Assembly (NCBI RefSeq): GCF_965641715.1
Contig: NZ_OZ282455.1
Strand: one strand, 5' to 3'
Length of the DNA: 64,000 nucleotides
Source of the DNA: Escherichia coli
Lineage (GTDB): Bacteria > Pseudomonadota > Gammaproteobacteria > Enterobacterales > Enterobacteriaceae
Within the stretch, counting starts at the first letter, position 1, and each line of letters opens with the position of its first letter. A model generated the notes under the pieces. The model was not told the DNA's origin and did not search any database. It worked only from the letters and a program-made list of their open reading frames with translations. Of this stretch, positions 1 through 64,000 are shown one piece after another. The position numbers and the translations under genes are program-made.

Positions 1-390
1 CTCATCTCCCTTTTCTATTGCTGTATGCATATACAGTATTCTAATAACTGAATCCACACACAGTCAAATGTCATTATTGTGACTAAAAAACGCTCAATTC
101 TCTGAGCGTGTGGCTGTATGCCTGCTGTGGACTGCTGTGTCCAGCTTATCCACAGCATTTTGCGCACGGTTCTGTGGACAAAATACCTGGTTACCCAGGC
201 CGTGCCGGCACGTTAACCGGGCTGCATCCGATGCAAGTGTGTCGCTGTCGCCGGCCTCCTCACCCGGTCACGTTTCGTCGTTCCTCCTCCACGCGCTGCG
301 GCTTCGGGGCCGCACCTGCATTCGTATGCGGTCGCCCGGTTACAGGTGCGGCACGGCCTGATGGAGGCCGCATGTGAGAGGAGAATTCCC

Positions 391-1317
391 ATGCCAAACT
401 GGTGCTCGAATCGTATGTATTTTTCTGGTGAACCGGCACAGATCGCTGAGATTAAACGACTGGCCAGCGGCGCAGTCACACCGTTTTATCGCCGCGCCAC
501 AAATGAAGGTATTCAGCTGTTTCTGGCCGGAAGTGCCGGACTTCTGCAGACCACTGAAGATGTGCAGTTTGAACCGTGCCCCGGACTGACGGCTGCCGGA
601 CGTGGTGTTGTATCGCCGGAGAATATCGCGTTCACACGCTGGCTGACACACCTGCAGAACGGTGTGCTACTGGATGAACAAAACTGCCTGATGCTGCATG
701 AACTCTGGCTGCAGAGCGGTACTGGACAGCGTCGCTGGGAAGGATTACCGGACGATGTCAGGGATACCATCACCGCACTTTTCACCGCAAAAAGAGGTGA
801 CTGGTGTGGCTTCTGGAGTAACGAGGATGTATCGGTGTGGTGGAACCGTCTTTGTGACAACGTACTGCCGGAAAAAACCATGCCGTTTGACCTGCTGACG
901 GTTCTGCCCACCCGCCTGGATGTTGAAGTGAATGGCTTTAACGGTGGTGTTCTGAACGGTGTTCCTTCTGCATATCACTGGTATACGGAACAGTATGGCG
1001 TGAAGTGGCCTGTGGGGTATGAGGTGAATATCAGCAGTCAGGGAGACAACTTCATTCAGGTTGATTTCGACACGCCGTGGTGTCAGCCGGAAAGCGACGT
1101 TATTGCAGAATTAAGCCGCCGTTTCAGCTGCACGCTGGAGCACTGGTATGCCGAACAGGGCTGTGATTTCTGTGGCTGGCAGTTGTATGAGCGCGGAGAG
1201 CTCGTTGATGTGCTGTGGGGGGAACTGGAATGGTCTTCCCCGACAGATGACGATGAGCTGCCGGAAGTCACCGGACCTGCGTGGATAGTCGACAATGTGG
1301 CGCATTATGGCGGATGA
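391..1317 (+). CDS. hypothetical leading-region protein (308 aa)
   Basis: Track ORF 346..1317; first ATG at 391 preceded by GAGAGGAG; Cys/Trp-rich; no motif I recognise. Confidence 0.55.
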   Translation: MPNWCSNRMYFSGEPAQIAEIKRLASGAVTPFYRRATNEGIQLFLAGSAGLLQTTEDVQFEPCPGLTAAGRGVVSPENIAFTRWLTHLQNGVLLDEQNCLMLHELWLQSGTGQRRWEGLPDDVRDTITALFTAKRGDWCGFWSNEDVSVWWNRLCDNVLPEKTMPFDLLTVLPTRLDVEVNGFNGGVLNGVPSAYHWYTEQYGVKWPVGYEVNISSQGDNFIQVDFDTPWCQPESDVIAELSRRFSCTLEHWYAEQGCDFCGWQLYERGELVDVLWGELEWSSPTDDDELPEVTGPAWIVDNVAHYGG

Positions 1318-1700
1318 AGTATGACGGAGACGGGCGGGAAACCGCCCGTTTCTTTTCCGACAAAGGATGTCGCCGTGCTCCTCTTTTTACTGCGCCGGCT
1401 GACGCGGCGCGGCATAAACGCTGCCTGTGGTCAGTGTCCCGCGTCCGGCGGGCACGGGACGGGCGCTTTTACCGCTCCCGGCTGGCGTCGGTGACAGTGT
1501 ACGCCAGCCCGTCGCCCTTTTCTGATGAACGCCCTTCAAGCCGCTTTCGCGGCATAACCTCGCCGTCAAAAAGACGACGGCTGCGGTATTCCACGGTCGG
1601 CCTGACCCGTTACCGGACGCGGTGAACAGCCCACAGGCAGCGGGGAACGGGCGCCACAGGGGTGCCCTCCCGGTGCCCTCTGTAAGAGAAGGAGTTTTGT

Positions 1701-2384
1701 ATGTCCCGTTTTATCCAGGGTAACTGCGTGCGTGTTATGGCCACGTTTCCGGGCAATGCTGTCGATTTCATCCTTACCGACCCGCCATATCTCGTCGGTT
1801 TTCGTGACCGACAGGGGCGTACCATCGCCGGCGATAAAACCGATGAATGGCTGCAACCGGCCTGTAATGAAATGTACCGCGTACTCAAAAAAGACGCGTT
1901 AATGGTGAGCTTCTATGGCTGGAACCGCGTCGATCGCTTTATGGCCGCCTGGAAAAATGCGGGATTCAGCGTGGTTGGCCACCTGGTCTTCACCAAAAAC
2001 TACACATCGAAGGCCGCATATGTGGGCTATCGCCACGAATGCGCCTACATCCTGGCAAAAGGCCGTCCACGTCTGCCACAAAACCCGCTGCCGGACGTGC
2101 TGGGCTGGAAATATTCAGGCAATCGCCATCACCCGACGGAAAAGCCCGTTACCAGCCTGCAACCGCTGATTGAGAGCTTCACACACCCGAACGCAATTGT
2201 GCTGGACCCGTTTGCAGGCAGCGGCTCAACCTGCGTCGCCGCCCTCCAGTCCGGACGCCGGTATATCGGTATCGAGCTGCTTGAGCAGTATCACCGTGTC
2301 GGGCAGCAACGCCTTGCCGCCGTGCAACGGGCCATGCAGCAGGGGGCCGCGAATGATGACTGGTTTATGCCGGAGGCTGCGTAA
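1701..2384 (+). CDS. orphan DNA amino-methyltransferase (N6-adenine/N4-cytosine class)
   Basis: DPPY catalytic motif near N-terminus and FAGSGST SAM-binding motif near C-terminus; no restriction endonuclease gene adjacent. Confidence 0.85.
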   Translation: MSRFIQGNCVRVMATFPGNAVDFILTDPPYLVGFRDRQGRTIAGDKTDEWLQPACNEMYRVLKKDALMVSFYGWNRVDRFMAAWKNAGFSVVGHLVFTKNYTSKAAYVGYRHECAYILAKGRPRLPQNPLPDVLGWKYSGNRHHPTEKPVTSLQPLIESFTHPNAIVLDPFAGSGSTCVAALQSGRRYIGIELLEQYHRVGQQRLAAVQRAMQQGAANDDWFMPEAA

Positions 2385-2606
2385 ATGAACTATGCCGGAC
2401 ACGAAAAACTTCGCGCCGAAGTGGCGGAGGTGGCCAATGCCATGTGTGACCTGCGTACAACCATGAATGAGATGGAGCGGCGGTACAGCTTTAATGCTGA
2501 CACCCTGCCGGAACGTCTGGTGCGTCAGACGTTGTTTCGCGCAAACCGCCTCCTGATGGAGGCATATACCGAAATTCTTGAACTGGATGCGTGCTTCAAA
2601 GATTAA
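2385..2606 (+). CDS. hypothetical protein (73 aa)
   Basis: Track ORF; start overlaps stop of methyltransferase gene (TAAATG), suggesting translational coupling. Confidence 0.45.
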   Translation: MNYAGHEKLRAEVAEVANAMCDLRTTMNEMERRYSFNADTLPERLVRQTLFRANRLLMEAYTEILELDACFKD

Positions 2607-2618
2607 GGAGGAGACGAA

Positions 2619-3053
2619 ATGTACGGAACATGCGAAACGCTCTGCCGTGAGCTGGCAGCAAAGTATCCGGGAAACACGCCGCTGATGCTGCTTATCTGGT
2701 CCCCGGAAGAGATTCAGGCACTGGCCGACGGTATGGAAATTTCTCTGACCGATCATGAAATCAGGACTGTCCTGGCGCACCTGGAGGACATCCCGGAAGA
2801 CCAGCGGACTGAGTCCGGTATTTCTTCCGCCGCGGCGATGGAGATTATCAGCAACGTGAGCGAAAACCGCCTGGTGACCGTCCCTGCTGAACTGCTGGCG
2901 TCCCTGATTCAGACCGCTGAACAGGCACTGTGGAAACGTGAATGGGCCGCCCGTGATAACGGCCTTGCCGTCCCGGAATGTGTTACCCGCCGTCAGGCAG
3001 TGATTAATCAGGCCCGCACCCTGCTGAAAAACAACACACACGAAAACAACTGA
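2619..3053 (+). CDS. hypothetical protein (144 aa), paralog of 4762..5184
   Basis: Track ORF with AGGAGG-like SD; shares SLTD.E..TV...L.D and VTVPA motifs with ORF 4762..5184. Confidence 0.6.
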
Positions 3054-3103
3054 TGTTATCGCCGCCTGCCCTGCGGGCGGCGATACAGGGAGAACGCTTA
3101 ATC

Positions 3104-3874
3104 ATGAACAAAACGCTGAATGCACTGGTTTGTCGTCACGCCCGTAACCTGCTGCTGGCGCAGGGCTGGCCGGAAGAGACGGATGTTGACCAGCGAAATC
3201 CGAACTATCCGGGCTGGATCAGCATTTACGTGCGGCTGGATGCGCCCCGGCTGGCGACGTTACTTATCAACCGTCACGGCGGCGTACTGCCGCCGCTCCT
3301 GGCCTCCGCCATTCAGAGACTGACCGGAACCGGGGCGGAACTGGTACTGTCCGGCAGTCAGTGGCAATCGCTGCCGGTACTTCCGGCAGACGGAACGCAG
3401 GTGTCTTTCCCGTATGCCGGAGAATGGCTGACCGAAGACGAAATCAGGGCTGTTCTTGATGCGGTGCACGATGCGGTACGAAGCATCTGTTACCAGGTGG
3501 CAGACGATGCGCGGCGTATCCGTGCGGCGCTGACCACCACCGGTCAGACGTTGCTGACCCGCCAGACGCGCCGCTTTCGCCTGGTCGTGAAGGAAAGCGA
3601 TCACCCCTGCTGGCTCGATGAAGATGACGAAAACCTGCCCGTGGTGCTCGATGCCATCGTGAACCGGGGAGCACGTTTTTCGTCGGTGGAAATGTACCTG
3701 GTCAGCGATTGTATTGAGCATATCCTGTCCAGTGGGCTGGCCTGCGATGTGCTGCGTATACCTGATGAATCGCCCCGCCGCTGGTTTGACCGTGGTGTTC
3801 TGCGGGAGGTGGTCCGGGAAGCCCGGACCGAAATCCGCAGCATGGCGGATGCCCTGGCAAAAATCCGGAAATGA
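3104..3874 (+). CDS. hypothetical protein (256 aa)
   Basis: Track ORF 3053..3874; ATG at 3104 follows a stem-loop (3056..3082) and a GGGAGA SD-like sequence. Confidence 0.55.
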
Positions 3875-3882
3875 TGACACTG

Positions 3883-3905
3883 GCGGGGAAAATCCCCGCC
3901 TTTTT
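3883..3905 (+). terminator. Rho-independent terminator
   Basis: GGCGGGG-aaaat-CCCCGCC hairpin followed by TTTTT directly after stop of 3104..3874. Confidence 0.5.
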
Positions 3906-3932
3906 CCTGCCGGTCCCCGGACAGAGCACAAA

Positions 3933-4270
3933 GGAAGTCGCCGCCGGCTCCGCTTTACCCGGCCATGCAGAGCATGGCCTTGTGGTTTTCAGTTATGTGG
4001 CCTCAGCGTCGTGTGCGGGCTGTGCCGTGCCTCCATCTTAGCCGGGCTGGCGTTGATGCAAGGGTACGCTTCGCCGCTGCGGTCACCCGGTCCCTCCTTC
4101 CCGTCTGCCGTGATTTTCCGGTCGTTCACCCGCTCAGATTTCGCGGTCTCACCCTCCAACTCCCGCCAGCCGTGTGCGTCAGGCTGCGGCTTCCCTTGCG
4201 CCCCTGCATCCCCGCCTTATCGCCCGGCTTTTCTGGAGGCACGGCACCGCCCGGTGTCGCGGAATATGTG
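3933..4270. repeat. dispersed leading-region repeat, family A copy 1 (candidate ssDNA promoter / ssi element)
   Basis: About 340 nt nearly identical to 10878..11218; GC-rich, non-coding, ends about 20 nt before klcA start. Confidence 0.7.
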
Positions 4271-4289
4271 AACAACGGAGGAAAACATC

Positions 4290-4715
4290 ATGCAATATGC
4301 GAAACCTGTCACTCTGAACGTTGAAGAGTGCGACCGTTTGTCTTTTCTGCCTTACCTGTTTGGCCAGGATTTTCTGTATGCCGAAGCGTCTGTATACGCG
4401 CTGGCGAAACAAATGATGCCGGAATATGAAGGCGGATTCTGGCACTTCATCCGCCTGCCGGACGGTGGCGGTTACATGATGCCGGACGGTGACCGTTTCC
4501 ACATGGTGAACGGTGCAAACTGGTTTGACCGTACCGTGAGTGCTGATGCCGCAGGCATCATCCTTACCTCCCTTGTGATTAACCGCCAGTTGTGGCTGTA
4601 CCACGACAGCGGGGATGCAGGACTGACCCAGCTTTACCGGATGCGCGATGCGCAGTTGTGGCGTCACATCGAATTTCACCCTGAATGCAACGCGATTTAC
4701 GCAGCACTGGACTGA
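4290..4715 (+). CDS. klcA: KlcA/ArdB-family antirestriction protein
   Basis: 141 aa; RLSFLP, GGFWHF and C-terminal AIYAALD motifs matching my memory of KlcA/ArdB. Confidence 0.8.
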
Positions 4716-4761
4716 TTAACGGACGGGGCGGCAATGCCGCCCCTGTAAAGGAGACGAGAAC

Positions 4762-5184
4762 ATGTACTGTACTGTTAAAGAAATTATCCGTGATGTACTG
4801 GATACAGACGTGCCGGACAGTGAATGCGTTTTTGCCGTGGTGCTGACCCGTGGGGATGTGCGTCACATAGCCCAGGACTGGAGTCTGACAGACGATGAGC
4901 TGGAAACCGTCATGCAGCGGCTGGACGATGCCTTTGAATATGGTGCGGATGTCAGCGTTGTTCACGGCGTTGTTCGTGAACTGATGGAAGAAAAGCGCGC
5001 CAGCCGTCAGGTGACAGTCCCGGCGGTGATGCTGGAAAAAGTGATGGCGCTGGCAGGCAGTGAAATGAAGCGCCTGTATGCCGTCGGGAGTGAGAACGGG
5101 GGCGACGGTGACGCATTCGTCAGGGAGGAACGCGAAGCAATGGACGTTGTGTTACAGGCGCTGGACGGGGAGACGATGTCATGA
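4762..5184 (+). CDS. hypothetical protein (140 aa), paralog of 2619..3053
   Basis: Track ORF with GGAGACGAG SD; shared motifs with 2619..3053. Confidence 0.6.
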   Translation: MYCTVKEIIRDVLDTDVPDSECVFAVVLTRGDVRHIAQDWSLTDDELETVMQRLDDAFEYGADVSVVHGVVRELMEEKRASRQVTVPAVMLEKVMALAGSEMKRLYAVGSENGGDGDAFVREEREAMDVVLQALDGETMS

Positions 5185-5372
5185 ATATCAGCACAGAAAC
5201 CCGCGAAATTCTGCGCAATTACAAAGCCGTGATTAATGCGCGGCGTCGTGAAATGGGGCAGAAACCGCTCACCACTGCGCAGATTGTTGATGAAATCTGC
5301 GATTTTGTGGCGAATCAGCAGGCGGTTTTCCTCGGTGGTCACTATATCCTTCAGGGCAGCAGAAACAGGTGA
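5181..5372 (+). CDS. hypothetical protein (63 aa)
   Basis: Track ORF; start overlaps upstream stop (ATGTCATGA). Confidence 0.4.
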   Translation: MNISTETREILRNYKAVINARRREMGQKPLTTAQIVDEICDFVANQQAVFLGGHYILQGSRNR

Positions 5373-5411
5373 TACAGGGCAGGCGGTAGAGGCCGCCTGT
5401 CAGCCCGCGCG

Positions 5412-6125
5412 AAAACCCCTGGCAGGCTGACGCCTGCCGGAAATGCGGGGTGCAGCGCCTGCGGCGCTGCCGGCCCGGCTTTCCGGTCAGAAGGTAGTGT
5501 ATGGCTGTATGCAGGGAACAGGTGTGATATTCCGTGACACTGTCACTGTTTCTGGCTGTCTTTTATTGCGCCCACTTCGGCTCCCGGCTGCCTGGCGGCA
5601 TCCGGTCGTCAGGCCCGACTCCGACAGGCAGCTGCTGGCGCACCCGCCAGTCTCCGCCGAACCCGCTGGCGCGGTTTCGGGCTGCCGCTACGGTCCGATG
5701 CGTGAAAACCCGGCTTGCAGCGACCGTTCCGGTCGCGCCGCCCCTGTCGCGCCGTGACCTGCGCTCCCTGCACACCTGACGGTGTGTGAGGAAACTGCGC
5801 CTGATGGCGCAGCAGTCTTCCCTCCTGCCGCCACCCCTGCGGCCTGTTTCCCGCTGTGGACTTTCCGGGGGGCAGACGTAACCCCCTCCCGTTCCATCTG
5901 TCCAGGGTGAGATGCACCGGCCACAAAATTTTTAGCCATGAACCCGGCTAAAAATTTTGCGTCCGCCCCCGGACAGCTGTCCCGTGAGGCGGTAAACGGG
6001 CCCCCATCGGAAAGGTCCACTGCGGGGAGAAACCCCTGTGAAGTGGACGGCAGGAGGAGCTTTCGCTCCTCTGAAGGGGCACATGAACGTCCCGTCGCCG
6101 GTATCCGGTTTATCTCACATCTTTC
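5412..6125. repeat. dispersed leading-region repeat, family B copy 1 (candidate ssDNA promoter / Frpo-ssi-like element)
   Basis: About 700 nt highly similar to 11782..12445; 3' part (about 5745..6125) also shared with 14961..15315; contains AT-rich palindrome CAAAATTTTTAGCC-N9-GGCTAAAAATTTTG; ends at ssb SD. Confidence 0.7.
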
Positions 6126-6140
6126 AGTCAGGAGGTTCTT

Positions 6141-6668
6141 ATGAGTGCACGTGGTATCAACAAGGTCATCCTCGTCGGGCGTCTGGGCAATGATCCGGAA
6201 GTCCGTTACATCCCCAACGGGGGCGCAGTGGCAAACCTGCAGGTGGCCACATCAGAAAGCTGGCGTGACAAACAGACGGGGGAGATGCGGGAGCAGACGG
6301 AATGGCACCGCGTGGTGCTGTTCGGCAAGCTCGCGGAAGTGGCAGGTGAATATCTGTGCAAGGGTGCGCAGGTCTACATCGAAGGTCAGCTTCGCACCCG
6401 TAGCTGGGAAGATAACGGTATCACCCGTTACGTCACTGAAATTCTTGTTAAGACCACGGGCACCATGCAGATGCTGGGGAGTGCACCACAGCAGAACGCT
6501 CAGGCGCAACCGAAGCCTCAGCAGAATGGGCAGCCACAGAGTGCTGACGCGACGAAAAAAGGTGGCGCGAAAACGAAAGGCCGTGGACGTAAGGCCGCGC
6601 AGCCCGAGCCTCAGCCGCAACCGCCGGAGGGGGAGGATTACGGGTTTTCAGACGATATCCCGTTCTGA
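6141..6668 (+). CDS. ssb: single-stranded DNA-binding protein (plasmid SSB)
   Basis: 175 aa; OB-fold N-terminus ([16 protein letters not shown]...), Gln/Pro-rich linker, acidic tail DDIPF. Confidence 0.95.
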
Positions 6669-6686
6669 CTGGCCTGACTGTGATAA

Positions 6687-6959
<273 letters not shown>

Positions 6960-7011
6960 GAGAGGTGCCGGACGCGCGAACGTCCGGCAGGACATAAGCA
7001 ATTATAAGGGG

Positions 7012-8976
7012 ATGATTATGCCTGTAACGAAGTGTGAACCAGAAACCACCCGCAAAGCAAGCCGTAAATCTGCAAAAACGCAGGAAACAGTCCTGTCTGC
7101 CCTGCTGGCGCAGACGGAGGAAGTGAGCGTGCCGCTGGCCTCACTGATTAAGTCACCGCTGAATGTGCGCACGGTGCCGTATTCTGCGGAGTCCGTCAGC
7201 GAACTGGCAGGGTCCATTCAGGGCGTCGGACTGCTGCAGAATCTGGTCGTGCATACCCTGCCTGGTGAGCGCTACGGTGTCGCCGCAGGTGGTCGCAGAC
7301 TGGCAGCACTCAATATGCTGGCTGAGCGTGGAATCATTCCGGCTGACTGGCCTGTCCGCGTGAAAATTATTCCGCAGGAACTGGCGACGGCTGCATCGAT
7401 GACCGAGAACGGTCATCGCCGGGATATGCACCCTGCCGAACAGATTGCCGGATTCCGCGCAATGGCGCAGGAAGGCAAAACAGCGGCACAAATCGGTGAT
7501 TTGCTGGGCTATTCACCCCGCCACGTTCAGCGAATGCTGAAACTGGCAGACCTTGCGCCTGTCATCCTTGATGCGCTGGCAGAAGACCGCATCACCACAG
7601 AGCACTGTCAGGCGCTGGCGCTGGAGAACGACACCGCGCGTCAGGTGCAGGTGTTTGAAGCTGCCTGTCAGTCGGGATGGGGCGGAAAACCGGAAGTACA
7701 GACCATTCGTCGTCTGGTGACCGAAAGTGAAGTGGCGGTGGCGGGGAACACTAAATTCCGCTTCGTGGGGGCTGATGCCTTCTCGCCAGATGAACTGCGC
7801 ACTGATTTGTTCAGCGACGATGAGGGTGGCTATGTGGACTGTGTTGCGCTCGATGCCGCCCTGCTGGAAAAACTCCAGGCTGTTGCAGAGTACCTTCGGG
7901 AAGCTGAGGGCTGGGGATGGTGTGCCGGACGCATGGAGGCCGTTGGTGAGTGCCGTGAAGATGCCCAGGCATACCGCAACCTGCCGCAGCCGGAAGCAGT
8001 GCTGACGGAGGCGGAAGAAGAACGCCTGAACGAACTGATGGCACGTTACGACGCACTGGAAAACCAGTGTGAGGAATCTGACCTGCTGGAAGCAGAAATG
8101 AAGCTGATGCGCTGCATGGCGAAGGTCAGAGCGTGGACGCCGGAGATGCGTGCCGGAAGCGGTGTGGTGGTGTCCTGGCGTTATGGCAACGTGTGTGTCC
8201 AGCGTGGTGTGCAGTTGCGCAGCGAGGATGACGTGGCTGACGACGCTGACCGCACGGAACAGATGCAGGAGAAAGCGTCAGTGGAGGAAATCAGTCTGCC
8301 ACTGCTGACGAAAATGTCTTCCGAACGCACGCTGGCAGTCCAGGCGGCACTCATGCAGCAACCGGACAAATCTCTGGCACTGCTGGCATGGACGCTCTGC
8401 CTGAATGTGTTTGGCAGCGGGGCGTACAGTAGTCCCGCCAGAATTTACCTGGAATGTGGGCATTACTCACTGACCAGCGCTGCGCCGTCAGGGAAGGAAG
8501 GTACCGCATTCATGGCGCTGATGGCAGAGCACTTTCGCCTTGCTGCCCTGCTGCCGGATGAATGGGAACGGGACATGACGACGTTCCTGTCACTCAGCCA
8601 GGAGGTGCTGTTATCCCTGCTCAGTTTCTGCACTGCATGCAGCATCCACGGCGTTCAGACCCGTGAGTGTGGTCACACGTCACGCAGTCCGCTGGACTCG
8701 CTGGAAACCGCCATCGGCTTTCACATGCGCGACTGGTGGCAGCCGACAAAAGCAAACTTCTTCGGACACCTGAAAAAGCCGCAGATTATCGCAGCCCTGA
8801 ATGAGGCAGGACTGTCCGGTGCCGCACGGGACGCGGAGAAGATGAAGAAAGGTGATGCGGCTGAACATGCAGAGCACCATATGAAAGACAACCGCTGGGT
8901 TCCAGGCTGGATGTGTGCACCACATCCACAGACAGATGCCACTGAACGCACCGATAACCTGGCTGATGCCGCCTGA
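7012..8976 (+). CDS. ParB-like nuclease-domain protein (large leading-region ParB/Srx homolog)
   Basis: Track ORF 6928..8976; ATG at 7012 after AAGGGG; N-terminal ParB box (VAAGGRRLAAL) followed by HTH-like segment. Confidence 0.8.
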   Translation: MIMPVTKCEPETTRKASRKSAKTQETVLSALLAQTEEVSVPLASLIKSPLNVRTVPYSAESVSELAGSIQGVGLLQNLVVHTLPGERYGVAAGGRRLAALNMLAERGIIPADWPVRVKIIPQELATAASMTENGHRRDMHPAEQIAGFRAMAQEGKTAAQIGDLLGYSPRHVQRMLKLADLAPVILDALAEDRITTEHCQALALENDTARQVQVFEAACQSGWGGKPEVQTIRRLVTESEVAVAGNTKFRFVGADAFSPDELRTDLFSDDEGGYVDCVALDAALLEKLQAVAEYLREAEGWGWCAGRMEAVGECREDAQAYRNLPQPEAVLTEAEEERLNELMARYDALENQCEESDLLEAEMKLMRCMAKVRAWTPEMRAGSGVVVSWRYGNVCVQRGVQLRSEDDVADDADRTEQMQEKASVEEISLPLLTKMSSERTLAVQAALMQQPDKSLALLAWTLCLNVFGSGAYSSPARIYLECGHYSLTSAAPSGKEGTAFMALMAEHFRLAALLPDEWERDMTTFLSLSQEVLLSLLSFCTACSIHGVQTRECGHTSRSPLDSLETAIGFHMRDWWQPTKANFFGHLKKPQIIAALNEAGLSGAARDAEKMKKGDAAEHAEHHMKDNRWVPGWMCAPHPQTDATERTDNLADAA

Positions 8977-9030
8977 TGAACAACCACACCGCCCCGCCGG
9001 AGACGGGGCGGCAGCAAGGGAGATACCGTG

Positions 9031-9465
9031 ATGAAAACTGAACTGACCCTGAATGCCCTGCAGTCCATGAACGCACAGGAATATGAAGATATCCGTGCTG
9101 CGGGAAGCGATATGCGCCGTAATCTCACTCACGAGGTGATGCGTGAAGTGGACGCACCGGCTAACTGGATGATGAATGGCGAGTATGGCAGTGAGTTCGG
9201 GGGCTTTTTCCCCGTCCAGGTTCGTTTCACGCCAGCCCACGAACGTTTCCACCTGGCATTATGTTCGCCGGGAGACGTCTCTCAGCTCTGGATGCTGGTT
9301 CTGGTGAATTGTGGTGGACAGCCTTTCGCCGTCGTTCAGGTGCAACATATCTTCACGCCTGTCGCTATCAGTCACACGCTGGCGCTTGCCGCGACACTTG
9401 ATGCGCAGGGGTACAGTGTTAACGACATCATCCATATCCTGATGGCAGAAGGAGGTCAGGCATGA
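9031..9465 (+). CDS. psiB: plasmid SOS inhibition protein PsiB
   Basis: About 144 aa; [27 protein letters not shown]... matches PsiB as I recall it. Confidence 0.95.
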
Positions 9466-10181
9466 GCGCACGTTCACGGGCACTGATCCCCCTCAGCGCA
9501 GAGCAACAGGCCGCCATGCAGGCTGTGGCTGTCACCGAACAACGTCGTCGTCAGGGACGCACACTTTCAGCATGGCCTTATGCCAGCGCTTTCTTTCGCT
9601 GCCTGAATGGCAGTCGCCGGATTTCGCTGACCGATCTCCGCTTTTTTGCTCCTGCGCTGACGAAGGAGGAATTTCATGGCAACCGTCTCCTGTGGCTGGC
9701 TGCCGTGGATAAACTGATTGAAAGTTTTGGTGAAGTCTGTGTTCTTCCCCTGCCATCCGATGCGGGGCATCGTCTGTTCCCGTCCGTTCCTTTTCGTGAA
9801 GGTGAGCGGCGTCGTCAGAAAACCACGCTGACAGAGCAGAAATACAGCCGCCAGCGGGAACGTGAGGCAGAACGACGGGAACTGGAATACCAGACATGTT
9901 TTGCTCAGGCGCAGATTGACCTTGCGTTTCATACTCCCGCCACGGTCGGAAGCTGGTTGTCCCGCTGGTCTGGTGTTGTTGAGGAGCATGATCTGGAAAC
10001 GATTTTCTGGGGGTGGTGCGGGCGTTTTCCATCACTGTCATCATTTGACCGGTTTTTCTGGCAGGAGGAACCACTCTGGCGGCTGATTTTTGAAGCCGGT
10101 GAGGCCGGTCGTGGTGCACCGGTACAGGTACGTGCACTTGAGCAGTGGATGATCCCGAACAAGCTGGAGAACGCAATATGA
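9462..10181 (+). CDS. psiA: plasmid SOS inhibition protein PsiA
   Basis: 239 aa, start overlaps psiB stop; matches PsiA as I recall it. Confidence 0.9.
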
Positions 10182-10774
10182 TGAAATCAGACGAACAATA
10201 TCACGTTCCCGTGTGGATGCGACCTCTGTTGCCGTTGCTCTGCAATACCGGTGGTAATGATCCGGAGGAACTGCTGAATGATACAGAAACCACCGCCAGT
10301 GCGAATATTGTCCGTTATGTACTGATAGTTGCAGTGCGGTCGCAGATTGATCTGCTGCAGCTACTGTACAGGAAAGGACTGTTGCGCACAGAGATACCAG
10401 GTGGCTTTTCACCGGAAGAAGCGCAGGAACTCCTGGATAATCTGGTGCGCAGCCATATCAGCAAGGCGCTGTCGGGTGAGCGAATGGCAGCCCGTGACAG
10501 AAATGCCGATCTGACCTGGATTCGCCAGCAACTGGTCGATGCCGCCTGGTTTGTCCGTGCCACACTGGAAGCGCATGGGATGGGCGTCGGAAATGAGAGT
10601 CCCTCTGCTCCGCCGGAGACAATGCCGGACATACAGACACGGGAACTGGTTATGTTGATCAAGCGACTGGCATCATCGCTGAAAGCGGTGAAACCCGACA
10701 GTAGCGTGGTGCGTGAAGCGCAGGACTGGCTGTGCGACAGAAAACTTGTGGATATCACAGATATTCTCCGGTGA
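10178..10774 (+). CDS. hypothetical protein (198 aa)
   Basis: Track ORF 10145..10774; ATG at 10178 overlaps psiA stop. Confidence 0.55.
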   Translation: MMKSDEQYHVPVWMRPLLPLLCNTGGNDPEELLNDTETTASANIVRYVLIVAVRSQIDLLQLLYRKGLLRTEIPGGFSPEEAQELLDNLVRSHISKALSGERMAARDRNADLTWIRQQLVDAAWFVRATLEAHGMGVGNESPSAPPETMPDIQTRELVMLIKRLASSLKAVKPDSSVVREAQDWLCDRKLVDITDILR

Positions 10775-10877
10775 ACCAGACATGTATATTTTACGCAGGG
10801 ACACGCCGATCATGATCGTTTCATATCAGGGGTGGTCTGGAGGTCATGCGGCGTGTCCTCTGCACTCGCCGGAATAA

Positions 10878-11218
10878 GGAAGTCGCCGGCGGCTCCGCTT
10901 TTACCCGGCCATGCGGGGCATGGCCTTGTGGGTTTTCAGCTCTGTGGCCTCAGCGTCGTGTGCGGGCTGTGCCGTGCCTCCATCTTAGCCGGGCTGGCAG
11001 GGATGCAAGGGTACGCTTCGCCGCTGCGGTCACCCGGTCCCTCCTTCCCGTCTGCCGTGATTTTCCGGTCGTTCACCCGCTCAGATTTCGCGGTCTCACC
11101 CTCCAACTCCCGCCAGCCGTGTGCGTCAGGCTGCGGCTTCCCTTGCGCCCTGTGCATCCCCGCCTTATCGCCCGGCTTTTATGGAGGCACGGCACCGCCC
11201 GGTGCCGCAGAACATGTG
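10878..11218. repeat. dispersed leading-region repeat, family A copy 2 (candidate ssDNA promoter / ssi element)
   Basis: Near-identical to 3933..4270; ends about 18 nt before ardA start. Confidence 0.7.
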
Positions 11219-11236
11219 ACTATGGAGGATTCGGGA

Positions 11237-11737
11237 ATGTCTGTTGTTGCACCTGCTGTATACGTTGGAACCTGGCACAAATACAACTGTGGAAGTATCG
11301 CCGGACGCTGGTTTGACCTGACCACGTTTGATGATGAGCGCGACTTTTTCGCCGCCTGCCGTGCTCTTCACCAGGATGAAGCCGATCCTGAACTGATGTT
11401 TCAGGATTATGAGGGATTCCCGGGGAATATGGCCTCTGAATGCCATATCAACTGGGCCTGGGTTGAAGGCTTCCGCCGGGCACGGGATGAAGGCTGCGAA
11501 GAGGCTTATCGTCTCTGGGTGGATGATACCGGTGAGACGGATTTTGACACCTTCCGCGATGCCTGGTGGGGCGAGGCTGACAGTGAGTAGGCTTTTGCGG
11601 TTGAGTTCGTCAGTGATACCGGCCTGCTGGCTGACGTGCCGGAGACGGTGGCGCTCTATTTTGACTATGAGGCGTATGCGCGGGATTTATTCCTGGACTC
11701 CTTCACCTTTATTGACGGTCATGTGTTCCGTCGGTGA
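11237..11737 (+). pseudogene. ardA: ArdA antirestriction gene interrupted by in-frame TAG at codon 118
   Basis: [20 protein letters not shown]... matches ArdA; reading frame stops at TAG 11588..11590 (…GEADSE*) and resumes in frame with the ArdA C-terminus (AFAVEFVSDTGLLADVPETVALYFDYEAYARD…RR*) to TGA 11735..11737. Confidence 0.85.
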
Positions 11738-11781
11738 TTTACTCCCCCGCTCCGGCGGGGGTATGGCCTGCCAGGCCGCCG

Positions 11782-12445
11782 GAAAACCCTGGCAGGCTTA
11801 CGCCTGCCTGAAATGCAGGAGGGCCGCGCCTGCGGCGCTGCCCTTCCTGCCCGTCATGGTGTGAGGCATTTTTCTGTTATGTCGTTTCTGTTGTTCTGAT
11901 TTCCGGAGGCGGGGACACCTTCGGCTCCCGGCTGCCTGGCGGCATCCGGTCGTCAGGCCCGACTCCGACAGGCAGCTGCTGGCGCACCCGCCAGTCTCCG
12001 CCGAACCCGCTGGCGCGGTTTCGGGCTGCCGCTACGGTCCGATGTCTGAAAAACCAGGCTTGCAGCGACCGTTCCGGTCGCGCCGCCCCTGTCGCGCCGG
12101 AAACGGCGCTCCCTGCACACCTGACGGTGTGTAAGGCCACTGCGCCTGATGGCGCAGTCAACCCTTCCGCCGCCACCCCTGCGGCCTGTTTCCCGCTGTG
12201 GACTTTCCGGGGGCTGGAGTAACCACATCCCGTTTCAGCAGTCTAGGGGAAGATATACCGTCCACAAAATTTTTAGCCATAAACCCGGCAAAAAATTTTG
12301 CGTCCGCCCCCGGACAGCTGCCCCGTGACGTGGTGACGGACGCCCCATCGGAAAGGTCCACTGCGGGGAGAAACCCCGAAGAAGTGGACGGCAGAAGGGG
12401 CTTTCGCCCCTCCGGGGAGCAACCGGTCGGCCCGGCGACCTGATT
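11782..12445. repeat. dispersed leading-region repeat, family B copy 2
   Basis: Similar to 5412..6125 over about 660 nt; ends at SD of ORF 12466. Confidence 0.7.
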
Positions 12446-12465
12446 CAGCAGAAGGAGACGTTTTC

Positions 12466-12900
12466 ATGACAGTCAGCAGCACGATTTCCGTTTTTTGCCG
12501 CGACGGGGTGTTCCGTACCGTTTACTGCCACCTGCACGGGGAGCCGACCTGGAACGGTCGCATCCTGCATACCCACTATGCCACCGGTCAGCAGGCCGAA
12601 GCCCTGGTTGAACACGGTGATATCCGTTGCCTCGGTCCCCGTTGCGACAAACCCGCCGGGCATACGCTTCAGAACCCGGTGGACGGTGTGACGGCTTATT
12701 ACGGACGTGACAGTGGTTTCCGGATGGACAGTGAGGCGCGTGAGTACCGTTCTTTCAGGGAGGCTATTGCCACTGAAAGCACTGAAGAGGTGCGCTTCCA
12801 TTATGTGTTCATCGACGGCTACTGGAAGGTGATGTACCGCACGCCGGAAGGCTGGAAGATGAAAGCGCTCGCGCTGGCACTGCGTCGCTGTCCGAAATGA
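12466..12900 (+). CDS. hypothetical protein (144 aa)
   Basis: Track ORF with GAAGGAGA SD; immediately downstream of family B repeat; hairpin after stop. Confidence 0.6.
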   Translation: MTVSSTISVFCRDGVFRTVYCHLHGEPTWNGRILHTHYATGQQAEALVEHGDIRCLGPRCDKPAGHTLQNPVDGVTAYYGRDSGFRMDSEAREYRSFREAIATESTEEVRFHYVFIDGYWKVMYRTPEGWKMKALALALRRCPK

Positions 12901-12993
12901 AAAAAAGGCAGGGCGATAAACCCTGCCTCTCTCCGCCGGCGCTTCCCCGCCAGGAAGTCCGGCATCTCAATCACTATCTATGGAGATTATGCC

Positions 12994-13260
12994 ATGAGAC
13001 CATCAATTATCTTCGCAACCGCCGAGTATGTAAAGCGTCTGCGTGAAGAGTGCCTGCGGGAGAATAAACCCCTGCACCGCCATACCCGCTTCAGACGTCA
13101 GGAGCTGGCACAGGATGAGATTAACCCGGACGTCCTGGCGATGAGCGGCCATATCGCCAGACGCTGCAGTGAGCAGAAGCGGGTGCGTATCCCCGCTATG
13201 AAAGTCAGCGAATGGGGCCACCTGCTCCGCGCGCTTGAAATTGAGCGGGTCTGCCACTGA
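12994..13260 (+). CDS. hypothetical protein (88 aa)
   Basis: Track ORF with GGAG SD. Confidence 0.5.
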   Translation: MRPSIIFATAEYVKRLREECLRENKPLHRHTRFRRQELAQDEINPDVLAMSGHIARRCSEQKRVRIPAMKVSEWGHLLRALEIERVCH

Positions 13261-13324
13261 TTAACCCTTGCCGTCTGCCTGTGCAGGCGGCAGGATACGT
13301 TCAGACATCTCACCAGGAGGAACC

Positions 13325-14251
13325 GTGAGTAAGAAGAAAACCACCACGACGCCCACGCCGCATGATGCCGCGTTCCGGTCGTTCCTGGCGAATCCCGACG
13401 TCGCCAGAGATTTTCTGGAACTGCATCTTCCGGCGGAGTACCGGCAGTTGTGCGACCTGTCCACGCTGAAGCTGGAACCCGCCACCTTTGTTGAGCCGGA
13501 CCTGCATCAGTACGCCAGCGATATCCTCTGGAGTGTGAAAACCACCGGGGGTGAAGATGGCTATGTTTATACGCTCATCGAGCACCAGAGCACCGAAAAT
13601 CTGTACATGCCTTTCCGCATGTTACGTTACAGTGTGGCGGCGATGCAGAGACATCTGGAGCAGCACAAAACGTTGCCACTGGTCATTCCGGTGCTGTTCT
13701 ATCACGGTGAGCGCAGCCCGTACCCGTACAGCATGAACTGGCTGGACTGTTTTGAGAATCCGGCGCTTGCGGCTAAAATATACACAAAGCCGTTTCCGCT
13801 GGTTGATATCACTGTCGTTGATGACAATGAAATCATGAACCATCGCCGGATGGCCGCACTGACGCTGCTGATGAAGCATATCCGCCATCGTGACATGATG
13901 GAGCTGCTGGACAAACTCCCGCAGGTCATGGTGGAAATTTCAGACGAGCAGGTGCGTGTTCTGATTCATTACATCGTTAACGCAGGGGACTCTGTATCAC
14001 CGGAATTTATGCGGGCGCTGGCTGAGCGTCTGCCGCAGCATGAGGATAAACTGATGACTATCGCAGAACGTCTTGAGCAAAAAGGTCGCCAGGAAGGCAG
14101 GATGGAAGGACGCATGGAAGGACGCATGGAAGGAGCGCTTGAAAAAGCCCTGGCTATTGCGTGCCAGCTTCAGAAAATGGGGATGACGCCGGAGCAGATT
14201 AAGCAGGCTACCGGACTTTCCGATGACGAACTGAAGAAAATCACTCACTGA
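13325..14251 (+). CDS. Rpn-family recombination-promoting nuclease (YhgA-like, PD-(D/E)xK)
   Basis: Track ORF 13268..14251; GTG at 13325 after CAGGAGG; YhgA-like N-terminal region; C-terminal tandem GRMEGRMEGRMEG repeat (about 14096..14134). Confidence 0.75.
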   Translation: MSKKKTTTTPTPHDAAFRSFLANPDVARDFLELHLPAEYRQLCDLSTLKLEPATFVEPDLHQYASDILWSVKTTGGEDGYVYTLIEHQSTENLYMPFRMLRYSVAAMQRHLEQHKTLPLVIPVLFYHGERSPYPYSMNWLDCFENPALAAKIYTKPFPLVDITVVDDNEIMNHRRMAALTLLMKHIRHRDMMELLDKLPQVMVEISDEQVRVLIHYIVNAGDSVSPEFMRALAERLPQHEDKLMTIAERLEQKGRQEGRMEGRMEGRMEGALEKALAIACQLQKMGMTPEQIKQATGLSDDELKKITH

Positions 14252-14262
14252 GTAAACATCAC

Positions 14263-14288
14263 AGCCCGGCAAAATGCCGGGCTTTTTT
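14263..14288 (+). terminator. Rho-independent terminator
   Basis: AGCCCGGC-aaaat-GCCGGGC followed by TTTTTT after Rpn stop. Confidence 0.6.
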
Positions 14289-14312
14289 GTCAGCAGGAGC
14301 AGAGCAAACAGC

Positions 14313-14471
14313 ATGACGATTGCAGAACGTCTTATTCAAAAAGGCGCACTTGAAGTGGCGCGGGAAATAGCCTGCCGGCTGCGGGATATGGGCTGGACGC
14401 CGGAACGGATTCAGGAGGCAACCGGACTTTCCGGTGAAGAACTGAAAAAGCTGTTTCCTGATGAGCAGTAG
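14313..14471 (+). CDS. small protein homologous to the Rpn C-terminal tail (RpnS/YpaA-like)
   Basis: 52 aa (MTIAERLIQKGALEVAREIACRL…) aligns with the last about 60 aa of the upstream Rpn protein but lacks the GRMEG repeats. Confidence 0.5.
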   Translation: MTIAERLIQKGALEVAREIACRLRDMGWTPERIQEATGLSGEELKKLFPDEQ

Positions 14472-14501
14472 CCTGGCATTCAGCCAGGCTGTGAATCACG
14501 C

Positions 14502-14753
14502 TCACACATCCTCTGCCGTTTCCCCCAGTTCATTTTCCAGTCGCCTGATGATATCTGCCTTACGCATCCCCTGCATGTGAGGCAGCAGGTCACGGACTGA
14601 AAGTGCCTGGGTGGTCCTCCAGACGGTGACGTCCACCTGTTCCGCATTTTCCCAGGCGTGCCATGTTCTCTGCGTCACGCCAAATTCTCTGGCCGCTTTT
14701 TCGCGTGACCAGAGCATGCTTTTTCGCCAGATTCGCAGTTCCCAGCCGGTCAT
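14502..14753 (-). CDS. small HTH DNA-binding protein (XRE/Cro-like candidate regulator)
   Basis: 83 aa; HTH-like segment SREKAAREFGVTQRTWHAWEN; AAGGTG SD; divergent from leading genes. Confidence 0.6.
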   Translation of the reverse strand: MTGWELRIWRKSMLWSREKAAREFGVTQRTWHAWENAEQVDVTVWRTTQALSVRDLLPHMQGMRKADIIRRLENELGETAEDV

Positions 14754-14767
14754 AAAACACCTTTAAA

Positions 14768-14788
14768 AAAGTGAAAAAACTTCACTTT
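14768..14788. promoter_or_regulatory. operator-like palindrome AAAGTGAA-N5-TTCACTTT (site 1)
   Basis: Perfect 8-bp inverted repeat about 15 nt upstream of the HTH gene start. Confidence 0.5.
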
Positions 14789-14834
14789 ATTTTATCATCA
14801 TAATCACCAAATTAACGCGATAAATAAGTGTGAA

Positions 14835-14855
14835 AAAGTGAAGAAATTTCACTTT
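14835..14855. promoter_or_regulatory. operator-like palindrome AAAGTGAA-N5-TTCACTTT (site 2)
   Basis: Second identical palindrome 67 bp from site 1 in an AT-rich divergent promoter region. Confidence 0.5.
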
Positions 14856-14960
14856 TTTTGCTTGTAAATGTCGTGCGGTTTTCTCTGTTTTCACCTGTGC
14901 GGGAGTGGTGTGCCAGTGACCACCACATGCCATTGTTGTGCCGTCGTTTTTCTTCAGTCG

Positions 14961-15315
14961 CGCCGTATGCGGCGCTCCCTGCACACCTTACGGTGTGTAA
15001 GGCCACTGCGCCTGATGGCGCAGCTGTCTCTGCCTGTCTGCCGCCGCACTGCGGCCTGTTCTCCGCAGACGGACTTTCCGGGGGTACATACATGACCACA
15101 TCCCGTTTCAGTCGTCCAGGGGAGAGATGTACCAGCCACAAAACTTTTTGCCGCAGGCGTCAAAAACTTTTGCGTCTGCCCCCGGACAACTGCCCCGTGA
15201 CGTGGTGAGCGTCCCCCGTCGGAAAGGTCCACTGCGGGGAAATCCCCGAAGACCCGGACGGCAGAAGGAGCTTCGCTCCTCCGGGAAATGACCTGGCTGA
15301 CCCGGCAGTCGTGAC
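14961..15315. repeat. dispersed leading-region repeat, family B copy 3 (3' unit only)
   Basis: Matches only the 3' about 355 nt of copies 1 and 2; ends at SD of ORF 15330. Confidence 0.65.
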
Positions 15316-15329
15316 GATGAGGAGACAAT

Positions 15330-16181
15330 GTGATGAATCAGACTTTACCCACTGCTGACCTGAATACTGCCGGCACGACAGATGTTATTCCGTCTGTGGC
15401 TATCGACCGCATCATCGCGCAGCGTAACGAAGGTATTGCACTGTTCATGCAGGCGATGGAATGCCTGGCGACAGCGCGCAAGATTCTGCTCGATGCGTCA
15501 GGTGATATTTTTCTTTACGGGTTTGAAGACTGCGTGACTGATTCCGTTCGTCGCATAGATAAACCGGAAGAAGCGAAAAGGAATATCACCCGTCTTGCCG
15601 ACCGGAAAATCTGGGATCGCCTGATGACAGATACGGGCATGTACACCTTCATGAGTTCATGCCAGCGTGATGAGTGGAACAGCCAGCTGATGAGCGACAC
15701 CTGTCCTGAAATCACCCTGGACAATGTACTGGCAACATTCCGCCATCTGAATGCCTGCAAGATGCAGACATTTGAACAGGGACTGATTGATGTCTACCGG
15801 AAATTGTCATGGGATTACAGAACCAATAATCCCTGCCGTCTGGGTAAGAAAATCATTATTGAAAACCTGCTGTACCGCTGGAGTAACGGGCGTGTGACGC
15901 TGGACTGCAGCGGACGGGAGGCACTGGATGACCTGGTACGTCCGTTTTATCTGCTGGAGGGGCGCAACGTTCCTGACTTCAGGAACAGTATCGGGGCGCA
16001 GTATGGTGAATTTCTCGGGAACGGCGACAATGTCGGTAAGCTGTTAGAAGGGGAATATTTTACGGTGCGTGGCTACCAGAAAGGGACCGTACACATTGTC
16101 TTTAAGCGTTCTGACCTTGTTGAAAAACTGAATGATATTATTGCACGGCATTATCCAGGTGCATTGCCGCCACGAGTCTGA
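15330..16181 (+). CDS. hypothetical protein (283 aa), oriT-proximal leading gene
   Basis: Track ORF with GAGGAGA SD; hairpin plus T-run after stop. Confidence 0.6.
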   Translation: MMNQTLPTADLNTAGTTDVIPSVAIDRIIAQRNEGIALFMQAMECLATARKILLDASGDIFLYGFEDCVTDSVRRIDKPEEAKRNITRLADRKIWDRLMTDTGMYTFMSSCQRDEWNSQLMSDTCPEITLDNVLATFRHLNACKMQTFEQGLIDVYRKLSWDYRTNNPCRLGKKIIIENLLYRWSNGRVTLDCSGREALDDLVRPFYLLEGRNVPDFRNSIGAQYGEFLGNGDNVGKLLEGEYFTVRGYQKGTVHIVFKRSDLVEKLNDIIARHYPGALPPRV

Positions 16182-16266
16182 TTAAACAGAAAAGCCCTGG
16201 TATTTATGCCGGGGCTTTTTTTTCTGTAATCATCATAATCTCAGAACACGATGTGACATTGTCACA

Positions 16267-16602
16267 TCAATTGTTGTTCATATCGATGCCATCTTTCCTG
16301 CCTGAATCTGTCTTTTTAGGTGCTGTTTTAGAGGAAGAACGGCGGGATGGTTTTTTCGATTCTGCTTCCCGAATAATGTCACGAAGTGCCTTCTCTCCTA
16401 CTTCATACCCTGCATTTTTGAGCGTGTCACGAACATCTGCCAGTGTATAACCCTTTGTCCTTACCAGGACAATAATGTCATCACGAATGGCATCAAGAAA
16501 ATCACGCAATGTTTTCCGTTGAGCGGTGAGATCTGGCAATTCCGATAAAGCAGCTTTTGCCAGCTGGATGTCATCATCTGAGTAAAATTTTTTAGAAGCC
16601 AT
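16267..16602 (-). CDS. hypothetical small protein with basic C-terminal tail (111 aa)
   Basis: Track ORF 16267..16608 (GTG); ATG at 16602 with GGAGAG SD; tail SKKPSRRSSSKTAPKKTDSGRKDG suggests nucleic-acid binding. Confidence 0.5.
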   Translation of the reverse strand: MASKKFYSDDDIQLAKAALSELPDLTAQRKTLRDFLDAIRDDIIVLVRTKGYTLADVRDTLKNAGYEVGEKALRDIIREAESKKPSRRSSSKTAPKKTDSGRKDGIDMNNN

Positions 16603-16660
16603 TGGCACTTTCTCTCCGTTTCATGTTGAAGTCTGATTTTATCATCAAAAACTGACTCCT

Positions 16661-16791
16661 GGCAGGGCTGCGCCCTGCCTCTGCCGTCTGCATAAGACTA
16701 TGATGCACAAAAATAACAGGCTATAATGGCCTGAAAAACGGGACAGGATGTGCAATTGTAATACCGTCACACGCGACGCTATTACAATTGC
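16661..16791 (-). other. oriT: oriT (origin of transfer) with predicted nic site on the - strand
   Basis: 12-bp inverted repeat GCAATTGTAATA / TATTACAATTGC (16752..16763, 16780..16791); on the - strand the repeat is followed by ACATCCTG then TCCC, matching the IncP-type nick consensus ATCCTG|Y, which places the nick between + coordinates 16744/16743, 8 nt from the repeat; second palindrome GGCAGGGCTGCGCCCTGCC at 16661..16679; directly upstream of nikA. Confidence 0.7.
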
Positions 16792-16835
16792 CATCTGGTC
16801 AGGGCTTCGCCCCGACACCCCGTAAGGAGCCTGAA

Positions 16836-17168
16836 GTGAGTGATAGTGCGGTAAGAAAGAAAAGTGAGGTACGGCAAAAGACAGTTGTCAGGACACTCAG
16901 ATTCTCTCCTGTTGAGGATGAAACCATCAGGAAAAAAGCTGAAGATTCCGGACTTACTGTATCTGCTTACATCCGAAATGCAGCACTGAATAAGCGAATT
17001 AACTCCCGTACAGATGATGCTTTTCTGAAGGAGTTAATGAGACTGGGAAGGATGCAGAAGCATCTGTTTGTTCAGGGAAAAAGAACCGGTGACAAGGAAT
17101 ACGCAGAAGTGCTTGTTGCCATAACCGAACTTACAAATACATTGCGTAAACAGTTAATGGAAGGTTGA
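16836..17168 (+). CDS. nikA: relaxosome accessory protein NikA
   Basis: Track ORF 16788..17168; GTG at 16836 after AAGGAG gives 110 aa; adjacent to oriT and nikB. Confidence 0.85.
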   Translation: MSDSAVRKKSEVRQKTVVRTLRFSPVEDETIRKKAEDSGLTVSAYIRNAALNKRINSRTDDAFLKELMRLGRMQKHLFVQGKRTGDKEYAEVLVAITELTNTLRKQLMEG

Positions 17169-17178
17169 GGATTCTCCG

Positions 17179-19878
17179 GTGAATGCAGTCATTCCAAAAA
17201 AGAGAAGGGACGGCAAGTCTTCGTTCGAAGACCTGGTATCCTACGTCTCTGTCCGGGATGACATGACCGATGAGGAACTGGATTTATCTTCTTCTTCGCA
17301 GGCTGAACAACCGCACCGAAGCCGTTTCAGTCGCCTTGTTGATTATGCGACACGTCTTCGAAATGAGTCATTCGTGGCGCTGGTTGATGTCATGAAGGAC
17401 GGCTGCGAATGGGTCAACTTTTATGGTGTCACCTGCTTTCATAACTGTACTTCTCTTGAAACTGCCGCTGCAGATATGGAGTACATTGCCCGGCAGGCAC
17501 ACTATGCAAAAGATGACACTGATCCTGTTTTTCACTACATTCTTTCCTGGCAGTCACATGAAAGCCCGCGTCCGGAACAGATTTATGACAGTGTACGTCA
17601 TACGCTGAAATCACTCGGCCTTGCCGACCATCAGTATGTCTCTGCCGTGCATACTGATACAGATAATCTGCACGTCCATGTGGCTGTTAACCGGGTACAC
17701 CCTGAAACGGGTTATCTGAACCGGTTATCCTGGAGTCAGGAAAAACTCAGTCGTGCCTGCCGTGAGCTTGAACTGAAGCATGGTTTTGCTCCGGATAACG
17801 GTTGCTGGGTCCATGCACCGGGAAATCGTATCGTTCGCAAAACCGCCGTTGAACGTGATCGCCAGAACGCGTGGACACGCGGGAAAAAACAAACTTTTCG
17901 CGAGTATGTCGCGCAGACAGCGGTCGCTGGTTTACGCAGTGAACCTGTAAATGACTGGTTATCCCTGCATCGTCGTCTTGCGGAAGATGGTCTGTACCTG
18001 TCTCAGATGGACGGAAAATTTCTGGTGATGGATGGCTGGGATCGCAACAGGGAAGGTGTACAGCTTGACTCGTTTGGTCCCTCCTGGTGTGCAGAAAAAC
18101 TCATGAAAAAAATGGGTGACTACACGCCAGTACCAAAAGACATTTTCAGCCAGGTGGAAGCACCAGGACGCTATAATCCGCACTTCATTGCCGCTGATGT
18201 TCGCCCGGAAAAAATCGCTGAAACAGAAAGTCTGCAGCAGTATGCCTGTCGTCATCTTGGAGAACGTCTGCCGGAAATGGCACGGGAAGGACGGCTGGAA
18301 AACTGCCAAGCTATTCACCGCACACTGGCTGAAGCGGGATTATGGATGCGTGTTCAGCATGGTCACCTGGTTATCTGTGACGGTTATGATCATAACCAGA
18401 CTCCCGTTCGTGCTGACAGCGTATGGTCGCTGCTGACGCTCGACAATGTGAATCAACTCGATGGTGGCTGGCAGCCTGTACCAACAGATATTTTCCGCCA
18501 GGTTACGCCAACAGAACGCTTCCGTGGTCGTCGTATGGAGAGCTGTCCTGCGACCGATAAAGAATGGCACCGTATGCGTACAGGCACGGGGCCGCAGGGG
18601 GCTATCAAACGCGAACTGTTTTCTGACAAAGAAAGTCTGTGGGGATACAGCATCAGCCATTGTAGCCCTCAGATTGAAGAAATGATCACACAGGGTGAGT
18701 TTACCTGGCAGCGTTGTCATGAGCTGTTTGCACAACAGGGACTGATGCTACAGAAACAACATCACGGGCTTGTTGTCGTTGATGCCTTTAATCATGAGCA
18801 AACGCCGGTGAAGGCCAGCAGCATTCATCCTGATCTGACACTGGGGCGTGCAGAGCCACAGGCCGGACCTTTTGTGAGTGCCCCAGCAGATTTGTTTGAC
18901 AGGGTGCAACCTGAAAGTCGCTATAACCCGGAGCTGGCTGTCAGTGACAGGTACGGGGTCAGCAGTAAACGTGACCCAATGCTGCGCCGGCAGCGACGTA
19001 AAGCCAGAGCTGAGGCCCGTGCTGACCTGCGTGCCCGCTATCTGGCATGGCGTGAACAATGGCGTAAACCAGATCTGCGTTATGGGGAACGTTGTCGGGA
19101 AATTCATCAGGCATGCCGTCTGCGGAAGTCACACATTCGTGCGCAGTACGATGATCCGGCATTACGTAAGCTGCATTATCACATTGCAGAAGTTCAGCGA
19201 ATGCAGGCATTGATCAGGCTGAAAGAAGACATCAGGGATGAGCGACAGAAACTTATTGCTGACGGGAAGTGGTATCCACCCTCTTACCGTCAGTGGGTCG
19301 AAACTCAGGCTGCTCAGGGAGACAGGGCTGCTGTATCGCAGCTGAGAGGCTGGGATTATCGCGATCGCCGTAAAGACAGGTCACGCACAACGACGACAGA
19401 CCGCTGTGTCGTGCTTTGTGAACCGGGCGGAACGCCGGTATACGGTAATACCGGTGATCTCGAGGCCCGTCTGCAGAAGAACGGGAGTGTTCGTTTCCGT
19501 GACCGTCGGACGGGAGAGTTTGTCTGTACGGATTATGGTGACAGGGTTGTTTTCCGTAATCACCATGACCGCAATGCGCTGGCAGATAAACTGGATTTGA
19601 TTGCACCGGTATTATTCGGGCGTGATCCTCGCATGGGTTTTGAACCAGAAGGAAACGACAAACAATTTAACCAGGTCTTTGCTGAAATGGTTGCCTGGCA
19701 TAATGTGACAGGCCGTACCGGTCACGAAGACTACAGGATTACGCGACCGGACGTGGATCATCACCGTGAAGGAAGTGAACGCTACTACCGCGATTATATC
19801 GCGGCGAACAGCAACGATGACGCATCACTGCCTCCGCCGGAGCAGGATAAACGCTGGGAACCGCCTTCTCCAGGTTAA
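17179..19878 (+). CDS. nikB: relaxase NikB (MOBP family)
   Basis: 899 aa; histidine triad HTDTDNLHVHVAVN typical of relaxases. Confidence 0.95.
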   Translation: MNAVIPKKRRDGKSSFEDLVSYVSVRDDMTDEELDLSSSSQAEQPHRSRFSRLVDYATRLRNESFVALVDVMKDGCEWVNFYGVTCFHNCTSLETAAADMEYIARQAHYAKDDTDPVFHYILSWQSHESPRPEQIYDSVRHTLKSLGLADHQYVSAVHTDTDNLHVHVAVNRVHPETGYLNRLSWSQEKLSRACRELELKHGFAPDNGCWVHAPGNRIVRKTAVERDRQNAWTRGKKQTFREYVAQTAVAGLRSEPVNDWLSLHRRLAEDGLYLSQMDGKFLVMDGWDRNREGVQLDSFGPSWCAEKLMKKMGDYTPVPKDIFSQVEAPGRYNPHFIAADVRPEKIAETESLQQYACRHLGERLPEMAREGRLENCQAIHRTLAEAGLWMRVQHGHLVICDGYDHNQTPVRADSVWSLLTLDNVNQLDGGWQPVPTDIFRQVTPTERFRGRRMESCPATDKEWHRMRTGTGPQGAIKRELFSDKESLWGYSISHCSPQIEEMITQGEFTWQRCHELFAQQGLMLQKQHHGLVVVDAFNHEQTPVKASSIHPDLTLGRAEPQAGPFVSAPADLFDRVQPESRYNPELAVSDRYGVSSKRDPMLRRQRRKARAEARADLRARYLAWREQWRKPDLRYGERCREIHQACRLRKSHIRAQYDDPALRKLHYHIAEVQRMQALIRLKEDIRDERQKLIADGKWYPPSYRQWVETQAAQGDRAAVSQLRGWDYRDRRKDRSRTTTTDRCVVLCEPGGTPVYGNTGDLEARLQKNGSVRFRDRRTGEFVCTDYGDRVVFRNHHDRNALADKLDLIAPVLFGRDPRMGFEPEGNDKQFNQVFAEMVAWHNVTGRTGHEDYRITRPDVDHHREGSERYYRDYIAANSNDDASLPPPEQDKRWEPPSPG

Positions 19879-19884
19879 AAAAAA

Positions 19885-19909
19885 GGCCGCGCCAGAATCC
19901 GGCGCGGCC
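19885..19909 (-). terminator. Rho-independent terminator (for trbC; sits between convergent nikB and trbC)
   Basis: GGCCGCGCC-agaatcc-GGCGCGGCC hairpin with A-run on + strand (U-run on - strand). Confidence 0.5.
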
Positions 19910-19914
19910 ACTGT

Positions 19915-22206
19915 TCAGTACATTCCGTCCCAGTCCGGACGGTTGGTTTTTTTATGATGAAACCCGTTTACAGGACGCCCTGTCGGGTGGTTATTGTCCT
20001 GTGGAAGCGTTAACAGGTTTATACCTGCTCTTTCTGCTCTCACTGATATCTGATTTTCCTCTTTTGTTTCAGGTAGTTCTGGTCTGTTCAGCGTGATATA
20101 GCGAATTCGTCGCTCTTCCCGTGTGGTCGTTTTAAGCGTATTCACCGCTGTTTCCCACAAGGCACTTTCACGTGCGTTGATATCTGTGTCGTACTCTTCC
20201 AGCATTGCCATAGCCGCCTGACGTCCTGCAATGCGTTGCTGGAATGTATCCACGATCGTGTGCGGCTCTGTGCGAATTTTTCGTCTTTTTCTGGAGGGTT
20301 TTGCAGTCAGGACGCCAATGATGGCACTGACATTTTCCGGTGACGGTATTCGACGTTGAGTAGTACGGGGAACAAGACGGCGGAGACGGTCCAGGCGTGG
20401 CGCATCCACGCTGATATACCTGTTTATAACAACGGGATCGCTGCTGCAGCTTTTCTCATCGTCAGGGATGAAGAATGATGCTGATGGTACGGTTTCTCCC
20501 CGGAAAATAGAAAAGAACTCGCCAGGATGAAGTTCAATCAACTCCTGAACATTTATCTTGCTTTCCATCAGGATGCTGATTTGTGGGCTGTCAATCCATG
20601 ATTCACCAAATATGCCGTCCTGACGCTGCAGGTTGTTCATTCTCGCCCTGGCTTCTTCACCGGCGGCGCTTTTCAGCGTTCTGGCCGTACTACCCTCGCT
20701 GACAATCCTGCCGGCAAATTTTGTCCCCGTGTTCTGCATCAGTGTTGCAGTATTCGTGGCTGTTGTCTGTCCTTCTATACGTTCCTGGTCCTGTGCCATC
20801 AAAATCAGAGCAAAATCCAGTGAACGCACCTGAGTGGCTTCCACAGCAATACGGTCCGTATAGTATGCCCCCACTTCATCAAGGAAACACAGATAAGGGA
20901 AACGCCCCTTATATTTTTTGACTTCCAGTGCATCGGAATCAGTTCCTTCGAGGCGGTAGCCCAAATCACGGGCGAGAATCATACTTTTCTGGGTGATAAA
21001 CATTCGTCCAAGAGCAGACGTTGTATGCGCTGATGTATCCAGAGCGGGGATCATTACCATCAGAATCCTGTCGCTGTGAATGCTGTCACGGATATCGATA
21101 TCACCGGAATCTTCAGCAAAAATATCCCCGAATGCTTCCGTGAATGTGCTGAAAGTTTCAGAAAACTGCCCGGAGAGATAAGCATGTTGTTTTCTGGGTT
21201 CTTCCGTCCAGGCTGATGGTGTCCTGACCAGCGACAGGTCGAAACCGGGAACGTCCTGAAGGTAGTTACGTAACGGTGCGATAGCTTCTTCCGGCCACTG
21301 ATCATCGAGGCCACGACAGTAAAGTTTGGCCATCCCTTCGAGAGTCATATGTTCACGGAGCATCTGCAGCGACATTGTTTTGCCTTCGCGCACACACCAG
21401 AATTTAGTACCAAATACCAGTGCCTTATTCATGGCAATGGCCCGGGACTGCCACTCGCCCCCCTGGACGTTCTGGGGCAGCATTGACTGCATTGTCTCCG
21501 CTGTGAATGCCTCAGTGCTGTAACAGAAGGGATTCCAGGTATTTGACTGAGGACGCGTTTTTTCACCACTCAGAATGATTTCACTGCGGGATTTTCCTCC
21601 GTTCATGAAGTTAATGACTTCCACATCGTCTTCACGTCCAAAGCGTCTGGCCAGATACCAGATCGTTCTTGCCGTATCATTCTGTGCCTTGCCATCGACA
21701 AGGGTGAATCCTCTTGCCCAGCAAAGTGGGTTAATCGCCCAGGCAAAGATGGTTTCCGTTTTACCGCCACCGGTGGTGGCGAAAAACATTATATGGCGGG
21801 TCAGATCGTCCATACTCAGCCATAACTCCCTGCCAATATCCCTGACGCGTTGATAACCAACATAGAATATGCCGCTGGCCGGTGATTCCAGAATGACCTC
21901 ATACTGGAACAGGGTTGGCCAGAAGCTGAAAAGACTTCTTTTAATCATTCTGTCCTGTGACGGGTCAGCACATTCCAGCGTCATGGGCATACGAAGAGGG
22001 CAGCGCCATCGCTGCAGACTAAATACCAGCATTGTTATCAGTGTGAACAACAGACATGCCGGTAATGCAAGTGGCCAGATAAAACTGGCCACAAGACTTG
22101 CCACCAGGCAAAAGCCATAGATATTGAGACTCTGGAGTGCATTCCAGACAGGATTTCCCCAGGCTGTACGGTGTAAAAGCTCGGGGTTAACGCGATGTTC
22201 ACTCAT
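19915..22206 (-). CDS. trbC: conjugal transfer protein TrbC (NTP-binding)
   Basis: 763 aa; Walker A-like ATTGGGKTE; N-terminal TM segments; position matches R64 trbC. Confidence 0.8.
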   Translation of the reverse strand: MSEHRVNPELLHRTAWGNPVWNALQSLNIYGFCLVASLVASFIWPLALPACLLFTLITMLVFSLQRWRCPLRMPMTLECADPSQDRMIKRSLFSFWPTLFQYEVILESPASGIFYVGYQRVRDIGRELWLSMDDLTRHIMFFATTGGGKTETIFAWAINPLCWARGFTLVDGKAQNDTARTIWYLARRFGREDDVEVINFMNGGKSRSEIILSGEKTRPQSNTWNPFCYSTEAFTAETMQSMLPQNVQGGEWQSRAIAMNKALVFGTKFWCVREGKTMSLQMLREHMTLEGMAKLYCRGLDDQWPEEAIAPLRNYLQDVPGFDLSLVRTPSAWTEEPRKQHAYLSGQFSETFSTFTEAFGDIFAEDSGDIDIRDSIHSDRILMVMIPALDTSAHTTSALGRMFITQKSMILARDLGYRLEGTDSDALEVKKYKGRFPYLCFLDEVGAYYTDRIAVEATQVRSLDFALILMAQDQERIEGQTTATNTATLMQNTGTKFAGRIVSEGSTARTLKSAAGEEARARMNNLQRQDGIFGESWIDSPQISILMESKINVQELIELHPGEFFSIFRGETVPSASFFIPDDEKSCSSDPVVINRYISVDAPRLDRLRRLVPRTTQRRIPSPENVSAIIGVLTAKPSRKRRKIRTEPHTIVDTFQQRIAGRQAAMAMLEEYDTDINARESALWETAVNTLKTTTREERRIRYITLNRPELPETKEENQISVRAERAGINLLTLPQDNNHPTGRPVNGFHHKKTNRPDWDGMY

Positions 22207-23269
22207 GGCCAGACTCGCTGTCGGTGGTTTTCAGGAATAAATTAAGCGTGCCAGTTTCCTGCAGAATTCCTGTAGGCAGATGCCAGCCGGTGTCGGACAG
22301 CACCCATGGGGTACCGGCAAATCCGAACTTACGGAAGGCGACATTGTTAACATCAATCGCAGCTCTGGCTGCTTTCAGGCATGTTTCATCTGCAGGCGTT
22401 GTTTCTTCTGATGGCGTCATCATTCCGTTATCTGCGGAATACAGTCGGTGCCAGCCGGCAGCACGTTTCTGAGCATCTTTTTCACACAGCAGTGGTGCCA
22501 CACGGTCGGTGGATTCCTCTCCACCAATAACTGAAACCGGGTAGATAACGACATTGAAGTCGCTGGCCAGGCGTTTTAAGGCCGGCTCCAGAAGTCTGCA
22601 GTTAGGACAGGCAGGATCGAGAAATGCGAACAGGGTTCGTTCATGACCGGATGACAGGTTGATGGTAAACATGCCCCGATCGGCGTTCCGCTTCAGAACA
22701 GTAGCCAGATTATGTCGCGCAGCTGCGGCTTCCGGATTTTTGCTTGTGATTGTTTTCTCCGGGACCTGGACGTCTTTTTTCGGGGGAACCGGGAGTTGAA
22801 TGCCTTCATTTAATGGCACAGTGTGATTCAGGTGAGGGGGTAGCAGTCGTGGCTCACCTGCTGTCTGTACTGCTTCAGGCGTTGTATCATCCCAGAATAC
22901 ACGATCAACATAGCGGAACAGAGAGAAGCCAATCGTTGCCATTACGAACAGCACAACGCTGGCGATTATGCCACGGAACAAAGGTGTTCTGCTGAAGCGG
23001 CGTTCCATCAGATATTCAAGGCGCAGGCAGGAATCAATAGCTGTAAGTATCTGGTCAGCGTTATGCTCCTGTTTATCAATCAGGACGGTTTCTCTGTTAC
23101 GGGTGCCCATGGCGTCAAAGGCTATATGAATCAGTTGATTATTTCGTGTTACCAGCCCTGACAGGGCATCCCGTGGAAGGACGGCAATAATTTCTGTCCT
23201 GCCATCCGGCCAGATTGCCTGCACGGAAATATGTTTTGCAATGCGTGTTGCAAAGTACTCGATTGTCAT
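22199..23269 (-). CDS. trbB: TrbB thioredoxin-fold disulfide isomerase-like protein
   Basis: 356 aa; CPNC active-site motif; N-terminal TM segment. Confidence 0.8.
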   Translation of the reverse strand: MTIEYFATRIAKHISVQAIWPDGRTEIIAVLPRDALSGLVTRNNQLIHIAFDAMGTRNRETVLIDKQEHNADQILTAIDSCLRLEYLMERRFSRTPLFRGIIASVVLFVMATIGFSLFRYVDRVFWDDTTPEAVQTAGEPRLLPPHLNHTVPLNEGIQLPVPPKKDVQVPEKTITSKNPEAAAARHNLATVLKRNADRGMFTINLSSGHERTLFAFLDPACPNCRLLEPALKRLASDFNVVIYPVSVIGGEESTDRVAPLLCEKDAQKRAAGWHRLYSADNGMMTPSEETTPADETCLKAARAAIDVNNVAFRKFGFAGTPWVLSDTGWHLPTGILQETGTLNLFLKTTDSESGHE

Positions 23270-23287
23270 TTTCAGTTCTCCGGATAA

Positions 23288-24496
23288 TCAGAATTCGTTG
23301 TCTGTAGCAGGTGTGCGGGGCAGGATGTCGTCGGTGAGGGACCAGTTGGTCAGGATGCGGCGTTTCCGGTCGCGATCTGGTTGTGGTTCATCCCAGATAA
23401 GACCGAGACTGAGCATATCCCGCCGTAAGCCTTCCACCGCTTCATCAACACAGGGTTCAGGGCAGGGAAGACCAAAACGCATGGCTTCGGCCTCTGCACG
23501 TGCAACGGCCACCACGCCAGCGCCTTCAATAAATCCTTTCGTGGTATTGGCGCGGTGTAATGCATAAAACAGCGTCCTGTCCACGCCTTTCAGCCAAATC
23601 CAGTTGGGTGGCGTAAGCCGCAGGTCATGTGCATACAGCCAGACCAGCCCACTGCGGACGTAGCGATGTTGTTTCAGCCATTGCTGTGCTCCGTTGCTTT
23701 TAATCACTCTCTGGAAAGCTGATTTGGCCAGTGAATAAACAGGGGTACAGAATTTCCCACTGTCCCGTTTGCTTTTAATTCTGCATGAGAGGTTCAGTGT
23801 ATCCATGAGCTTTAATGCTGCCTTACGATCATCCAGGAAATACTGAAGACCAAATATGGCAAAGAGCGCTTTTTCATGTGGTGCCATGTCTTTCCAGGAC
23901 GTTAAAGGTTTACCCAACTGGGCCATGAAACATCGTCTTGCAGCTGCAACATCGAGCTGCATATTGGTGATGAGAGTATGCTGCTCGACAAATGCTTCCG
24001 GGGTGAGAGCAACCCGCCGTTCAGGTCGTTTGCCACCATGAAAGAGTTTTTCCGGATCACCATCTGCCAGTACAGGGGCGATAGCAGGGGACAACGAAGC
24101 AAAGATGTGTGGCAGTCGGGTAATATCTACTGGTCTGCGGGTGAAACGGCTTTGTCCCGGATGTTGATACCATTCCCACAAACACCAGAGTGTCACAGGT
24201 AAGAGGTACATCCACAGAATACCTATGGTCTGCTCCATGACGTTAACCCACTGGCTATAGCTTATGTTGGCGGCGTTGTTACCGGTCATGGCAAGCAGGT
24301 TGTATCGTGGTGCTGCATAGTTATGAAATGGCCCCCAGTCGACCAGTCCCCATAAGGTATGAAGAATCAGGCAGCTGGCGTAAACCACTTCCGGCAAGAA
24401 TAACCATATGACGAATAGCAGCAGGATAAGAAGGACACCAACAGCGCCCCATATCTGCATAGGATCTTCTGCGACAGGCTGTCGATTGTAAGACAT
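23288..24496 (-). CDS. trbA: conjugal transfer membrane protein TrbA
   Basis: 402 aa; N-terminal hydrophobic segments; synteny. Confidence 0.75.
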   Translation of the reverse strand: MSYNRQPVAEDPMQIWGAVGVLLILLLFVIWLFLPEVVYASCLILHTLWGLVDWGPFHNYAAPRYNLLAMTGNNAANISYSQWVNVMEQTIGILWMYLLPVTLWCLWEWYQHPGQSRFTRRPVDITRLPHIFASLSPAIAPVLADGDPEKLFHGGKRPERRVALTPEAFVEQHTLITNMQLDVAAARRCFMAQLGKPLTSWKDMAPHEKALFAIFGLQYFLDDRKAALKLMDTLNLSCRIKSKRDSGKFCTPVYSLAKSAFQRVIKSNGAQQWLKQHRYVRSGLVWLYAHDLRLTPPNWIWLKGVDRTLFYALHRANTTKGFIEGAGVVAVARAEAEAMRFGLPCPEPCVDEAVEGLRRDMLSLGLIWDEPQPDRDRKRRILTNWSLTDDILPRTPATDNEF

Positions 24497-24648
24497 GACA
24501 AAGTCTCCATTTCTGGAATTTAAATCAAACGGAAAGGTTAAAAATTTATTTGCAGGCGATAAGAGCTAACCAGAGGAATTAGCCGTGCGATAAAAGGATT
24601 GTTGCAGATACGAAAGTCGTTAGAATAGCTGCGGGCGCTTGAGGCTGT

Positions 24649-24933
24649 ATGCCGAAAGCGTTTTGTGGACGGTATACAGCAGAAAGCCCCTGGAGATTTT
24701 TTTATCAATCAACCAAGGGCTCTACTGTAATGCCTAGACAACATTATAGTAGCCCGATAACCGCCGTAAGGCAATGGAGGGGCTATGATGCCACAGCGAA
24801 CGTTTTTAATGATGTTAATCGTCATCTGTGTGACGATTCTGTGTTTTGTCTGGATGGTGAGGGATTCGCTTTGCGTACTCCGGCTCCAGCAGGGAAACAC
24901 AGTGCTTGTGGCAACGTTAGCCTACGAAGTTAA
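24649..24933 (+). CDS. pndC: PndC-like (Mok-equivalent) overlapping reading frame
   Basis: Track ORF overlapping pndA in another frame, as in hok/mok loci; true start probably internal. Confidence 0.4.
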   Translation: MPKAFCGRYTAESPWRFFYQSTKGSTVMPRQHYSSPITAVRQWRGYDATANVFNDVNRHLCDDSVFCLDGEGFALRTPAPAGKHSACGNVSLRS

Positions 24934-24940
24934 ACGTTAA
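24788..24940 (+). CDS. pndA: PndA, Hok/Gef-family type I toxin
   Basis: 50-aa ORF found by hand (MPQRTFLMMLIVICVTILCFVWMVRDSLCVLRLQQGNTVLVATLAYEVKR); Hok-family hallmarks SLC…G…LAYE; GGAGGGG SD. Confidence 0.8.
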   Translation: MPQRTFLMMLIVICVTILCFVWMVRDSLCVLRLQQGNTVLVATLAYEVKR

Positions 24941-25011
24941 CGGGCAACACGGCGGCAGGTTTTCTGCCGCCGCTTTGTTGCGAAGGCTGACCTCATTGCG
25001 CCCTTTCTTCT

Positions 25012-25263
25012 TCAATGAAGCGTATCCGGTATTGTTTCATTTCCCCTGAAGCCGATTAGCTCCAGCCGAATGCCTTTGCCATCGGGGGCCACGTTCTGCA
25101 TTTCGCAGATACCACGTCGGGTCATGAGTGTGAAGGCTGTCATTGCCAGCATGGCTAACGCGTTTTCCTCGCTTCCGCTGCGTTTCTCGAGAGCATCGGC
25201 AATTTCTTCTATGCTCCCCACCTGAAAGCAAGAGTCGAATTCTTTACTCCACTTTTCTGACAT
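25012..25263 (-). CDS. hypothetical protein (83 aa)
   Basis: Track ORF; ATG with GAGAG SD. Confidence 0.45.
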   Translation of the reverse strand: MSEKWSKEFDSCFQVGSIEEIADALEKRSGSEENALAMLAMTAFTLMTRRGICEMQNVAPDGKGIRLELIGFRGNETIPDTLH

Positions 25264-25416
25264 CGGATTTTCTCTCTGTATTTATGGGTAGTTATCGAAC
25301 TGAATGTGCCAGTTTTTTCAGGAGACGGCAAAGTTGAGATGATTGGTTCTGATTCAGAGCATGAGTTTCCTCGGTGTGACGGGCATGTCGGGCGGATTTT
25401 GAGAAACAACAGATGT

Positions 25417-25503
25417 AAAAAAACCGACTGGTGAGGTCGGTTTTTTTACTGTTCCGTTACAGAGTGGGTGGCCCTGACCGGAGGAAATCTCTTTTCAACT
25501 AAC
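25417..25503 (-). ncRNA. candidate trans-acting antitoxin sRNA (about 87 nt)
   Basis: - strand promoter TTGCTA-17 nt-TATTAT (about 25510..25540); 5' 24 nt complementary to 25667..25690; terminator A7-CCGAC-loop-GTCGG-T7 at 25417..25447. Confidence 0.45.
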
Positions 25504-25761
25504 GTTCTTATAATAGCGAGCTGTTCATTTGATAGCAACCATCCTTATAATCCGCAGGTTAGCTCTGTCTGGCGACACTTCTGCCGTGATATCCATCGGG
25601 ACTATGGATGCAAGATTTTAAGTCCTGGCTGAACAAACAGGTGGTGCTGTGTTCAGTGCTCTGGCAGGAGGAAGTCTCTTTTCAACTAACACTGAAAGTG
25701 CCGTTGTGACAGGCAATGTAAGAGTAAGCAACGGTGATTTCCTCCAGTGATGGAGAAGCGG

Positions 25762-25857
25762 ATGATTAATCTGTTAATCATCGTTCTCAGGGCAGTAGTT
25801 GCCGTTGCAAACGCGCTGATTGCTGTTCTGGAACTGATCCGGGAACTTGTCGACTGA
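25762..25857 (+). CDS. candidate type I toxin, 31-aa hydrophobic peptide
   Basis: ORF found by hand: MINLLIIVLRAVVAVANALIAVLELIRELVD; GGAG 8 nt upstream; long 5' UTR holding the sRNA target site; hairpin after stop. Confidence 0.45.
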   Translation: MINLLIIVLRAVVAVANALIAVLELIRELVD

Positions 25858-25921
25858 TAAGCCTGGAAACGTAACTAAGGGCAGGGAGTTACCGCTTCCT
25901 GCCCTTTAACAAAAAGAGATC

Positions 25922-26098
25922 TCACGTTAAAAATTTGTACCCTTCTTTAACTTCCAGTGCCTGCTCCTTTGACTCAAACATCAGTCTTGTTTTCCCGGGA
26001 ACACCCCATGAAATGTATTCAACATCTATCCACCATTTTCCATATTCTTCATATGGCCCGGATATTACTTTTTTGACAAAGGCGTCTACCAGATTCAT
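25922..26098 (-). CDS. hypothetical small protein (58 aa)
   Basis: Inside track ORF 25922..26206; ATG at 26098 follows AAGGAAAA; AT-rich context. Confidence 0.35.
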   Translation of the reverse strand: MNLVDAFVKKVISGPYEEYGKWWIDVEYISWGVPGKTRLMFESKEQALEVKEGYKFLT

Positions 26099-26483
26099 TA
26101 TTTTTTCCTTTTTGTGTTGAAAATAATTAATGCCAGAGCACAGCGAAAATAATGAATGCGCTGGCTGTGATAATTGCGATTTTCTCCCATATGATATTTT
26201 TCTCATGGGGGATTCTACGGAGATTATTTCTTCGCATTGAGATACCGGTATTCATGTTTTATCTTGGACTTTTGTTTTGTTGTCTGTCTGGCAGGCTGTT
26301 CTGCGCCCGTTTGTGACAAGGTTAGCTTATGGGGTTAAATGGTCACGGACATCATGCGGACGGTTCCCTGTCACATGCCATCTGGTTTTTTCATTCAAAT
26401 TGAGAGATATTGCTAAGTTGAGTCGCTTGCGATAGTGGACTCCTGTTTGTAAGTGAGTGCCATTGTTTATTTCATGAAGAGGA

Positions 26484-26699
26484 TTGATTATGAGCATGCC
26501 TCCTGCGATAGCTAATACTTTCTTGTTTGAAATGATGAAGAGTAAATCAAAAGACGTTACACTTGCTGCGATCTATGCATTAGGTGAAGGCCGGTGTCAG
26601 GCGGAGAACATTACTCGTGAATTACATAGATTGAGTCAAAGTGATGATATGGAAATAAAAATTGCTGCGATTAAAGCACTTGGTCGAATTTATCGGTAA
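26484..26699 (+). CDS. hypothetical small protein (71 aa) with HEAT-like repeats
   Basis: Track ORF with GAGGA SD; two AAI.ALG helical repeats; AT-rich. Confidence 0.35.
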   Translation: MIMSMPPAIANTFLFEMMKSKSKDVTLAAIYALGEGRCQAENITRELHRLSQSDDMEIKIAAIKALGRIYR

Positions 26700-26770
26700 C
26701 GGCATAAGTTATCTGTTGTAATGAACAAAAGCCGGCTCATTTGAACCGGCTGTTATGGAGGGAGCTTATC

Positions 26771-27445
26771 TTAAAATACTTCGGCTACAGGCATGCCTGC
26801 AATCTGCTCCCACTCCTTACGCTTCTCCTGAATTAGGCGAGGAAAGTCGACAGGGTAATCATATCCTCTTTCTGCCATTGCATGCATTGTATCCGCCATC
26901 ATTTTGGGATGGATGCATCCTGACGGAATTGAGACCATTGGTATATTTATGTATTTTGTATAAATCTCTAGTGTCTTGGCGTCGGTCACAGTGCGTGTGA
27001 AGTTGTCAATGTCAAAGCCGATAATATCCATTATATTTCCAGGGTAAGCACGAGCATACAGCATAGTGCCTTTTTTGGTATCCACGCCAAAATAGACGCC
27101 CTGAGTAAAAGACAGTCCCTCATATTCTTTGTCAGGTGAATAAAAACCGGTGTTTTTTATCTCCGCGACAATTTTTTTTATTTTGTCTTTTCTTGAGCTT
27201 GCTCGGGAATACATCAATATTGCAGGGGCAATTAGTAAAAACAGACAGACGCAAGTATAAATATAATCTTCTTGCGTCACATATCTTGAAGATGTAATGG
27301 AGAGCACTCCGAAAAGAATAAAAATGGATAACACTGGTATGCTTATGAAATATATAAATCTAAGGGCGTAATATAATGTCCACCAAGCAGGATATCTATT
27401 GATTGTTTTTACCATTTGCATAATAAACCCTCCATAAACACTCAT
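26771..27445 (-). CDS. excA: entry exclusion protein ExcA
   Basis: 224 aa inner-membrane protein immediately downstream of traY as in R64; strongly AT-rich. Confidence 0.7.
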
Positions 27446-27494
27446 CGATATTTTAATGCGATTGAGTGTTTATGGCAAGGTTGTTTTATTAAAA

Positions 27495-29732
27495 TTATCC
27501 TTTTATTCCATCTTTATTATCATCCTTTGTGACATTTTTTAGTCTGTCCTCTCTAACTCCAGGGCTGTGTCTAATATTTCTATTAGAACCTGCAAAAATA
27601 TCTTTTACTGATGAGGTGAGGTTGCCAAGAGTATTTACACCATCTCTACCACCCAAGAAATTGATAACATGGTCAGGAAGATATGCTTGTAAAGCAAATA
27701 TTGCAGCTACAGACGTTGTACACATACGGGCGTAAATTAGCAGGAACCCGGCAAGGCTGAATATCCCTGTTAATGATTTTACCTGTACGTTAACTAGTGC
27801 TGCGCCAAACAGTGAGTTTAATATTGTGCCGACGGCAATGATGGCGACAGAGGCAAAAAAGAAACCGAATACCATGAGAGGTGGTCTTATCATGCTGTCA
27901 ATTAAGTATATATATCCGTAAGCTGCTCGACTTCCTCTGTCCTCTGATGTTCCTAGATGTGTTGCTGCCCACAGAGGCCCGGCGGTGCATCCTATTAATA
28001 CGCTTACTATCCAGTTCCCAATGCCTGTCATCCAGAAAATGAATGGTATAAATGGTAGGTAAATTGATAAGGAAAAACCCGCACAAAACAACAGGAACAA
28101 CAAGAAATATATTGGGGGAGCTGCAGCATCCAGCAGAGCAACAAATCCTTTAGGTAATCCAGAGAACAAATTAACAGCCTTTCCGAAAATAGAGTTATCA
28201 CCCATTGTCGCGAGAACTCTGACAGTTGTATATCCTGTCCAGAGAATTTCTGTTGTACCCAATGTATAATCGCCGATGTTTTTCATCTTAATTAATGGGT
28301 TAACTTGGTTGCTGGTTGTTCCTGTTCCTGACCATTCAGTAGCAGCTTGGTTTGTCCATTTTAATATGGTTGGCGCTATACTTTTCATGACCACACTTTG
28401 TGGGTCTGTGCTATTAGCTGCATTACTTTCATCTTGAGTTGTTATCGTTCCTATCGTTGGAGTATATGTGGAGTTCTGCAATTGAGTCTTGTATGCCCCC
28501 ATAACAGCACTAAATAAATCAGTATCGCCAACTTCCCCAAGTGATGACATTGAAGTTACAGCTGGAGCTCGGTCTGCCAGCTCTGCCAGACGTTGGTTAG
28601 CAGTGGCAAAGGTCTGATACCACGCGCCAAGCGTCACCCATCCATAGGTTGTGAGATAAGACTTGAGAGCTTCTTTCCTGGATTGTTCTCCGTTATCAAT
28701 AGGTAATGATTTTTGTACAGCACGTTCATACTCGTCGGCTGCTCTCTGAATCCGTGTCTCGATATCCGGCAATGTTCCGTTGCCAGAATTTCTTTTTTCC
28801 AGAAATGTTGTCACAAACTCACTGGCAGCGTTGTCCATGTCGCTAATCATATTATCCATGGCTGCACGTTGTGCTGAGATAACACCGCTGTATTCGTTTT
28901 TACTGAAGGGATTAAAGAATTTTCCAATCGTCGATTGATCTGTTGTTCCGTTTCCTTCTACTGACAGGCTGGCTGAACCACAGATACCGCTGCCATTGGA
29001 TACCGTGACAGTGTAATTACCACTGGCGGTTTTAGCTGATTCTGTCATCAGTGAAGTCGAGGATTTGACCGTCTGATTAAAATCATTTAGTCCTGCGTTA
29101 ACCGCATACTTACACAGTTCCATTTCAAAAATGCCACGCGCTGCTGTTCGTGTGGATGCCTGAACTGGCTGTACAGTCATTGAATAACCATTTGCGATAT
29201 TATCAGCGGCAAGTTGCACCATCACATTGGCGGACCCAACCCCCATTATCGATGCGCCCCATAACATAATGAGCTGAGCGATACTCCAGCCATTTCCGGT
29301 TGGAACGATCATCAGAAAACCTGCAACGACACTCAGTGTGCCGACGATATCGCGTCCGGTGCTGAATACCTGTCCCTGATGCCCCGAACGCACAACATGA
29401 CGGATACCAATGAACATAAACCAGACAACGGCAAGTACGGCGATGATACTGTTGAACGCCCCGAACATGCTTCCGATCAGAGTGGGGGCGCTGGTTGACA
29501 GTGGATTGGTGACTACATCACCGAATATCGTGACCAGCGCCTGACGGGACAGATCGTCAGGATTGGTTGCGGCAGACACAATATCCTGATAGGTCACTGA
29601 AGCCATTGCCGGCAGTGAGGATATAGCAAGGCCTGCACAGAGTGCGCGAAGTAAAATTTTCACAGTAACTCCGGAATAGAATTGCGTATGGGCAAAGGCC
29701 ACACAGGATTTAATTAAGGGGGATGGCGACAT
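27495..29732 (-). CDS. traY: conjugal transfer integral membrane protein TraY
   Basis: 745 aa polytopic membrane protein; size and position match R64 TraY. Confidence 0.85.
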   Translation of the reverse strand: MSPSPLIKSCVAFAHTQFYSGVTVKILLRALCAGLAISSLPAMASVTYQDIVSAATNPDDLSRQALVTIFGDVVTNPLSTSAPTLIGSMFGAFNSIIAVLAVVWFMFIGIRHVVRSGHQGQVFSTGRDIVGTLSVVAGFLMIVPTGNGWSIAQLIMLWGASIMGVGSANVMVQLAADNIANGYSMTVQPVQASTRTAARGIFEMELCKYAVNAGLNDFNQTVKSSTSLMTESAKTASGNYTVTVSNGSGICGSASLSVEGNGTTDQSTIGKFFNPFSKNEYSGVISAQRAAMDNMISDMDNAASEFVTTFLEKRNSGNGTLPDIETRIQRAADEYERAVQKSLPIDNGEQSRKEALKSYLTTYGWVTLGAWYQTFATANQRLAELADRAPAVTSMSSLGEVGDTDLFSAVMGAYKTQLQNSTYTPTIGTITTQDESNAANSTDPQSVVMKSIAPTILKWTNQAATEWSGTGTTSNQVNPLIKMKNIGDYTLGTTEILWTGYTTVRVLATMGDNSIFGKAVNLFSGLPKGFVALLDAAAPPIYFLLFLLFCAGFSLSIYLPFIPFIFWMTGIGNWIVSVLIGCTAGPLWAATHLGTSEDRGSRAAYGYIYLIDSMIRPPLMVFGFFFASVAIIAVGTILNSLFGAALVNVQVKSLTGIFSLAGFLLIYARMCTTSVAAIFALQAYLPDHVINFLGGRDGVNTLGNLTSSVKDIFAGSNRNIRHSPGVREDRLKNVTKDDNKDGIKG

Positions 29733-29759
29733 GCCAGTGGTACTGGCATCTGGACGTGA

Positions 29760-30344
29760 TCAGTATTGTTTACTGGTTACGGCAATTAATGTGGCATTGC
29801 GCCAGCCATTGCGGTCGTTCAGAAAATCACGGAAAGTCCCCTGCTCGGGTTCGCTGACTTTTCGTTCATGCAACTGCCAGAGGCGGTATGTAACAATCAG
29901 TGCTCTGGAAGCACAAAGAGCGACGCCTGACAGTATCAACACAAGAGTGCTGATGGCGCGTACCAGAGTCGTAAGAGGTAATGAAGAGGCGGCAAAGAGC
30001 ATACCACTGAGAAACAAAGCGATGGCCAGCAGACTCCAGCAACAGAATCGCCATACTGTTCTGCGCCGGCGGAAACGACGATCCAGATCGTCTACTGACA
30101 TATGGCTGGCCTGCAGAGCTTCTTCCCACGTGAGGTGGAGTTGCGCCTTTTTATTATTTACCTGACGAAATCTGTCCAGCCTGCGTTTTTGTTGTTCCAG
30201 CATATGCTGTACAGAATTCGTTATCAGGCGAGTCTCCATCAGAGGAACAAAAATGTTAATAATCCCCCGGGTGGCTATGCGGGTTATGGATGGTGATTTT
30301 TTGACGTTTTTCGTCTGGTCTGAATTTTCCGGTAACTTATTCAT
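29760..30344 (-). CDS. traX: conjugal transfer protein TraX
   Basis: 194 aa with TM segments; synteny. Confidence 0.7.
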   Translation of the reverse strand: MNKLPENSDQTKNVKKSPSITRIATRGIINIFVPLMETRLITNSVQHMLEQQKRRLDRFRQVNNKKAQLHLTWEEALQASHMSVDDLDRRFRRRRTVWRFCCWSLLAIALFLSGMLFAASSLPLTTLVRAISTLVLILSGVALCASRALIVTYRLWQLHERKVSEPEQGTFRDFLNDRNGWRNATLIAVTSKQY

Positions 30345-30372
30345 TTTTTCAGTCCTGTTCTGACGTCAGCTT

Positions 30373-31575
30373 TCAACGTGCGTTTGCCTGATTGATTGTT
30401 TTCTCAAGGCTACCGAGTTGTTTTTCATAATACTGGCGGGCGGTCAGAGCCAGTTGCTGTCCAGAGATGACATTACCCTGGCGGATCTGTTCTTTCAGGT
30501 CGTTCAGTTGCCAGTTCATTTGCGCAGTGATTCTTACCAGTTCACGGAGCAGGTTATCTCCCTGCATTTCCTGTAAATCCACCAGGTATGCTGTGTTGGC
30601 GTAGCGCCGGCCAGCCTCAAAAGCTTCAAACTCACGGGTACTCATATATCCCCGTGCTTTTGCTTCTGGTGAAGCCACCTGGTCGAAGTAAGCGGCCGCT
30701 GAGTCTGACTGCAGTGTTTCAGCCAGTGCTTTACGTGTGCTTTCATTAGGCGTGCTGTCAGCAATCAGCGTCAGTTGGGGATTCGACGCAGAATCAATGA
30801 TGCCGTTGTATTCGTTCTGGAGTCCGACGTAGGTTCGCCCACTCTGGGTATTCACTTCTCCTTTACCCAGAGCACGACCGGCAGAGGGGCGGGAAGTGTT
30901 TTTCATGTAAGCCGTCGCTGCATCTATTTGCTTCTGATCCCATGTCAGTGCTGCAGGTGTGTCCGCTGTACCTGCGCCGTGGTAAATCGAGCGTACCTGA
31001 CTGTCTCCACCTGGTATTTCGCCCACAGAAGGACAAACGGCGGTTCCTCCAAAACGTGCATATTCTGCTTCTGTACAGTAACTGGCGTGTATGGCCGCGC
31101 CATCATAAGCTTCCCGCACGGGAGAGTTTGCTGCGCTGGCCAGACGGTCGCGGATGCTACGGTTGCTCACACCGCCACCTTTACTGAGTTTTGAGGCTGC
31201 GGATGCTGAGGCACTTTTGCTTTCTGTTGCAATCCCTGATGCGGATTCACTGCAGATGGAGTCTGGCACGGTGAAGCTTTTCCGTGCCTCCTCGAGGCGC
31301 TGAGTTTCATTACTGAAAATCATCTGCTGACGTGTCGCCTGTCCGTTCTGGGCAATGACACTTGCCAGCTTTTCAGAGTTCTGATTGATAGCGGTACCCG
31401 TGGCTGTCTGGGTACTCAGTATGTTGCCAAGGACATCTTTGATGGCTTCCATTCTGGGGATGACCTGCTCTTCAACAGGCCGGCTGGCGACGACGGTGAC
31501 TGAATAAGCATGAGCCTGGCATGCCGTTCCACTCAGGGTGGCTATAAGGGCTGCGAGTAATGTTTTTCTTTGCAT
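30373..31575 (-). CDS. traW: conjugal transfer protein TraW
   Basis: 400 aa with signal peptide; synteny. Confidence 0.7.
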   Translation of the reverse strand: MQRKTLLAALIATLSGTACQAHAYSVTVVASRPVEEQVIPRMEAIKDVLGNILSTQTATGTAINQNSEKLASVIAQNGQATRQQMIFSNETQRLEEARKSFTVPDSICSESASGIATESKSASASAASKLSKGGGVSNRSIRDRLASAANSPVREAYDGAAIHASYCTEAEYARFGGTAVCPSVGEIPGGDSQVRSIYHGAGTADTPAALTWDQKQIDAATAYMKNTSRPSAGRALGKGEVNTQSGRTYVGLQNEYNGIIDSASNPQLTLIADSTPNESTRKALAETLQSDSAAAYFDQVASPEAKARGYMSTREFEAFEAGRRYANTAYLVDLQEMQGDNLLRELVRITAQMNWQLNDLKEQIRQGNVISGQQLALTARQYYEKQLGSLEKTINQANAR

Positions 31576-32156
31576 TTTATTGTCTCCTGCTCGGGATGGA
31601 GCACAAGGTCAGGAAGGCTGTCGTATTTTCTGTTTTCAGGTAGTGGGGCCAGTGGGAAACACTGAAATCGCCTGGTGATATAACCTTTCCTGTTCCGGTT
31701 ATCGATGATGCTGAAAGAACGACGTCTGACGCGCCGTAAGGTGGAAGGGTCAGTATCCATAACAGGCCAGTCACCGGCACTCAGTGCCGGCGTTCCGGGA
31801 ACGGATGGCCATAACCAGGTATCATCGGACATCAGCGAAGCCAGCGGTGAAGGGAGTATCCACTGGATGACATGCTGAACGTCGAATGGTGCTTCATCCG
31901 GGACAGAAACCTGCCATATTGCCGTTGTTATCAGCTCATCTGTGCTGGACGGCAACAACAACCGCATGCCTGTAACCTTTCCCTGTGTTCTGGCATCCGA
32001 GGCGTATATCACTCTGGGATTGGGGGCCGGATGTAATCTGAAGACACGTGACGGCAGAGTGAATGAGAAACTGTCACCTTTTACCTCAAGTTTTTTAAGA
32101 AATACCTGCCCTCTGGCAGGTCTCCGGCAGCGTGGGGTGATATGAATTGTACACAT
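31542..32156 (-). CDS. traV: conjugal transfer protein TraV
   Basis: 204 aa; overlaps traW start; synteny. Confidence 0.7.
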   Translation of the reverse strand: MCTIHITPRCRRPARGQVFLKKLEVKGDSFSFTLPSRVFRLHPAPNPRVIYASDARTQGKVTGMRLLLPSSTDELITTAIWQVSVPDEAPFDVQHVIQWILPSPLASLMSDDTWLWPSVPGTPALSAGDWPVMDTDPSTLRRVRRRSFSIIDNRNRKGYITRRFQCFPLAPLPENRKYDSLPDLVLHPEQETIKCKEKHYSQPL

Positions 32157-35100
32157 CAGAGATTGTATCCCTGTTTTCGGATGAGCTCCGAGGCCAGTTC
32201 TTCAATAACATTGTCACTGTTATGTTGGCCCGCCCGGTGCTCAATTAATGACGTTGCAGAACCTCTGGGGAAGTTTTCGGCCAGAATCTTACGTGCCCGA
32301 ACTGAACCTAACTTATTTGTCAGTGTTTTACGCAGGGCACTGTCTTTTGGCGATGAGTTCAGCGCCCATAGCTCCAGTGGACCGACGGTAAATTTGAGTA
32401 TTCTCGCAAGCGTGCCACTTTTTACCCTGAATACTCCCAGAACAGGAACACCACTACCATCTGGTGCCGGGCCTTCCGGCATTTTCAGGAAGCGTTTCAG
32501 CATAAATTCAGGAACGTTGAAGTTATCCCTCAGTACGGGGATATCTTCGGGTTTGTAGCGCAGTAACCAGAGAGTATTTGCTGACTTAAGAACGCTTTCC
32601 GGGTAGTCCCTCAGATACTGCGTACTCAGAACCGTGCGGATAGCAAACTTGCGTTGCTCACGCTCCTGGGTATCCAGATTTTCCCAGATGAAGTCAATGC
32701 CCCGGGCGTTATGCAGTTCATCATAAACTTTTGTCTTAACCTCCTGATCAAGTTGGTTAATACGTTTAAGAGCGATTTCATGGTATTCCCGTGGAAGCTG
32801 CTTTAACACTTCATCCCTGTATTGTGGCAGGGTGAAGTCACCACCGGCGATCTGACCTGCAAGCAGGTACATGATGCCGGTTTTAAGCCTGCCTGCAGGC
32901 GTTTTGTCACCGGCAACATTATTCAGATCGACAGCGATGACCCGGGTTTCCGGGTTGATCATAAACCGGGTATACCCGGATATCATGGGGTAGTCGTTAT
33001 GTCCCTGCTCCAGGGCGCGGCGGATGTAGTCCAGCAGAAGCTCGTTTGAACCATCACGCTGAACAGTACCGAAAACATCCCTGAGACTGGTATGGCCCAG
33101 CATCGAGGACACTTCGGGAAGCTGGGGCATTGCCTGATAATGTGCCCGCTGAGCCGCCATGATATACCCGGCATTGTGGAGCATATCCCGGACTTCAAAC
33201 CAGGTTGATCTGGCCCACCAGGCTGCATCATGTTTTTCATACAGTCCCGAGTCCTGCAGTGCTGAATCCACCAGTTCTTCCGTTGAGGCGCGATAAAGTC
33301 GCGGATTATTTTCACCGTACTCTTTAAAAGCCAGCTCGATAAGCTGGTTGATAATTTGTCGGGTGTCTCCGGGGTTACAGGGTTGACCGGTACCGGTATC
33401 GACACAGAGAGCACACAGCACCGATGACATGAAATTCTTTTCCGGCGTAATAGGCTTTTTAGCGCCGTACATCACGTCAAAAAGGTTACGGGTGTAGTCC
33501 GGATCATTGCTCAGAATAATACCGACAGCTTCGTCTTTTCTTTCCTGAGGAAGACTGTCGCGAATAAGCTGAACCAGTCCCTGAGCACTGTATCCCTTAT
33601 CGATATAGGCAATGAAGGGCAGGTTTTTCTGAGCAGATGATATCTGTATTTCCGACAACGTATTAATCAGAACTGATTTACCCAGTCCCGGATCGCCTGG
33701 TGCCAGTTCTGTATGTTTATTTTGTTGGGATGACGCCAGACCAACCTCAAATGCGGAACCGTCTTCTGTATGTAACATCAGATTCCCTTTGCCTCGCCAG
33801 ACAGAGCCTGCCCTGTTAAGCGGGAAAAGCGAGATGGCATGTGACAACGGGGGATACAGGGGAACCGGGCCGGAGCCTCCGGATGCCGCGAGAATGGTAT
33901 TCACCCAGGCGCGTCGGGGATCGCCAAATGTTGTCGTGGTGCCACATACGCCCCAGCCTTCAATGGCCGATTTCAGAATGGCCTGGTTTCGTGTGCATAT
34001 TTCACGTGTTTTTCCCCACGTGGAGGCCATGATGGTCATTATGCAGACAGGTTCTTTTTCATCCGTTGCCGCCAGGGTCATAACGGATTCATACATTGGA
34101 CGAACGGCAGAAATGAAGCTGCTGTAAGTCAGAAGCGTTTTCTTCAGATTAAGAGCCTTCATCCCGCCGGGCATCAGATCCATTCTGATGCGCCAGGGGA
34201 CTGCGCGGGGGACGGCACGGACCAGTTCGTTAAACGTCTGCAGATTTTGCGGAGGTAAAGTAATCGATACCATTCCGTGCCAGAGTCCACCCGCCTGAAC
34301 CAGGTTGCCCTGTGTGGTCACCTGAGTGTTGAATAACTGCAAATGCAATGAAGGAGCATGTAGTACGGATTCATCGTCAGTCCAGCGATATCCCGCTGGC
34401 TGGGCATCTTCAGGCAGGTGGGGTTGCCAGTTACGCGGTGTGCTGTGCCGTTCTGTCTGACGACGTATTTCACGCCCGACCTCGTGTATATCCAGTAGCC
34501 GGAGAATCAGGCCATCAGATGAATGTCTCAGTGCCTGTTCCACATTATCAAGAAAAGCTTCGTGGCGGATTTTCAGTGCAGATAAGGTCCACTGCCAGGG
34601 GGACTGGGCAAAGCGTGCTTTCGGTACCCGTTCAGCCAGTCTTCTGACAAGCTCATCATGGGCGGTGCGATCGCTGTTGCTGATAAGGTCGGGTCCACTC
34701 CAGATCGCCAGCCAGCAACGCTCCCGGACCAGCCATGGGGACAGTGTTGTGACTTTCTCATCGACCACATCCTGTAACTGGATACCTGTATTAGCCAGTG
34801 AGCGCTTTTGTGGGGCGACCATGTCTTCGATTTCTTCTTTCCCCATGTCAGGATCACGCTCAAAAACGAAGCTGATTTTATGACCGCTGTTTTTATATGC
34901 CGTATTCAGGCTGTCACTCATGCTGGTGATCAGCGATTCCAGTGAACCTGGGCCAGTCTGGTCGGATGCTTCATCCATTTCCCTGAAAGCACCGCTGACT
35001 TCAAAGACAGAGAGATATTCTCCACGCTTTGTGGCTGCAATATAGGGCGAATTCAGCCATGGGCGACGTTCACGATCCTGTCTGTCCAGACCTATTACAG

Positions 35101-35293
35101 TACGTAAATCGCAATACTCAACAAAACTGCTTGCGACAGAGAAACGGGATAGCGTGTTCAGACAGTCTTCGATAGTGAAGATTAAACGGTTTATGTTCAT
35201 AGGTGAGGGAACTCCGGACTTACAGGAGGGAGGTTTGTGCAGTTTGATTTTTTTAATGCCACCCCGCGCTGGAGTGGCATGAAGAAAAATCAA
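32156..35293 (-). CDS. traU: conjugal transfer ATPase TraU
   Basis: 1045 aa; Walker A-like GDPGLGKS; synteny. Confidence 0.8.
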   Translation of the reverse strand: MIFLHATPARGGIKKIKLHKPPSCKSGVPSPMNINRLIFTIEDCLNTLSRFSVASSFVEYCDLRTVIGLDRQDRERRPWLNSPYIAATKRGEYLSVFEVSGAFREMDEASDQTGPGSLESLITSMSDSLNTAYKNSGHKISFVFERDPDMGKEEIEDMVAPQKRSLANTGIQLQDVVDEKVTTLSPWLVRERCWLAIWSGPDLISNSDRTAHDELVRRLAERVPKARFAQSPWQWTLSALKIRHEAFLDNVEQALRHSSDGLILRLLDIHEVGREIRRQTERHSTPRNWQPHLPEDAQPAGYRWTDDESVLHAPSLHLQLFNTQVTTQGNLVQAGGLWHGMVSITLPPQNLQTFNELVRAVPRAVPWRIRMDLMPGGMKALNLKKTLLTYSSFISAVRPMYESVMTLAATDEKEPVCIMTIMASTWGKTREICTRNQAILKSAIEGWGVCGTTTTFGDPRRAWVNTILAASGGSGPVPLYPPLSHAISLFPLNRAGSVWRGKGNLMLHTEDGSAFEVGLASSQQNKHTELAPGDPGLGKSVLINTLSEIQISSAQKNLPFIAYIDKGYSAQGLVQLIRDSLPQERKDEAVGIILSNDPDYTRNLFDVMYGAKKPITPEKNFMSSVLCALCVDTGTGQPCNPGDTRQIINQLIELAFKEYGENNPRLYRASTEELVDSALQDSGLYEKHDAAWWARSTWFEVRDMLHNAGYIMAAQRAHYQAMPQLPEVSSMLGHTSLRDVFGTVQRDGSNELLLDYIRRALEQGHNDYPMISGYTRFMINPETRVIAVDLNNVAGDKTPAGRLKTGIMYLLAGQIAGGDFTLPQYRDEVLKQLPREYHEIALKRINQLDQEVKTKVYDELHNARGIDFIWENLDTQEREQRKFAIRTVLSTQYLRDYPESVLKSANTLWLLRYKPEDIPVLRDNFNVPEFMLKRFLKMPEGPAPDGSGVPVLGVFRVKSGTLARILKFTVGPLELWALNSSPKDSALRKTLTNKLGSVRARKILAENFPRGSATSLIEHRAGQHNSDNVIEELASELIRKQGYNL

Positions 35294-36090
35294 TCAACGT
35301 ATTCTTTTTTGATGAATGAATCTGGTGTCAGAATCAGGGCAATCCCGTTCATTTTTTCACGCAGGGGCGAACGACCGGAAGGTGGATAGCGACGAAAAAC
35401 GTCAGCGAAATCGGCCGGGCGGAAACTGCGGAATTTATCCTCAACCGCCAGTCTGTTTTGCATCAGTGCAGAGAGCGCTTCCCGTCCCCGCCGGACCCGG
35501 AACTTATCATTACTGAAAACTTCCTGTAATGAACGACGGTTAAGGGCCACGACCGTGGATGGATGAAGGTCGGGTAGCCACACCATAACGCCCTGTGCTG
35601 CGGCATAACCATTCAGTGAATGCCAGGCGTGGCAGAAAGCACATAAGCTGTAAGGCGGGCCGTCTTCATGAAACAGTTCCTGCTCTTTCTCTGACAACGA
35701 CTCTGTACTGGTGATTTCAGCTTTCTGTACATGGCGGAGTGAAAGACGTCTGGCAGACAGACGGGCCTGCTCAAGCGCCCGTTCAGCGGCTTTTACTGCC
35801 GTGTTGTACTTTTCCTTTTCGCCGGTTGCGACTGGTTCACCACGCTTTTTTAACTTATCCAGATGTTCTGTGGCCTTATTAAGACGAACTCGTGTGTCAC
35901 TGATTGTGTCGGTAAGCTGTCTGAGTGGCCATGAGTCATCCAGTCTGAAACGGTGCCTGACGTTTTGCCGGCAGCAGATACATCGACCGGGCGTTGTTAA
36001 TTCCGGTTCCGGTAACAGTGGCTCCTGTGTATGAACCACATCAATTTCTGGAAAGGGATACAACCACAAGTCTTTAATGCTGTGTTGCAT
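35290..36090 (-). CDS. traT: conjugal transfer protein TraT
   Basis: 266 aa; synteny. Confidence 0.7.
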   Translation of the reverse strand: MQHSIKDLWLYPFPEIDVVHTQEPLLPEPELTTPGRCICCRQNVRHRFRLDDSWPLRQLTDTISDTRVRLNKATEHLDKLKKRGEPVATGEKEKYNTAVKAAERALEQARLSARRLSLRHVQKAEITSTESLSEKEQELFHEDGPPYSLCAFCHAWHSLNGYAAAQGVMVWLPDLHPSTVVALNRRSLQEVFSNDKFRVRRGREALSALMQNRLAVEDKFRSFRPADFADVFRRYPPSGRSPLREKMNGIALILTPDSFIKKEYVD

Positions 36091-36262
36091 GAGCAGGCTC
36101 CGTACTGGTGTAACGTTTCACGGCTTCCAGAATGATGTTTGCGATTTCATCGGAACAGCATTCTGCAAAAATGAATTCCTGATCGTCCCGACTGTCGTGG
36201 GCAATCACATTGCCGTTTTCTGTTCGTCGTAACGTTATGTGCTCCGGGCTCCAGGCAGACAT
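36074..36262 (-). CDS. traS: conjugal transfer protein TraS
   Basis: 62 aa; synteny. Confidence 0.55.
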   Translation of the reverse strand: MSAWSPEHITLRRTENGNVIAHDSRDDQEFIFAECCSDEIANIILEAVKRYTSTEPAHATQH

Positions 36263-36325
36263 ATGTGCCTCCTTGTATTGCCGAACAGGAAGGGCACCGG
36301 ATAAATGCCAGTGCCCTGGACAAGA

Positions 36326-36730
36326 TTAGCCAATGGAAATTGTGGAAATCCCCAGCTGTTTCTGGCTGCGACTCATCATTTCAGGTCCGGCGACAAGTAG
36401 CGCCCCAATGACGATAGATACAATGCAACCAGCCAGTCCCATCCCCCCTTGTTTCCCAACTTTTTTCAGGCCAATCAGGCCCCCGAGAAACAGAATTACG
36501 CCGATGAACTGCGCAATAGTCAGTGATGATGACTGTGCTGTTTTGGCACCTTGTTCGACATTGCGAACCATATCGGCAAGATCTCCATCGGCAAGAACGG
36601 CTTTGGGCAGCAACATCATGGGAATGAGCAGCAGGAACTTAGTCAGTTTGCTCCGGCATGACATTACAAACAGTTGTGCGTGGATAAATGCGGCGTACAG
36701 ACGGGCCGCTACGACACGAATACGTGACAT
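36326..36730 (-). CDS. traR: conjugal transfer membrane protein TraR
   Basis: 134 aa with TM segments; synteny. Confidence 0.65.
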   Translation of the reverse strand: MSRIRVVAARLYAAFIHAQLFVMSCRSKLTKFLLLIPMMLLPKAVLADGDLADMVRNVEQGAKTAQSSSLTIAQFIGVILFLGGLIGLKKVGKQGGMGLAGCIVSIVIGALLVAGPEMMSRSQKQLGISTISIG

Positions 36731-36780
36731 AGTTTCTCCTTAAATGGATATATCAGTGGTTTATATGAAGGTGAAAAAAA

Positions 36781-37308
36781 TCAGAAGACGATTCCAATGC
36801 TTGCCAGCAGGGCATTGAGGACACGATCGATAAAGACCAGCAGGACGCCGGCAATAAATTTGACGTTTCCCTTACTGACGGATTCACTGGCACTCAGTGC
36901 GGTATGTCCATCGAGTCCGGCCTTGCGCCAGATGGATATCCCGTTCATTACAAATCCAACACCGGCCAGCTTGGCCAGCGACAGAACTGCATTTGCTGCG
37001 CCAGCAGCAGCGCCAAACGTCTGAGGTTGTACATATGCAATCGGGCCAAATGAGTCAGCCCTGAATCCCATTTGTACGCCTCCGGCGTTAATCATTGCCG
37101 GGAGTGATACGAGCATGCAGCTGGTTAACATCCCCGCAATAAATTTTCCGGGAGACATTTTTACCGGACCGGCTGAACGGGCGCGGGCAAACAGGGTAAT
37201 CATGCTGATCACCCCGATGAATTCTCCCCAGGTAAACAGGAAATCCATTCCGGCACTGAAAATACTGCTGGCAAAGTTCTCAATGGCGGTCAGGGCATCC
37301 ATGTTCAT
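36781..37308 (-). CDS. traQ: conjugal transfer membrane protein TraQ
   Basis: 175 aa hydrophobic; synteny. Confidence 0.7.
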   Translation of the reverse strand: MNMDALTAIENFASSIFSAGMDFLFTWGEFIGVISMITLFARARSAGPVKMSPGKFIAGMLTSCMLVSLPAMINAGGVQMGFRADSFGPIAYVQPQTFGAAAGAANAVLSLAKLAGVGFVMNGISIWRKAGLDGHTALSASESVSKGNVKFIAGVLLVFIDRVLNALLASIGIVF

Positions 37309-38012
37309 CAGCGTAACGTCCCTGCACTGGTGATGATGGTCCGGGTCGTCGGATCAATCCGCTGGATCACCACATTGCCCAGAGTCTGACCTTCTCTGAC
37401 AGCCCAGGTACTACCCTGCCAGCGAATCCAGGCCATGCCAGTTTCCATCGACATGATTTTCATTCCGTTAAGTACAGACGACGTTTTTTTCTTTGCTGGA
37501 TGCGGTGTGGAAGAGGATTCGGTGACGCTTTTCTGTGTCATCATTCCGTTCAGGTGGCTCCGGATATCATCCAGCTGACGGCGCGTTTCCTGTGCGTATT
37601 CTTCATCCTTTTTTATAGCTTCGCCCAGCTTGTTAATGCTGTCGTGAAGCATATTCAGTGTTGCCTGAATTTTTTCATCGCGGTTATCCAGCTCTGTTTT
37701 TACATCCCGGGCAAGCTGGCTCATATCTTCTCCTGTCCGGACAGTCATGGTCTCAGTGGACTGAACGGAAGGTGATGATTCTTGTGTGGTTTGCCAGGTC
37801 TGTACGCCAGCATCCGCATCATTAAACGGAGGCATGCCTGTTTCCGATGGTGCTCTCAGGAACAGATACCATATGGCTGCGAGCAATACTACTGCACATA
37901 GCCCCCATGTTGCTACAGATATCCCCCAGACGGAACGTTTCCAGAAAGGGGCGGGTTTCTCTTCGGGTTCACCGAAGCTGCCGGTTTCATCTATTTCTGT
38001 TTCAGGTTTCAT
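37308..38012 (-). CDS. traP: conjugal transfer protein TraP
   Basis: 234 aa with N-terminal TM segment; synteny. Confidence 0.7.
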   Translation of the reverse strand: MKPETEIDETGSFGEPEEKPAPFWKRSVWGISVATWGLCAVVLLAAIWYLFLRAPSETGMPPFNDADAGVQTWQTTQESSPSVQSTETMTVRTGEDMSQLARDVKTELDNRDEKIQATLNMLHDSINKLGEAIKKDEEYAQETRRQLDDIRSHLNGMMTQKSVTESSSTPHPAKKKTSSVLNGMKIMSMETGMAWIRWQGSTWAVREGQTLGNVVIQRIDPTTRTIITSAGTLR

Positions 38013-39301
38013 TATGGTGTCTCCGGTTGTTCATCATACCGACGTTGCATCACAGCTTTTCTTTGCTCCATGGCTGTCTGCATTCGTGCCTGCGAGCGTT
38101 GTTCCGTCTGTGATGTACGATTAACTGAAGGGGAAATGCCACTGGAAAGGGAAGATGACCTGGCGTCGTTTGTCATTACCGGGTCAACAAACAGAATTGA
38201 TACGACTTCATGCTGATACACTTCTACCTGTTTATAGGGCTCACTTTCTGCCTGGCGGGTTAATATCTGACTTCCTCTTTCCGCCATACCACCGGCAATA
38301 ACGCCCGCAACAGCTTCACCACTGGGCATTCCCACGCGTCCGGTAACCGTGCCATAGTTACCCTGAATAACCTGCGTGTTGGCATCTTTATAAAGTGTGC
38401 CAATACTGCCCACACCTCCTAACACTGACGGCAGAATGATATGTTTAAACCAGCGTGTATTCACATTGCTGGCCACGGATGACATCAGGTTGTCTTCCCG
38501 TTGAGCATATGCATTGACCTTAAGGTCCATGCCGTTCCAGCTCATCCGGTCGAAATGGATCTCCACGCCGTTACCCACCAGTTTGACTCCCGGACTGAAC
38601 AGCGTTGCCCCTGCCCAGGGGCCAGCGGGAATGGTTGCGATAACCTTGGATGACGGGTTATCAGAATCCACTGCCGTATCAATATATGCTGGTATACGGG
38701 TCAGAGCAGGTATCAGTTGTATCCCTTTTTCTGCTACCGGCGTGGACAGGCTGGCATTCTGTAATGCGAATTGCTGCGTACCATTCTGCCCTGTTGTTTC
38801 TGCCGGAGATTTATTCCACATAGCCGTTGCTATGGTTGGTGTACTACCGGCAGGATGCTGATCTTTTATTCTTACAATCAGCTTTTGCAGCCGCTCCATA
38901 CGTTTTTCACTGGCTGCTCGATCCTCCTGTGGTGTGCCGGAAGCCTGGCGATGAGCATAGTTTTCCGGTTTTGCTGCAGGCTGTTGTTGCTTTTCCGGAG
39001 TGTCCGGAATATCAAGCCCCTGTGGAAGACTGGCAATGAACGTCTGATTATTGCGGGCTGCAGCTGCGGCCCCTCGTTCATTATCAGCTCTTAACAGTTC
39101 ACGATAGTGAGGCGTTTCGGTAACGCTGCGCGTTCCGCCGCTTGCTGCACTGTTAATGTTCACGGCTGACTGCATATCGCTGTTACTCCCTGATATTTTG
39201 GAAAACGCGATATAGCCGACGCCAAATAAGATGATGCTGCCCAGTCCAAGCAGGGCAGCCAGTTTCTTTCCGGATTTACCGGCATCCTGTTCAGCACTCA
39301 T
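38012..39301 (-). CDS. traO: conjugal transfer protein TraO
   Basis: 429 aa; TM segment then Pro/Gln-rich region; synteny. Confidence 0.75.
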   Translation of the reverse strand: MSAEQDAGKSGKKLAALLGLGSIILFGVGYIAFSKISGSNSDMQSAVNINSAASGGTRSVTETPHYRELLRADNERGAAAAARNNQTFIASLPQGLDIPDTPEKQQQPAAKPENYAHRQASGTPQEDRAASEKRMERLQKLIVRIKDQHPAGSTPTIATAMWNKSPAETTGQNGTQQFALQNASLSTPVAEKGIQLIPALTRIPAYIDTAVDSDNPSSKVIATIPAGPWAGATLFSPGVKLVGNGVEIHFDRMSWNGMDLKVNAYAQREDNLMSSVASNVNTRWFKHIILPSVLGGVGSIGTLYKDANTQVIQGNYGTVTGRVGMPSGEAVAGVIAGGMAERGSQILTRQAESEPYKQVEVYQHEVVSILFVDPVMTNDARSSSLSSGISPSVNRTSQTEQRSQARMQTAMEQRKAVMQRRYDEQPETP

Positions 39302-39303
39302 GA

Positions 39304-40287
39304 TTACTCCAGTTCTGGTGTCACGTGAACGGACTGGCCATTCACAGAGAAAGTCAGTAGTGGGGTGACGGGAAGTTTCCAGAGATGAGTTCCGTCGGCA
39401 GAGGACAAGGTCTGTTCAAATTCATCGCGCAACATCGCCCGGGAACGAACCAGTAGGTCATCGCCGTGTTGCCAGATCGTTGTATCCGGGACATTACCTG
39501 TGAATTTCAGCCTCTTAACTGAAGGGTCCCGGGGAGGAATACCATCCAGAAATGCCTGTAATGTTGCATCATGCAGGGCGATTTTATCCGTCGGGATGGA
39601 GACAACCGGGCTGGTTGGTCCCTGCCGTGGTATTCGCAGATCCAGACGACTGTCCATTTCCTGACTGGATGACGGCGTATCTGTTTCGCCACTGGTTACG
39701 TTCAGGATGACCGGTACCGACAGACCTTTCAGGTAGACAGAAATGTTTCCGGATGCCCATGGCCGCAATGGTGTGATTGTCACCATGTTCTCGTTGTACT
39801 GCACATCAAAGAGTTTTGGTGCCGCGTTATAAGGAGGATCGGATTGTGGCCATGGTGAACCGTTGATATCGGTAAATGTCACTACGCTCAGGTTGTTCAT
39901 GGCTGTGCGAACAAGAGGAAGGCTGGCACCGGGGGACAGATTAACTGTCAGAGAGCTGATACGGGGTACAACACTGGTGATGGGCGCATTGATGGCCCGC
40001 TCGTTATCCGCCATGAGACTGCGTAGTGAGCGAATCTCATCGGCGGAGAGCTCAGAATCAAGTCTTGCCGCATCCTGTACCAGCGGGCTGGCCTGCCCGG
40101 GGGCAGGCAGCTCACCTTTTACCAGTGTTGCCGGAACACCTCCGGTGTTTTGGGAGGCGTTCTGAACGTGATCGCTGGCAGAATTTGTCGTTTGTGGTGT
40201 GCGTGCGTTCTGCCATCCTGCGTTATCTGCAGACGTGGCGGCGCTGCACACCAGGAGCAGTGTGCTCAGTAAATAACGTGATTGCAT
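39304..40287 (-). CDS. traN: conjugal transfer protein TraN
   Basis: 327 aa with signal peptide; synteny. Confidence 0.7.
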   Translation of the reverse strand: MQSRYLLSTLLLVCSAATSADNAGWQNARTPQTTNSASDHVQNASQNTGGVPATLVKGELPAPGQASPLVQDAARLDSELSADEIRSLRSLMADNERAINAPITSVVPRISSLTVNLSPGASLPLVRTAMNNLSVVTFTDINGSPWPQSDPPYNAAPKLFDVQYNENMVTITPLRPWASGNISVYLKGLSVPVILNVTSGETDTPSSSQEMDSRLDLRIPRQGPTSPVVSIPTDKIALHDATLQAFLDGIPPRDPSVKRLKFTGNVPDTTIWQHGDDLLVRSRAMLRDEFEQTLSSADGTHLWKLPVTPLLTFSVNGQSVHVTPELE

Positions 40288-40297
40288 ATTACTTATC

Positions 40298-40990
40298 TCA
40301 GGAGTTCGGTCCGGCGTTACGGGAGATCATCTGCCGGATTTCCATACCGGATGGTTTCAGTCTGGGGTCAACACGCTGGATGGTGATTTCGAAAACAAAA
40401 GACTGTTCTGGCTTGCTGGTTGTCTGGCCGACCAGACGCATACGGACAGGATACTGAAATGTCCAGAACCATACGCCGTCGGACATTTGTCCCTGTCGTA
40501 CCAGAACGCCAGCGCCTGTCGTGGCGGTCAGATTCATCTTCTCTTTCTTGATCGTCTCCAGAATGTTAGATGCCTGTAATGCATTCACATATCCGGCAAA
40601 ACCTTCGTCAGAAAAACGCGGAGACAGAGAGGAAATCTGTGAACGATAGTGCACAAAATCCAGGTTGAATGCGGTCGCCAGTGCCTGGCTGCCAAAGGCC
40701 ATTGCGTCATTCTGACTCCATGCTGGCTGATTTGTTGGTGCCAGCCTGACCAGACGACCATTGTCTGTAGCGAAATATTCGCGCTCCACATTCGTTGAGT
40801 GCCAGTACTGAATGGCGTTACCAGTAATACTGATAAGAAGACATGTGCCCGTACATAAAAGCGCTTTTATCAGCGCAGGGACATTATTTGCCCGCTGTTC
40901 TGACTGCTTCATAGCCCTGATTGTGCTCTTCAGTATTTCCGGGTCAGGTGCCGGATGTGATGGCGAGGATGGCTCGGTATTTTCGGTCAT
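40298..40990 (-). CDS. traM: conjugal transfer protein TraM
   Basis: 230 aa; synteny. Confidence 0.7.
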   Translation of the reverse strand: MTENTEPSSPSHPAPDPEILKSTIRAMKQSEQRANNVPALIKALLCTGTCLLISITGNAIQYWHSTNVEREYFATDNGRLVRLAPTNQPAWSQNDAMAFGSQALATAFNLDFVHYRSQISSLSPRFSDEGFAGYVNALQASNILETIKKEKMNLTATTGAGVLVRQGQMSDGVWFWTFQYPVRMRLVGQTTSKPEQSFVFEITIQRVDPRLKPSGMEIRQMISRNAGPNS

Positions 40991-41334
40991 AGGTTGTAGT
41001 CCTTCCAGGGATCAATATTCCCCGGCAGCTTTTCATTCACCTTGTCCACGACCGCGTCGCAGACCTGGTTTTCCAGCTGCGACAGAATGTCGTCAAGGCT
41101 GGGGAACTGGGGGAGGTTTATGCTGATTTTTTTGATTCGTGACAGACAGGACTGCAGGGATGAGGAAACATCGTTTTCACGTTGTGACCATGCATCCGCA
41201 GCTGCACGTGCTCGCTCATATCCTGTATTACTACCGGCCTGTGCCGCGCTACCCGCACGACAGGTTGCAGCACTTGCCGTGGATGAAATCAGGATAAGGC
41301 CGAGCACGGCAACCAGAGACTTATGCATGTTCAT
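40987..41334 (-). CDS. traL: conjugal transfer protein TraL
   Basis: 115 aa with signal peptide; synteny. Confidence 0.7.
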   Translation of the reverse strand: MNMHKSLVAVLGLILISSTASAATCRAGSAAQAGSNTGYERARAAADAWSQRENDVSSSLQSCLSRIKKISINLPQFPSLDDILSQLENQVCDAVVDKVNEKLPGNIDPWKDYNL

Positions 41335-41351
41335 ATGGCTTCCTTACCGGC

Positions 41352-44300
41352 TCATCGGCCGGGGCTGTGGGAGAGATCCTGATGCAGAGTTTTTTCCTGC
41401 CTGTCCTCCGGCTTTTGGCTGTTGGACCACTGCTGCCATGACTGCTCGAAGCCCAGGTTCCGGTACAACGCATCAGGTTGTTTTTCCGGCGTGTAGACAG
41501 CAGCAAAAAGCGGTTCTTCCCGGGTTTTCAGATGAAACTGCATAAGCTCCGGTGCGGGGCGATTCGTGCTGTCAGCATCGTGGTTTACCGCTTCACCATA
41601 ACCTGCAAAGCGTAAACCTTTGTCGGTCAGCGCATTGATAACCAGCTGACTGTTGTCGGCTGATGGGGTGGCCAGTGCCGGATACAATGTGCCGTTCAGC
41701 CGGACCACACCCTGCAGATGTTCATCGGCACTCTGGACAAGTAGCAGGTTGAGTTCACGCGTATCCTTATCCACTGATCCCAGAACAGGTGTCAGCTTGT
41801 CAGGGGCTGCGCTGGTTATTTCTGTTACCTGATTTGCGTTCTGTGGCGCGGAGACCGGATGTCGGTCTTCACCGATAAACAGATGTGAGCCGACGTTTTC
41901 TGGCATACGTAACGTTTTCATCTCTTCGGGCCACCCCTGGCTGATTTGCGCAGCCACTTTCATAAAGGTTTCGACCGGAATCGCCTGAATACGCTGACCT
42001 TTATCCGGATTATCATGTGATACCGAGATCCCGTTGGTAACTGACTCCATGGACCACTTATTCCGGAAACGTGCTTTTTGCTCTCCCGGGAGGATGAATT
42101 GTTCGCGGTTCTGAAGTGTCAGTGTCACCACGTCACCTTTCTGATGGTTTTTGACCAGACTTTCCAGTTGCTCCCCCCAGTAGAGTTTGCTGCCACTGCG
42201 GTTTTTAAGCTCAACAAAGAAACTCTCTCCTTTGCCGGGTGCATATTCAGCACGACCAAAATTGTGCAGTACGGCAGTCACGCTCTCTCCCGGGCGAAGT
42301 TTTCCTGGTGGTTCTTCACCTTGTGCCGCATCTGCCGTTTTGCCAGGTTCAGCCGGTGATGATGCAGGGACGGTGCTGACGGTTGATGCTTCAGGGGCTA
42401 TTGGGGACGCCGGGGATTGTGTGGCTTCTTTTTCCTGAACAGGGTCTGGGACTGCTGGTTGTTCAGGGGTATTCCGGTTAAGTTCCGGTGTTGGCTTATG
42501 GGTGACAACAGCATCCTTACTGACAGCCATTTCCTTGCGTAATTTTTCTAGTTCAGCCCGTTGATCTGGCAATTTCATCCGGACATCGATGTTGTGCTCG
42601 ATAATCAACTGCATTGCTTTTTGCTTAAAGGCATCACTGCCCGTCAGCTCTATGACGCCCCCATAAAATTTGGTGGCCACAGCAAGTGCGGCCAGAACGC
42701 TGCGATCGTCATTGCTGGCACCGTTGACCATTTCCAGCCGGTTTACCCGGTCAATGAAGGCAGGTTTGCCATCCAGTTTGTACAGGACGGTTCTGTCTGC
42801 TCGTTTTTCCCAGTCGAGCTCTTTAAGAATTTCGTCCATGTTGAGCGATATCGGTGCATCAGAACGTTCCGGGGCGTAGACAATACTGTCAGGTATCGGT
42901 GGAGTCGTCGTGGTTTCCGCTGAGGGCGTGGGATCACTGTTCTCATGTGCCTGTGAATCCGTTTTTTTACGCGTAAAAAAGCCACGCGCTTTGTCGAGAA
43001 ACGATGAAGTATTATCAGAAGGTGATGTGCTCTGAACAGGTTGCTGTGGAGTGGGTTCATCCCGGACAGCCGGTTCTGCAGTATCTGTTGTGGCCTGAAG
43101 TTCTGACTCATCTGCCTGAACGTGGTCTGTGTCCGGTTGCGACGGCATATCACTGTTTTCCTGCAGATGCTCAGGATTTTCATTGTTCATCAGCTCCTGA
43201 TATGCGCTGTAGTTTTCGTATTCTTCGGGGCCATCTGACTCAGGAAGGAACGGCTCTGGCTGAAGGGGAATGTCTTCAGTTACATGGTTGACCGCCTCTT
43301 CCCGGGGAGTATCCGGGGATATTCCGGTGCTTTGTTTGTCATCAGGCTCCGTCATCACGGTCATTTCCTCTTTGACTGCATCAGGGGAAGGTGATGGCTC
43401 GGCTGATTCATTCATGGTTTCAGATGAGGGACTGTCTTCAGGGGATGCGGGGGCGGCAGCAGGGGCCGGTATTTCAGGTGAAGTGCCGGATTCCTGTTGT
43501 GACTCGTTTTTTTCCGGTTGTGACAGTTCGGCTTCAAATTCACGCCAGTCTTTATCTGTGGCCACCGAGACAACTTTTTCCGGAGGTTCCGCCGGATGAG
43601 CGGGTTCATCAGGGGCAGATGCCGTTGTACTTTCCGGGGACGCCGGTGATTCTGCAGGGGAGTCCTGAACTACAGAGCTTTCCGTTTGCGCCTGAACGTT
43701 ATCAGCGTGCCGCTCATCTTTGCCGTTATTTTCAGTGGCGTGACTGGTAAATGACTGTGTTTCATCAGCAATGTTACTGCTGGAAGCAGCTGGTTGTTCC
43801 TGCTGCGTGGCGGACGGCAGAGAAGGTCCCTGGTCATGGCTGTGCCCTGTATCGGGTGATGTTTCAGGATATTCTGTCGGAGTCATGGTTTTTTCCTCAG
43901 TGTGGACCGGTGTAAAAACGAGGTTGCCGATCACCAGTGCCTCGCGGATTTCCGGGGTGTTACTGTTGGGGGTGGAAACCCCGATGTGTTCTAACTGGGC
44001 GTTGATGACATGCTGAAAAGCGGCCCGTCCCCGGCTTGCGTCCAGGTCATTGAAATCGGTCAGCCCCTGCGCTTTTTCGGCATCGGTGAACGCAGGAAAG
44101 ATGACCGTTCCTCCTGTCAGTTCTGCGGCTTTTGTTGCACTGACGATACCTTTGTTAACCCGGATTGCATGATCGTTGTCGGCACAGAAGATAAAGGGGC
44201 TTTGCGTCCACTTTTGCCGGGCATTTTCGGCAACGGCAATCATGTTGCCTCCATCCACCGTCATCAGTACCGGAAGGCCCGTGGCTTCGTGCAGGGAGGC

Positions 44301-45155
44301 CGCAGTGGCATAGCCCTCGGCAAACAGTACCGGCTGACCGTTGCGCGGTGTGCCCAGCGCAAACCAGTTACCGGTTTTCTCTGAATCTTTCAGGATGCGG
44401 GCATCCTTCCCCCCGGTGACCGGAATACGCTGGTAAGAGCGTATCGCGCCGTTACGGTTACTGAAGGGAATAACCAGTTCATTTTTGTTGTTTACCCGCA
44501 CCCCCGGTGCAGCCTGAATGCCTTTCCGGGTCAGGTATTCATGTGCTGTGGCCTGCGGCCATTTGTTGACATAGCGGCGGGCATACGCGGCCTGTCGGTT
44601 GTACTGTGCTTTCAGTTCCCGCTCCGCGTCCTCCCTGCGTTGCATTGAATGCGCTTTCAGGTGGAGTCTTGCGCGGGGATCTGTCTGTTCTCCGCCGGAG
44701 AAGGTCCAGGTGATCGGCGAATCATCCGCGCTGCGATAATCCCTGTACCAGCCGGCAGGTCTGCCGTCCAGGAATCCGCGATATGCGCCACTTTTTTGTC
44801 CTTTTTTGTCATCGGCGGTCGGGACACGGTGGATTTTCCCGTCCATGACCGGCAGTTCTTTCAGAACCAGTCCGGCATTCTCCAGAACCTGGGCAAACTC
44901 GGTGACCGGATCACTGCCGTTCATGGAGACGTCCTGTGGCCGGGGCAGCCAGCGGTCCAGCCTGGACAGGTCCGCCCCCGGGCGGGCGAACCAGAGTTTG
45001 TGCTCCTTGTCCCAGATGACGGGCGTGTGCCCGTTCATCGGGGGATGTGCTTTTTTGAGATCTTCTATTTCATCTGCAGGCACGGCAAGCCAGGTGCGGT
45101 AGCGGGATACAGACGGCATGAGTGCTTCTCCTGAAAAAAGACGGAAAAAAACCAC
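41352..45155 (-). CDS. sogL: Sog DNA primase (SogL; SogS expected from in-frame internal start)
   Basis: 1267 aa; N-terminal primase region with EGYATAASL motif; about 350-aa acidic Pro/Ser/Glu/Thr-rich low-complexity linker; size matches IncI1 sog. Confidence 0.9.
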   Translation of the reverse strand: MVFFRLFSGEALMPSVSRYRTWLAVPADEIEDLKKAHPPMNGHTPVIWDKEHKLWFARPGADLSRLDRWLPRPQDVSMNGSDPVTEFAQVLENAGLVLKELPVMDGKIHRVPTADDKKGQKSGAYRGFLDGRPAGWYRDYRSADDSPITWTFSGGEQTDPRARLHLKAHSMQRREDAERELKAQYNRQAAYARRYVNKWPQATAHEYLTRKGIQAAPGVRVNNKNELVIPFSNRNGAIRSYQRIPVTGGKDARILKDSEKTGNWFALGTPRNGQPVLFAEGYATAASLHEATGLPVLMTVDGGNMIAVAENARQKWTQSPFIFCADNDHAIRVNKGIVSATKAAELTGGTVIFPAFTDAEKAQGLTDFNDLDASRGRAAFQHVINAQLEHIGVSTPNSNTPEIREALVIGNLVFTPVHTEEKTMTPTEYPETSPDTGHSHDQGPSLPSATQQEQPAASSSNIADETQSFTSHATENNGKDERHADNVQAQTESSVVQDSPAESPASPESTTASAPDEPAHPAEPPEKVVSVATDKDWREFEAELSQPEKNESQQESGTSPEIPAPAAAPASPEDSPSSETMNESAEPSPSPDAVKEEMTVMTEPDDKQSTGISPDTPREEAVNHVTEDIPLQPEPFLPESDGPEEYENYSAYQELMNNENPEHLQENSDMPSQPDTDHVQADESELQATTDTAEPAVRDEPTPQQPVQSTSPSDNTSSFLDKARGFFTRKKTDSQAHENSDPTPSAETTTTPPIPDSIVYAPERSDAPISLNMDEILKELDWEKRADRTVLYKLDGKPAFIDRVNRLEMVNGASNDDRSVLAALAVATKFYGGVIELTGSDAFKQKAMQLIIEHNIDVRMKLPDQRAELEKLRKEMAVSKDAVVTHKPTPELNRNTPEQPAVPDPVQEKEATQSPASPIAPEASTVSTVPASSPAEPGKTADAAQGEEPPGKLRPGESVTAVLHNFGRAEYAPGKGESFFVELKNRSGSKLYWGEQLESLVKNHQKGDVVTLTLQNREQFILPGEQKARFRNKWSMESVTNGISVSHDNPDKGQRIQAIPVETFMKVAAQISQGWPEEMKTLRMPENVGSHLFIGEDRHPVSAPQNANQVTEITSAAPDKLTPVLGSVDKDTRELNLLLVQSADEHLQGVVRLNGTLYPALATPSADNSQLVINALTDKGLRFAGYGEAVNHDADSTNRPAPELMQFHLKTREEPLFAAVYTPEKQPDALYRNLGFEQSWQQWSNSQKPEDRQEKTLHQDLSHSPGR

Positions 45156-45208
45156 CGCCGGAAGCCGGGGGTGGCTGGGGGGATAGAAAATCGGGGGAGA
45201 AATGTTTG

Positions 45209-45760
45209 TCAGGGTTTCCAGTCTGTACCCTTATTCCAGCGATCCTGCCAGTGTTCAAGATATTGTGCGGCTACATCCGGCATATTCTTGAGCACAACGA
45301 CATTCTCTGAATTCTTGCGTGCAGCAGCACGAGAGAAGTTATAGGAGCCAGTTTCAACCGTGTTTCCGTCAACAATGATGACTTTGTCGTGATGGATGGG
45401 GAAGGCATCTACAGTCCGGAGAGGAATGTCCAGCAGGTTGATATATTTCATCGCTTCCTGACTTGCCCGGTTCGTATTCCCCTTGTCATCAACAACAATA
45501 CGGACGTCCACTCCGCGTTTTTTCGCTTTTGCCAGCGCATGCATTACATCCGGGTCGGTGAAGGAATATGCCATCATCCTGATGGAGCTTTCCGCACTGT
45601 TGATTGTGTCAAGCACCAGAGCGGATGCGCTTCCTTCAGGAGAAAAGCCGACCTTCACGGATGGCGTGTCGATCATTGCAAACGATGGTGTCGTGAACAG
45701 TAACGGGCATGCCAGTAGCGATACCCGGAGCAGAGTAACGATAGTTTTTTTACCTGACAT
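45209..45760 (-). CDS. nuc: Nuc endonuclease (phospholipase D/HKD family), secreted
   Basis: Inside track ORF 45209..46120; ATG at 45760 after GGAG gives signal peptide MSGKKTIVTLLRVSLLACPLLFTTPSFA; HKD motif HDKVIIVDG. Confidence 0.8.
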   Translation of the reverse strand: MSGKKTIVTLLRVSLLACPLLFTTPSFAMIDTPSVKVGFSPEGSASALVLDTINSAESSIRMMAYSFTDPDVMHALAKAKKRGVDVRIVVDDKGNTNRASQEAMKYINLLDIPLRTVDAFPIHHDKVIIVDGNTVETGSYNFSRAAARKNSENVVVLKNMPDVAAQYLEHWQDRWNKGTDWKP

Positions 45761-45774
45761 AAAGACTCCAGAAT

Positions 45775-46065
45775 TTAATCGAGGCCAGTCCAGTCTCGTG
45801 GTGATTCCGTATGGTGGCGATACCACCATGGACGACCGGAGGCGATGGCCCCTCTCAGAATGCTGAAAATGCGTGTACAGATAGTCCTGACAGTCCAGCC
45901 TGAACGGTCGAGAATAACGAAAAATAAAATGATGCCGGTGCAAATCCAGAAGGTTGTTTTGGAGGGAAAGGGGCATATAAACAGATAAATCATGGTGAAC
46001 GGCAGAGGTACGCCCTGGATGTTGACTGGCGGTGTTGCATATCGCCAGAAACCTTCTCTTTTCAT
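45775..46065 (-). CDS. traK: conjugal transfer membrane protein TraK
   Basis: 96 aa hydrophobic; overlaps traJ stop; synteny. Confidence 0.55.
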   Translation of the reverse strand: MKREGFWRYATPPVNIQGVPLPFTMIYLFICPFPSKTTFWICTGIILFFVILDRSGWTVRTICTRIFSILRGAIASGRPWWYRHHTESPRDWTGLD

Positions 46066-47210
46066 GACCGTAACTCCCCTGGCGGGATAAAAAGAATCGC
46101 TTCTCTTCGGTCAACTTCATTCCGGATATACATTTCCAGAATCTGGTCCCGGATACGGCGCTTCTCCTGCCGGATTATGGCATCAATGTGATGCCCCCAC
46201 TCTGCATGCGGCATTCCGGAAAGATTGTCGCGAAGCTCATCGTTAATGACGATATATTCCCGGACGGCTTTACGACCACCGTCATTTGTTCTGACCAGAA
46301 CCTGAACCAGAATGAACTGCAACAGTGACAGGACAGCCCAGGCCATCGAATCCCTGATGACAGGGGGAAACAGCCCAAGAAGACGTGCCAGCGTTTCACC
46401 AGGAGATTTCGTATGCATGGTGCTCAGGCAGTAATGCCCGGTGTTGCCTGCCTGTACCGCTGCGTCGGCGGTTTCGTTATCCCTGATCTCACCAACACCG
46501 ATAATTTCGGGATTACGTCGTACAGCAGAACGCAGTCCGGCAGCAAAACTGACCACATCACGCCCGATTTCTGCCTGATGCGGTGGGAGCAGATCGTTTT
46601 CATTTCCCAGGATATATTCCACCGGGTCTTCATATGTCACGATTTTGGCGTCGGGGAAATTGTCCATAATGTAACGGTACAGTGCTGAACACAGCGTTGA
46701 TTTTCCTGACCCGGTTTCACCACATACAAATCCCAGACCGCTTTTGCAGACCATTGCTTCAAGCAGGTCTGGTTCAATGTTCATGGAGAGAATGTCCGGT
46801 ATTTCTGTCGGGATGACACGCATGGTTATTGAGATTGCTTTCTCCTCCGCACCAGATGTGCCCTGAATGAGGTGAGAGCGTAACCGGATGCGTTCTCCGC
46901 GTTTAAGACCATAGCGCCCGGATGCATCCCCGTTAATCTGTATCGTCCTGTCAACCGGATTGCCTGCCAGAACGCGGGGAATGACTTCCCGACCGAACAG
47001 TTCATCAATCAGGGAGGACATGAGTGTGGTTGGTAACGTTGCACTGGAACAACGCACCCGTCGGCCAAAGCGACTGACAGATACAGGTGACCCGCCGGTC
47101 AGATCCACATCACTGACTTTATGTGCGGCACACCAGACAAAGAAATGCCGTAGTTCATCTGCAGTGAAACGCTGAAACGGAAAAAGACCAAACTCATCAG
47201 GAATATTCAT
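46062..47210 (-). CDS. traJ: conjugal transfer ATPase TraJ
   Basis: 382 aa; Walker A GETGSGKST; synteny. Confidence 0.8.
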   Translation of the reverse strand: MNIPDEFGLFPFQRFTADELRHFFVWCAAHKVSDVDLTGGSPVSVSRFGRRVRCSSATLPTTLMSSLIDELFGREVIPRVLAGNPVDRTIQINGDASGRYGLKRGERIRLRSHLIQGTSGAEEKAISITMRVIPTEIPDILSMNIEPDLLEAMVCKSGLGFVCGETGSGKSTLCSALYRYIMDNFPDAKIVTYEDPVEYILGNENDLLPPHQAEIGRDVVSFAAGLRSAVRRNPEIIGVGEIRDNETADAAVQAGNTGHYCLSTMHTKSPGETLARLLGLFPPVIRDSMAWAVLSLLQFILVQVLVRTNDGGRKAVREYIVINDELRDNLSGMPHAEWGHHIDAIIRQEKRRIRDQILEMYIRNEVDRREAILFIPPGELRS

Positions 47211-48025
47211 CGGGAGCCTCCTTCAGTGCCTATAAGCGGACGCCAGTGAGATTTCTGAAGATTGAATTCCGCATGATTTTTAAGGCGACGAACACGATCT
47301 CCAGTGACCAGTTTTTTCCCGTCACCTGTAACGGTTTGCATTTGATCAGAAACATCCGGACGGGTGATCATGCCCTGACGCCAGAGAAGTGAGTACAGCA
47401 TCATGCCCCGGTAATCACGGGTGAGGGTTTTCTGGTTGGCTTCAAGCGTCAGGTCGGCGTTTTGTCTTCCTTCCTGCCATCCCTGCCGTAATGCGGTTTC
47501 CCACACTTTTCGTTGCACGCTGTCTTCTGGAACGACGCTGCCTTCTGTACCCGGAGTGGCTGTTGTTGAAAGCCCCCGGAGAAGCCAGTCACGCCAGCCC
47601 GGTGGATTGCTGACAAAGCGTTCAGGGCGAATGATGGTCCAGACCCGGGAAGAGGTCCGGATTTGATCTGGCGTGATATGAGCTACGTCCTGTGCTTCAT
47701 CAATAACCGGTGGTAGCCAGCCTTCCGGGCTAATCAGTGGCCGGAAATCGTATAAGGCATTAAGTGTGCTTTCCCGGGCGTTGAGCGCCTGAATCAGCTC
47801 CCATGAACGCTGAGCCTTGCCACCACGAAATCCAAGCGTTTTACCTGCGTCGGTCAGCATTTTCCAGCGTGTTTCTGACAGACTATCCGGCTTTTCACTT
47901 CGTGGTTTAAGCCATGCATTAATGTCAGGTGGTGGCGTATTGACACCACCTGGCGAGATGGTAGGGGAAGAAGAACAACCAGTAAGCAGTATTACTGGCA
48001 AAAGGAGAGAGGTGAGTGCTTTCAT
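47207..48025 (-). CDS. traI: conjugal transfer lipoprotein TraI
   Basis: 272 aa; lipobox LLTGC; synteny. Confidence 0.7.
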   Translation of the reverse strand: MKALTSLLLPVILLTGCSSSPTISPGGVNTPPPDINAWLKPRSEKPDSLSETRWKMLTDAGKTLGFRGGKAQRSWELIQALNARESTLNALYDFRPLISPEGWLPPVIDEAQDVAHITPDQIRTSSRVWTIIRPERFVSNPPGWRDWLLRGLSTTATPGTEGSVVPEDSVQRKVWETALRQGWQEGRQNADLTLEANQKTLTRDYRGMMLYSLLWRQGMITRPDVSDQMQTVTGDGKKLVTGDRVRRLKNHAEFNLQKSHWRPLIGTEGGSR

Positions 48026-48480
48026 TTTTTCCGGTTCTCCGGCTGCATGAAGCTGACCTGTAACAAGCCCGGATATTGATGGATTGTTGCTCTCCAGGCT
48101 GTCTGGGCTTCAATAAGTCTCAACGTATTGGAAAACGTCATATCCCGGACGTGAAGGTTGACTGGTAACGGCAGGCGGACACCATTGTAGTTAAACTGCA
48201 TCCCCCTGACTCTGGCCAGTTCGTTCAGTAATTCAATTGCATCACCTTCCCAGTCAAAGGAAAGGCGATCGCTGTTAGCTGTCAGAAGATGAGACCCCGT
48301 TGAAACCGGAAGTTGGCCGGAAAATACACCTTTGTCCCATAATGTGTACTGAGTGTGCCGGGTAACCGCCACATCAGAGGCAGCACCGTAGTTACGCGGA
48401 ACAGGAGTATGCTGAGAAGGGGAGTTGCAGCCAGCCAGAAAAAGGGCGGCAAGACACCCCGCAGGTATAATACGGTTCAT
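48022..48480 (-). CDS. traH: conjugal transfer lipoprotein TraH
   Basis: 152 aa; lipobox LAGC; synteny. Confidence 0.7.
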   Translation of the reverse strand: MNRIIPAGCLAALFLAGCNSPSQHTPVPRNYGAASDVAVTRHTQYTLWDKGVFSGQLPVSTGSHLLTANSDRLSFDWEGDAIELLNELARVRGMQFNYNGVRLPLPVNLHVRDMTFSNTLRLIEAQTAWRATIHQYPGLLQVSFMQPENRKK

Positions 48481-48874
48481 AATAATTCCTGAGCAGTTAA
48501 ATCAGAATGGGATATACCGGTGCTCCGGTACAGACAGGATGATGTTTGTTTCCGGCTATACTTGCGTTACCGGAAATAAATGCCAGTGTGGCCAGGTAAA
48601 TAGCCTCATAGTTTACTGAAGGTGATTATTCCTGATACTGGCTGGTTGATGTGTCGTCAGACATAAAACGAATATGAGCGTAATCTTTAACGCTCCGCGC
48701 CGAATCGATCCATGATGGATGACTCGACGATTTATGAATCGAACGTACCGGCGCTTGTCCCTGAAACAGTTCCCGGCCCTCGTCCGGATAACCTGCAATT
48801 CAGACAGGCACATGTGCCCGTACACTCTTGTATCTTACTGAGTATATCAGAATTTATGTAAATTCAAATATCCT

Positions 48875-49459
48875 CTATGCCTCTTTGTTGTATTTTCCGT
48901 CAAGTATGAGCCGGGTACCATCGTAATGCATGATCAGGGCATCAAGGTACGCCGGTTTGAATTTCTTGCCGAGCCTATCTCTGGCCAGAAATGATAAACA
49001 ATGATTATGTGTCATTATTACTATGTTCCTTTTATGAGATTCTCTTGCGATTGATTCAAGCGTCTTATAAAGATCATTATTGCAGTCTGATAAACTGTCC
49101 ATAACGACGGGTTCTTTACCGGAGAAGAATTTTGCAGTTTGTATGGTTCTTACCGCATTGCTGGAGTAAATATCATATTCACTGAAGATTGTTGCGAACT
49201 TAATACCTTCCTGCTGTGCTTTCTCTGTACCGGTAATAGTGATTCCGCTTTTATCCGAATAGCATGGCATATCTGAACGGTCGCAACGTTCTCCATGGCG
49301 GAAAAGGAAAATAACGGTGTTATCAGCATTAATTTCTTTTGCCTGTTCCAGGGTGATATCGGGAAGCGAGCTTTTTGCTTTTGTCACTGCCGCTACCAGG
49401 AAAACAGAAAATAAAAGAATGAATGCTGTTTTTGAATAAGAAGAACGTGGTTTCATCAT
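48875..49459 (-). CDS. secreted histidine phosphatase, Ais/PmrG-like (occupies the traG position)
   Basis: 194 aa; signal peptide; RHG-type catalytic motif LFRHGERCDRS and later HNHC histidine; resembles Ais from memory; AT-rich. Confidence 0.7.
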   Translation of the reverse strand: MMKPRSSYSKTAFILLFSVFLVAAVTKAKSSLPDITLEQAKEINADNTVIFLFRHGERCDRSDMPCYSDKSGITITGTEKAQQEGIKFATIFSEYDIYSSNAVRTIQTAKFFSGKEPVVMDSLSDCNNDLYKTLESIARESHKRNIVIMTHNHCLSFLARDRLGKKFKPAYLDALIMHYDGTRLILDGKYNKEA

Positions 49460-49518
49460 GTTATTTAAACTGAATATAAAAATACCCCCGGGTTTAGTGC
49501 CGGGGGCGGGGACAGTAA

Positions 49519-50721
49519 TCAGAAAGTGAACTGAAGTTGTGCCATTGCACCGTAATCGTGGTCAGTTCCTACCAGGCCGGAAACATCGATATGTACGACG
49601 TCAAATGGAGAGATACCAACGCCAGCGGTGAAGGCGCTTCCGGAGTTTGATGCCATGTTCTGACGATAACCGGCACGCAATTGCGCCCATTTCCATGCGT
49701 TAAATTCAGCACCAACACTTGCAAACTGACGTTTGCTGTCAGAAGTGAAGCCACTGGCAGGAGTCAGATCAATGTCAAGAGCAGTGGTAAACAGGTCATT
49801 ATGCCAGGATACACCGGCGGTTGCCTGCGGACGAACTTTGAAGGTTTCTTTAAAGCCATTGACGACTTTAGTATCAATACTGCGTGGAATGATGTTCTGG
49901 GCAACAAGACCGACAGTCCAGTTGTCATTCAGGTCTGTATAAGCACCAATATCGGCGTTGAATCCGTTTTTCGTGTTGTGGTACTTGTCACCGTCAAAAT
50001 CGTCTTTGTCGTAATCACGAACCGTTACGTTGTAGTTAAACAGGTCCACACGCTGATATTTTGGTGTGACGCCAAGAGACCATTTTTGTCCGGCCGTTTC
50101 CAGTTCTTTGGCAAATGAAATTCCGACGTCGGTAATTACAGCTGCACGCCCGAATGCGCGTGAGGTCAGGGCATTCTTATCGACGTCGGTAATTGTTCCA
50201 TTGGCAACTTTGTCCAGATAATCCAGGTCTGCATCGTTTACTTTTCCGTTTACGCTGACAGTTCCGTAAGACTTGACCATAAGGGCAAACGGCAGAGTGT
50301 CATTTGCCATGGCTGCTACAGCTGATACACCTACCTGAGCATCTGCATTGATATTGCGGAATTCCTGCAGACGATGTTTAAGATTTGCCGCTGCCTGTTG
50401 TACGCCATGCTGGTTATCTACAGCACTGTCAAACAAATCCCAGTCATCTTTAACATCATCAGCTTTATTTGATACATCATCAGGATCAGCAACTTGTGCC
50501 CCAACAGACGGCAGAAGAAGGCTGAAATCATCATTGCTGTTGTGCTTTGTCAGTAAAGCCGGGTTTGCCAGAGGTGCCACACCATAATGGGAAGATGCTA
50601 CCCCGGTACCACCCATTGCATCGTTACGCGCTTCAAAATATGACGTCGCTGCTGCAGCGTTAAAGGAAAATAATACAGCAGATGCAATGATGGTGCGGGT
50701 AATATGATTTTTCTTCATCAT
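49519..50721 (-). CDS. traF: conjugal transfer outer-membrane protein TraF
   Basis: 400 aa; signal peptide; C-terminal aromatic residue (…QFTF) typical of beta-barrel OMPs; synteny. Confidence 0.7.
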   Translation of the reverse strand: MMKKNHITRTIIASAVLFSFNAAAATSYFEARNDAMGGTGVASSHYGVAPLANPALLTKHNSNDDFSLLLPSVGAQVADPDDVSNKADDVKDDWDLFDSAVDNQHGVQQAAANLKHRLQEFRNINADAQVGVSAVAAMANDTLPFALMVKSYGTVSVNGKVNDADLDYLDKVANGTITDVDKNALTSRAFGRAAVITDVGISFAKELETAGQKWSLGVTPKYQRVDLFNYNVTVRDYDKDDFDGDKYHNTKNGFNADIGAYTDLNDNWTVGLVAQNIIPRSIDTKVVNGFKETFKVRPQATAGVSWHNDLFTTALDIDLTPASGFTSDSKRQFASVGAEFNAWKWAQLRAGYRQNMASNSGSAFTAGVGISPFDVVHIDVSGLVGTDHDYGAMAQLQFTF

Positions 50722-50805
50722 TTAATTTCCTGTTTATCAGAATTTAGACAAAACAACGCTATGACACGGATGTGCCGTAATTTTTACTTTGGTACTATCT
50801 GGTAT

Positions 50806-51630
50806 TTACCAGGGTAATAAAGACGTATTAAATAAGCTAACAGGTAGTATTTGCCCTGTAATAAGGTTCCCGGCAAGGCCAGGTCTCAACGTGACGCGTC
50901 GCAAAGACATTGTTGTATTCTGCCTGGTTGTATATTCAGTTAACCATTTTCTTTTTTCATCGTTCAGAAGTGTTGGTGATAATGATAGTGCCGGATATAT
51001 TACAGAGCCATTTATTTCTTTTTTCTGTCTCAATATTACCCCGCAATATTCTCTTTTCGTGTTTCCGGCGAAGGGGAAACTATGCCAGAAAATAACTTCA
51101 GTGTTGCTGCTATCACTAATAAGCATTCTGAAATTATCAGCAGTATCTGGCCATTCACCGGACAACGCTATCGGATAGTTTTCATGGCCATTCAGCCAGT
51201 CCGGATTGAGATTAAAACATTCAGCAAGATGTTCGAGAGCGTCAGCTGAAAGATAGTCTGCAAGTCTGGCCGGGTCCTGTATAACCGTGGAGCGGATATT
51301 CCATGGCGACAGCAATGTTGCCAGTAATGGCGCATTTATATCATGCGACAGCATGATGTATTCAATTCTGCTTATTATGTTTCCTGTGGTGTTATCCGCA
51401 GGCATAAACATATTATGAAGAGCATCCTCAAGCAGGATTCGGGTTAAATCAGCGGTGGATATGGCTAATTGTTCGCTCATTATCCCCAGAACTTCTCTTA
51501 CCCCTTGGGGGTAACGGACCTGCAGAGGTGTCGGGTTTATCTGACGACCGTTGATGAGTTTTTCGCCGATTGCTTTTTTGTCCAGCGAGAGCATCATTCG
51601 GGCCGCAATACCGGTCGTATTCAGTCTCAT
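50806..51630 (-). CDS. traE: conjugal transfer protein TraE
   Basis: 274 aa; synteny (between rci and traF). Confidence 0.65.
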   Translation of the reverse strand: MRLNTTGIAARMMLSLDKKAIGEKLINGRQINPTPLQVRYPQGVREVLGIMSEQLAISTADLTRILLEDALHNMFMPADNTTGNIISRIEYIMLSHDINAPLLATLLSPWNIRSTVIQDPARLADYLSADALEHLAECFNLNPDWLNGHENYPIALSGEWPDTADNFRMLISDSSNTEVIFWHSFPFAGNTKREYCGVILRQKKEINGSVIYPALSLSPTLLNDEKRKWLTEYTTRQNTTMSLRRVTLRPGLAGNLITGQILPVSLFNTSLLPW

Positions 51631-51780
51631 TGTTCCTCCGACTGAAAAAGTCTTTTCAGCTCATGTGGTTATTGTATCTTCGGTGTTTTTTCTGGTGAAA
51701 CGAATAATTTCGATCATGCAGATCGAATGTGTTTGGCGAGTTGTTGCAACTCGCCTTTCTGTATGTGTTTTGAATGATGT

Positions 51781-52935
51781 TTACAGCGGGGTGCTGCCCG
51801 GGTTCAGAGGGCAAATCATAATGTAGTCAGGGTCGTTAACAGGTAACGCTCCGGGAGATGGGACACGTTCGCCTTTCTGTGCTGCAATGGCCAGTGTACG
51901 CAACAAAACCTCACTGGCGCGGTGAACTGCTTCCTCTTTCGTTGTGGCAGTGACGTGAAGGTTATCAAAATCACCGATCTCAATACGATGCGCTTTCTGC
52001 CCATTTTCTTCATCGATGGTCGTGATATGGGCAGGATACGGCACAAACCATGCTGCCACTTTTTGTGTCTGCCGCCGGCGGGCATCAAGCTTACTGACCA
52101 GTTGCCATGCACGAAGATGAGTATACCGTTTCAGCATATTCATGGAACGATGTCCTGATATTGCAGCAATCTCCATTACATTCAGGCTACCCAGTTCGAA
52201 GAAGCGGCTTATTGCTTCATGCCGTAGATCGTGAAAATGCAGGTCCTCGATGCGAAGTCGTTGTGTGGCTATTCTCCAGGCATTTTTAAAGCCGGATGCG
52301 GTGTAATCAAAAACATTGCCGTGGAGATTAACGGGCATCATCTGAAGAAAGTTACGGGCACGTCTGGACAGAGGAACATCCCGTGAGTGACCGTTTTTGG
52401 TTTCAGGTAAATGAGCCACACCGTGGCGCAAATCAATGTGCTCCCAACGTAAGGCCAGTATTTCGCCCTGCCGCATGGCTGTCTCAAGGGCAAGATGGAA
52501 AATGACATACAACATCAGATTTTTTTCGCGGAAATAGCGAGAAAGGCGACGTTCTTCTGAAGACGTTAGCCGGCGATCTCGTCCCGAGGATACTTTCGGC
52601 TTGCGAACCAGTTCAACCGGGTTAGTACGACAGGTTCCCCATTCAACACGAGCAATATTGAACAGAGATGACAGAAGGGCGAGTTCAAGACGTACAGTAT
52701 TACCTGTAATGGGTTTACCCGTTCGGGGGTTGATTTCTGCTAAACGAACGTCTCTGTATGTAGCAATATCAACGGTTGTTATTTCGTCCATATTCCGAAG
52801 GGCAATGGGATATCGCTTGATAACATTGCTCCGGTAAAACTCCTGTTGATGCCCTTTCTTGTGAACAGAAACTGTTTTCAGGTACTTATCCAGTGCGCGT
52901 GACAGGGACATTTTACGGATGCGTGGAGACGGCAT
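51781..52935 (-). CDS. rci: shufflon-specific tyrosine recombinase Rci
   Basis: Track ORF 51781..52971; ATG at 52935 gives 384 aa; C-terminal HxxR…Y integrase signature; adjacent shufflon. Confidence 0.9.
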
Positions 52936-52986
52936 GCTAACCTCAAAAGAGGCAAAAAATAATGCCAACAATCATTCTCTGCAAGC

Positions 52987-54595
52987 GTGCCAATCCGGTA
53001 CCTGGGGCGCTCCTAAAATTCAATTCACAACGCAGACCTACAACATAGCTAAAAACACTCGTAATTTAAGGCTCGGGGTCCATGCATATTGCTCATGGAC
53101 TTACCTGAATGGCTCACCCTTTGGTGGTTTTCAACAGGTATATTCCGACCAAAACAACGTTTGGTATGTGAGTAATTATGCTTGGGGAAATTATGAGTCT
53201 GGTGGGACCATATCAGTCACATGCCTCAATCTTCCTGGTGCTGGAGCTTAATTAAAGGGGCAACAGTAGGCATCGACATGTTCCTCATCAACACCATCAC
53301 CAATACCGTACATGCGTGTTCCAGTCATAATGTATCCAGTCGGACATTGAATCGGCTTGTAATAGATCGAACCACCACTCTTACCGCCGATAAAGTGATT
53401 CATTGCTACGGATGATTTGTACCAATTACATGCTGAGTAATTAATTTTATTACCCCCTGACCACCGACCGGATTGGCACTGGCCTACGTGCCAATCCGGT
53501 ACCTGGAAATCATCATCAGCGTCGATATGGACGAATATAAAAACATTTACGTTATATCCCAAAAACACACAGGTCTTAGGGAGGTTTAAACTGTGTATTA
53601 ACACCTATCGTATTGACGGGCGTGAAATGGCAGAAACAGAAGTCGTTCCTATTGACATGCCTGACTCTAACGGCGAGATGACTTGGCAAGCCAAAAACTA
53701 CACACAGTATTCGTCCTACTTTATGAAGATTACTTGCTTGAAATAGCTTATTGGCAAATGGCATATACAGTTATTGAACCATTCTGATCTTCGGTTGTAT
53801 CGCACGCAGCCGACCATGAGTTATTGGCTGATGGGAATGACCTGGTAAGCCATATGTAACCAGTTCGTGAGGTGCATATTCCGCCGCCACCTGTAACACG
53901 TTTTCCAGTTGGACAGGTAGCTGTTGCTCCAGGAAAGCGCCAACCTGTGGCCTGTGCTGTAGCAATTTGAAGCTCACCAGATCCTACCTTTCTCCAGGTA
54001 CCGGATTGGCACGTAGGCCAGTGCCAATCCGGTACGTGGGGGACAATAGGTGGAAAACTCAAAGTTACTCAGCTTTCCACCACAGGTTATCTGGGGCAAT
54101 TCGACTTCTGTGCCATTGCCAGAATGGGCAACGCAGAGGATGCCCACTACTGCCAGGTAGTTGAGAGCCCAGCAGGTTCACGCAAATGGTACAAATACGA
54201 GCATAAGACAGGTTGTATTGCGTCGTGTGTAACGCTCAATTAAGTTTGATATCCAAATACTGAAAATACCCCGGCACCACATGATGTATTTTCTGTTGGA
54301 TAGGATGTTATCTGATAGGAAGTACCTGCAGGTACAGCAAAGCTGATAAAGGCTGTTTTTCCATATGCAGGGTTATTACTGGCATTCACGCTAATTAGCG
54401 TCCCACCAACATATCCCTGCAGTCGGGATGTATTTGCACATGCACCTCCGGCAGATCCTCCATTACCTCCAGATGCATAAATAAACAATGTACTGCCCCC
54501 TGAATTCCGCCCTGAGAATGAACCTCTATGTGAACCTAAGTTTGTGTAAGAACCATTGAGCGAACCAGAAGTCTTCCACGTACCGGATTGGCACG
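52987..54595. other. shufflon (clustered multiple-inversion region for PilV C-termini)
   Basis: At least six copies of the sfx core GTGCCAATCCGGT(N3)TGG in alternating orientation (about 52987-53005 +, 53461-53479 -, 53488-53506 +, 53994-54012 -, 54021-54039 +, 54576-54594 -) bounding three segments; partial ORFs on both strands all read CQSG(T/R)W across the repeats. Confidence 0.85.
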
Positions 54596-55676
54596 AAAGT
54601 ATTGCCCCTGTATTATCGCGGCCTACAAGGCCGTTAGGCGAACATGATGCGCCAGCAACGGCAGTTCTTTCCAGTTGTAAGTATTCACCAGTATAAAGGC
54701 GACCATCAGCCCGAACAGTACCGCCTTTCACCTGACCGCCGGTATAGATGCCCTTGTTGTTTACACTTCGAACCCATGATCCGTCGGACATATAAAATCC
54801 GCCACCGTGAGTTTCATTGAGCCAGCCTTTGCTGTTACGAGTAATTAACCAACCATTATTACTTCTGATATCACCGCCAGCGGTGACATTTACGTCAAAG
54901 TTTCCGCTATTGCCTTTTACCTGACCGCTGAAAGTGCCATTTACACCATTCACATTGCCGCTGAAATTACCAGTCTGGGCATTTACTGCCCCAATGTTAT
55001 TCAGGTTATTTGATCCCATATCAATGGCCGTGTGCATTTTGTTTAAGTCAGGGCGACCATTGACCTGGAATCTGTAAAGACGATCAGTGTCCTCTGCTGC
55101 ACCACTAAGTTCATCTGTCGATAACAGTACGGCAATATGCCCGTTACCGCTTTTGGCACCATAATTACTTAAAGCTACTGACCAGGAACGTAATGCACCT
55201 GTGGCTGTTTTGCCGTCCTGGATATATCCACCAAGACCAGTGGTAATATCCTTAGCCATCTGGATAAGTGCTTTCACTGGATAAGGGGTGCCACCACTGG
55301 ATACAACCATTGCCTGTAGTAATTCCGGGTTTTGGGCGTTTCGAACTACATATGCCTGTAACCGCTGCCCCTCGCTGTTTGTCTCAATAAAGCCGCTGGA
55401 CAAAAAGCCGGTATTTTTCAGCATGGTTGTCGTGATAACGGCAGGGGTTGATGTGGTACTACTTGCCTGGAGAGTTGTGTAGTTTTTCCCTATATAAGAG
55501 CGGGCTGCACTGGCCCAGTTGCTGACAAGACGAGCTTCAGCCTGCCAACCTTTGGTTTTTAAATAGTCCTGCCATATGCCTGCTCCCCAGGCAACTATGA
55601 TCATAACAATCAATAAAGCCGCGCCAATTTCCAGCGATGCCCAGCCTCGGTCATATTTTTTCATCAGATTACCCAT
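54240..55676 (-). CDS. pilV: thin-pilus adhesin PilV (prepilin-like); C-terminus set by current shufflon arrangement
   Basis: 478 aa; prepilin-like N-terminus (RG|WASLE); CQSGTW encoded across the sfx repeat at about 54576..54593; variable segment 54240..54575. Confidence 0.85.
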
Positions 55677-56347
55677 AGTGGTTGATAAAGATTATCCAGT
55701 AGCAAAAGGACATGGCCAAGACACAGCCATGGACCCAGTGGGCCTTCTTTATGTCCTTTTATGCACCATGTTGAATGCCATAAGACAAATCCTCCTGCGC
55801 CCAGCAACACACTCCATATGGCGTTATATAGCCCTGACCATGCGGTAATACCTGCAATAAGCCACAGGTCTCCTGTGCCAATATTAAGACGATGGCGGTT
55901 AACCAGTTTATGCAGACAGAATAAGACAATTGCGGCAGAGACAATTTCTGTTGCACGGAGCCACCATATATCAGTTGTGATTTGTGATAATATTCCAGCG
56001 ATTAAAAAACGCCTGGTGAATGTACCAGGTAAGAGGCCTGTTAGTGCATCCGTTACTGCCATTTGCAGCATGAACGAAAGAATAAGAACAGCATGAATAC
56101 GGTAGAGAAGTTGGGATGGCGATAAAATAATTAATGCCACAGCTATACTATATAGCCATATTCCTGACAGAACTGCAGTGTGTGTCTTATACCAGAGATG
56201 TTCTGTATCAGATAAAAAATAACGAACTCTGAATAACAGAGTTCGTCCAATAATGGAAAATATGAACATCAATGGGAGGATATAAACAGGGGAGAGACTT
56301 ATGCCTACGATTGTCTGCATTGTCTGCCTCCCTGCCCGGGAAGGCAT
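55664..56347 (-). CDS. pilU: prepilin peptidase PilU
   Basis: 227 aa polytopic membrane protein; position downstream of pilT. Confidence 0.75.
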
Positions 56348-56865
56348 ATCCCTTTCATGTCACGATAAATTCTCCATACTTTATTAGCATATTGCTCTCT
56401 TGTTTCATGTCTGTCCTTACGGAATCCGGCATTGTATGATCCAAGGCAATTCCAGCTGACGCCACATATCTGAAAATGTCTTGCCAGTATCCAGCTTCCT
56501 ATATGGATATTAAGACATGGTTTGGTAATTAAATCCTCAGACTTTTTGATTACGCCCATCTTTATAAGCTTTGGAATATGGGTTGAGTTTATTTGCATCA
56601 ACCCATAATCCGTACTACTGGCTTTGCCTGTTTTTCTGTCCTTATTTATGTTAATTGCGCCCGGCTTCAATGAAGATTCCCCGGCAGAAATGGCCTTCAA
56701 CAATAATGGTTCAATTTGATAGCGTGCGCCGGCGGCGGCAAAGCAATTGTCCCACTTGTTAGTCCAGATTTGTTTGGGGGCGATGTATGAAGCTCGGGCG
56801 GGATAAATAAGAGAACAAAGCAGGATTAATGAAATAAGTCTGAGGGGCACTTTACCCCCGGACAT
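56305..56865 (-). CDS. pilT: lytic transglycosylase PilT
   Basis: 186 aa; signal peptide; SLT-domain motifs ES…GLMQIN. Confidence 0.8.
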   Translation of the reverse strand: MSGGKVPLRLISLILLCSLIYPARASYIAPKQIWTNKWDNCFAAAGARYQIEPLLLKAISAGESSLKPGAININKDRKTGKASSTDYGLMQINSTHIPKLIKMGVIKKSEDLITKPCLNIHIGSWILARHFQICGVSWNCLGSYNAGFRKDRHETREQYANKVWRIYRDMKGICLPGQGGRQCRQS

Positions 56866-56874
56866 TAAAACTCC

Positions 56875-57489
56875 TTAGCCATTGATGGTGAAGATTAGTT
56901 TGTTTGTACCGGTGCTGCCATTATCAGCTGTGCATTGCGCACTGGCTTCTTCAGTAGTGACTTTTCCATCATTGTGAGTCGTACTGTTCAGGGTAATACC
57001 GTTAGTTAAACCAGTACGACTGATTTGTGTGGCAATCTGGATACAGGCATCCTGTGGGACTTTTTCATAGGTGACGGTAAAACCATTGTTGAAACCTGAT
57101 GTTGAAGCCGGAGCAACAGTTACGGCACCGCCCCATGAGTTATAGAGCGTTGCAGTACCTGATGATGGAGTACCACGCACTGTCATAGTCTTGGGTACGC
57201 CACCCATCTGAATGAGAGCACCCGTCATTTTGGTTCCACTGGTAAACGTATATCCATCGCTACCTTTTAGCAGCCCCTGAGTACTTGTGATGATTGTCTG
57301 TATGTTCGAGCTTTCATTTGCCACACCGGTTCGTGAACGCAACATATACAATCCACCAAAAACAAGGGCAAGTACGATAATTACAACAAGTGCTATTGCA
57401 CCCTGTTCCATAATACCCCAGCCTTTGTCATGAGACGTTTCTTTCTCATTTTTCTTCAGAGCGTTAACATCAATATTTTGGATTAACAT
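56875..57489 (-). CDS. pilS: type IV (IVB) major pilin PilS
   Basis: 204 aa; long leader then hydrophobic helix (GWGIMEQGAIALVVIIVLALVFGG). Confidence 0.85.
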   Translation of the reverse strand: MLIQNIDVNALKKNEKETSHDKGWGIMEQGAIALVVIIVLALVFGGLYMLRSRTGVANESSNIQTIITSTQGLLKGSDGYTFTSGTKMTGALIQMGGVPKTMTVRGTPSSGTATLYNSWGGAVTVAPASTSGFNNGFTVTYEKVPQDACIQIATQISRTGLTNGITLNSTTHNDGKVTTEEASAQCTADNGSTGTNKLIFTING

Positions 57490-57505
57490 AAATACCTCGT
57501 TTTAT

Positions 57506-58591
57506 TTAAAGATTACCCATACTGTTGTCGCCAATAGACTGAATGTCTACAACGGCCATGACCAGTAACAGGAGTGACATGACAAGAAATATCAGCATAA
57601 TTAAACGCACAACAGCTGCTCGTTTTTTTACTCGCTCCAGCGTTTGTACAAGCCACCGTTGGCCATAATTGCCGATTAGCTCCGTTGCGCCATCTCCCTG
57701 TAATAAAGACAGGAAGTTGGCTGCTTCCCTGGATGGGAACTGATAACCGCACTGACGCAAAGCCAGCCCAAGGTGATCCCCCTGGCGTACGCGGTAAATA
57801 ATGCTGTCAAGGCGTGTGCTTAACCATGGTGATGCAAAGTCCTGAAGAACGTTCAGTGAGTTGAGCGTTGTCATTTTGGCTTTCAGAAGTGCAGCCATAT
57901 TCAGGAGGAATGCTGCCCCCTGTATATCCTTATAAATACTCCATGGCATTATATTGTCAGCCAAAGAGCGGCTTTTCCAGTTTTTCAGAGACCATGATAT
58001 TACACCTGTGACCACTGCAAAAAGAACGGCACATATAGCGCCGTAATTATCGACAAACAAAGATAATCCATAGAGAAAACCAAGAGCACCACTCCATGAA
58101 TCAGGGGAGCTTATTTTGCTCAGTACAGGTATTAGCTCTGTATTAAGAACATATAATGTCCCCGTCATCATGATTAACAACCCCACCGGGTAAATAGCCA
58201 TTTGCCATATGGCCTGATGGAGTTGCTTTTTGGCATCTGTAAGTGTGGTGGCAAATTGTAATGCATCCACAATGGAACCACTTCTTATTCCGGCACTGAT
58301 TACTGCAGCCTCTTCCTGGGGAACCCATAAACCAAGAGTATATTCCAGAGAGTTTTCGCCACTGTTTTCACGAAGAGACTCAATACAGTCTGTGGCCAGT
58401 TCAGCAAAGGGATGCCATTTTCGTCCAAAGTCTGTCCAGGCATCCCGCATCTGTTCCAGTGCGGTCTTTAATGGCTGTTTATTTTCCAGCAGAAAACGCA
58501 GAGCTTCGTAAAACTGCACCCTGTAGGGGGCGCTGAACGTTTTTCTGACAATGAAACGTCTCAGCCGTTGACTGAAATTCATTTCACGCAT
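57506..58591 (-). CDS. pilR: type IV pilus inner-membrane platform protein PilR (GspF/PilC-like)
   Basis: 361 aa polytopic membrane protein. Confidence 0.8.
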   Translation of the reverse strand: MREMNFSQRLRRFIVRKTFSAPYRVQFYEALRFLLENKQPLKTALEQMRDAWTDFGRKWHPFAELATDCIESLRENSGENSLEYTLGLWVPQEEAAVISAGIRSGSIVDALQFATTLTDAKKQLHQAIWQMAIYPVGLLIMMTGTLYVLNTELIPVLSKISSPDSWSGALGFLYGLSLFVDNYGAICAVLFAVVTGVISWSLKNWKSRSLADNIMPWSIYKDIQGAAFLLNMAALLKAKMTTLNSLNVLQDFASPWLSTRLDSIIYRVRQGDHLGLALRQCGYQFPSREAANFLSLLQGDGATELIGNYGQRWLVQTLERVKKRAAVVRLIMLIFLVMSLLLLVMAVVDIQSIGDNSMGNL

Positions 58592-58603
58592 GTTGTTCTC
58601 CTG

Positions 58604-60157
58604 TTAGGCATCATCGATGCTGAGGCGTTCGTCTTCGTCCAGAGGGATGATTCTGTCGGCTTCAAGAGGGTCCACCAGGCCTTCATTGATACGGCGAAGA
58701 AGATGCTCTACACGACTGATGCCATGCATGTTTTCAAGCCAGTATTTACGTGCTGCAACTTTGCCGCGTGTTTTCAGAATCTGAAATAAGCGATTATCAG
58801 GTTCTATCACTTCAGCAATTACGGTCCTGCCGGTGAGGCCTTTACCTATTTCACCGCGCTTTCTGCCGTTAATAATTACGTCGTGATTACAGTCGGAGCA
58901 TCCGTGAGGATTTCGGAACCAGATATTATCTGTACTGCAGAGTGAATCTTTATTGCAGTGCCGCTCAAGGTAAGCGCGGTCGTCTTCGCTAAGTTCTGGT
59001 ACTCGCTTTTCCCATGGAATACGGCAGGAGGGACACAGAGTTGGTACAAGACGCTGGCTGATCATCCCAATCAGTAATTGCGCATCGCAAATAAGATCGG
59101 CATTCATACCCATCGTAATCATCCGCTCCGGTATACCCAGAGCTGAGTTTGTATGTAATGTCGTCAGAACGATGTGACCGGTCTGAGCCGCGTAGGTTGT
59201 TGACATCATCGAGACAAGATCGCGCATTTCCCCTTCCATGATGGCATCGGGGTCAAGTCGCATTGCCGATGAAATAGCACGACTCCATGCCAGTTTGACG
59301 GCCTCTTCGTCGGATTTGTCACAGATAATCGGGGTTTGTGTTGCCCCCAGAATCTGTCCTTCCAGCGGATCTTCGATCGTCAGCAGGTGTCGCCCCTGAT
59401 TATCGTCAAGATATACACGGCAGGCACTGCGTAACGTTGTTGATTTACCTGAACCTGTTGGACCAGACAGAACTATTTTCCCTTCCGGGCGGCGCAGCAT
59501 GACGTTCAGCAACCGGATTTGCTCCGGTATAAAGCCCAGTTGCTTAAACGTGGGAACTTTGTCTCCGTCATCGGGTATCAGGCGCATAACTGCAATCAGA
59601 CCATCTCCCGTAGGTCTGTGACTGTATCGTGCACCAAATATTCCTATTTTTCGCATTAATTGTGGGGACAGGCGCGCATCCTGTTCCCTTTGAGGGAAGA
59701 AACTGGTTTCAGTCACATCAGCCATTGACAGAATGGCTGTTGCGCAAAGTGAATAACCCAACGCAGGTTGATCTTCATCTACAGTTTGCAGTTCACCGAA
59801 TATTCTCATGCGAACTTTGAAAATAGACTCTGAAATTAAAAAATGAATATCTGAAGCACCAAGTTTTCTGGCTGTTTCAAAATAGGAGAGAACTTTCTTC
59901 TCACTTTCACTAACATCTGCAAGATCTTTCAGATGAATAATCCGTTCTTTCGGACCTTTATTTTCATCATCCTGACCGGCTTCCTGTAACTCAGACAGCG
60001 AGACTACTTTTGGGGTGATGTCAGGGTATAAGTTTAGCAGTTCCTGGAGATTACTCTGTACGTCAGGTCTTGTTCGCTGATTTGTTTCGATGAGAATTTC
60101 ATGGGTGTCTCCCCGGGATATAAAAAGGAGAGCATCCTTCAAATTATATTTGTCCAT
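58604..60157 (-). CDS. pilQ: type IV pilus assembly ATPase PilQ (GspE-like)
   Basis: 517 aa; Walker A GPTGSGKST; tetracysteine-like motif. Confidence 0.9.
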   Translation of the reverse strand: MDKYNLKDALLFISRGDTHEILIETNQRTRPDVQSNLQELLNLYPDITPKVVSLSELQEAGQDDENKGPKERIIHLKDLADVSESEKKVLSYFETARKLGASDIHFLISESIFKVRMRIFGELQTVDEDQPALGYSLCATAILSMADVTETSFFPQREQDARLSPQLMRKIGIFGARYSHRPTGDGLIAVMRLIPDDGDKVPTFKQLGFIPEQIRLLNVMLRRPEGKIVLSGPTGSGKSTTLRSACRVYLDDNQGRHLLTIEDPLEGQILGATQTPIICDKSDEEAVKLAWSRAISSAMRLDPDAIMEGEMRDLVSMMSTTYAAQTGHIVLTTLHTNSALGIPERMITMGMNADLICDAQLLIGMISQRLVPTLCPSCRIPWEKRVPELSEDDRAYLERHCNKDSLCSTDNIWFRNPHGCSDCNHDVIINGRKRGEIGKGLTGRTVIAEVIEPDNRLFQILKTRGKVAARKYWLENMHGISRVEHLLRRINEGLVDPLEADRIIPLDEDERLSIDDA

Positions 60158-60167
60158 ATCACATCAC

Positions 60168-60620
60168 TCAGAAAGTAAGGGTGGTGCCATCACTTAACGT
60201 GACGCCAGACAATGAGATCGACTTCACCGTGACGGATGTACCCGGAAGCTGGCTACCAGTGGTGACGCTTGTCTGACGTCCATCAGCCATGCGAAGAACG
60301 GCATGAAGACGTTTATCTTTGCCGTTTATTTCCATAATAACGGGCAATTCCTTTCTGTTTTTAGATGTCGGCTGCTCTGAAACTGATGGCAAAGAGGCAG
60401 TCATACCAGAGAAACCTGAAACAGTTTCAGATGACAGATTAACATCTGATTCTTCGAGTTGTTTCTGTAGCTGTGCGCCCTGAACTTTTGCCTGTAAAAG
60501 AATATTCCGGTTTTGTTGTGCTTCAAGTTCTCCTATTGTGACAAGAGGTTGTGTTGTTGCAAATGAAAAACCGGAGAAGAAAAATATGGATGGAATAATG
60601 AGTGATTTACCTGGACGCAT
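60168..60620 (-). CDS. pilP: pilus biogenesis protein PilP
   Basis: 150 aa with signal peptide; synteny. Confidence 0.7.
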   Translation of the reverse strand: MRPGKSLIIPSIFFFSGFSFATTQPLVTIGELEAQQNRNILLQAKVQGAQLQKQLEESDVNLSSETVSGFSGMTASLPSVSEQPTSKNRKELPVIMEINGKDKRLHAVLRMADGRQTSVTTGSQLPGTSVTVKSISLSGVTLSDGTTLTF

Positions 60621-61902
60621 AAATATGACCTTCTGAGGAATAACTGAAAGTACCGCCGTTTAATTCAAAATGGATATTGCTCAGACGAACGCCGGTATCC
60701 TGAAATAAAGGGAACAACTCATCAGGATTTACAGGCGTTGATAAACTGAACTGATATTCTTTCCATTTCTGAACAGGGGCTGGTTCACCATCGTTACCTG
60801 GTAATGGTTCCGGTATGGCTATTTCATTAATGGCCGGCGTTAACTGTTTTTTCTGAAACCACGTGAACACCCGCATCAGTTGTTCTGAGGGGGCAGGGAC
60901 TGCCTCATCCCTGCGGGGCAGGGAAGGCAGTGGTCGGGTTACAGAAGCCAGGCGTGCACCATCTTTAAGGTTAAAGTCAGGAATAACATTAAAGATTTCT
61001 TTGCTTCTTGCCAGAAAGCCTTCAATAGTTCCTCCTGGCTGTCGTTCGTAAATCAGTGTGAATGTCTCGGGAGTACATGTTCCACCGGTAAGTTTCCAGC
61101 CTTCTAGCGCGACCGGTGATGGTTTTCGAAGGTCCGCGCAGGCTTTCAGAAAATCACTGATTACAGGTTGTGACGCCCATGGATGCGGGAGCTCCGGTGG
61201 TGGTTCGAGCTTTTTAAACTGTAATCTTGCCCGTGCAGCTATCTCCTCGGCGGTCGGTCCGACATCAGGCTCTGGCTGAGTCATCCAGAATACTGTGCCT
61301 GCGCCGGCTGCTACTAAAAACAGTACGGCAGGAAGTGTGAATTTGCTGCGATTGCCGACAGTAAGTTTGCAACGGCGGAGGTCTGCTGATGATAACCGGG
61401 TAATAATACTTTCCCAGTTATCAGGATGTTCCAGAGACGATACAACCTGCCATTTTTCGGGGGGCTCTTCGTTCATCGCCAGAAAAAGGCTGACCTTTTG
61501 GGCAACGTCGGCATCATTTCCTGATAAGTCAGCCATAACGGCAGGCTGGCCATTAATGGAAGCAAGGAATAAGAGCTCCTTATCGCTGTACCGGAAGACA
61601 CCGTATCCATTTCTGACCCATGAGCAGAAAGCCAGTGCCAGGGAAAAATAATGATTGCGTTCTGGCCTGGTCAGTATTCCTGTGCCGGTAAGGCGGCTGA
61701 TCTTTCCACGGGAATTTCTGCTGCCTACAGTCACTTTCAGGGAGGTAAGCCGTCTGGGTTTTACATGAGACTTGTGTTTATGATGTGAGGGGACGCGCTG
61801 TTTTTTTACGACAGGAGTCCATTTAAGACAGGCAGCCCACACGCGATGATTTACTTTAGGATCTGCGAGAAGCACTACCGGGTTGATATCTTCATCAGCC
61901 AT
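60607..61902 (-). CDS. pilO: pilus biogenesis protein PilO
   Basis: 431 aa; synteny. Confidence 0.7.
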   Translation of the reverse strand: MADEDINPVVLLADPKVNHRVWAACLKWTPVVKKQRVPSHHKHKSHVKPRRLTSLKVTVGSRNSRGKISRLTGTGILTRPERNHYFSLALAFCSWVRNGYGVFRYSDKELLFLASINGQPAVMADLSGNDADVAQKVSLFLAMNEEPPEKWQVVSSLEHPDNWESIITRLSSADLRRCKLTVGNRSKFTLPAVLFLVAAGAGTVFWMTQPEPDVGPTAEEIAARARLQFKKLEPPPELPHPWASQPVISDFLKACADLRKPSPVALEGWKLTGGTCTPETFTLIYERQPGGTIEGFLARSKEIFNVIPDFNLKDGARLASVTRPLPSLPRRDEAVPAPSEQLMRVFTWFQKKQLTPAINEIAIPEPLPGNDGEPAPVQKWKEYQFSLSTPVNPDELFPLFQDTGVRLSNIHFELNGGTFSYSSEGHIYASR

Positions 61903-63577
61903 TATTGCCTCCTGACGGGAAAGTCGGGGTAATGATGATCACAAGCGTGCTGCGTTCATTTTTCCCGGTTTGTGAACCACCAAATAATGGATTTGCTGGC
62001 GTAAATGTACCGGCTTTACTTGTCGTCGTATTGTTCTGATCGAAACCAGTAACGACAAGTGATTGCCCTTCTTTCAGATTGACCTTCTGGCTCAGTGAAC
62101 GCAGTTTGGTATATGGCATTTCGATGTAACTGTTTCCGTCTTTTGACGTAAAGCTACGGATAGTTGGGGGATCAGACAGATTAAAGTTCATCTGCAACTG
62201 GAGATTGCCTGTTTTCTGAATTAAAGGCAGCAGGGTCATATTGAATCCAGTGGTGATCATGCCCGGTGTTAATGTTGTTGTTGCTCCTACATCCGTAGTC
62301 GTAGTTGTTGCTGACTGGGCGACGTAAACTGTCTGATCTGCCATCTGGATAGGTACCGGCGTCAGGTTTGTGACAGTGCTTTCTTGTGAAGTTACAACGC
62401 TGACATCGCCTTGTTCACTCAGTGCTTTAATCAGAAGGCTGGAACCGCTGAATTTGGCGGCATTCCCTGTTGCCGTATCCAGAATTGATACGCCTGCAGA
62501 TGTAGCGCCTGTAAAATCTCCGCTTGCATTGTTCAACGTTGCTCCGGCGGAATGTAGCGATTTATAAACAAGGTTCCAGTCCAGACCGAACTGTTCGTTT
62601 CTGGTATTGCTGACGCTCAGAACCTGTACGTTCAGGGCTACCTGGCGGTTCATAATACTGTTTTGTTCGTCTACATATCGTGCGACGGCTTCCTGGACAG
62701 CTGGAGTATCAGTGACTGTCAGCGTTGAGCTCGATGCAGATAACCAGTAACGGCCTTTTTCTGGTGTCAGCATTGCTTCAATAGTTTTCCGGATATCTTC
62801 ATACAGATCGTATTCCTGACCAACGGTTGTGCTCTGAGAGGACGTTGCATCACCGGATGCTGAGTTATCCTGGCCTCCTGTTGCCCCCATTGTGCTTGTT
62901 GAGCCAGAGCTGACACTGGAACTGCTGCTGGTTTTGGTGTTCAGCATATGAAGTGGATACGTTCTGGTTTCAGTCAGATAGAATACAATCCGACCATTAT
63001 CCATGCGCCAGTACAGACCACTCCGGCTGGCCATCAGATCCAGAAGACCATTGATATCTCCCTGCCACATGAGGTTATTCAGCGTTAATGGCTGAGTGGA
63101 GGTAGCCATTGTTGTGCTGCCCAGGCTGCTTAACGGTAGACGTCCATTTTCATCTGGTGCTGGTAGTGTTCCTGTCATCTGGCGGGTAGCGCCTCCTTCA
63201 AGAGTTGAATTGGCTGCGTCAGGCGTGATGATCACAGGGATGCCGCATACGGCAGTAATACGTTGCCCCAGTTCCTGCAGAGTGATCTCTCCTTTTCTTG
63301 CCTGCGTGATGTAGCAGGCTGGAGCTGTTTGTTTTTTCTCTCTTGATACCTGAGCGACCGGAACAGGGTTTATCCATTGATTATCGAGCCAGGTAAGAGC
63401 CTGCGATTTACGGGCCGAAAGGGCTGATACCTTTTCCCGTGCATGTGCTGAGTCTTCCTGTGCTTTTTTCTGCATTTTGTTGATTTCGCTGAAAGTACAT
63501 CCGGAGATGGAAAGAGCGACGGCGATCATGCAGGGGAGCACCGCCAGCTTCATTGAACGCTGGTGTGATTTTTTCAT
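61895..63577 (-). CDS. pilN: secretin-like outer-membrane lipoprotein PilN
   Basis: 560 aa; lipobox LSISGC; Ser/Thr-rich region; secretin-like C-terminus. Confidence 0.8.
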   Translation of the reverse strand: MKKSHQRSMKLAVLPCMIAVALSISGCTFSEINKMQKKAQEDSAHAREKVSALSARKSQALTWLDNQWINPVPVAQVSREKKQTAPACYITQARKGEITLQELGQRITAVCGIPVIITPDAANSTLEGGATRQMTGTLPAPDENGRLPLSSLGSTTMATSTQPLTLNNLMWQGDINGLLDLMASRSGLYWRMDNGRIVFYLTETRTYPLHMLNTKTSSSSSVSSGSTSTMGATGGQDNSASGDATSSQSTTVGQEYDLYEDIRKTIEAMLTPEKGRYWLSASSSTLTVTDTPAVQEAVARYVDEQNSIMNRQVALNVQVLSVSNTRNEQFGLDWNLVYKSLHSAGATLNNASGDFTGATSAGVSILDTATGNAAKFSGSSLLIKALSEQGDVSVVTSQESTVTNLTPVPIQMADQTVYVAQSATTTTTDVGATTTLTPGMITTGFNMTLLPLIQKTGNLQLQMNFNLSDPPTIRSFTSKDGNSYIEMPYTKLRSLSQKVNLKEGQSLVVTGFDQNNTTTSKAGTFTPANPLFGGSQTGKNERSTLVIIITPTFPSGGNNG

Positions 63578-63590
63578 GAATATATCCAGA

Positions 63591-63959
63591 TTAGTTAACG
63601 TAGACGACAGAACCAGCAGTAATGCCTGCCGGGGGTGTCAGACCGGTTGCAGTTCCTGATAGCCAGGTGAGTTGCCCGTTTTGGAAGATCCCTATTAGTG
63701 CAGAACCACGACTTTTTGAACGCAAAGTTTCAACAAGTCCTGGTTGTTCAGGCATCCATACCCACAGACGCCCCTGTTGTAACTGATGTTTAATTCGGGA
63801 GTCCGGAGTGACAGGGAGAGCCAGTTTATCTGAGGAAATTACTCCGTCCTGCTGGCCTGATACGTATCTGATATCATTGATTCTATTAGCAATCATTAGT
63901 ATCTGACTTGCCCATACAGACGCACTTGCATATTGCTGGGCGTTTGTGGTTTCAGACAT
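63591..63959 (-). CDS. pilM: pilus biogenesis protein PilM
   Basis: 122 aa; synteny; upstream gene runs off the window end. Confidence 0.6.
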   Translation of the reverse strand: MSETTNAQQYASASVWASQILMIANRINDIRYVSGQQDGVISSDKLALPVTPDSRIKHQLQQGRLWVWMPEQPGLVETLRSKSRGSALIGIFQNGQLTWLSGTATGLTPPAGITAGSVVYVN

Positions 63960-64000
63960 CTTCTGATTCTGGTAGCTACCAGTGATAATCAGAATGGTCA

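Follow-up and report, generated by a model that had tools for sequence, protein, structure and literature searches.

Single-strand promoters of conjugative plasmids

Transient transcription from a single DNA strand is on record for elements of three plasmids, ColIb-P9, F and pESBL. On ColIb-P9 these are ssi1–3, on which Bates et al. in 1999 and Nasim et al. in 2004 reportedly carried out reporter and zygotic-burst type work, with sequences near-identical to the ones treated here; on F they are Frpo1 (ssiD) and Frpo2, which are said to go back to Masai and Arai in 1997. In papers of 2025–2026 the elements of the ColIb-P9 ssi1–3 type are named class 1, or 'ssp1', single-strand promoters.

In IncI plasmids, three operons are transcribed from ssi3 to ssi1 (PMC10104558). 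For the IncI1 plasmid pESBL, an RNA-seq study (NAR 2025, PMC12672017) describes genes in six leading-region operons that are up about 500-fold at most 15 min after mating, with start sites mapped by 5' RACE, and assigns ssi1–3 and Frpo to class 1; for pESBL and F the same study also describes class 2 single-strand promoters (before klcA/ardB and ardA) and class 3 ones (before M.EcoGIX). In F, deletion of Frpo1 or Frpo2 abolishes the early production of the downstream proteins (Couturier et al. 2023, PMC9849209). An anti-CRISPR driven by Frpo protects the plasmid only if it is placed in the leading region on the strand that is transferred (PMC11541004), and transcripts of single-strand promoters have been found to prime conversion in vivo (bioRxiv 2026.01.09.698686). 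That IncI plasmids carry three imperfect Frpo-like repeats, and that these recombine with one another, was already described by Venturini et al. 2013.

A leading region of the IncI complex

The window, i.e. the whole 64,000-nt stretch of Escherichia coli DNA analysed here, is matched at 100% by pRKI3099a (IncIγ/K1, MOBP, MPF_I), from whose annotation we took the gene names and coordinates. The order ssb...psiB-psiA...ardA...nikA-nikB is the same in ColIb-P9 and in the window, and gene order and match together identify the window as the leading region of an IncI-complex plasmid. On the + strand there follow one another a DNA methylase gene (1701–2384), a klcA-like antirestriction gene (4290–4715) with a DUF1380 gene and a small ORF ending at 5372 behind it, ssb (6141–6668), which opens the ssi3 operon (ssb, DUF905, parB-like, psiB, psiA), psiB (9031–9465), psiA (9462–10181), ardA (11237–11737), a 144-aa ORF downstream of ssi2 (12466–12900; named PndC in CP082621, and elsewhere at times PndC or ccgAII), a DUF4942 gene downstream of ssi1 (15330–16181, start at 15330 or 15333), nikA (16836–17168) and nikB (17179–19878).

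An earlier, sequence-only reading of this DNA had placed all leading genes on the + strand, which is true of most of them; three are on the - strand (14502–14753, 14787–14984 and 16267–16602). The first of these is a helix-turn-helix gene, and between it and ssi1 lies an AT-rich stretch (14760–14870) in which the inverted motifs GTGAAAAA/TTTCAC are repeated, 14766–14792 resembles 14833–14859 and one sigma-70-like site is found at 14771–14798; its appearance is that of a conventional promoter/operator of double-stranded DNA. Near the end of an Rpn-family gene and the next small ORF there is also a 109-nt direct repeat with 75% identity (14130–14238 and 14341–14449, spacing 211 nt). Rfam matches beyond trbABC were a sok antitoxin RNA (24633–24790, + strand, 134 bits) and AgrB (25415–25502, - strand, 55 bits), which are consistent with a hok/sok-type (pnd) post-segregational killing locus.

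Probable nick site and transferred strand

Relaxases of the IncP and IncI types nick at the consensus YATCCTG, directly before a further Y. Upstream of nikA the - strand reads …GGTATTACAATTGCACATCCTGTCCCG… (16739–16752 and the neighbouring inverted repeat), where CACATCCTG followed by TCCCG (16739–16752, - strand) adjoins a long inverted repeat. Judged against this consensus, we take this motif to be the IncI/IncP-type nick region of oriT, with the nick at about 16744/16743 on the - strand, the strand to which it had been assigned before. The distance from here to ssi1 is 1460 nt (16743 to 15283), and ssi1 starts at 1459 in the ColIb-P9 leading-region record AJ238399, an agreement that hints at independent support for the nick position.

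Since the nick motif is on the - strand, this strand is the transferred one and the template for the + strand genes. It would enter the recipient 5' end first, toward lower coordinates, and the + strand genes would point back toward oriT. On the entering strand ssi1, ssi2 and ssi3 lie about 1.5, 4.3 and 10.7 kb after the nick.

Three repeats correspond to ssi3, ssi2 and ssi1

Self-BLAST recovered the three direct repeats (family B) at the places where the sequence-only reading had seen them. Copy 1 (5395–6071) aligns with copy 2 (11766–12412) at 83% over 681 nt (E=0), and the 3' part of both, about 330 nt, matches about 14957–15285 at 80–81% (E 1e-72 for copy 1), the third copy consisting of the 3' unit only, as had been noted. 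Their description as GC-rich was also borne out (62–64% G+C, against 51% for the whole window and 57% for the leading region). A stretch of 761 nt around copy 1 matched more than 5000 plasmid records, mainly conjugative plasmids of Escherichia, Klebsiella and Salmonella.

Two points of the original description need amending. Copy 1 had been treated as a single 714-nt repeat and is in fact a composite of a 5' companion module, an ssi unit and a unique leader. The copies had also been described as ending just before a Shine-Dalgarno sequence, and their outer ends at 6125, 12445 and 15315 do so (AGGAGG at 6128, AAGGAG at 12452, GAGGAG at 15320), but the similarity between copies stops earlier, at about 6071–6074, 12412–12414 and 15283. 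The remaining 45–65 nt are copy-specific leaders, the first of which (6075–6140, + strand) holds the Shine-Dalgarno sequence of ssb and has its equivalents at 12415–12465 and 15284–15329.

As references we used the 'known Frpo and ssi sequences' of Samuel et al. 2024 (Supplementary file 4). All three units match elements of ColIb-P9 over their full length and lie on the - strand: the unit before ssb (5744–6074) is 99.4% identical to ssi3 over all 331 nt and is the equivalent of F Frpo2; the one between ardA and the 144-aa ORF (12089–12414) is 99.4% identical to ssi2 over all 326 nt; and the one nearest oriT, before the DUF4942 gene (14955–15283), is 99.1% identical to ssi1 over all 329 nt. F Frpo1 and Frpo2 align with the units around the apex of the hairpin described below. 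The proposal that these are elements of the Frpo/ssi type is thus supported by homology, by the fold of the - strand and by the strand logic.

We consider it very probable (roughly 0.93) that the shared unit of about 330 nt represents ssi3, ssi2 and ssi1 of the IncI1 complex, that is, class 1 single-strand DNA promoters homologous to Frpo1 and Frpo2. The ssi1–3 of the window are already known elements, described since 1999 and intensively studied since 2023. For them we observed directly how closely they match the published elements, where and on which strand they lie, how they fold, that the two strands differ in this and that paired positions covary; that they act as transient promoters and as priming sites may be ascribed to them by analogy, from the literature on near-identical sequences.

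A long hairpin conserved on the transferred strand

On the - strand each copy folds, as anticipated, into one long imperfect hairpin (z -9.3 to -11.3), accompanied by three or four small side hairpins per unit. The main hairpin of ssi3 spans 5824–6054 on this strand, with equivalents at about 12166–12395 in ssi2 and 15037–15265 in ssi1. Folded as single-stranded DNA, the - strand reaches -103.7 kcal/mol in ssi3 (z -11.3), -98.6 in ssi2 (z -9.9) and -100.8 in ssi1 (z -9.3), and no shuffle folded as well as any of the three. The + strand (-88.1, -90.1 and -82.2 kcal/mol) is weaker by 15.6, 8.5 and 18.6 kcal/mol, respectively, as would be expected if G·T pairs had been selected on the transferred strand. 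Rfam at gathering thresholds gave nothing at the repeats, its sok and AgrB-like matches lying elsewhere, which is what a DNA element is expected to give.

The apex of the ssi3 hairpin is an AT-rich palindrome, CAAAATTTTTAGCC/GGCTAAAAATTTTG (5924–5959; exact pattern match, arms 5924–5937 and 5946–5959, loop 5938–5945), which is unique in the window and was reached by 0 of 100 shuffles. Its presence in copy 1 had been recognised correctly, with the spacer, however, given as 9 nt instead of the 8 nt found here (ATGAACCC). It forms the apical stem in every fold, the equivalents being 12265–12300 in ssi2 and 15139–15172 in ssi1.

To derive a consensus fold, we combined the three copies of the window with two other IncI variants (n=5), the main hairpin occupying alignment columns 21–254. 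The consensus structure has 118 pairs, in the main hairpin and four small side hairpins, and 96.6% of the cells are paired. Compensatory changes, which support the long hairpin, occur at 13 of the 118 pairs, a number reached by none of 500 shuffles, with slid controls giving 1–4. The irregularities of the hairpin are conserved as well: an 8-nt apex loop, a 10-nt bulge on the 3' arm, a 7x9 internal loop (columns 75–81/196–204) and several G·T pairs.

Repeats of this kind might instead be mainly recombination substrates, boundaries of mobile leading-region modules or leftovers of duplication, with a hairpin that has no function of its own. Venturini et al. 2013 described an IncI plasmid that is without a 9.7-kb segment and keeps one hybrid repeat, and suggested that the segment may be a mobile element. 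Similarly, the Salmonella plasmid CP082621.1 (14166–15692) has a single hybrid unit, ssi2-like in its 5' part on the transferred strand and ssi3-like in its 3' part, which joins DUF1380-hyp directly to the 144-aa ORF and is thus a deletion of ssb-psiBA-ardA by recombination of ssi3 with ssi2. The repeats do explain the recurrent deletions of the ssb-ardA segment, but recombination is a consequence of their similarity and leaves the structure unexplained. The hairpin is kept by compensatory changes, the transferred strand folds better than its complement, and homologues have been shown by deletion and with reporters to function as promoters, so that recombination as the main role seems to us highly improbable next to the reading as single-strand promoters.

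Candidate promoter boxes

The AT-rich palindrome had been thought to resemble a stem bearing -35 and -10 boxes. It is the apex of the hairpin, and no canonical -35/-10 pair is present; it probably acts as a UP-like or -35-proximal element and not as the carrier of both hexamers. A sigma-70 consensus scan found no promoter inside any of the units on either strand, and a linear scan of eight family members on their transferred strand, which asked for a minimum of 8 matching positions out of 12 and for A2 and T6 in the -10, found no site shared among them.

A pattern search on the transferred strand gave three weak candidate hexamer pairs. One of them (candidate C, 5899–5926, - strand, TTGTGG-N16-TGGACA) follows the AT tract immediately, on the 3' arm, with putative equivalents, weak in their match to the consensus, at 12240–12267 in ssi2 (TTGTGG-N16-TAGACT) and 15113–15141 in ssi1, both on the - strand. 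The arrangement TTGnnn-N15-17-T(G/A)GAC recurs in Frpo-like sequences of F, Serratia, an insect metagenome and Salmonella, and it would fit the 'UP, -35, -10' description of Samuel et al. (PMC11541004). The A and the final T of the ssi2 -10, TAGACT, face mismatches, and the spacer holds the 10-nt bulge, which makes for an unusual geometry. An alternative to it (candidate A, 5991–6019, - strand, TGGACC-N17-TTTACC) is on the 5' arm, where its -10 overlaps the conserved 7x9 internal loop; its positional counterpart in F is TTGAGA-N17-CATCAC. The third (candidate B, GGGACA-N18-CAAAAT, transferred strand) ends in the palindrome. We infer the exact -35 and -10 hexamers of the ssi units from such pattern matches, and all three pairs are to be read as putative.

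For F, the old ssiD entry D90178 and the reference NC_002483 show several differences within the Frpo1 core (e.g. GGGGCATACTGCC vs GGGGCATCACTGCC), and these alter the apparent quality of a candidate -10 box.

Proposed mode of action

In the model that we favour, NikB would nick the - strand at oriT (about 16743) and this strand would enter the recipient with its 5' end first, ssi1, ssi2 and ssi3 arriving about 1.5, 4.3 and 10.7 kb after the nick. Each unit, while single-stranded, would fold into an imperfect hairpin of about 230 nt, the stem of which, carrying the conserved bulge, the internal loop and G·T mismatches, may mimic duplex promoter DNA. The sigma-70 RNA polymerase of the host could then start at the hairpin and copy the incoming strand toward oriT, giving a transient burst of ssb-psiB-psiA from ssi3, of the operon of the 144-aa ORF from ssi2 and of the DUF4942 gene from ssi1. 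The same transcripts might also prime the synthesis of the complementary strand, and once the complement is made the hairpin would be ironed out and the promoter switched off. Elements of this kind would let anti-SOS, single-strand-binding and anti-restriction functions be expressed within minutes of entry, before the double-stranded state is reached, and would be central to the establishment of resistance plasmids in new hosts.

Another explanation is that the elements are chiefly single-strand initiation sites, i.e. priming sites for complementary-strand synthesis, with gene expression as a by-product. Frpo originally came to light under the name ssiD, RNA made from it serves as a primer for DNA synthesis in vitro, and early conversion near ssp1/Frpo is rifampicin-sensitive in vivo (bioRxiv 2026.01.09.698686). 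Every unit of the window, however, immediately precedes an operon that has a Shine-Dalgarno sequence; on pESBL the genes downstream are induced up to about 500-fold (PMC12672017), and the loss of early protein production upon Frpo deletion in F (PMC9849209) argues in the same direction. Since one element can fill both roles, the difference is one of emphasis and does not make a true alternative, and we give scarcely any weight to priming as the chief role, retaining the reading as promoters of early expression.

A conserved companion module upstream of ssi3 and ssi2

In their 5' half, copies 1 and 2 carry a companion module (5412–5743 and 11782–12088, no strand assigned) that lies outside the published ssi coordinates and of which we found no description in the literature accessible to us. 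In copy 1 it comprises three short GC hairpins, which closely follow the stop codon of the preceding gene, a variable T/C-rich stretch, a GC-rich core of 137 nt (5575–5711) and a box (5712–5742) that is invariant in F and IncI plasmids. The core of copy 2 (11919–12055) differs from that of copy 1 at only 3 of the 137 nt. Among the sampled IncI and IncF plasmid matches, including Klebsiella IncF plasmids, in which it also precedes an Frpo-type region, the core is at least 98.5% identical, and is thus more conserved than the ssi units themselves (80–87% between paralogues). We discarded the idea that the 5' half is a second Frpo-like hairpin, because its fold consists of several short hairpins, with z-scores of only -2 to -3, and shows no strand bias.

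The module follows the klcA operon and ardA and, in an IncF plasmid, hok, in each case with a co-directional operon upstream that reads toward the ssi unit; ssi1, without an operon of this kind upstream, lacks it. From this distribution an insulating or terminating role might be proposed. The module may possibly be an insulator that keeps transcription (possibly in a Rho-dependent way) or DNA synthesis arriving from the upstream operon from opening up the ssi hairpin, or it might stabilise the upstream mRNA at its 3' end. That it forms a separate functional element coupled to class 1 single-strand promoters is a tentative proposal, to which we would give rather low odds.

Annotated ORFs over the repeats

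The repeats are non-coding, in keeping with the sequence-only reading, and the possibility that they encode small proteins can be set aside as barely credible, since the ORFs of 64–124 aa that run over them on both strands, some annotated as CDS in CP088867, in many other matches and in an IncF plasmid, are contradicted by many 1- and 2-nt indels among the paralogues, by the lack of any frame open across all copies and by the different frames of the ORFs annotated on the same 137-nt core in an IncI and an IncF record, while high G+C (62–66%) suffices for long chance ORFs. In many GenBank and RefSeq records the ssi units and the 5' module are nevertheless overlaid with a CDS labelled 'hypothetical protein' (e.g. 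5443–5757 of the window, + strand), in all likelihood a spurious ORF of non-coding, GC-rich DNA in almost every instance. Correcting this mislabelling of the units is where the practical value of the present annotation lies.

A second repeat family

The window holds a further pair of repeats (family A, 98% identity over 220 nt) at 3984–4271 and 10931–11219, immediately before the klcA-like gene (4290) and ardA (11237), respectively. Here too the - strand gives a long hairpin, at -81.6 and -86.6 kcal/mol with z of -4.4 and -5.6, respectively. To judge by where it lies, the pair is the counterpart of the class 2 single-strand promoters known from pESBL and F.

Comparison with known systems

The result for the window is confirmatory, the three units being the textbook ssi1–3 of IncI plasmids. 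On ColIb-P9, R64 and pESBL, ssi1–3 occupy the same three positions (before ssb, after ardA and before the DUF4942 gene) and are like the units of the window in their hairpin and in their orientation relative to oriT and nikAB. Compared with ColIb-P9 there are 2–3 substitutions per unit, one of which turns TGGACT into TAGACT in ssi2.

Class 2 and class 3 single-strand promoters resemble these units in their location in the leading region, in the strand logic and in the long hairpin on the transferred strand; unlike them, they are without sequence similarity to ssi1–3 and form a separate family with a different set of downstream genes.

Frpo1 (ssiD) and Frpo2 of F share with the window an apical core made up of the AT-rich palindrome, the GTCCGGGGG/CCCCTGGAC helix and the bulge, and also the invariant upstream box GGCTTGCAGCGACCGTTCCGGTCGCGCC, the place before ssb and the orientation on the transferred strand. 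The similarity of ssiD to the window is confined to a 116-nt core (74%, BLAST), whereas the basal parts of the F hairpins and the upstream module are unlike those of the window in sequence, a different, C/T-rich sequence taking the place of the 137-nt core in F. The two plasmid types also differ in copy number, with two elements in F and three in IncI.

Follow-up and report, generated by a model that had tools for sequence, protein, structure and literature searches.

An orthologue of the F-plasmid YfjB/HerB protein, intact by sequence, on an IncI-gamma/K plasmid of Escherichia coli

Judged by its sequence, the gene at positions 7018-8976 of the window (the whole 64,000-nucleotide stretch of E. 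coli DNA analysed here) is an intact orthologue of F-plasmid yfjB, an already known gene whose product is an ordinary member of the HerB (YfjB) family. HerB is the new name given to F YfjB in a bioRxiv preprint of 7 July 2026 (PMC13370423); the F protein is also known as YubM, as ParB2 (pED208) and as the product of the ‘parB-like gene’ of the IncI1 ssi3 operon. The window protein is probably expressed on plasmid entry and acts as a chromosome-binding reprogrammer of the host, rather than as a partition protein. This is the best explanation given the 92% gap-free orthology, the retention of the residues mutated in F HerB, the F-like gene order and an Frpo2-like hairpin upstream, together with CTP motifs conserved in 74 homologues and an N-terminal third matching CTP-bound ParB, Noc and KorB.

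On the + strand, one open frame extends from 6928 to 8976, and would encode 682 residues counted from its first ATG. The initial annotation placed the gene at 7012-8976, a stop-free translation of 654 residues, and the frame is indeed real, intact and free of stops; the start, however, was set two codons too early. The Shine-Dalgarno sequence AAGGGG lies 6 nt from ATG 7018 versus 0 nt from ATG 7012, the RefSeq CDS on the near-identical plasmid pRKI3099a is 7018-8976 (652 aa, WP_097330528.1), and the F protein, 652 aa long, aligns over its full length with the product started at ATG 7018, which is therefore the likely start. The 682-aa form from ATG 6928 was rejected, as it overlaps the DUF905 gene, lacks a Shine-Dalgarno sequence and overshoots the N-terminus of the F protein. 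This longer form appears in some database entries and in the design of an IncI1 knock-out. The gene and its surroundings are as follows.

5868..6005, - strand: candidate ssDNA promoter (ssi3/Frpo2 type) of the ssb operon, a long imperfect hairpin on the transferred (template) strand
6141..6668, + strand: ssb, first gene of the operon (Pfam SSB, E 1.7e-36; RefSeq)
6726..6959, + strand: DUF905 gene (yfjA/ykfF homologue) between ssb and herB (Pfam DUF905, E 1.5e-33)
6964..6990, + strand: GC-rich intergenic stem-loop GCCGGACG...CGTCCGGC just upstream of the herB ribosome-binding site
7006..7011, + strand: Shine-Dalgarno sequence serving ATG 7018
7018..8976, + strand: herB/yfjB orthologue, intact, 652 aa plus stop (BLASTP to F YfjB; RefSeq CDS)
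8987..9013, + strand: GC-rich stem-loop in the herB-psiB spacer
9031..9465, + strand: psiB, next after herB (Pfam PsiB, E 8.7e-57)
9462..10181, + strand: psiA, overlapping the psiB stop (Pfam PsiA, E 1.4e-41)

The order ssb-DUF905-herB-psiB-psiA is the same as in F; ssb and psiB had been correctly named as neighbours, but the small DUF905 gene between ssb and herB had been omitted. The plasmid backbone is of the IncI-gamma/K, MOBP, MPF_I type, with nikA/oriT about 8 kb downstream of herB and the operon genes oriented toward it. As in HerB of F, the gene is a leading-region gene placed 3′ of a hairpin resembling an ssDNA promoter, between ssb/yfjA and psiB. The hairpin sits in a repeat (5575-6071) that has further copies at 11919-12412 and 14957-15285; the - strand of 5680-6010 folds at -93.4 kcal/mol (z = -6.8, 100 shuffles), and the hairpin core is conserved with sequence upstream of F ssb, the region in which Frpo2 was defined (PMC9849209). 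We infer that this hairpin serves as an ssDNA promoter for the operon. A scan of 5300-11500 for sigma-70 promoters and terminators returned 3 and 6, respectively, against shuffled expectations of 1.9 and 5.3, and so did not rise above chance. The stem of the 6964..6990 stem-loop is kept in F with a different loop, while the 60-nt herB-psiB spacer is identical to that of F at 60/60 positions.

Against F YfjB (comparison record NC_002483), BLASTP aligns all 652 residues without a gap, 598/652 being identical (92%). The 54 substitutions cluster within residues 1-20 and, in D4, around 470-515, and every residue mutated in the HerB preprint (R94, E130, R168, R172 and K175) is kept. The family is defined in PMC13370423 by at least 80% of each of domains D1-D4, and homology here is full-length across all four, divided as follows with the limits of D1 taken from that preprint.

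7018..7425, + strand: D1 (aa 1-136), flexible N-terminus and ParB N-terminal CTP-binding domain (Pfam ParB_N)
7288-7308, + strand: Box II, G91-A97, within D1 (GGRRLAA)
7405-7407, + strand: Box III E130, within D1
7426..7722, + strand: HTH segment (Pfam HTH_ParB, E 1e-8; Foldseek matches to ParB, Noc and KorB DNA-binding domains)
within 7519-7542, + strand: HTH residues R168, R172 and K175, all present
7729..8268, + strand: D3 (aa 238-417), mixed alpha/beta linker domain without a known family
8269..8973, + strand: D4 (aa 418-652), helical module for dimerisation and non-specific DNA association (function per PMC13370423) and C-terminal tail

The domain search proposed in the initial annotation found Pfam ParB_N (PF02195, E 7e-7) and HTH_ParB (PF17762, E 1e-8), both in the first ~220 residues, and no Pfam domain in the last ~400. 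For conservation, a word-indexed homologue search proved unsuited, since among the matches listed identity was 94% or more, with one at 88%; a search of representatives with D3-D4 gave the diverse set, aligned here as 74 homologues with identity down to 27%. Boxes I-III are conserved throughout this set: G91, R94 and N131 are invariant, and N49, R51, S127, E130 and A97 are conserved in at least 90% (E130 in 73/74), so that the residues of a putative ParB-type CTP pocket (G91-A97 with R94; E130-N131) are all in place. The HTH positions are more variable in the family (R168 in 23/74), and residues 1-23 form its least conserved stretch.

Structural comparison gives a similar picture, with both Foldseek and a sequence search of the PDB matching the N-terminal third alone. 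Structures of Spo0J, ParB and Noc match residues 26-220 (E 3e-16 to 3e-7), and the best Foldseek structures are the CTP-binding clamps ParB, Noc and KorB (E 1e-9 to 1e-6), the top 33 matches all being CTP-clamp-type ParB-family proteins (ParB, Noc, KorB, PadC). The AF2 monomer model (mean pLDDT 89.4) is confident and helical over residues 418-636, and its low-confidence loop 471-475 abuts strand 475-479, which pairs between subunits in the cryo-EM dimer of HerB (PMC13370423).

The role of these large proteins, called unclear in the initial annotation, was so until July 2026; one preprint now assigns one. In that work F HerB was found to consist of a ParB N-domain that binds CTP, followed by an HTH and by D3–D4, a new type of dimerisation module; it was crystallised with CTPgammaS, and cryo-EM revealed a domain-swapped, V-shaped dimer with a helical D4 module. 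The protein is made on plasmid entry and forms nucleoid foci, which appear without F too; ChIP detected binding to about 156 chromosomal regions without a consensus site and no enrichment on F, while RNA-seq and assays of acquisition cost and of competition indicated that it reprograms host transcription and lowers the cost of plasmid acquisition (PMC13370423). YfjB-sfGFP is undetectable in donors and made de novo from Frpo2 in all transconjugants (PMC9849209, PMC13370423), with expression early, transient and Frpo2-dependent (PMC9849209, PMC12672017). PMC13370423 is a single non-peer-reviewed preprint on the F orthologue in which most omics data were obtained with ectopic expression, and the CTPgammaS binding, dimer structure, foci, ChIP peaks, transcriptome and fitness effect all belong to the F protein and to that one source. 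By analogy, the IncI-gamma/K copy would act like F HerB.

If so, the transferred single strand would enter the recipient with the hairpin upstream of ssb acting as a single-stranded-DNA promoter, producing a transient burst of ssb-DUF905-herB-psiB-psiA transcription. Two HerB subunits would join through the C-terminal D4 module, giving a clamp-like, V-shaped particle with two ParB-type arms, each expected to bind CTP through Box II R94 and Box III E130, and DNA through HTH residues R168, R172 and K175. The dimer would then load onto the recipient chromosome rather than the plasmid, at many loci and without a parS-like site, where it may slide or spread like a ParB clamp. Hundreds of host genes, chiefly of metabolism and growth phase, would change expression, reducing the transient cost of plasmid acquisition before HerB is diluted out.

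RefSeq names the product a partition protein, and a conventional ParB with its parA and parS elsewhere on the plasmid is a reading that we find hardly credible. It has in its favour that the protein carries the ParB N-domain and HTH of a ParABS ParB, that TIGR00180 (parB_part) scores 60.1 bits, barely over its cut-off of 58.45, and that a ParA/MipZ-like ATPase lies 10 kb upstream on the reference plasmid. That ATPase, however, has its own small partner gene, as does the parM locus; both loci lie 9-11 kb upstream of herB, outside the window, and a umuDC-like locus and methylase and antirestriction genes lie between them and herB. No parA is annotated in the reference-plasmid stretch equivalent to the window, the operon included, and herB is flanked by the DUF905 gene and psiB. 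Canonical parS gave 2 matches with 3 mismatches against 2.3 expected, i.e. chance level, and no repeat array was found near herB in 5300-11500. Neither a cognate parA nor a parS, either of which the initial annotation had taken to indicate a partition system, was therefore found near the gene. The LG(R/K)GL-type N-terminal motif of chromosomal ParBs stimulates the ParA ATPase, and a regular-expression search of the herB product for LG[RK]GL found none. Plasmid parS sites are diverse, so a sequence scan alone is a weak test, and the negative is supported by the lack of plasmid enrichment in F ChIP-seq. In addition, the F gene is switched on only briefly once the plasmid has entered and stays off in established donors (PMC9849209), its deletion leaves F positioning unchanged (PMC13370423), and ~18% of sampled natural copies are pseudogenes, yet their plasmids persist. 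Distant homologues, too, are carried by conjugative elements and have no parA next to them; one lies beside psiB-psiA. The initial annotation had considered a partition role unlikely, and the F data bear this out.

A ‘nuclease domain’ had also been assigned to the protein, and this is a legacy label of the family; the sequence shows no signature of a nuclease. Together with a setting among ardA, klcA-like anti-restriction and anti-SOS genes, in a region described as enriched for anti-defence functions (PMC11541004), the label might suggest a nuclease or an anti-defence or DNA-protection factor of ParB/Srx nuclease type (e.g. Osa-like) acting on incoming or host DNA. We consider this very improbable: its closest structural relatives are CTP-bound clamps rather than nucleases or sulfiredoxins, Foldseek matches to Srx (E 0.02) and SbnI (E 0.1) being orders of magnitude weaker, and an intact GxxRxxA CTP box is followed by an HTH domain as in DNA-clamp ParBs. 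PADLOC gave no family match for the herB product, the anti-defence survey leaves the gene undiscussed, and, according to the HerB preprint, the F protein binds CTPgammaS and shows no DNA damage phenotype (PMC13370423). The suggested DNA protection during establishment thus finds no support, while the alternative guess of an NTPase was a good one, the F protein having been crystallised with CTPgammaS and the CTP motifs being intact here and in 74 homologues.

Two further proposals concern the plasmid itself. That the protein is chiefly a regulator of the plasmid’s own transfer or establishment genes, as a KorB-like CTP-dependent silencing clamp or a partner within the ssi3 operon, with host effects secondary, seems unlikely. 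Knock-outs in IncI1 ESBL plasmids did raise the transfer rate, strain-specifically (PMC10104558 and its preprint), and when recipients expressed the gene in trans, wild-type but not knock-out plasmids transferred more (PMC10104558). The fold is also close to KorB (Foldseek 8qa9, E 2.5e-7), for which PMC11790492 provides the precedent of a ParB-CTPase as long-range repressor. Those IncI1 knock-outs, however, are probably polar on psiB and psiA (PMC10104558), the KorB-specific Pfam domains are absent, no operator-like repeated inverted repeats were found around the leading region, and F HerB forms its foci without F and is not ChIP-enriched on it (PMC13370423). A pre-made effector sent from the donor with the DNA through the type IV secretion system, rather than synthesised in the new transconjugant, is quite unlikely to be its chief mode of action. 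Translocation of pED208 Cre-ParB2 has been observed, dependent on TraD and TraC and yielding up to 1e-3 recombinants per donor, but it was rare and measured with overproduced Cre fusions (PMC8406263), whereas YfjB-sfGFP is absent from donors and appears de novo in all transconjugants; delivery would also be an extra route more than a different function.

Host reprogramming by HerB need not be uniformly beneficial. Among 60 evenly sampled plasmid copies, the annotated herB CDS was absent in 11 (about 18%), and 7/7 inspected were disrupted by independent nonsense, frameshift or IS lesions, suggesting that the benefit of herB is conditional. The alleles closest to that of the window are those of IncI1 plasmids; there, selection in a clinical strain repeatedly favoured loss-of-function mutations of the gene (PMC10104558 and its preprint), and its deletion led to a higher transfer rate in one clinical host (PMC10104558). 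In pED208, neither transfer nor SOS was detectably affected when parB2 was deleted (PMC8406263). We tentatively suggest, as a possibility short of an even chance, that HerB is a conditionally harmful host-manipulation factor, which is costly or lowers transfer in some hosts and is therefore repeatedly lost. This would reconcile the benefit of F HerB in K-12 (PMC13370423) with the selection for loss in IncI1 and the ~18% of disrupted copies.

F HerB/YfjB resembles the window protein in its four domains, CTP and HTH residues, operon and upstream repeat of ssDNA-promoter type, but F is an IncF, MOBF, MPF_F plasmid, and the F data show a benefit whereas the closest experimental data to the window allele (IncI1) show that gene loss can be advantageous. 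KorB of IncP RK2, also plasmid-encoded and used in gene regulation besides segregation, shares the ParB N-domain and HTH fold (Foldseek 8qa9/8qa8, E 1e-7 to 1e-6). This CTP-dependent sliding clamp and transcriptional repressor acts with KorA and TrbA at defined operators on its own plasmid, as well as in IncC/ParA partition, in contrast to the reported target of the HerB orthologue, the host chromosome without a consensus site; the KorB/KorB_C domains (PF08535, PF06613) are absent from the window protein at E<=0.1, and its C-terminal half is different. Boxes I-III and the alignment over residues 26-220 are shared with chromosomal ParB/Spo0J and Noc, but the window protein lacks a parA partner, a parS or NBS site and the LG[RK]GL motif, has about 415 residues of D3-D4 in place of their short C-terminal dimerisation domain, and scores 60.7 bits against the Noc model cut-off of 315. 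The PRTRC-system ParB (TIGR03734) and PRK13832 are likewise orphan ParB-like proteins of large size (550-580 aa) from mobile elements, of which the N-terminal 160 residues align: TIGR03734 gives 67.1 bits versus a cut-off of 278.6, with model positions 6-163 of 555 matched, and PRK13832 gives 39 versus 640 bits, the ParB part alone aligning and the C-terminal part being unrelated.

The same gene is present in more than 5000 PLSDB plasmid records on IncF and IncI-type backbones, in keeping with the earlier remark that large ParB-family proteins recur in leading regions. It is among the most widespread genes on enterobacterial resistance plasmids, where annotations routinely and wrongly call it a partition protein; for the window, the outcome is a corrected name and start codon for a gene that is not to be counted as a partition system or a nuclease. 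Should the HerB model prove right, anti-defence genes would share the leading region with a factor that transiently takes control of host transcription and so eases establishment, and HerB would be a possible target for limiting the spread of resistance.

New here, alongside the finding that roughly one in six of the sampled plasmid copies is a pseudogene, is the D3-D4 module as the defining feature of the family. Structure comparison found no fold relative in the PDB for these about 415 residues, and used alone as a query they recover the HerB family, 2,169 clusters of proteins typically 600-700 aa long in which the module is nearly always fused behind a ParB N-terminal part. Within D4, W627 and P629 are invariant, K610 is nearly so, and position 611 is K or R in 74/74 homologues; W627, P629 and K610 are unnamed in the text of PMC13370423, although a conserved D4 basic patch is described there, and together W627-x-P629, K610 and K/R611 might mark a loading or partner interface. 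BFVD yielded one real match (E 4.8e-6), to a ‘ParB/Sulfiredoxin’ protein of 622 aa from an uncultured phage, which agrees with the rare phage homologues reported in PMC13370423.

The ParB-like gene is intact and belongs, as an ordinary member, to a family with a recently described function. Its product is 92% identical to F-plasmid YfjB (598 of 652 residues, no gaps; NC_002483, 59538–61496), and we regard it as almost certainly the orthologue of this protein, which Virolle et al. characterised and renamed HerB (bioRxiv preprint, 7 July 2026, PMC13370423). YfjB is also called YubM (UniRef), ParB2 (pED208) and the "parB-like gene" (IncI1 ssi3 operon). Window positions 1–24760 differ from the E. 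coli plasmid pRKI3099a (NZ_MN124285.1; IncI-gamma/K1, MOBP, MPF_I) by 45 mismatches and no gaps, with 100% identity over 6900–9000, and the gene lies in the following arrangement:

6141–6668, toward oriT, ssb
6726–6959, toward oriT, DUF905 gene
7018–8976, + strand, toward oriT, ParB-like gene
9031–9465, toward oriT, psiB
9462–10181, toward oriT, psiA
after psiA, toward oriT, a small ORF and then ardA
about 8 kb downstream of the ParB-like gene, nikA/oriT

The genes from ssb to ardA all face oriT, the classical leading-region layout, and the gene does sit between ssb and psiB as initially annotated, with the DUF905 gene also in the gap on the ssb side. Beyond 24760 the window is no longer collinear with pRKI3099a until 28441, where collinearity returns at 99.1% identity; from 17075 on (nikB/trb region), mismatches are clustered. 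The source plasmid is thus not pRKI3099a itself but a mosaic relative. Relative to pRKI3099a, ardA (11237–11737) carries a premature stop, E118* (GAA>TAA, nt 11588), absent from all 1928 PLSDB matches, the best of which (99.8%) matches at every other base; the change is a sequencing error or else a private mutation that inactivates the gene.

The longest plus-strand frame, 6928–8976 (682 aa), is intact, and the frame of the initial annotation, 7012–8976, is stop-free over 654 aa. The ORF exists and is intact, but its start was placed two codons early: within the sequence surrounding the start codon, TAAGGGGATGATTATG, the Shine-Dalgarno AAGGGG (7006–7011) lies 6 nt from ATG 7018 and 0 nt from ATG 7012, the RefSeq CDS on the near-identical plasmid is 7018–8976 (652 aa), and alignment to the 652-aa F protein begins at ATG 7018, which we therefore take as the start. 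The in-frame ATG 6928 is probably not the true start, its extension (6928–7017) running over the end of DUF905. This longer frame is used in several database entries ('YubM', 682 aa), and the knock-out and complementation work on IncI1 was designed on it as well (2049-bp gene).

A Pfam search recovers the N-terminal ParB box that had been noticed, as ParB_N and HTH_ParB within residues ~40–220, and finds no family past residue ~220. TIGR00180 scores just over its cut-off; the models for Noc, PRTRC-ParB, RepB and PRK13832 fall far short of theirs. In the PDB, comparisons by sequence and by fold match only the N-terminal third, to CTP-binding clamp-type ParB-family proteins (Spo0J, ParB, Noc, KorB, PadC), with sulfiredoxin-type matches weaker by orders of magnitude. 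The "nuclease domain" of the initial annotation is therefore a legacy name rather than a finding.

HerB is reported to be a homodimer of four domains: D1 (1–136), a ParB N-domain with Box II (G91–A97) and Box III (including E130); D2 (137–235), containing the HTH and crystallised with D1, bound to CTPgammaS and Mg; and D3 (238–417) and D4 (418–652), which have no known relatives, D4 building the domain-swapped, V-shaped core of the dimer (cryo-EM, 3.6 Å) and bearing a conserved basic patch (PMC13370423). HerB forms nucleoid foci in transconjugants, for which F is not needed and which are lost in R94, E130, R168, R172 and K175 mutants and in D4-less truncations (PMC13370423); the window protein carries every one of these residues. 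By ChIP-seq, HerB bound 156 regions of the chromosome (20 during mating) and none of F, and no parS-like motif emerged; 505 genes were repressed and 361 induced; herB deletion leaves transfer frequency the same, raises acquisition cost by ~10% and loses multi-day conjugation competitions (PMC13370423). YfjB-sfGFP appears early and transiently in transconjugants, depends on the Frpo2 ssDNA promoter and is not detectable in donors (PMC9849209), a timing confirmed by RNA-seq (PMC12672017).

Using D3–D4 alone (aa 236–652) as query against 1.84 billion representative proteins, we recovered 2169 clusters at E≤1e-3, of which 1059 reached E≤1e-10, full-length hits being nearly all 600–700 aa and matching in their C-terminal two-thirds. 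The HerB-type family is of fixed architecture and goes far beyond the 429 homologues from plasmids and phages in the preprint (PMC13370423). Among 74 homologues (27–92% identity), G91, R94, N131, W627 and P629 are invariant, conservation is 90% or higher at N49, R51, A97, S127, E130 and K610 (K610 in 71), and position 611 is always K (66) or R (8). HTH contact residues are far more variable (R168 in 23 of 74), a pattern consistent with a CTP switch that has been conserved while DNA specificity diverged or relaxed. W627-V628-P629 (codons 8896–8904) and K610-K611 (codons 8845–8850) equal the CTP-box residues in conservation; the text of PMC13370423 names none of W627, P629 and K610.

Natural herB/yfjB pseudogenes are common. 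We drew 60 copies at regular intervals from the 5000 best PLSDB matches: 11 lacked an intact annotated CDS, and all seven of these that we inspected (loci L007–L013, e.g. NZ_CP075375.1 27978–29955, NZ_OP242283.1 and NZ_OY754399.1) were disrupted by independent lesions. Three carry in-frame stops, three have a frameshift or an insertion of ~55 nt close to codon 461, and one has lost its first 27 codons to an IS21-family insertion. Such pseudogenes are unmentioned in PMC13370423. In the literature we found neither this frequent inactivation, nor the invariant W627-x-P629 with conserved K610 and K/R611, nor the metagenome-scale family size. In IncI1 ESBL plasmids, selection in one clinical strain repeatedly favoured loss-of-function mutations in the parB-like gene, and knock-outs gave a higher, strain-specific transfer rate (PMC10104558 and preprint); together with the pseudogenes, these data show that the benefit of HerB is conditional.

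That the window copy works as the preprint proposes is likely, though less certain than its orthology, because the model comes from one preprint about the F allele, in which much of the omics work relied on ectopic expression, because a loading site, clamp closure and sliding are putative, and because the benefit is conditional. A KorB-like regulator of plasmid genes is a less likely rival reading, with KorB among the fold matches and no ChIP-seq region on F. Another less likely one is an effector delivered by the T4SS; that of pED208 can translocate Cre-ParB2 (PMC8406263). Deleting parB2 in pED208 left transfer and the SOS response unchanged (PMC8406263). A nuclease or anti-defence factor is poorly supported, the closest folds being clamps.

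A conventional partition protein is likewise poorly supported, despite the ParB box. No parA is annotated in the reference-plasmid span equivalent to the window, the canonical parS pattern is about as frequent as expected by chance, no repeat array was found around the gene, and the protein lacks the ParA-stimulating motif LG[RK]GL. The plasmid has two partition loci of its own 9–11 kb upstream, outside the window and in separate operons: one encodes a ParA/MipZ-like ATPase and a small partner, the other consists of parM and its partner. We therefore find no cognate parA/parS nearby, and the initial view that the gene is unlikely to encode a partition protein holds; its wider interpretation is supported in part. 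Two distant homologues also lie in conjugative elements without adjacent parA, one adjoining psiB-psiA on an F-like element with a separate ParA/KorB-type pair.

Upstream of ssb, 5868–6005 forms a long hairpin on the template (transferred) strand (folding of 5680–6010, −93.4 kcal/mol, z = −6.8), whose core is also conserved ahead of ssb in F, the region in which Frpo2 was defined (PMC9849209). The window carries three direct copies of this element (5575–6071, 11919–12412 and 14957–15285; 80–90% identical), each of this Frpo/ssi type and ahead of a leading-region operon, matching the three ssi-driven operons known from IncI1 plasmids. A second repeat family (3931–4282 and 10876–11229, 94.6% identical) precedes a klcA-like antirestriction gene and ardA, and may be the further ssDNA promoter class suspected in PMC12672017. 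GC-rich stem-loops lacking a T tract occupy every intergenic spacer of the ssb-DUF905-herB-psiB operon (6686–6707, 6964–6990 and 8987–9013) and could be RNA processing or stability elements, or transferred-strand structures. Their stems are kept in F, and the herB-psiB spacer is identical to F at 60 of 60 positions, whereas the flanking genes are only ~92% identical.

Follow-up and report, generated by a model that had tools for sequence, protein, structure and literature searches.

A probable loss-of-function amber allele of ardA in an otherwise intact IncI1/I-gamma plasmid of Escherichia coli

The 64,000-nucleotide stretch of Escherichia coli DNA analysed here (hereafter, the window) is part of an IncI1/I-gamma conjugative plasmid that is otherwise intact apart from its ardA gene, in which codon 118 is an amber stop. 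The change, E118*, is an ordinary nonsense mutation in an ardA of the ColIb-P9/R64 type, and from sequence comparison it is a private allele of one lineage, represented by the window and one other deposited assembly. The allele is probably genuine, very recent and devoid of function, an ordinary pseudogene and not a new mechanism.

The ardA frame and its plasmid setting

The ardA frame opens at ATG 11237, with a Shine-Dalgarno sequence (GGAGGA) read immediately 5' of the start codon, and in translation it extends to a TGA at 11735–11737, interrupted at codon 118 by a TAG at 11588–11590. The 117 codons preceding the stop encode MSVV...DAWWGEADSE. Past the TAG the same frame reads AFAVEF...ETVALYFDYEAYARDLFLDSFTFIDGHVFRR, a continuation that corresponds to AFAVEFVSDTGLLADVPETVALYFDYEAYARDLFLDSFTFIDGHVFRR up to the TGA. 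All three codons lie where a sequence-only reading of this DNA had placed them, and its proposal of a single GAG to TAG change is confirmed by comparison with the ardA of the nearest public relative, E. coli plasmid pRKI3099a (NZ_MN124285.1; protein WP_000117627.1, 166 amino acids), from which the window copy differs over 501 nt solely by the G to T substitution at 11588. The 48 codons 3' of the stop (119–166, 11591–11737) are identical to the wild type, and the intact state of this remnant points to a recent origin of E118*. By computation, about 3.8% of the single-base changes that wild-type ardA could undergo would give a stop, so that one nonsense change among the few SNPs of the lineage is unremarkable and needs no special explanation.

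The identity of the gene is secure. A megablast search with the 501 nt returned roughly 1,900 plasmid records and 1,330 complete E. coli replicons at 95–99.8% identity; the records listed carry the annotation 'antirestriction protein ArdA', and the plasmids are nearly all of conjugative IncI type. A chance pattern of open reading frames is ruled out, the window copy being a well-known gene, 99.8% identical at the nucleotide level to annotated ardA genes, with one nonsense substitution added. An alignment with ColIb-P9, which the sequence-only reading had recommended, shows the same gene, encoding a DNA-mimic inhibitor of type I restriction-modification (R-M) systems of family PF07275. Five nucleotide differences account for Q81R, E96D, A125V and E118*, so that 163 of the 166 residues agree when the stop is set aside. 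The likeness to ColIb-P9 and R64 extends to the location of ardA between psiA and an Rpn-like gene, the orientation on the transferred strand, the upstream hairpin repeat and the ribosome binding site. The window differs in having TAG and not GAG at codon 118, which leaves its product without residues 118–166 (domain 3).

The leading region carries, in order, genes for a DUF1281 protein, a methylase, an ArdB/KlcA-like protein, ssb, a parB-like gene, psiB, psiA, a hypothetical gene, ardA and, after further genes, nikA and nikB. This is the classical arrangement of a leading region and is shared by ColIb-P9; from the parB-like gene through psiB, psiA, the hypothetical gene and ardA to nikA-nikB, the order is identical in both ColIb-P9 and pRKI3099a. 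No second copy of ardA was found within the window. The features discussed here are collected in Table 1.

Table 1. Coordinates of the ardA allele and of associated features in the window
Feature	Position	Strand	Basis or remarks
Translated part of ardA (predicted), 117 codons + TAG	11237..11590	+	domains 1-2 + first ~8 residues of domain 3
Causal substitution G to T (GAG Glu118 to TAG)	11588..11588	+	relative to pRKI3099a ardA; also in GCA_965259455.1
Untranslated ardA remnant (predicted), codons 119-166 + TGA	11591..11737	+	rest of domain 3: antirestriction motif (LLADVPETVALYFDYEAYARD), VF motif (HVF)
Intact ArdB/KlcA-family antirestriction gene	4290..4715	+	PF03230, residues 45-141 = model 2-92 of 92, E=2.9e-26
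Intact orphan DNA methyltransferase gene, leading region	1701..2384	+	NCBIfam NF010253 (PRK13699), 497 bits against a cut-off of 244
ardA upstream region, candidate single-strand (Frpo/ssi-type) promoter hairpin	10876..11236	-	repeat, fold

Positions 1–24,760 of the window are collinear with pRKI3099a, with 45 substitutions and no indels. Forty-two of these fall within 7.7 kb (17075–24755, covering nikA, nikB, trbC, trbB and trbA) and are mostly synonymous, as against three in the preceding 17 kb; such clustering suggests that the relaxase/trb region contains a recombination patch. The structures diverge just past the collinear 24.7 kb: window positions 24760–27500 match pRKI3099a (34760–42650) in short patches only, and the window lacks finQ and an IS66-family insertion, both of which are present in pRKI3099a between trbA and excA/traY.

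Predicted consequences of the truncation

The truncation can be mapped on the structure of ArdA from Tn916 ORF18 (PDB code: 2W82; complexes 7BTO and 7BTR), which is only distantly related in sequence to the window protein but has a three-domain layout that places the stop near the start of domain 3. The two proteins align as homologues over residues 8–160 (E=4e-7), with E118 opposite D112. In the Tn916 protein, domain 1 comprises residues 3–61, domain 2 residues 62–103 and domain 3 residues 104–165 (PMC2731889), so that the amber codon deletes nearly all of domain 3. That domain forms the dimer interface and holds the antirestriction motif (126–140) and the VF motif (I160 F161); through D109, D111, D112 and D115, the charge pattern that resembles DNA runs on across the interface (PMC2731889). 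In the structural model, domain 3 is placed over the part of the type I methyltransferase core that recognises the target.

The profile evidence agrees with this mapping. Pfam profiles were used for ArdA and for the ArdB/KlcA-like protein, NCBIfam having no model that matches either. PF07275 covers model positions 1–151 of 155 in the protein with E118 restored (E=8e-30); in the 117-residue product the match, over residues 8–115, stops at model position 105 (1–105 of 155, E=1.9e-14). Together with the 2W82 alignment, which puts the antirestriction motif past the stop, this upholds the earlier claim that the C-terminal third of the protein and its antirestriction motif are removed. A complete three-domain monomer is not encoded before the stop, as the motifs sit in the remnant at 11591–11737.

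Translation from ATG 11237 would end after residue 117, giving a product that keeps domains 1 and 2. Having lost the dimer interface with domain 3, this fragment would be unable to form the DNA mimic of 42 bp that the dimer provides, and most or all of the anti-restriction and anti-modification activity would be gone. [quoted passage not shown] The inactivation of ardA suggested by the sequence-only reading is thus supported as the main reading, in the sense of a predicted loss of function resulting from a GAG to TAG change that cuts off domain 3.

With that activity lost, the lineage would enter recipients proficient in type I R-M without ArdA protection. The mutation could nevertheless persist, because ArdA would be needed only when the plasmid enters a restricting host and because the leading region still has its orphan methylase and an intact gene of the ArdB/KlcA type. 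Both of these genes, which had been put forward as possible compensation for the loss of ardA, are indeed present and intact: the PF03230 protein is identical to WP_001198939.1 of pRKI3099a, and the PRK13699-type methyltransferase is identical to its counterpart in the same plasmid. They may make the loss of ArdA more tolerable and could serve as a functional back-up. The allele is a further example of how a plasmid can lose an anti-defence gene of its leading region and yet keep its transfer machinery visibly intact in all other respects, which is consistent with ArdA, ArdB/KlcA and orphan methylases being redundant. In annotation, the window ardA is best labelled as truncated or as a pseudogene, and plasmids of this lineage should not be presumed to be shielded from type I restriction by ArdA.

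Occasional damage to ardA is not unique to this plasmid. Other short ArdA proteins not marked 'partial' exist in public E. coli/Salmonella assemblies, for example WP_149858520.1 (146 amino acids) and WP_348924103.1 (156 amino acids), both with altered N-termini. These sporadic alleles have different lesions, and none has E118*.

That the loss of function is complete is our inference, since three observations point the other way. Mutants of Tn916 ArdA altered in domain 3, and monomers, kept up to 80% of antirestriction while losing antimodification, and antirestriction was placed in domains 1–2 (Roberts et al. 2013, PMC3906837). Natural proteins consisting of the N-terminal part only, termed sArdN, are active against EcoKI with near-full antirestriction (PMC12548430). 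Finally, the fragment remains strongly acidic: ArdA(1–117) has a computed mass of 13.6 kDa, a net charge of -17 and a pI of 4.2 (restored protein: 19.2 kDa, -24 and 4.1), and keeps 26 of the 36 acidic residues, where full-length proteins typically have a net charge of about -22 to -29. On these grounds, ArdA(1–117) could be stable and still useful, either as a monomer that blocks restriction through HsdR but not modification, or by acting on H-NS or other DNA-binding proteins; the N-domain of ArdA has been reported to inhibit repression by H-NS (Melkina & Zavilgelsky 2021, as cited in PMC13300388). Such a separation of functions seems unlikely to us. It conflicts with the C-terminal motif requirement given for ColIb-P9 ArdA, and the removal of domain 3 bares residues of domain 2 that are normally packed against it. 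The Tn916 mutants studied by Roberts et al. were point mutants with a folded domain 3, whereas the window allele deletes the domain. Moreover, the allele is limited to one lineage and gives no sign of spread or selection.

A more far-reaching proposal would make E118* a natural variant that blunts restriction, for example through contacts of the monomer with HsdR, while leaving modification uninhibited, in effect an enterobacterial counterpart of sArdN at its moment of origin. Methylation of a plasmid arriving in a new host would then be quicker, and an active 1–117 fragment would help to settle whether antirestriction resides in domains 1–2 (Roberts 2013) or needs domains 2–3 (Nekrasov 2007 / McMahon 2009). 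We regard this as quite improbable. The sArdN and sArdC proteins (Utkina et al. 2025, PMC12548430) are, like the window product, shortened ArdA-like proteins with part of the fold, sArdN corresponding to the N-terminal region. However, sArdN genes are about one third of full length, form conserved and stable subfamilies (mainly in Actinomycetota) and have no 3' remnant. The window ardA is private, recent and followed by an undecayed 3' remnant, and has been seen in only one other assembly, for which reasons we do not assign it to the sArdN type. Loss of function remains our preferred reading of the truncation.

Distribution and authenticity of the allele

The distribution of the allele was examined with a 61-mer centred on the T at 11588, for which one mismatch pushes the identity below 99%. 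The T allele was found in none of the 1,896 PLSDB plasmid records and none of the 1,325 complete E. coli records that contain the region, all of which have at least one mismatch to the probe. An exact 31-mer containing the TAG likewise had no match in JGI metagenome contigs or GTDB representative genomes. The exact NikB variant of the window is widespread (202 index blocks), and in five of the five listed NikB-identical loci that reach the ardA region a 166-residue ArdA is encoded. Together with the absence of the allele from the record scans, this indicates that E118* is private to one lineage. The literature search returned no report of premature stops in ardA of IncI1 plasmids, of the E118* allele or of the accession of the second assembly described below.

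A collection of 15 billion proteins places the exact 117-residue protein on six contigs. These are not six independent occurrences: reading of the DNA showed that five of the six are wild-type ardA genes cut by the end of the contig (at '...GACAGTGAGG' or 'GAGGA'). They were retrieved because the query asked for exactly 117 amino acids, and are thus an ascertainment artefact. Contigs from four E. coli draft assemblies (GCA_042824495.1, GCA_047886315.1, GCA_038704755.1 and GCA_023761545.1) break off wild-type ardA at one and the same base, nt 352 ('...GACAGTGAGG'), which suggests that all four met the same fork in the assembly graph or that an insertion lies there; the coincidence of this break with the mutated codon follows from the length of the protein used in the look-up.

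The sixth contig, CBDGWI010000044.1 of assembly GCA_965259455.1, is a true second instance. Its 501-nt ardA matches the window copy at every position, the TAG included, and wherever the two are collinear (about 5754–12099, ~6.4 kb) the contig is 100% identical to the window. The 6,472-bp contig is circularly permuted, with window positions 11024–12099 joined to 5754–11150 and an overlap of about 127 nt between its ends. It closes on itself through the leading-region repeat common to 11919–12412 and 5575–6071, and is probably an assembly cycle through repeats, as is often seen in short-read assemblies, and not a real minicircle or duplication. The cluster table also puts the 117-residue protein on a contig of 102,589 bp, which may be the source plasmid of the window; the contigs retrieved are of 6,472 bp or less.

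The sequence-only reading had named a sequencing or assembly error as the finding that would overturn it. A random error of assembly or consensus at 11588 is unlikely, given that a second public assembly has the same T and that the window is otherwise clean. Over positions 1–17000 the window differs from pRKI3099a at three sites only (374, 1663 and 11588), with no indels; at position 374 it has the ancestral, ColIb-P9 state. The 27 other annotated coding sequences in the first 24.7 kb, a segment free of indels relative to pRKI3099a, are all intact by the same comparison, and the 34 tra/pil genes compared in 27.5–64 kb are all full length, without stops or frameshifts, which leaves ardA as the sole disrupted gene among the 62 checked in the window. 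Site 11588 also lies outside any homopolymer. We give very little credence to the view that position 11588 is really G, with ardA intact. It draws on the privacy of the allele, since an error at a single base is always conceivable from a consensus, and on the chance that the window and the second assembly share an isolate or a read set; the second assembly was, for its part, separately deposited, with contigs in the style of short-read data.

Suppression, re-initiation and expression context

Suppressors of amber codons are seldom found in natural isolates, and UAG is read through only at a low basal rate. The sequence-only reading had offered dependence on amber suppression as an alternative to inactivation, in which full-length ArdA would still be made, by suppression or natural readthrough, and the gene would work at a reduced dose. 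The downstream frame is intact, as this would require, and a supE host would give an E118Q product. Work summarised in PMC3906837 has antirestriction prevailing over antimodification at low ArdA concentration, so that even a small readthrough fraction could matter. Nevertheless, we found no support for the proposal and consider it highly improbable: the stop is conserved in no relative examined, all of which have G at 11588, and ARAGORN detected no tRNA gene in the 64-kb window. Neither a conserved stop nor a suppressor tRNA on the element, as would mark a programmed or suppressor-dependent gene, is thus present. In addition, E118 aligns with D112 of Tn916 ArdA, a conserved acidic residue that spans the dimer interface (PMC2731889). 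Suppression of the supE type in a given host, or low basal readthrough, may occur, but would then be fortuitous, not designed. A C-terminal fragment made by re-initiation can be dismissed, as the first in-frame start, GTG 11636, would give 33 residues, lacks a Shine-Dalgarno-like sequence and misses the start of the domain.

The leading-region genes are all on the plus strand, which makes the minus strand their template and, with oriT beside nikA, presumably also the first strand to enter the recipient. No sigma-70-like site was found by scanning the plus strand at 10700–12500. Upstream of these genes lie repeats of two families, with units of 330–500 bp. In the first, 10876–11229, upstream of ardA, is 94.6% identical to 3931–4282, upstream of the klcA-like gene. 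The second comprises 5575–6071, 11919–12412 and 14957–15285, which precede ssb, the gene at 12466 and the DUF4942 gene at 15333, respectively (90% and 82% identity).

As single-stranded DNA, the minus strand of the region upstream of ardA is predicted to fold as a long imperfect hairpin (-91.5 kcal/mol, z=-3.9), as is that of 11919–12465 (z=-8.7). These folds match the single-strand promoters of Frpo/ssi type described for leading regions (PMC11541004), and a promoter role would suit them. By prediction, ardA has the context expected of a leading-region ArdA gene, with transcription from the transferred strand and a promoter-like hairpin at its 5' side. The G to T substitution at 11588 lies outside the upstream hairpin elements. 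A polar effect on downstream genes appears unlikely, because over 700 nt separate ardA from the next gene, at 12466, which is preceded by a hairpin repeat of its own.

Follow-up and report, generated by a model that had tools for sequence, protein, structure and literature searches.

The window (the whole 64 kb stretch of DNA that was analysed) is an IncI1-type conjugative plasmid with 100 % identity to pRKI3099a across the region described here, and its genes and repeats are 99 % identical to those of pESBL-EA11. Two ORFs that an initial annotation had placed directly behind repeats resembling single-stranded DNA (ssDNA) promoters were both recovered. The first, ORF144 (WP_000218863.1; Hp16 of pESBL), occupies 12466–12900 on the plus strand in RefSeq and in the ORF scan, and its ATG lies 8 nt downstream of an AAGGAG ribosome-binding site. 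The second encodes a DUF4942 protein (WP_001077023.1; Hp22 of pESBL; YdiA/YgfB family); the mechanical ORF extends from 15330 to 16181, whereas the RefSeq start codon is an ATG at 15333 preceded by a GAGGAG site, giving a plus-strand gene at 15333–16181. The two proteins are 98.9–99.3 % identical to their pESBL counterparts.

ORF144 is the first gene of an operon behind the repeat copy ssi2. It is followed on the same strand by an ORF for an 88-aa basic protein (12994–13260; Hp17 of pESBL), which had no family match, and by a last gene for a recombination-promoting nuclease of the Rpn family (13325–14251; NCBIfam TIGR01784, E=7.5e-53), with a terminator-like hairpin 3′ of it at 14263–14283. 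A plus-strand 65-aa ORF (14274–14471) copies the C-terminal segment of the Rpn protein (TIGR01784 positions 232–273; repeat family D6). The next gene, a helix-turn-helix regulator at 14502–14753, lies on the minus strand and cannot be transcribed from the incoming transferred strand (T-strand); its name, strand and position indicate that it is probably family 22 of Samuel 2024. The DUF4942 gene is the sole member of a second operon, behind ssi1, and has a terminator-like hairpin 3′ of it at 16250–16268. Gene order and orientation from ssb to nikA are the same in pESBL-EA11, which differs in one additional small ORF (390 nt) ahead of its Rpn gene and in no other respect of substance.

Orientation relative to the transfer origin

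A sequence match placed the inverted repeat and nick region of the IncI1 oriT at 16738–16810, and the pESBL oriT annotation (70354–70436), placed by synteny, corresponds to 16739–16821 on the minus strand. Read on that strand, oriT comprises a 17-bp inverted repeat and the nick-region motif CATCCTG|TCCC. The nick presumably falls at about 16744/16743, the exact position being the one reportedly given by Furuya & Komano 1991. With the nick at this site, the recipient receives the minus strand 5′ end first, with coordinates decreasing, and it is this transferred strand that serves as the template for plus-strand genes. The only gene separating the DUF4942 gene from oriT is yggA (16267–16602, minus strand in the RefSeq annotation, where it is called MobC). 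The DUF4942 gene is therefore the first template-readable gene to enter, in agreement with its initial description as the oriT-proximal plus-strand gene.

Hairpin repeats and early expression

A BLAST search of the whole 64 kb window with a 336-nt stretch (12085–12420) containing the 326-nt element returned exactly three copies, 80–87 % identical and with E values of 1e-74 to 1e-111, far beyond chance. The family B repeat of the initial annotation is thus real, and its copies are the ssi1–3 elements, or Frpo class 1 ssDNA promoters, known since 1997–99. Class 1 comprises ssi1–3 of ColIb-P9, R64 and pESBL, and the lengths of the copies (326–329 nt) fit the class, for which a review gives an element length of 328 bp. 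IncI plasmids have been described as carrying three Frpo repeats with their operons (Benz 2023; Venturini 2013), and the window elements are 99.1–99.7 % identical to the three of pESBL, which lie directly 5′ of ssb, hp16 (ORF144) and hp22 (DUF4942).

All three copies have the transferred minus strand as their functional strand. The copy closest to oriT, ssi1, lies 5′ of the DUF4942 gene at 14957–15285, ssi2 lies 5′ of ORF144 at 12091–12416, and ssi3 (named as in Benz 2023) lies 5′ of ssb at 5746–6071, with an alternative left end at 5740. The three genes behind them, starting at 15333, 12466 and 6141, are all on the plus strand; plasmid ssb itself (6141–6668, from the RefSeq annotation of the identical plasmid) was the reference arrangement in the initial annotation. 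The likeness to ssb holds, whereas the proposed spacing of at most 20 nt does not: counted from where detectable repeat similarity ends, the start codons follow after 69 nt for ssb, 49 nt for ORF144 and 47 nt for DUF4942 (44 nt to the GTG). Similarity of the ssb copy to the ORF144 copy reaches 5′ as far as 5575, and this 5′ extension (11919–12090 at ssi2, no strand assigned) is common to these two copies only. It corresponds to repeat families D3 and D4, is 98 % identical between the two copies over 137 nt and is only moderately structured (fold z=−2.8).

The elements themselves fold into long imperfect hairpins. Minus-strand folding energies were −101.9 kcal/mol for ssi1 (z=−9.4), −100.3 for ssi2 (z=−7.9) and −104.8 for ssi3 (z=−9.4), and none of 100 shuffles was as stable as the transferred strand. 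The T-strand of ssi2 folds about 10 kcal/mol better than its complement (−90.8 kcal/mol for the plus strand). Apex loops were placed at 15153–15158 in ssi1 and 12278–12287 in ssi2, with bulges of 10 and 8 nt, respectively, in the non-template arm. No canonical sigma-70 promoter was found between ssi2 and ORF144 or between ssi1 and the DUF4942 gene, and no convincing −35/−10 hexamer pair could be assigned in the stems across all copies. Candidate −35/−10 features are a conserved T(G/A)GAC(N) with a mismatched segment 17 nt beyond it, and the conserved 8–10-nt bulge of the non-template arm.

The hairpin structure is common to Frpo1 and Frpo2 of plasmid F, with 23 pairs preserved through changes on both sides. 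Like the window copies, those elements (Masai & Arai 1997; Couturier 2023) are T-strand elements of about 328 nt, form the same long imperfect hairpin with an apex rich in A/T, and lie 5′ of leading genes pointing to oriT, with Frpo2 also preceding ssb. However, in primary sequence F Frpo1/2 and the window copies resemble each other over no more than about 80 nt, at about 79 %, and a 27-nt end. The oriT-proximal cargo also differs: F carries the unrelated genes ygeA (95 aa) and ygeB (DUF932), whose products gave no significant alignment with ORF144 or DUF4942 in pairwise BLASTP comparison.

Direct evidence for early expression comes from close relatives. For pESBL, Wen 2025 (PMC12672017) reports recipient induction of six leading-region operons, reaching about 500-fold at 15 min and prolonged in a uvrD mutant recipient. 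Start sites were mapped there by 5′ RACE, and the promoters include ssi1–3, which are assigned to class 1, the strongest. The recipient RNA-seq, the 5′ RACE and the uvrD recipient showed that the 99 %-identical pESBL elements initiate transcription on ssDNA and fall silent on duplex conversion. Judged by position, hp16 and hp22 would belong to the induced operons. With that positional assignment, the proposal that the two genes are earliest-expressed cargo driven by ssDNA promoters agrees with the recipient RNA-seq and 5′ RACE of that study. For F, deletion of Frpo abolishes early expression, and proteins made from Frpo transcripts are detected ahead of duplex conversion (Couturier 2023). The concept of an early-expressed leading region was set out by Bates 1999, Venturini 2013, Benz 2023 and Samuel 2024. 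The initial reading is therefore supported, and both the arrangement and the early expression had already been published.

Taken together, these data indicate, with a probability of about 85 %, that the region consists of the two oriT-proximal class 1 ssDNA-promoter operons, ssi2 and ssi1, of an IncI1 leading region. Under this model, NikB would nick oriT at about 16743, and transfer of the minus strand, 5′ end leading, would bring the whole of ssi1 into the recipient by about 1.8 kb and the whole of ssi2 by about 4.7 kb. Each 326–329-nt element would then fold on itself into a long imperfect hairpin mimicking a duplex promoter, from which host RNA polymerase would make plus-sense message off the still single-stranded template. 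The predicted ssi1 message encodes DUF4942 only, while that of ssi2 encodes ORF144, the 88-aa ORF and the Rpn nuclease. The same transcripts could prime complementary-strand synthesis, and duplex formation would abolish the hairpins and stop expression (zygotic induction). Early induction, start sites, dependence on single-strandedness and priming have been demonstrated by others on the 99 %-identical plasmid or on F; the present analysis establishes identity, copy number, strand, folding, synteny and operon limits.

The hairpins could instead act mainly as single-strand initiation sites, with the ORFs as passengers whose expression is incidental. The elements were originally defined as ssi or primer-RNA sites, as summarized in a review, and a 2026 preprint reports that Frpo transcripts prime conversion in vivo and that, in F, this transcription speeds local duplex conversion. 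The cargo is also expendable under laboratory conditions. Conjugation of pO111-CRL115, which is without the 9.7 kb between the repeats, was unchanged in the laboratory (Venturini 2013). In pESBL Tn-seq, Hp22 was classed as non-essential (1.00) and Hp16 as 0.76 non-essential and 0.24 ‘maintenance’, and both hp16 and hp22 were dispensable for transfer into a laboratory recipient (Yamaichi 2015). Since neither gene was required for transfer, any role in establishment would be conditional. However, the published model has both functions coexisting, and in F the encoded proteins precede conversion. Both ORFs also have proper ribosome-binding sites and deep conservation, and the cargo families occur almost nowhere but in leading regions, where they lie on the readable strand. 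Samuel 2024 catalogued both families as leading-region-enriched and uncharacterized; if two unlabelled columns of its Supplementary Table 1 are read as the counts for this enrichment, they give 2171 members versus 1 for family 24 (DUF4942) and 2203 versus 7 for family 23, which is equated with ORF144 by the shared name ‘PndC’ only. A mainly priming role is thus considered unlikely.

The promoter interpretation was also weighed against the suggestion that the repeats mark the ends of a mobile ‘leading-region cassette’ or serve as its recombination sites, gene placement then reflecting shuffling instead of promoter function. A sister plasmid precisely lacks the 9.7 kb from R1 to R3, and a mobile element has been proposed (Venturini 2013). 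The cargo behind Frpo is non-homologous between F and IncI1, and in a Pantoea plasmid a DUF4942 protein with 52 % identity sits behind an Frpo-like hairpin in the ssb slot. However, homologous recombination between direct repeats explains the loss, and shuffling is compatible with promoter function and not an alternative to it. Promoter activity has moreover been demonstrated experimentally (Couturier 2023; Wen 2025), making an origin of the arrangement in shuffling alone very unlikely.

ORF144 and its family

Neither gene had been given a function in the initial annotation, and searches of PADLOC, Pfam, NCBIfam and the PDB provided no functional handle for either. The ORF144 family is large, with 1981 representatives, or about 2000 clusters at 50 % identity, and with conserved motifs. 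AlphaFold models ORF144 as a small alpha/beta protein (pLDDT 97), and no relatives were found in Pfam or the PDB. The family has an invariant cluster of His22, His66, Arg81, Asp82, Tyr and Trp. ORF144 itself differs from the family consensus at four of 26 conserved positions, T3 and S54 among them, and so may not share the activity of the family. Members occur in plasmid leading regions, in the early or accessory regions of phages (lytic jumbo phages, KVP40-like phages and cyanophages) and also in an ArdC-rich island.

Two other labels, ‘PndC’ and ‘ccgAII’, are found on ORF144, and both are unsupported. The first would make the protein a component of pnd, a post-segregational killing system of the hok/sok type. 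NCBI and UniRef apply this name to ORF144 and its relatives, and Samuel 2024 and Benz 2023 took it over. However, the real PndC of pESBL is a short frame (79766–79969) overlapping pndA (79821–79976), about 14 kb off and beyond the nikAB-trbABC genes; ORF144/Hp16 and the Hok/Gef genes are separate, at about this distance, in both annotated plasmids. NCBIfam and Pfam gave no relation to Hok or Mok, and the range of the family, extending to lytic jumbo phages and cyanophages, also argues against a killing component, an identity that is improbable in the extreme. The second label refers to CcgAII of the IncN plasmids pKM101 and R46. This identity was rejected, as hhalign with the ORF144 family profile gave probabilities of 0.1 % for R46 CcgAI and 0.3 % for CcgAII; when the full set of R46 ccg products was used as tblastn queries, the window gave no match.

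The DUF4942 protein and possible roles in recipients

The 282-aa DUF4942 protein matches PF13708 over almost the whole model (positions 5–189 of 190, E=3.2e-50) and has no other Pfam match. It aligns in its entirety with the N-terminal half (about 280 residues, including PF13708) of Pseudomonas phage phiPSA1 gp22 and Marinomonas phage P12026 gp32, with 23–30 % identity. These phage proteins are fusions that add a C-terminal class I SAM methyltransferase half, and their methyltransferase (MTS/N6_Mtase) signal is confined to this separate half, at residues about 370–515. At least 2401 clusters match the fusion query, some perhaps only by way of the DUF4942 half; the 120 best matches are 513–591 aa long and align over 94–100 % of the query. 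By homology, the plasmid protein is the module found at the N terminus of a large family of phage or prophage orphan methyltransferases, here without the methyltransferase part.

Several annotations would make DUF4942 itself an orphan DNA methyltransferase, protecting the incoming strand as M.EcoGIX does. UniProt and Foldseek labels in Samuel 2024 Supplementary Table 1 read ‘Methyltransferase domain’, the protein matches phrog_6263 ‘DNA methyltransferase’, and the phage homologues carry a methylase annotation. However, no class I SAM-dependent DNA methyltransferase domain was found in the plasmid protein, and the C-terminal half of the fusions is absent both from it and from everywhere else in the 64 kb window. 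Compared with the M.EcoGIX-type methylase of the plasmid, only a short stretch resembling a SAM motif is similar. Methylation by DUF4942 itself is accordingly judged highly improbable, and as a detached module the protein would most likely act by binding DNA or a restriction–modification-related partner. This module assignment is new here, as are the size of the ORF144 family, the confident model and the correction of its labels.

With lower confidence, we infer that ORF144 and DUF4942 play an accessory part in establishment or anti-defence, of consequence in some recipients only. A more specific proposal, which is tentative and rather doubtful, is that ORF144 represents a new small-protein fold and a hitherto unrecognized effector of anti-defence or host takeover, acting by binding or degrading a small-molecule or nucleic-acid signal of bacterial immunity. 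In parallel, stand-alone DUF4942 would be a methyltransferase-derived module reused without catalysis to blunt restriction. ArdA, KlcA/ArdB and M.EcoGIX share region, strand and ssDNA-promoter expression mode with ORF144 and DUF4942, and none of the five is needed for transfer into a permissive host; however, the three known factors have no sequence or fold relation to the other two. DNA mimicry of the ArdA/Ocr type was considered for both proteins and rejected, neither being strongly acidic: ORF144 has a pI of 8.3 and a net charge of +2, and DUF4942 a pI of 6.0 and a net charge of −2, compared with a pI of 4.15 and a net charge of −23 for ArdA in the same window. For ORF144, ligand binding or catalysis is a more likely function than DNA mimicry.

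Leading-region context and order of entry

In a search of plasmid records, positions 11800–16700 of the window matched E. coli plasmid pRKI3099a at 100 % identity. This plasmid is typed as IncI-gamma/K1 with a MOBP relaxase and MPF_I; the IncI1 group is a major vehicle for ESBL genes. Some of the interval was matched by at least 5000 plasmid records, and 1893 covered 80 % or more of it. Two plasmids of Salmonella Bareilly (NZ_CP039490.1 and NZ_CP045756.1) matched it in two pieces, the matching region spanning about 2.3 kb more, with ltrA (group II intron reverse transcriptase/maturase) annotated beneath the match; in both, the split looks like an intron insertion.

The gene order was taken from the RefSeq annotation of pRKI3099a, shifted by 201 nt. 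It begins with a DNA methylase gene (1701–2384, 227 aa), the counterpart of M.EcoGIX of the near-identical IncI1 plasmid pESBL-EA11, a single-strand-specific orphan methylase shown to be protective for the entering plasmid. This gene is followed by a KlcA-like antirestriction gene (4290–4715), ssb (6141–6668, plus strand), a parB-like gene, psiB and psiA, and ardA (11237–11737). Next come ORF144 (12466–12900, plus strand; a 144-aa hypothetical protein), orf88 (12994–13260; an 88-aa hypothetical protein), an Rpn nuclease gene (13325–14251) and, directly after it, a 65-aa ORF (14274–14471). Two minus-strand genes, encoding an HTH regulator (14502–14753) and a very basic 65-aa product (14787–14984), precede the DUF4942 protein gene (15333–16181, plus strand), and the order closes with a minus-strand gene for a 111-aa protein (16267–16602; YggA/Hp23 of pESBL-EA11), nikA and nikB. 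The region is thus the part that leads transfer in a conjugative plasmid of IncI1 type, its leading region. RefSeq calls the 111-aa protein 'molybdopterin-guanine dinucleotide biosynthesis protein MobC', a name that, next to oriT, seems to stem from confusion with the mobilisation MobC proteins; a family match was sought for this protein and none was found.

An IncI1 oriT was identified at 16738–16810, where the minus strand reads as an inverted repeat and then CATCCTG|TCCC, and the oriT of pESBL-EA11 (70354–70436; annotation of Yamaichi et al. 2015) was placed at 16739–16821 by nikA synteny. The exact nick site within oriT was assumed, after Furuya & Komano 1991. Given this site, the minus strand is transferred 5' first toward lower coordinates and is thus the template for all plus-strand genes. 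The initial annotation had the DUF4942 gene entering the recipient first, and it is indeed the first readable gene in, with its stop codon 562 nt from the assumed nick. Counted from the same nick, entry is complete at ~1.8 kb for the repeat ahead of DUF4942 (ssi1), ~4.7 kb for that ahead of ORF144 (ssi2) and ~11 kb for the ssb element. Given the transfer speed usually cited, the elements enter only seconds apart, and first entry, though true, carries little kinetic weight.

Class 1 repeats and early expression

Repeat finding, three-way alignment and BLAST concurred on the repeat proposed to precede both genes. Exactly three copies were found in the 64 kb, at 5746–6071, 12091–12416 and 14957–15285 (the last overlapped at its 5' edge by the basic 65-aa ORF), with lengths of 326–329 nt, 80–87 % identity and E values of 1e-74 to 1e-111 by BLAST. 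All three lie directly upstream of a plus-strand gene at equivalent short distances, the arrangement at ORF144 and DUF4942 being the same as at ssb. The distance of within 20 nt initially given for the two genes was too short, as similarity ended 69 nt (ssb), 49 nt (ORF144) and 47 nt (DUF4942) before the start codon. Good ribosome-binding sites were present for ORF144 and DUF4942. A duplex promoter scan detected no canonical sigma-70 site between repeat and gene for either. Terminator-like hairpins after the Rpn gene (14263–14283) and after DUF4942 (16250–16268) indicate two operons, one of ORF144, orf88 and the Rpn gene and the other of DUF4942 by itself.

On the transferred strand, each of the three elements forms an extended, imperfect hairpin about 230 nt in length (−100 to −105 kcal/mol, z −7.9 to −9.4), with none of 100 shuffled sequences as stable; folding of the opposite strand was about 10 kcal/mol weaker. 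The apex of the hairpin is an A/T-rich palindrome, and a conserved 8–10-nt bulge is present on the non-template arm. A search for −35/−10 hexamers on the hairpin arms gave no consistent or convincing assignment, and Rfam returned nothing credible over 11700–16900. The same structure was recovered in an alignment with Frpo1 and Frpo2 of plasmid F (NC_002483), in which 23 pairs were kept through two-sided changes, although primary similarity to these elements was restricted to about 80 nt. A 5' extension of ~170 nt is common to the ssb and ORF144 copies only (5575–5745 and 11919–12090). It is moderately structured only (fold z −2.8) and is better conserved than the 326-nt core (98 % identity over 137 nt versus 87 %), which suggests recent gene conversion or an additional function.

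These elements are ssi1–3 of ColIb-P9 and are homologues of Frpo, described in a review as a 328-nt single-stranded promoter and primer site. Venturini et al. 2013 reported Frpo repeats R1–R3 in an IncI leading region and showed that the 9.7 kb between repeats had been lost through recombination, and Benz et al. 2023 refer to 'three operons transcribed by ssi3-1'. In plasmid F, early expression is abolished by deletion of Frpo (Couturier 2023), and Frpo transcripts prime conversion in vivo (2026 preprint). Direct evidence comes from pESBL-EA11. In Wen et al. 2025 (PMC12672017), donors were eliminated after mating and recipient RNA was sequenced; six leading-region operons were up by ~500-fold at most at 15 min and then decayed, and induction lasted longer in a uvrD recipient. 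The same study determined start sites by 5' RACE, assigned ssi1–3 to 'class 1', the strongest, and placed the hairpins of ardA and klcA in 'class 2'. Gene order in pESBL-EA11 is the same as in the window, apart from an additional small ORF ahead of its Rpn gene (hp18/hp19 in the numbering of Yamaichi et al. 2015), and its class 1 elements are 99.1–99.7 % identical to the three found here. Hp16 of that plasmid shares 99.3 % identity with the ORF144 protein, and Hp22 shares 98.9 % with the DUF4942 protein. The proposal that both genes are expressed early from single-stranded promoters is therefore correct and had previously been demonstrated in pESBL-EA11 recipients, at the level of the class 1 operons, to which Hp16 and Hp22 are assigned by position. 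In the minutes that follow plasmid entry, few operons are induced as strongly as those of ORF144 and DUF4942. Apart from the small numerical correction, the observation is confirmed and its interpretation supported; the feature is ordinary and well described for IncI1 plasmids, and since its layout and early expression are already published, the locus itself teaches nothing new.

A second repeat family was present at 3984–4271 and 10931–11219, in blocks of 98 % and 94 % identity, directly upstream of the KlcA-like gene and ardA. It corresponds to the 'class 2' single-stranded promoters put forward by Wen et al. 2025.

The ORF144 and DUF4942 proteins

What the locus highlights is two well-defined, experimentally tractable proteins, both very widespread and zygotically induced. 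Establishment or anti-defence roles had been suggested for them; in the scoring of Yamaichi et al. 2015, transfer did not require Hp16 or Hp22. Searches of both against NCBIfam, Pfam, PADLOC and PDB sequences returned only PF13708 and PHROG families of unknown function. Homology to YgeA/YgeB of F and to CcgAI, CcgAII, CcgC and CcgD of R46 was tested and rejected, as was DNA-mimic character. In Samuel et al. 2024, a family named 'PndC' (family 23, taken to be that of ORF144 by shared database name only) and DUF4942 (family 24) are both listed as uncharacterized. Two unlabelled count columns there, taken as leading region versus elsewhere, give 2203 and 7 for family 23 and 2171 and 1 for family 24.

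ORF144 had no Pfam or NCBIfam match and matched two PHROG families of unknown function. An exhaustive search gave a family of 1981 representative clusters, 258 of them at an E value of 1e-10 or better, with the motifs M-x-T-R-S, Y-C-H-x-D-G-Y, G-D-x-S-x-L, G-H-[ST]-F, Y-G-R-D-R-G, E-Y-x-Y and G-x-W. Of 26 strongly conserved positions, 22 are retained in the IncI1 protein, but T3, D24, S54 and R83 are missing. Relatives occur in jumbo phages (GAP32, BF), KVP40-like vibriophages, early regions of cyanophages and an ArdC-rich Salmonella island, the island protein being consensus-like and 43 % identical. On plasmids, homologues occurred only in the IncI complex (2016 records, with ≥95 % identity in almost all), and 94 % of these records were conjugative. 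The protein is mildly basic and hence not a DNA mimic. The ORF144 family is unnamed; its structural model is confident, and the PDB contains no solved relative. The base composition of the gene stands out on this plasmid (GC 0.59 and GC3 0.68, versus 0.51 for the window and GC3 of 0.48–0.59 in neighbouring genes). The name 'PndC' was rejected, as the true PndC overlaps pndA elsewhere, and so was 'ccgAII', the R46 CcgAI/CcgAII proteins being unrelated. Correction of these labels, and of 'methyltransferase' for the DUF4942 protein, is a small practical gain.

The sole Pfam match of the DUF4942 protein was PF13708 (E 3e-50). Plasmid records with a homologue numbered at least 5000 (about 2000 with ≥90 % identity), across many Inc groups including IncL/M and large MOBH plasmids. 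In Pantoea ananatis plasmid CP099537 (7370–8870), a DUF4942 gene with a 52 % identical product occupies the ssb slot; it is flanked by klcA/DUF1380 and DUF905/parB/psiB, which is the ssb position of IncI1 and F, and is preceded by a Frpo-like hairpin (−95 kcal/mol, z −6.1). This shows an exchange of cargo genes downstream of conserved promoter cassettes. In phage and prophage proteins of 513–591 aa, the N-terminal half contains ~280 residues homologous to the plasmid protein, and a class I SAM methyltransferase signature is found in the C-terminal half, which is absent from the plasmid protein. A fusion query retrieved at least 2401 clusters at an E value of 1e-5 or better, some perhaps through the DUF4942 half alone, and the best 120 of these were 513–591 aa long with 94–100 % of the query aligned. 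The fusion-type methyltransferase half was not encoded in the window, pESBL-EA11 or the F leading region, and direct comparison led to rejection of a relationship between it and the plasmid M.EcoGIX-type methylase. As the C-terminal half is absent, the 'methyltransferase' label was acquired through guilt by fusion and does not describe this protein. The structural model (pLDDT 86) is helical in its N-terminal part and alpha/beta in the part that follows, and had no significant match in the PDB. A DNA-binding or partner-binding module tied to modification or restriction is tentatively proposed, with low confidence.

Among the neighbouring genes, the 65-aa ORF at 14274–14471 is a diverged copy of the Rpn C-terminal segment (TIGR01784 positions 232–273) and comes immediately after the terminator-like hairpin; the duplicated segments, 14130–14238 and 14341–14449, are 75 % identical at the DNA level. 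Such a detached Rpn C-domain could regulate nuclease activity, as with intragenic Rpn antitoxins. The genes for the HTH regulator and the basic 65-aa product lie on the strand that is unreadable from the incoming transferred strand, and their products may become active once the DNA has been converted to duplex. The regulator is probably family 22 ('aca6-like') of Samuel et al. 2024, judged by its name, strand and position only.
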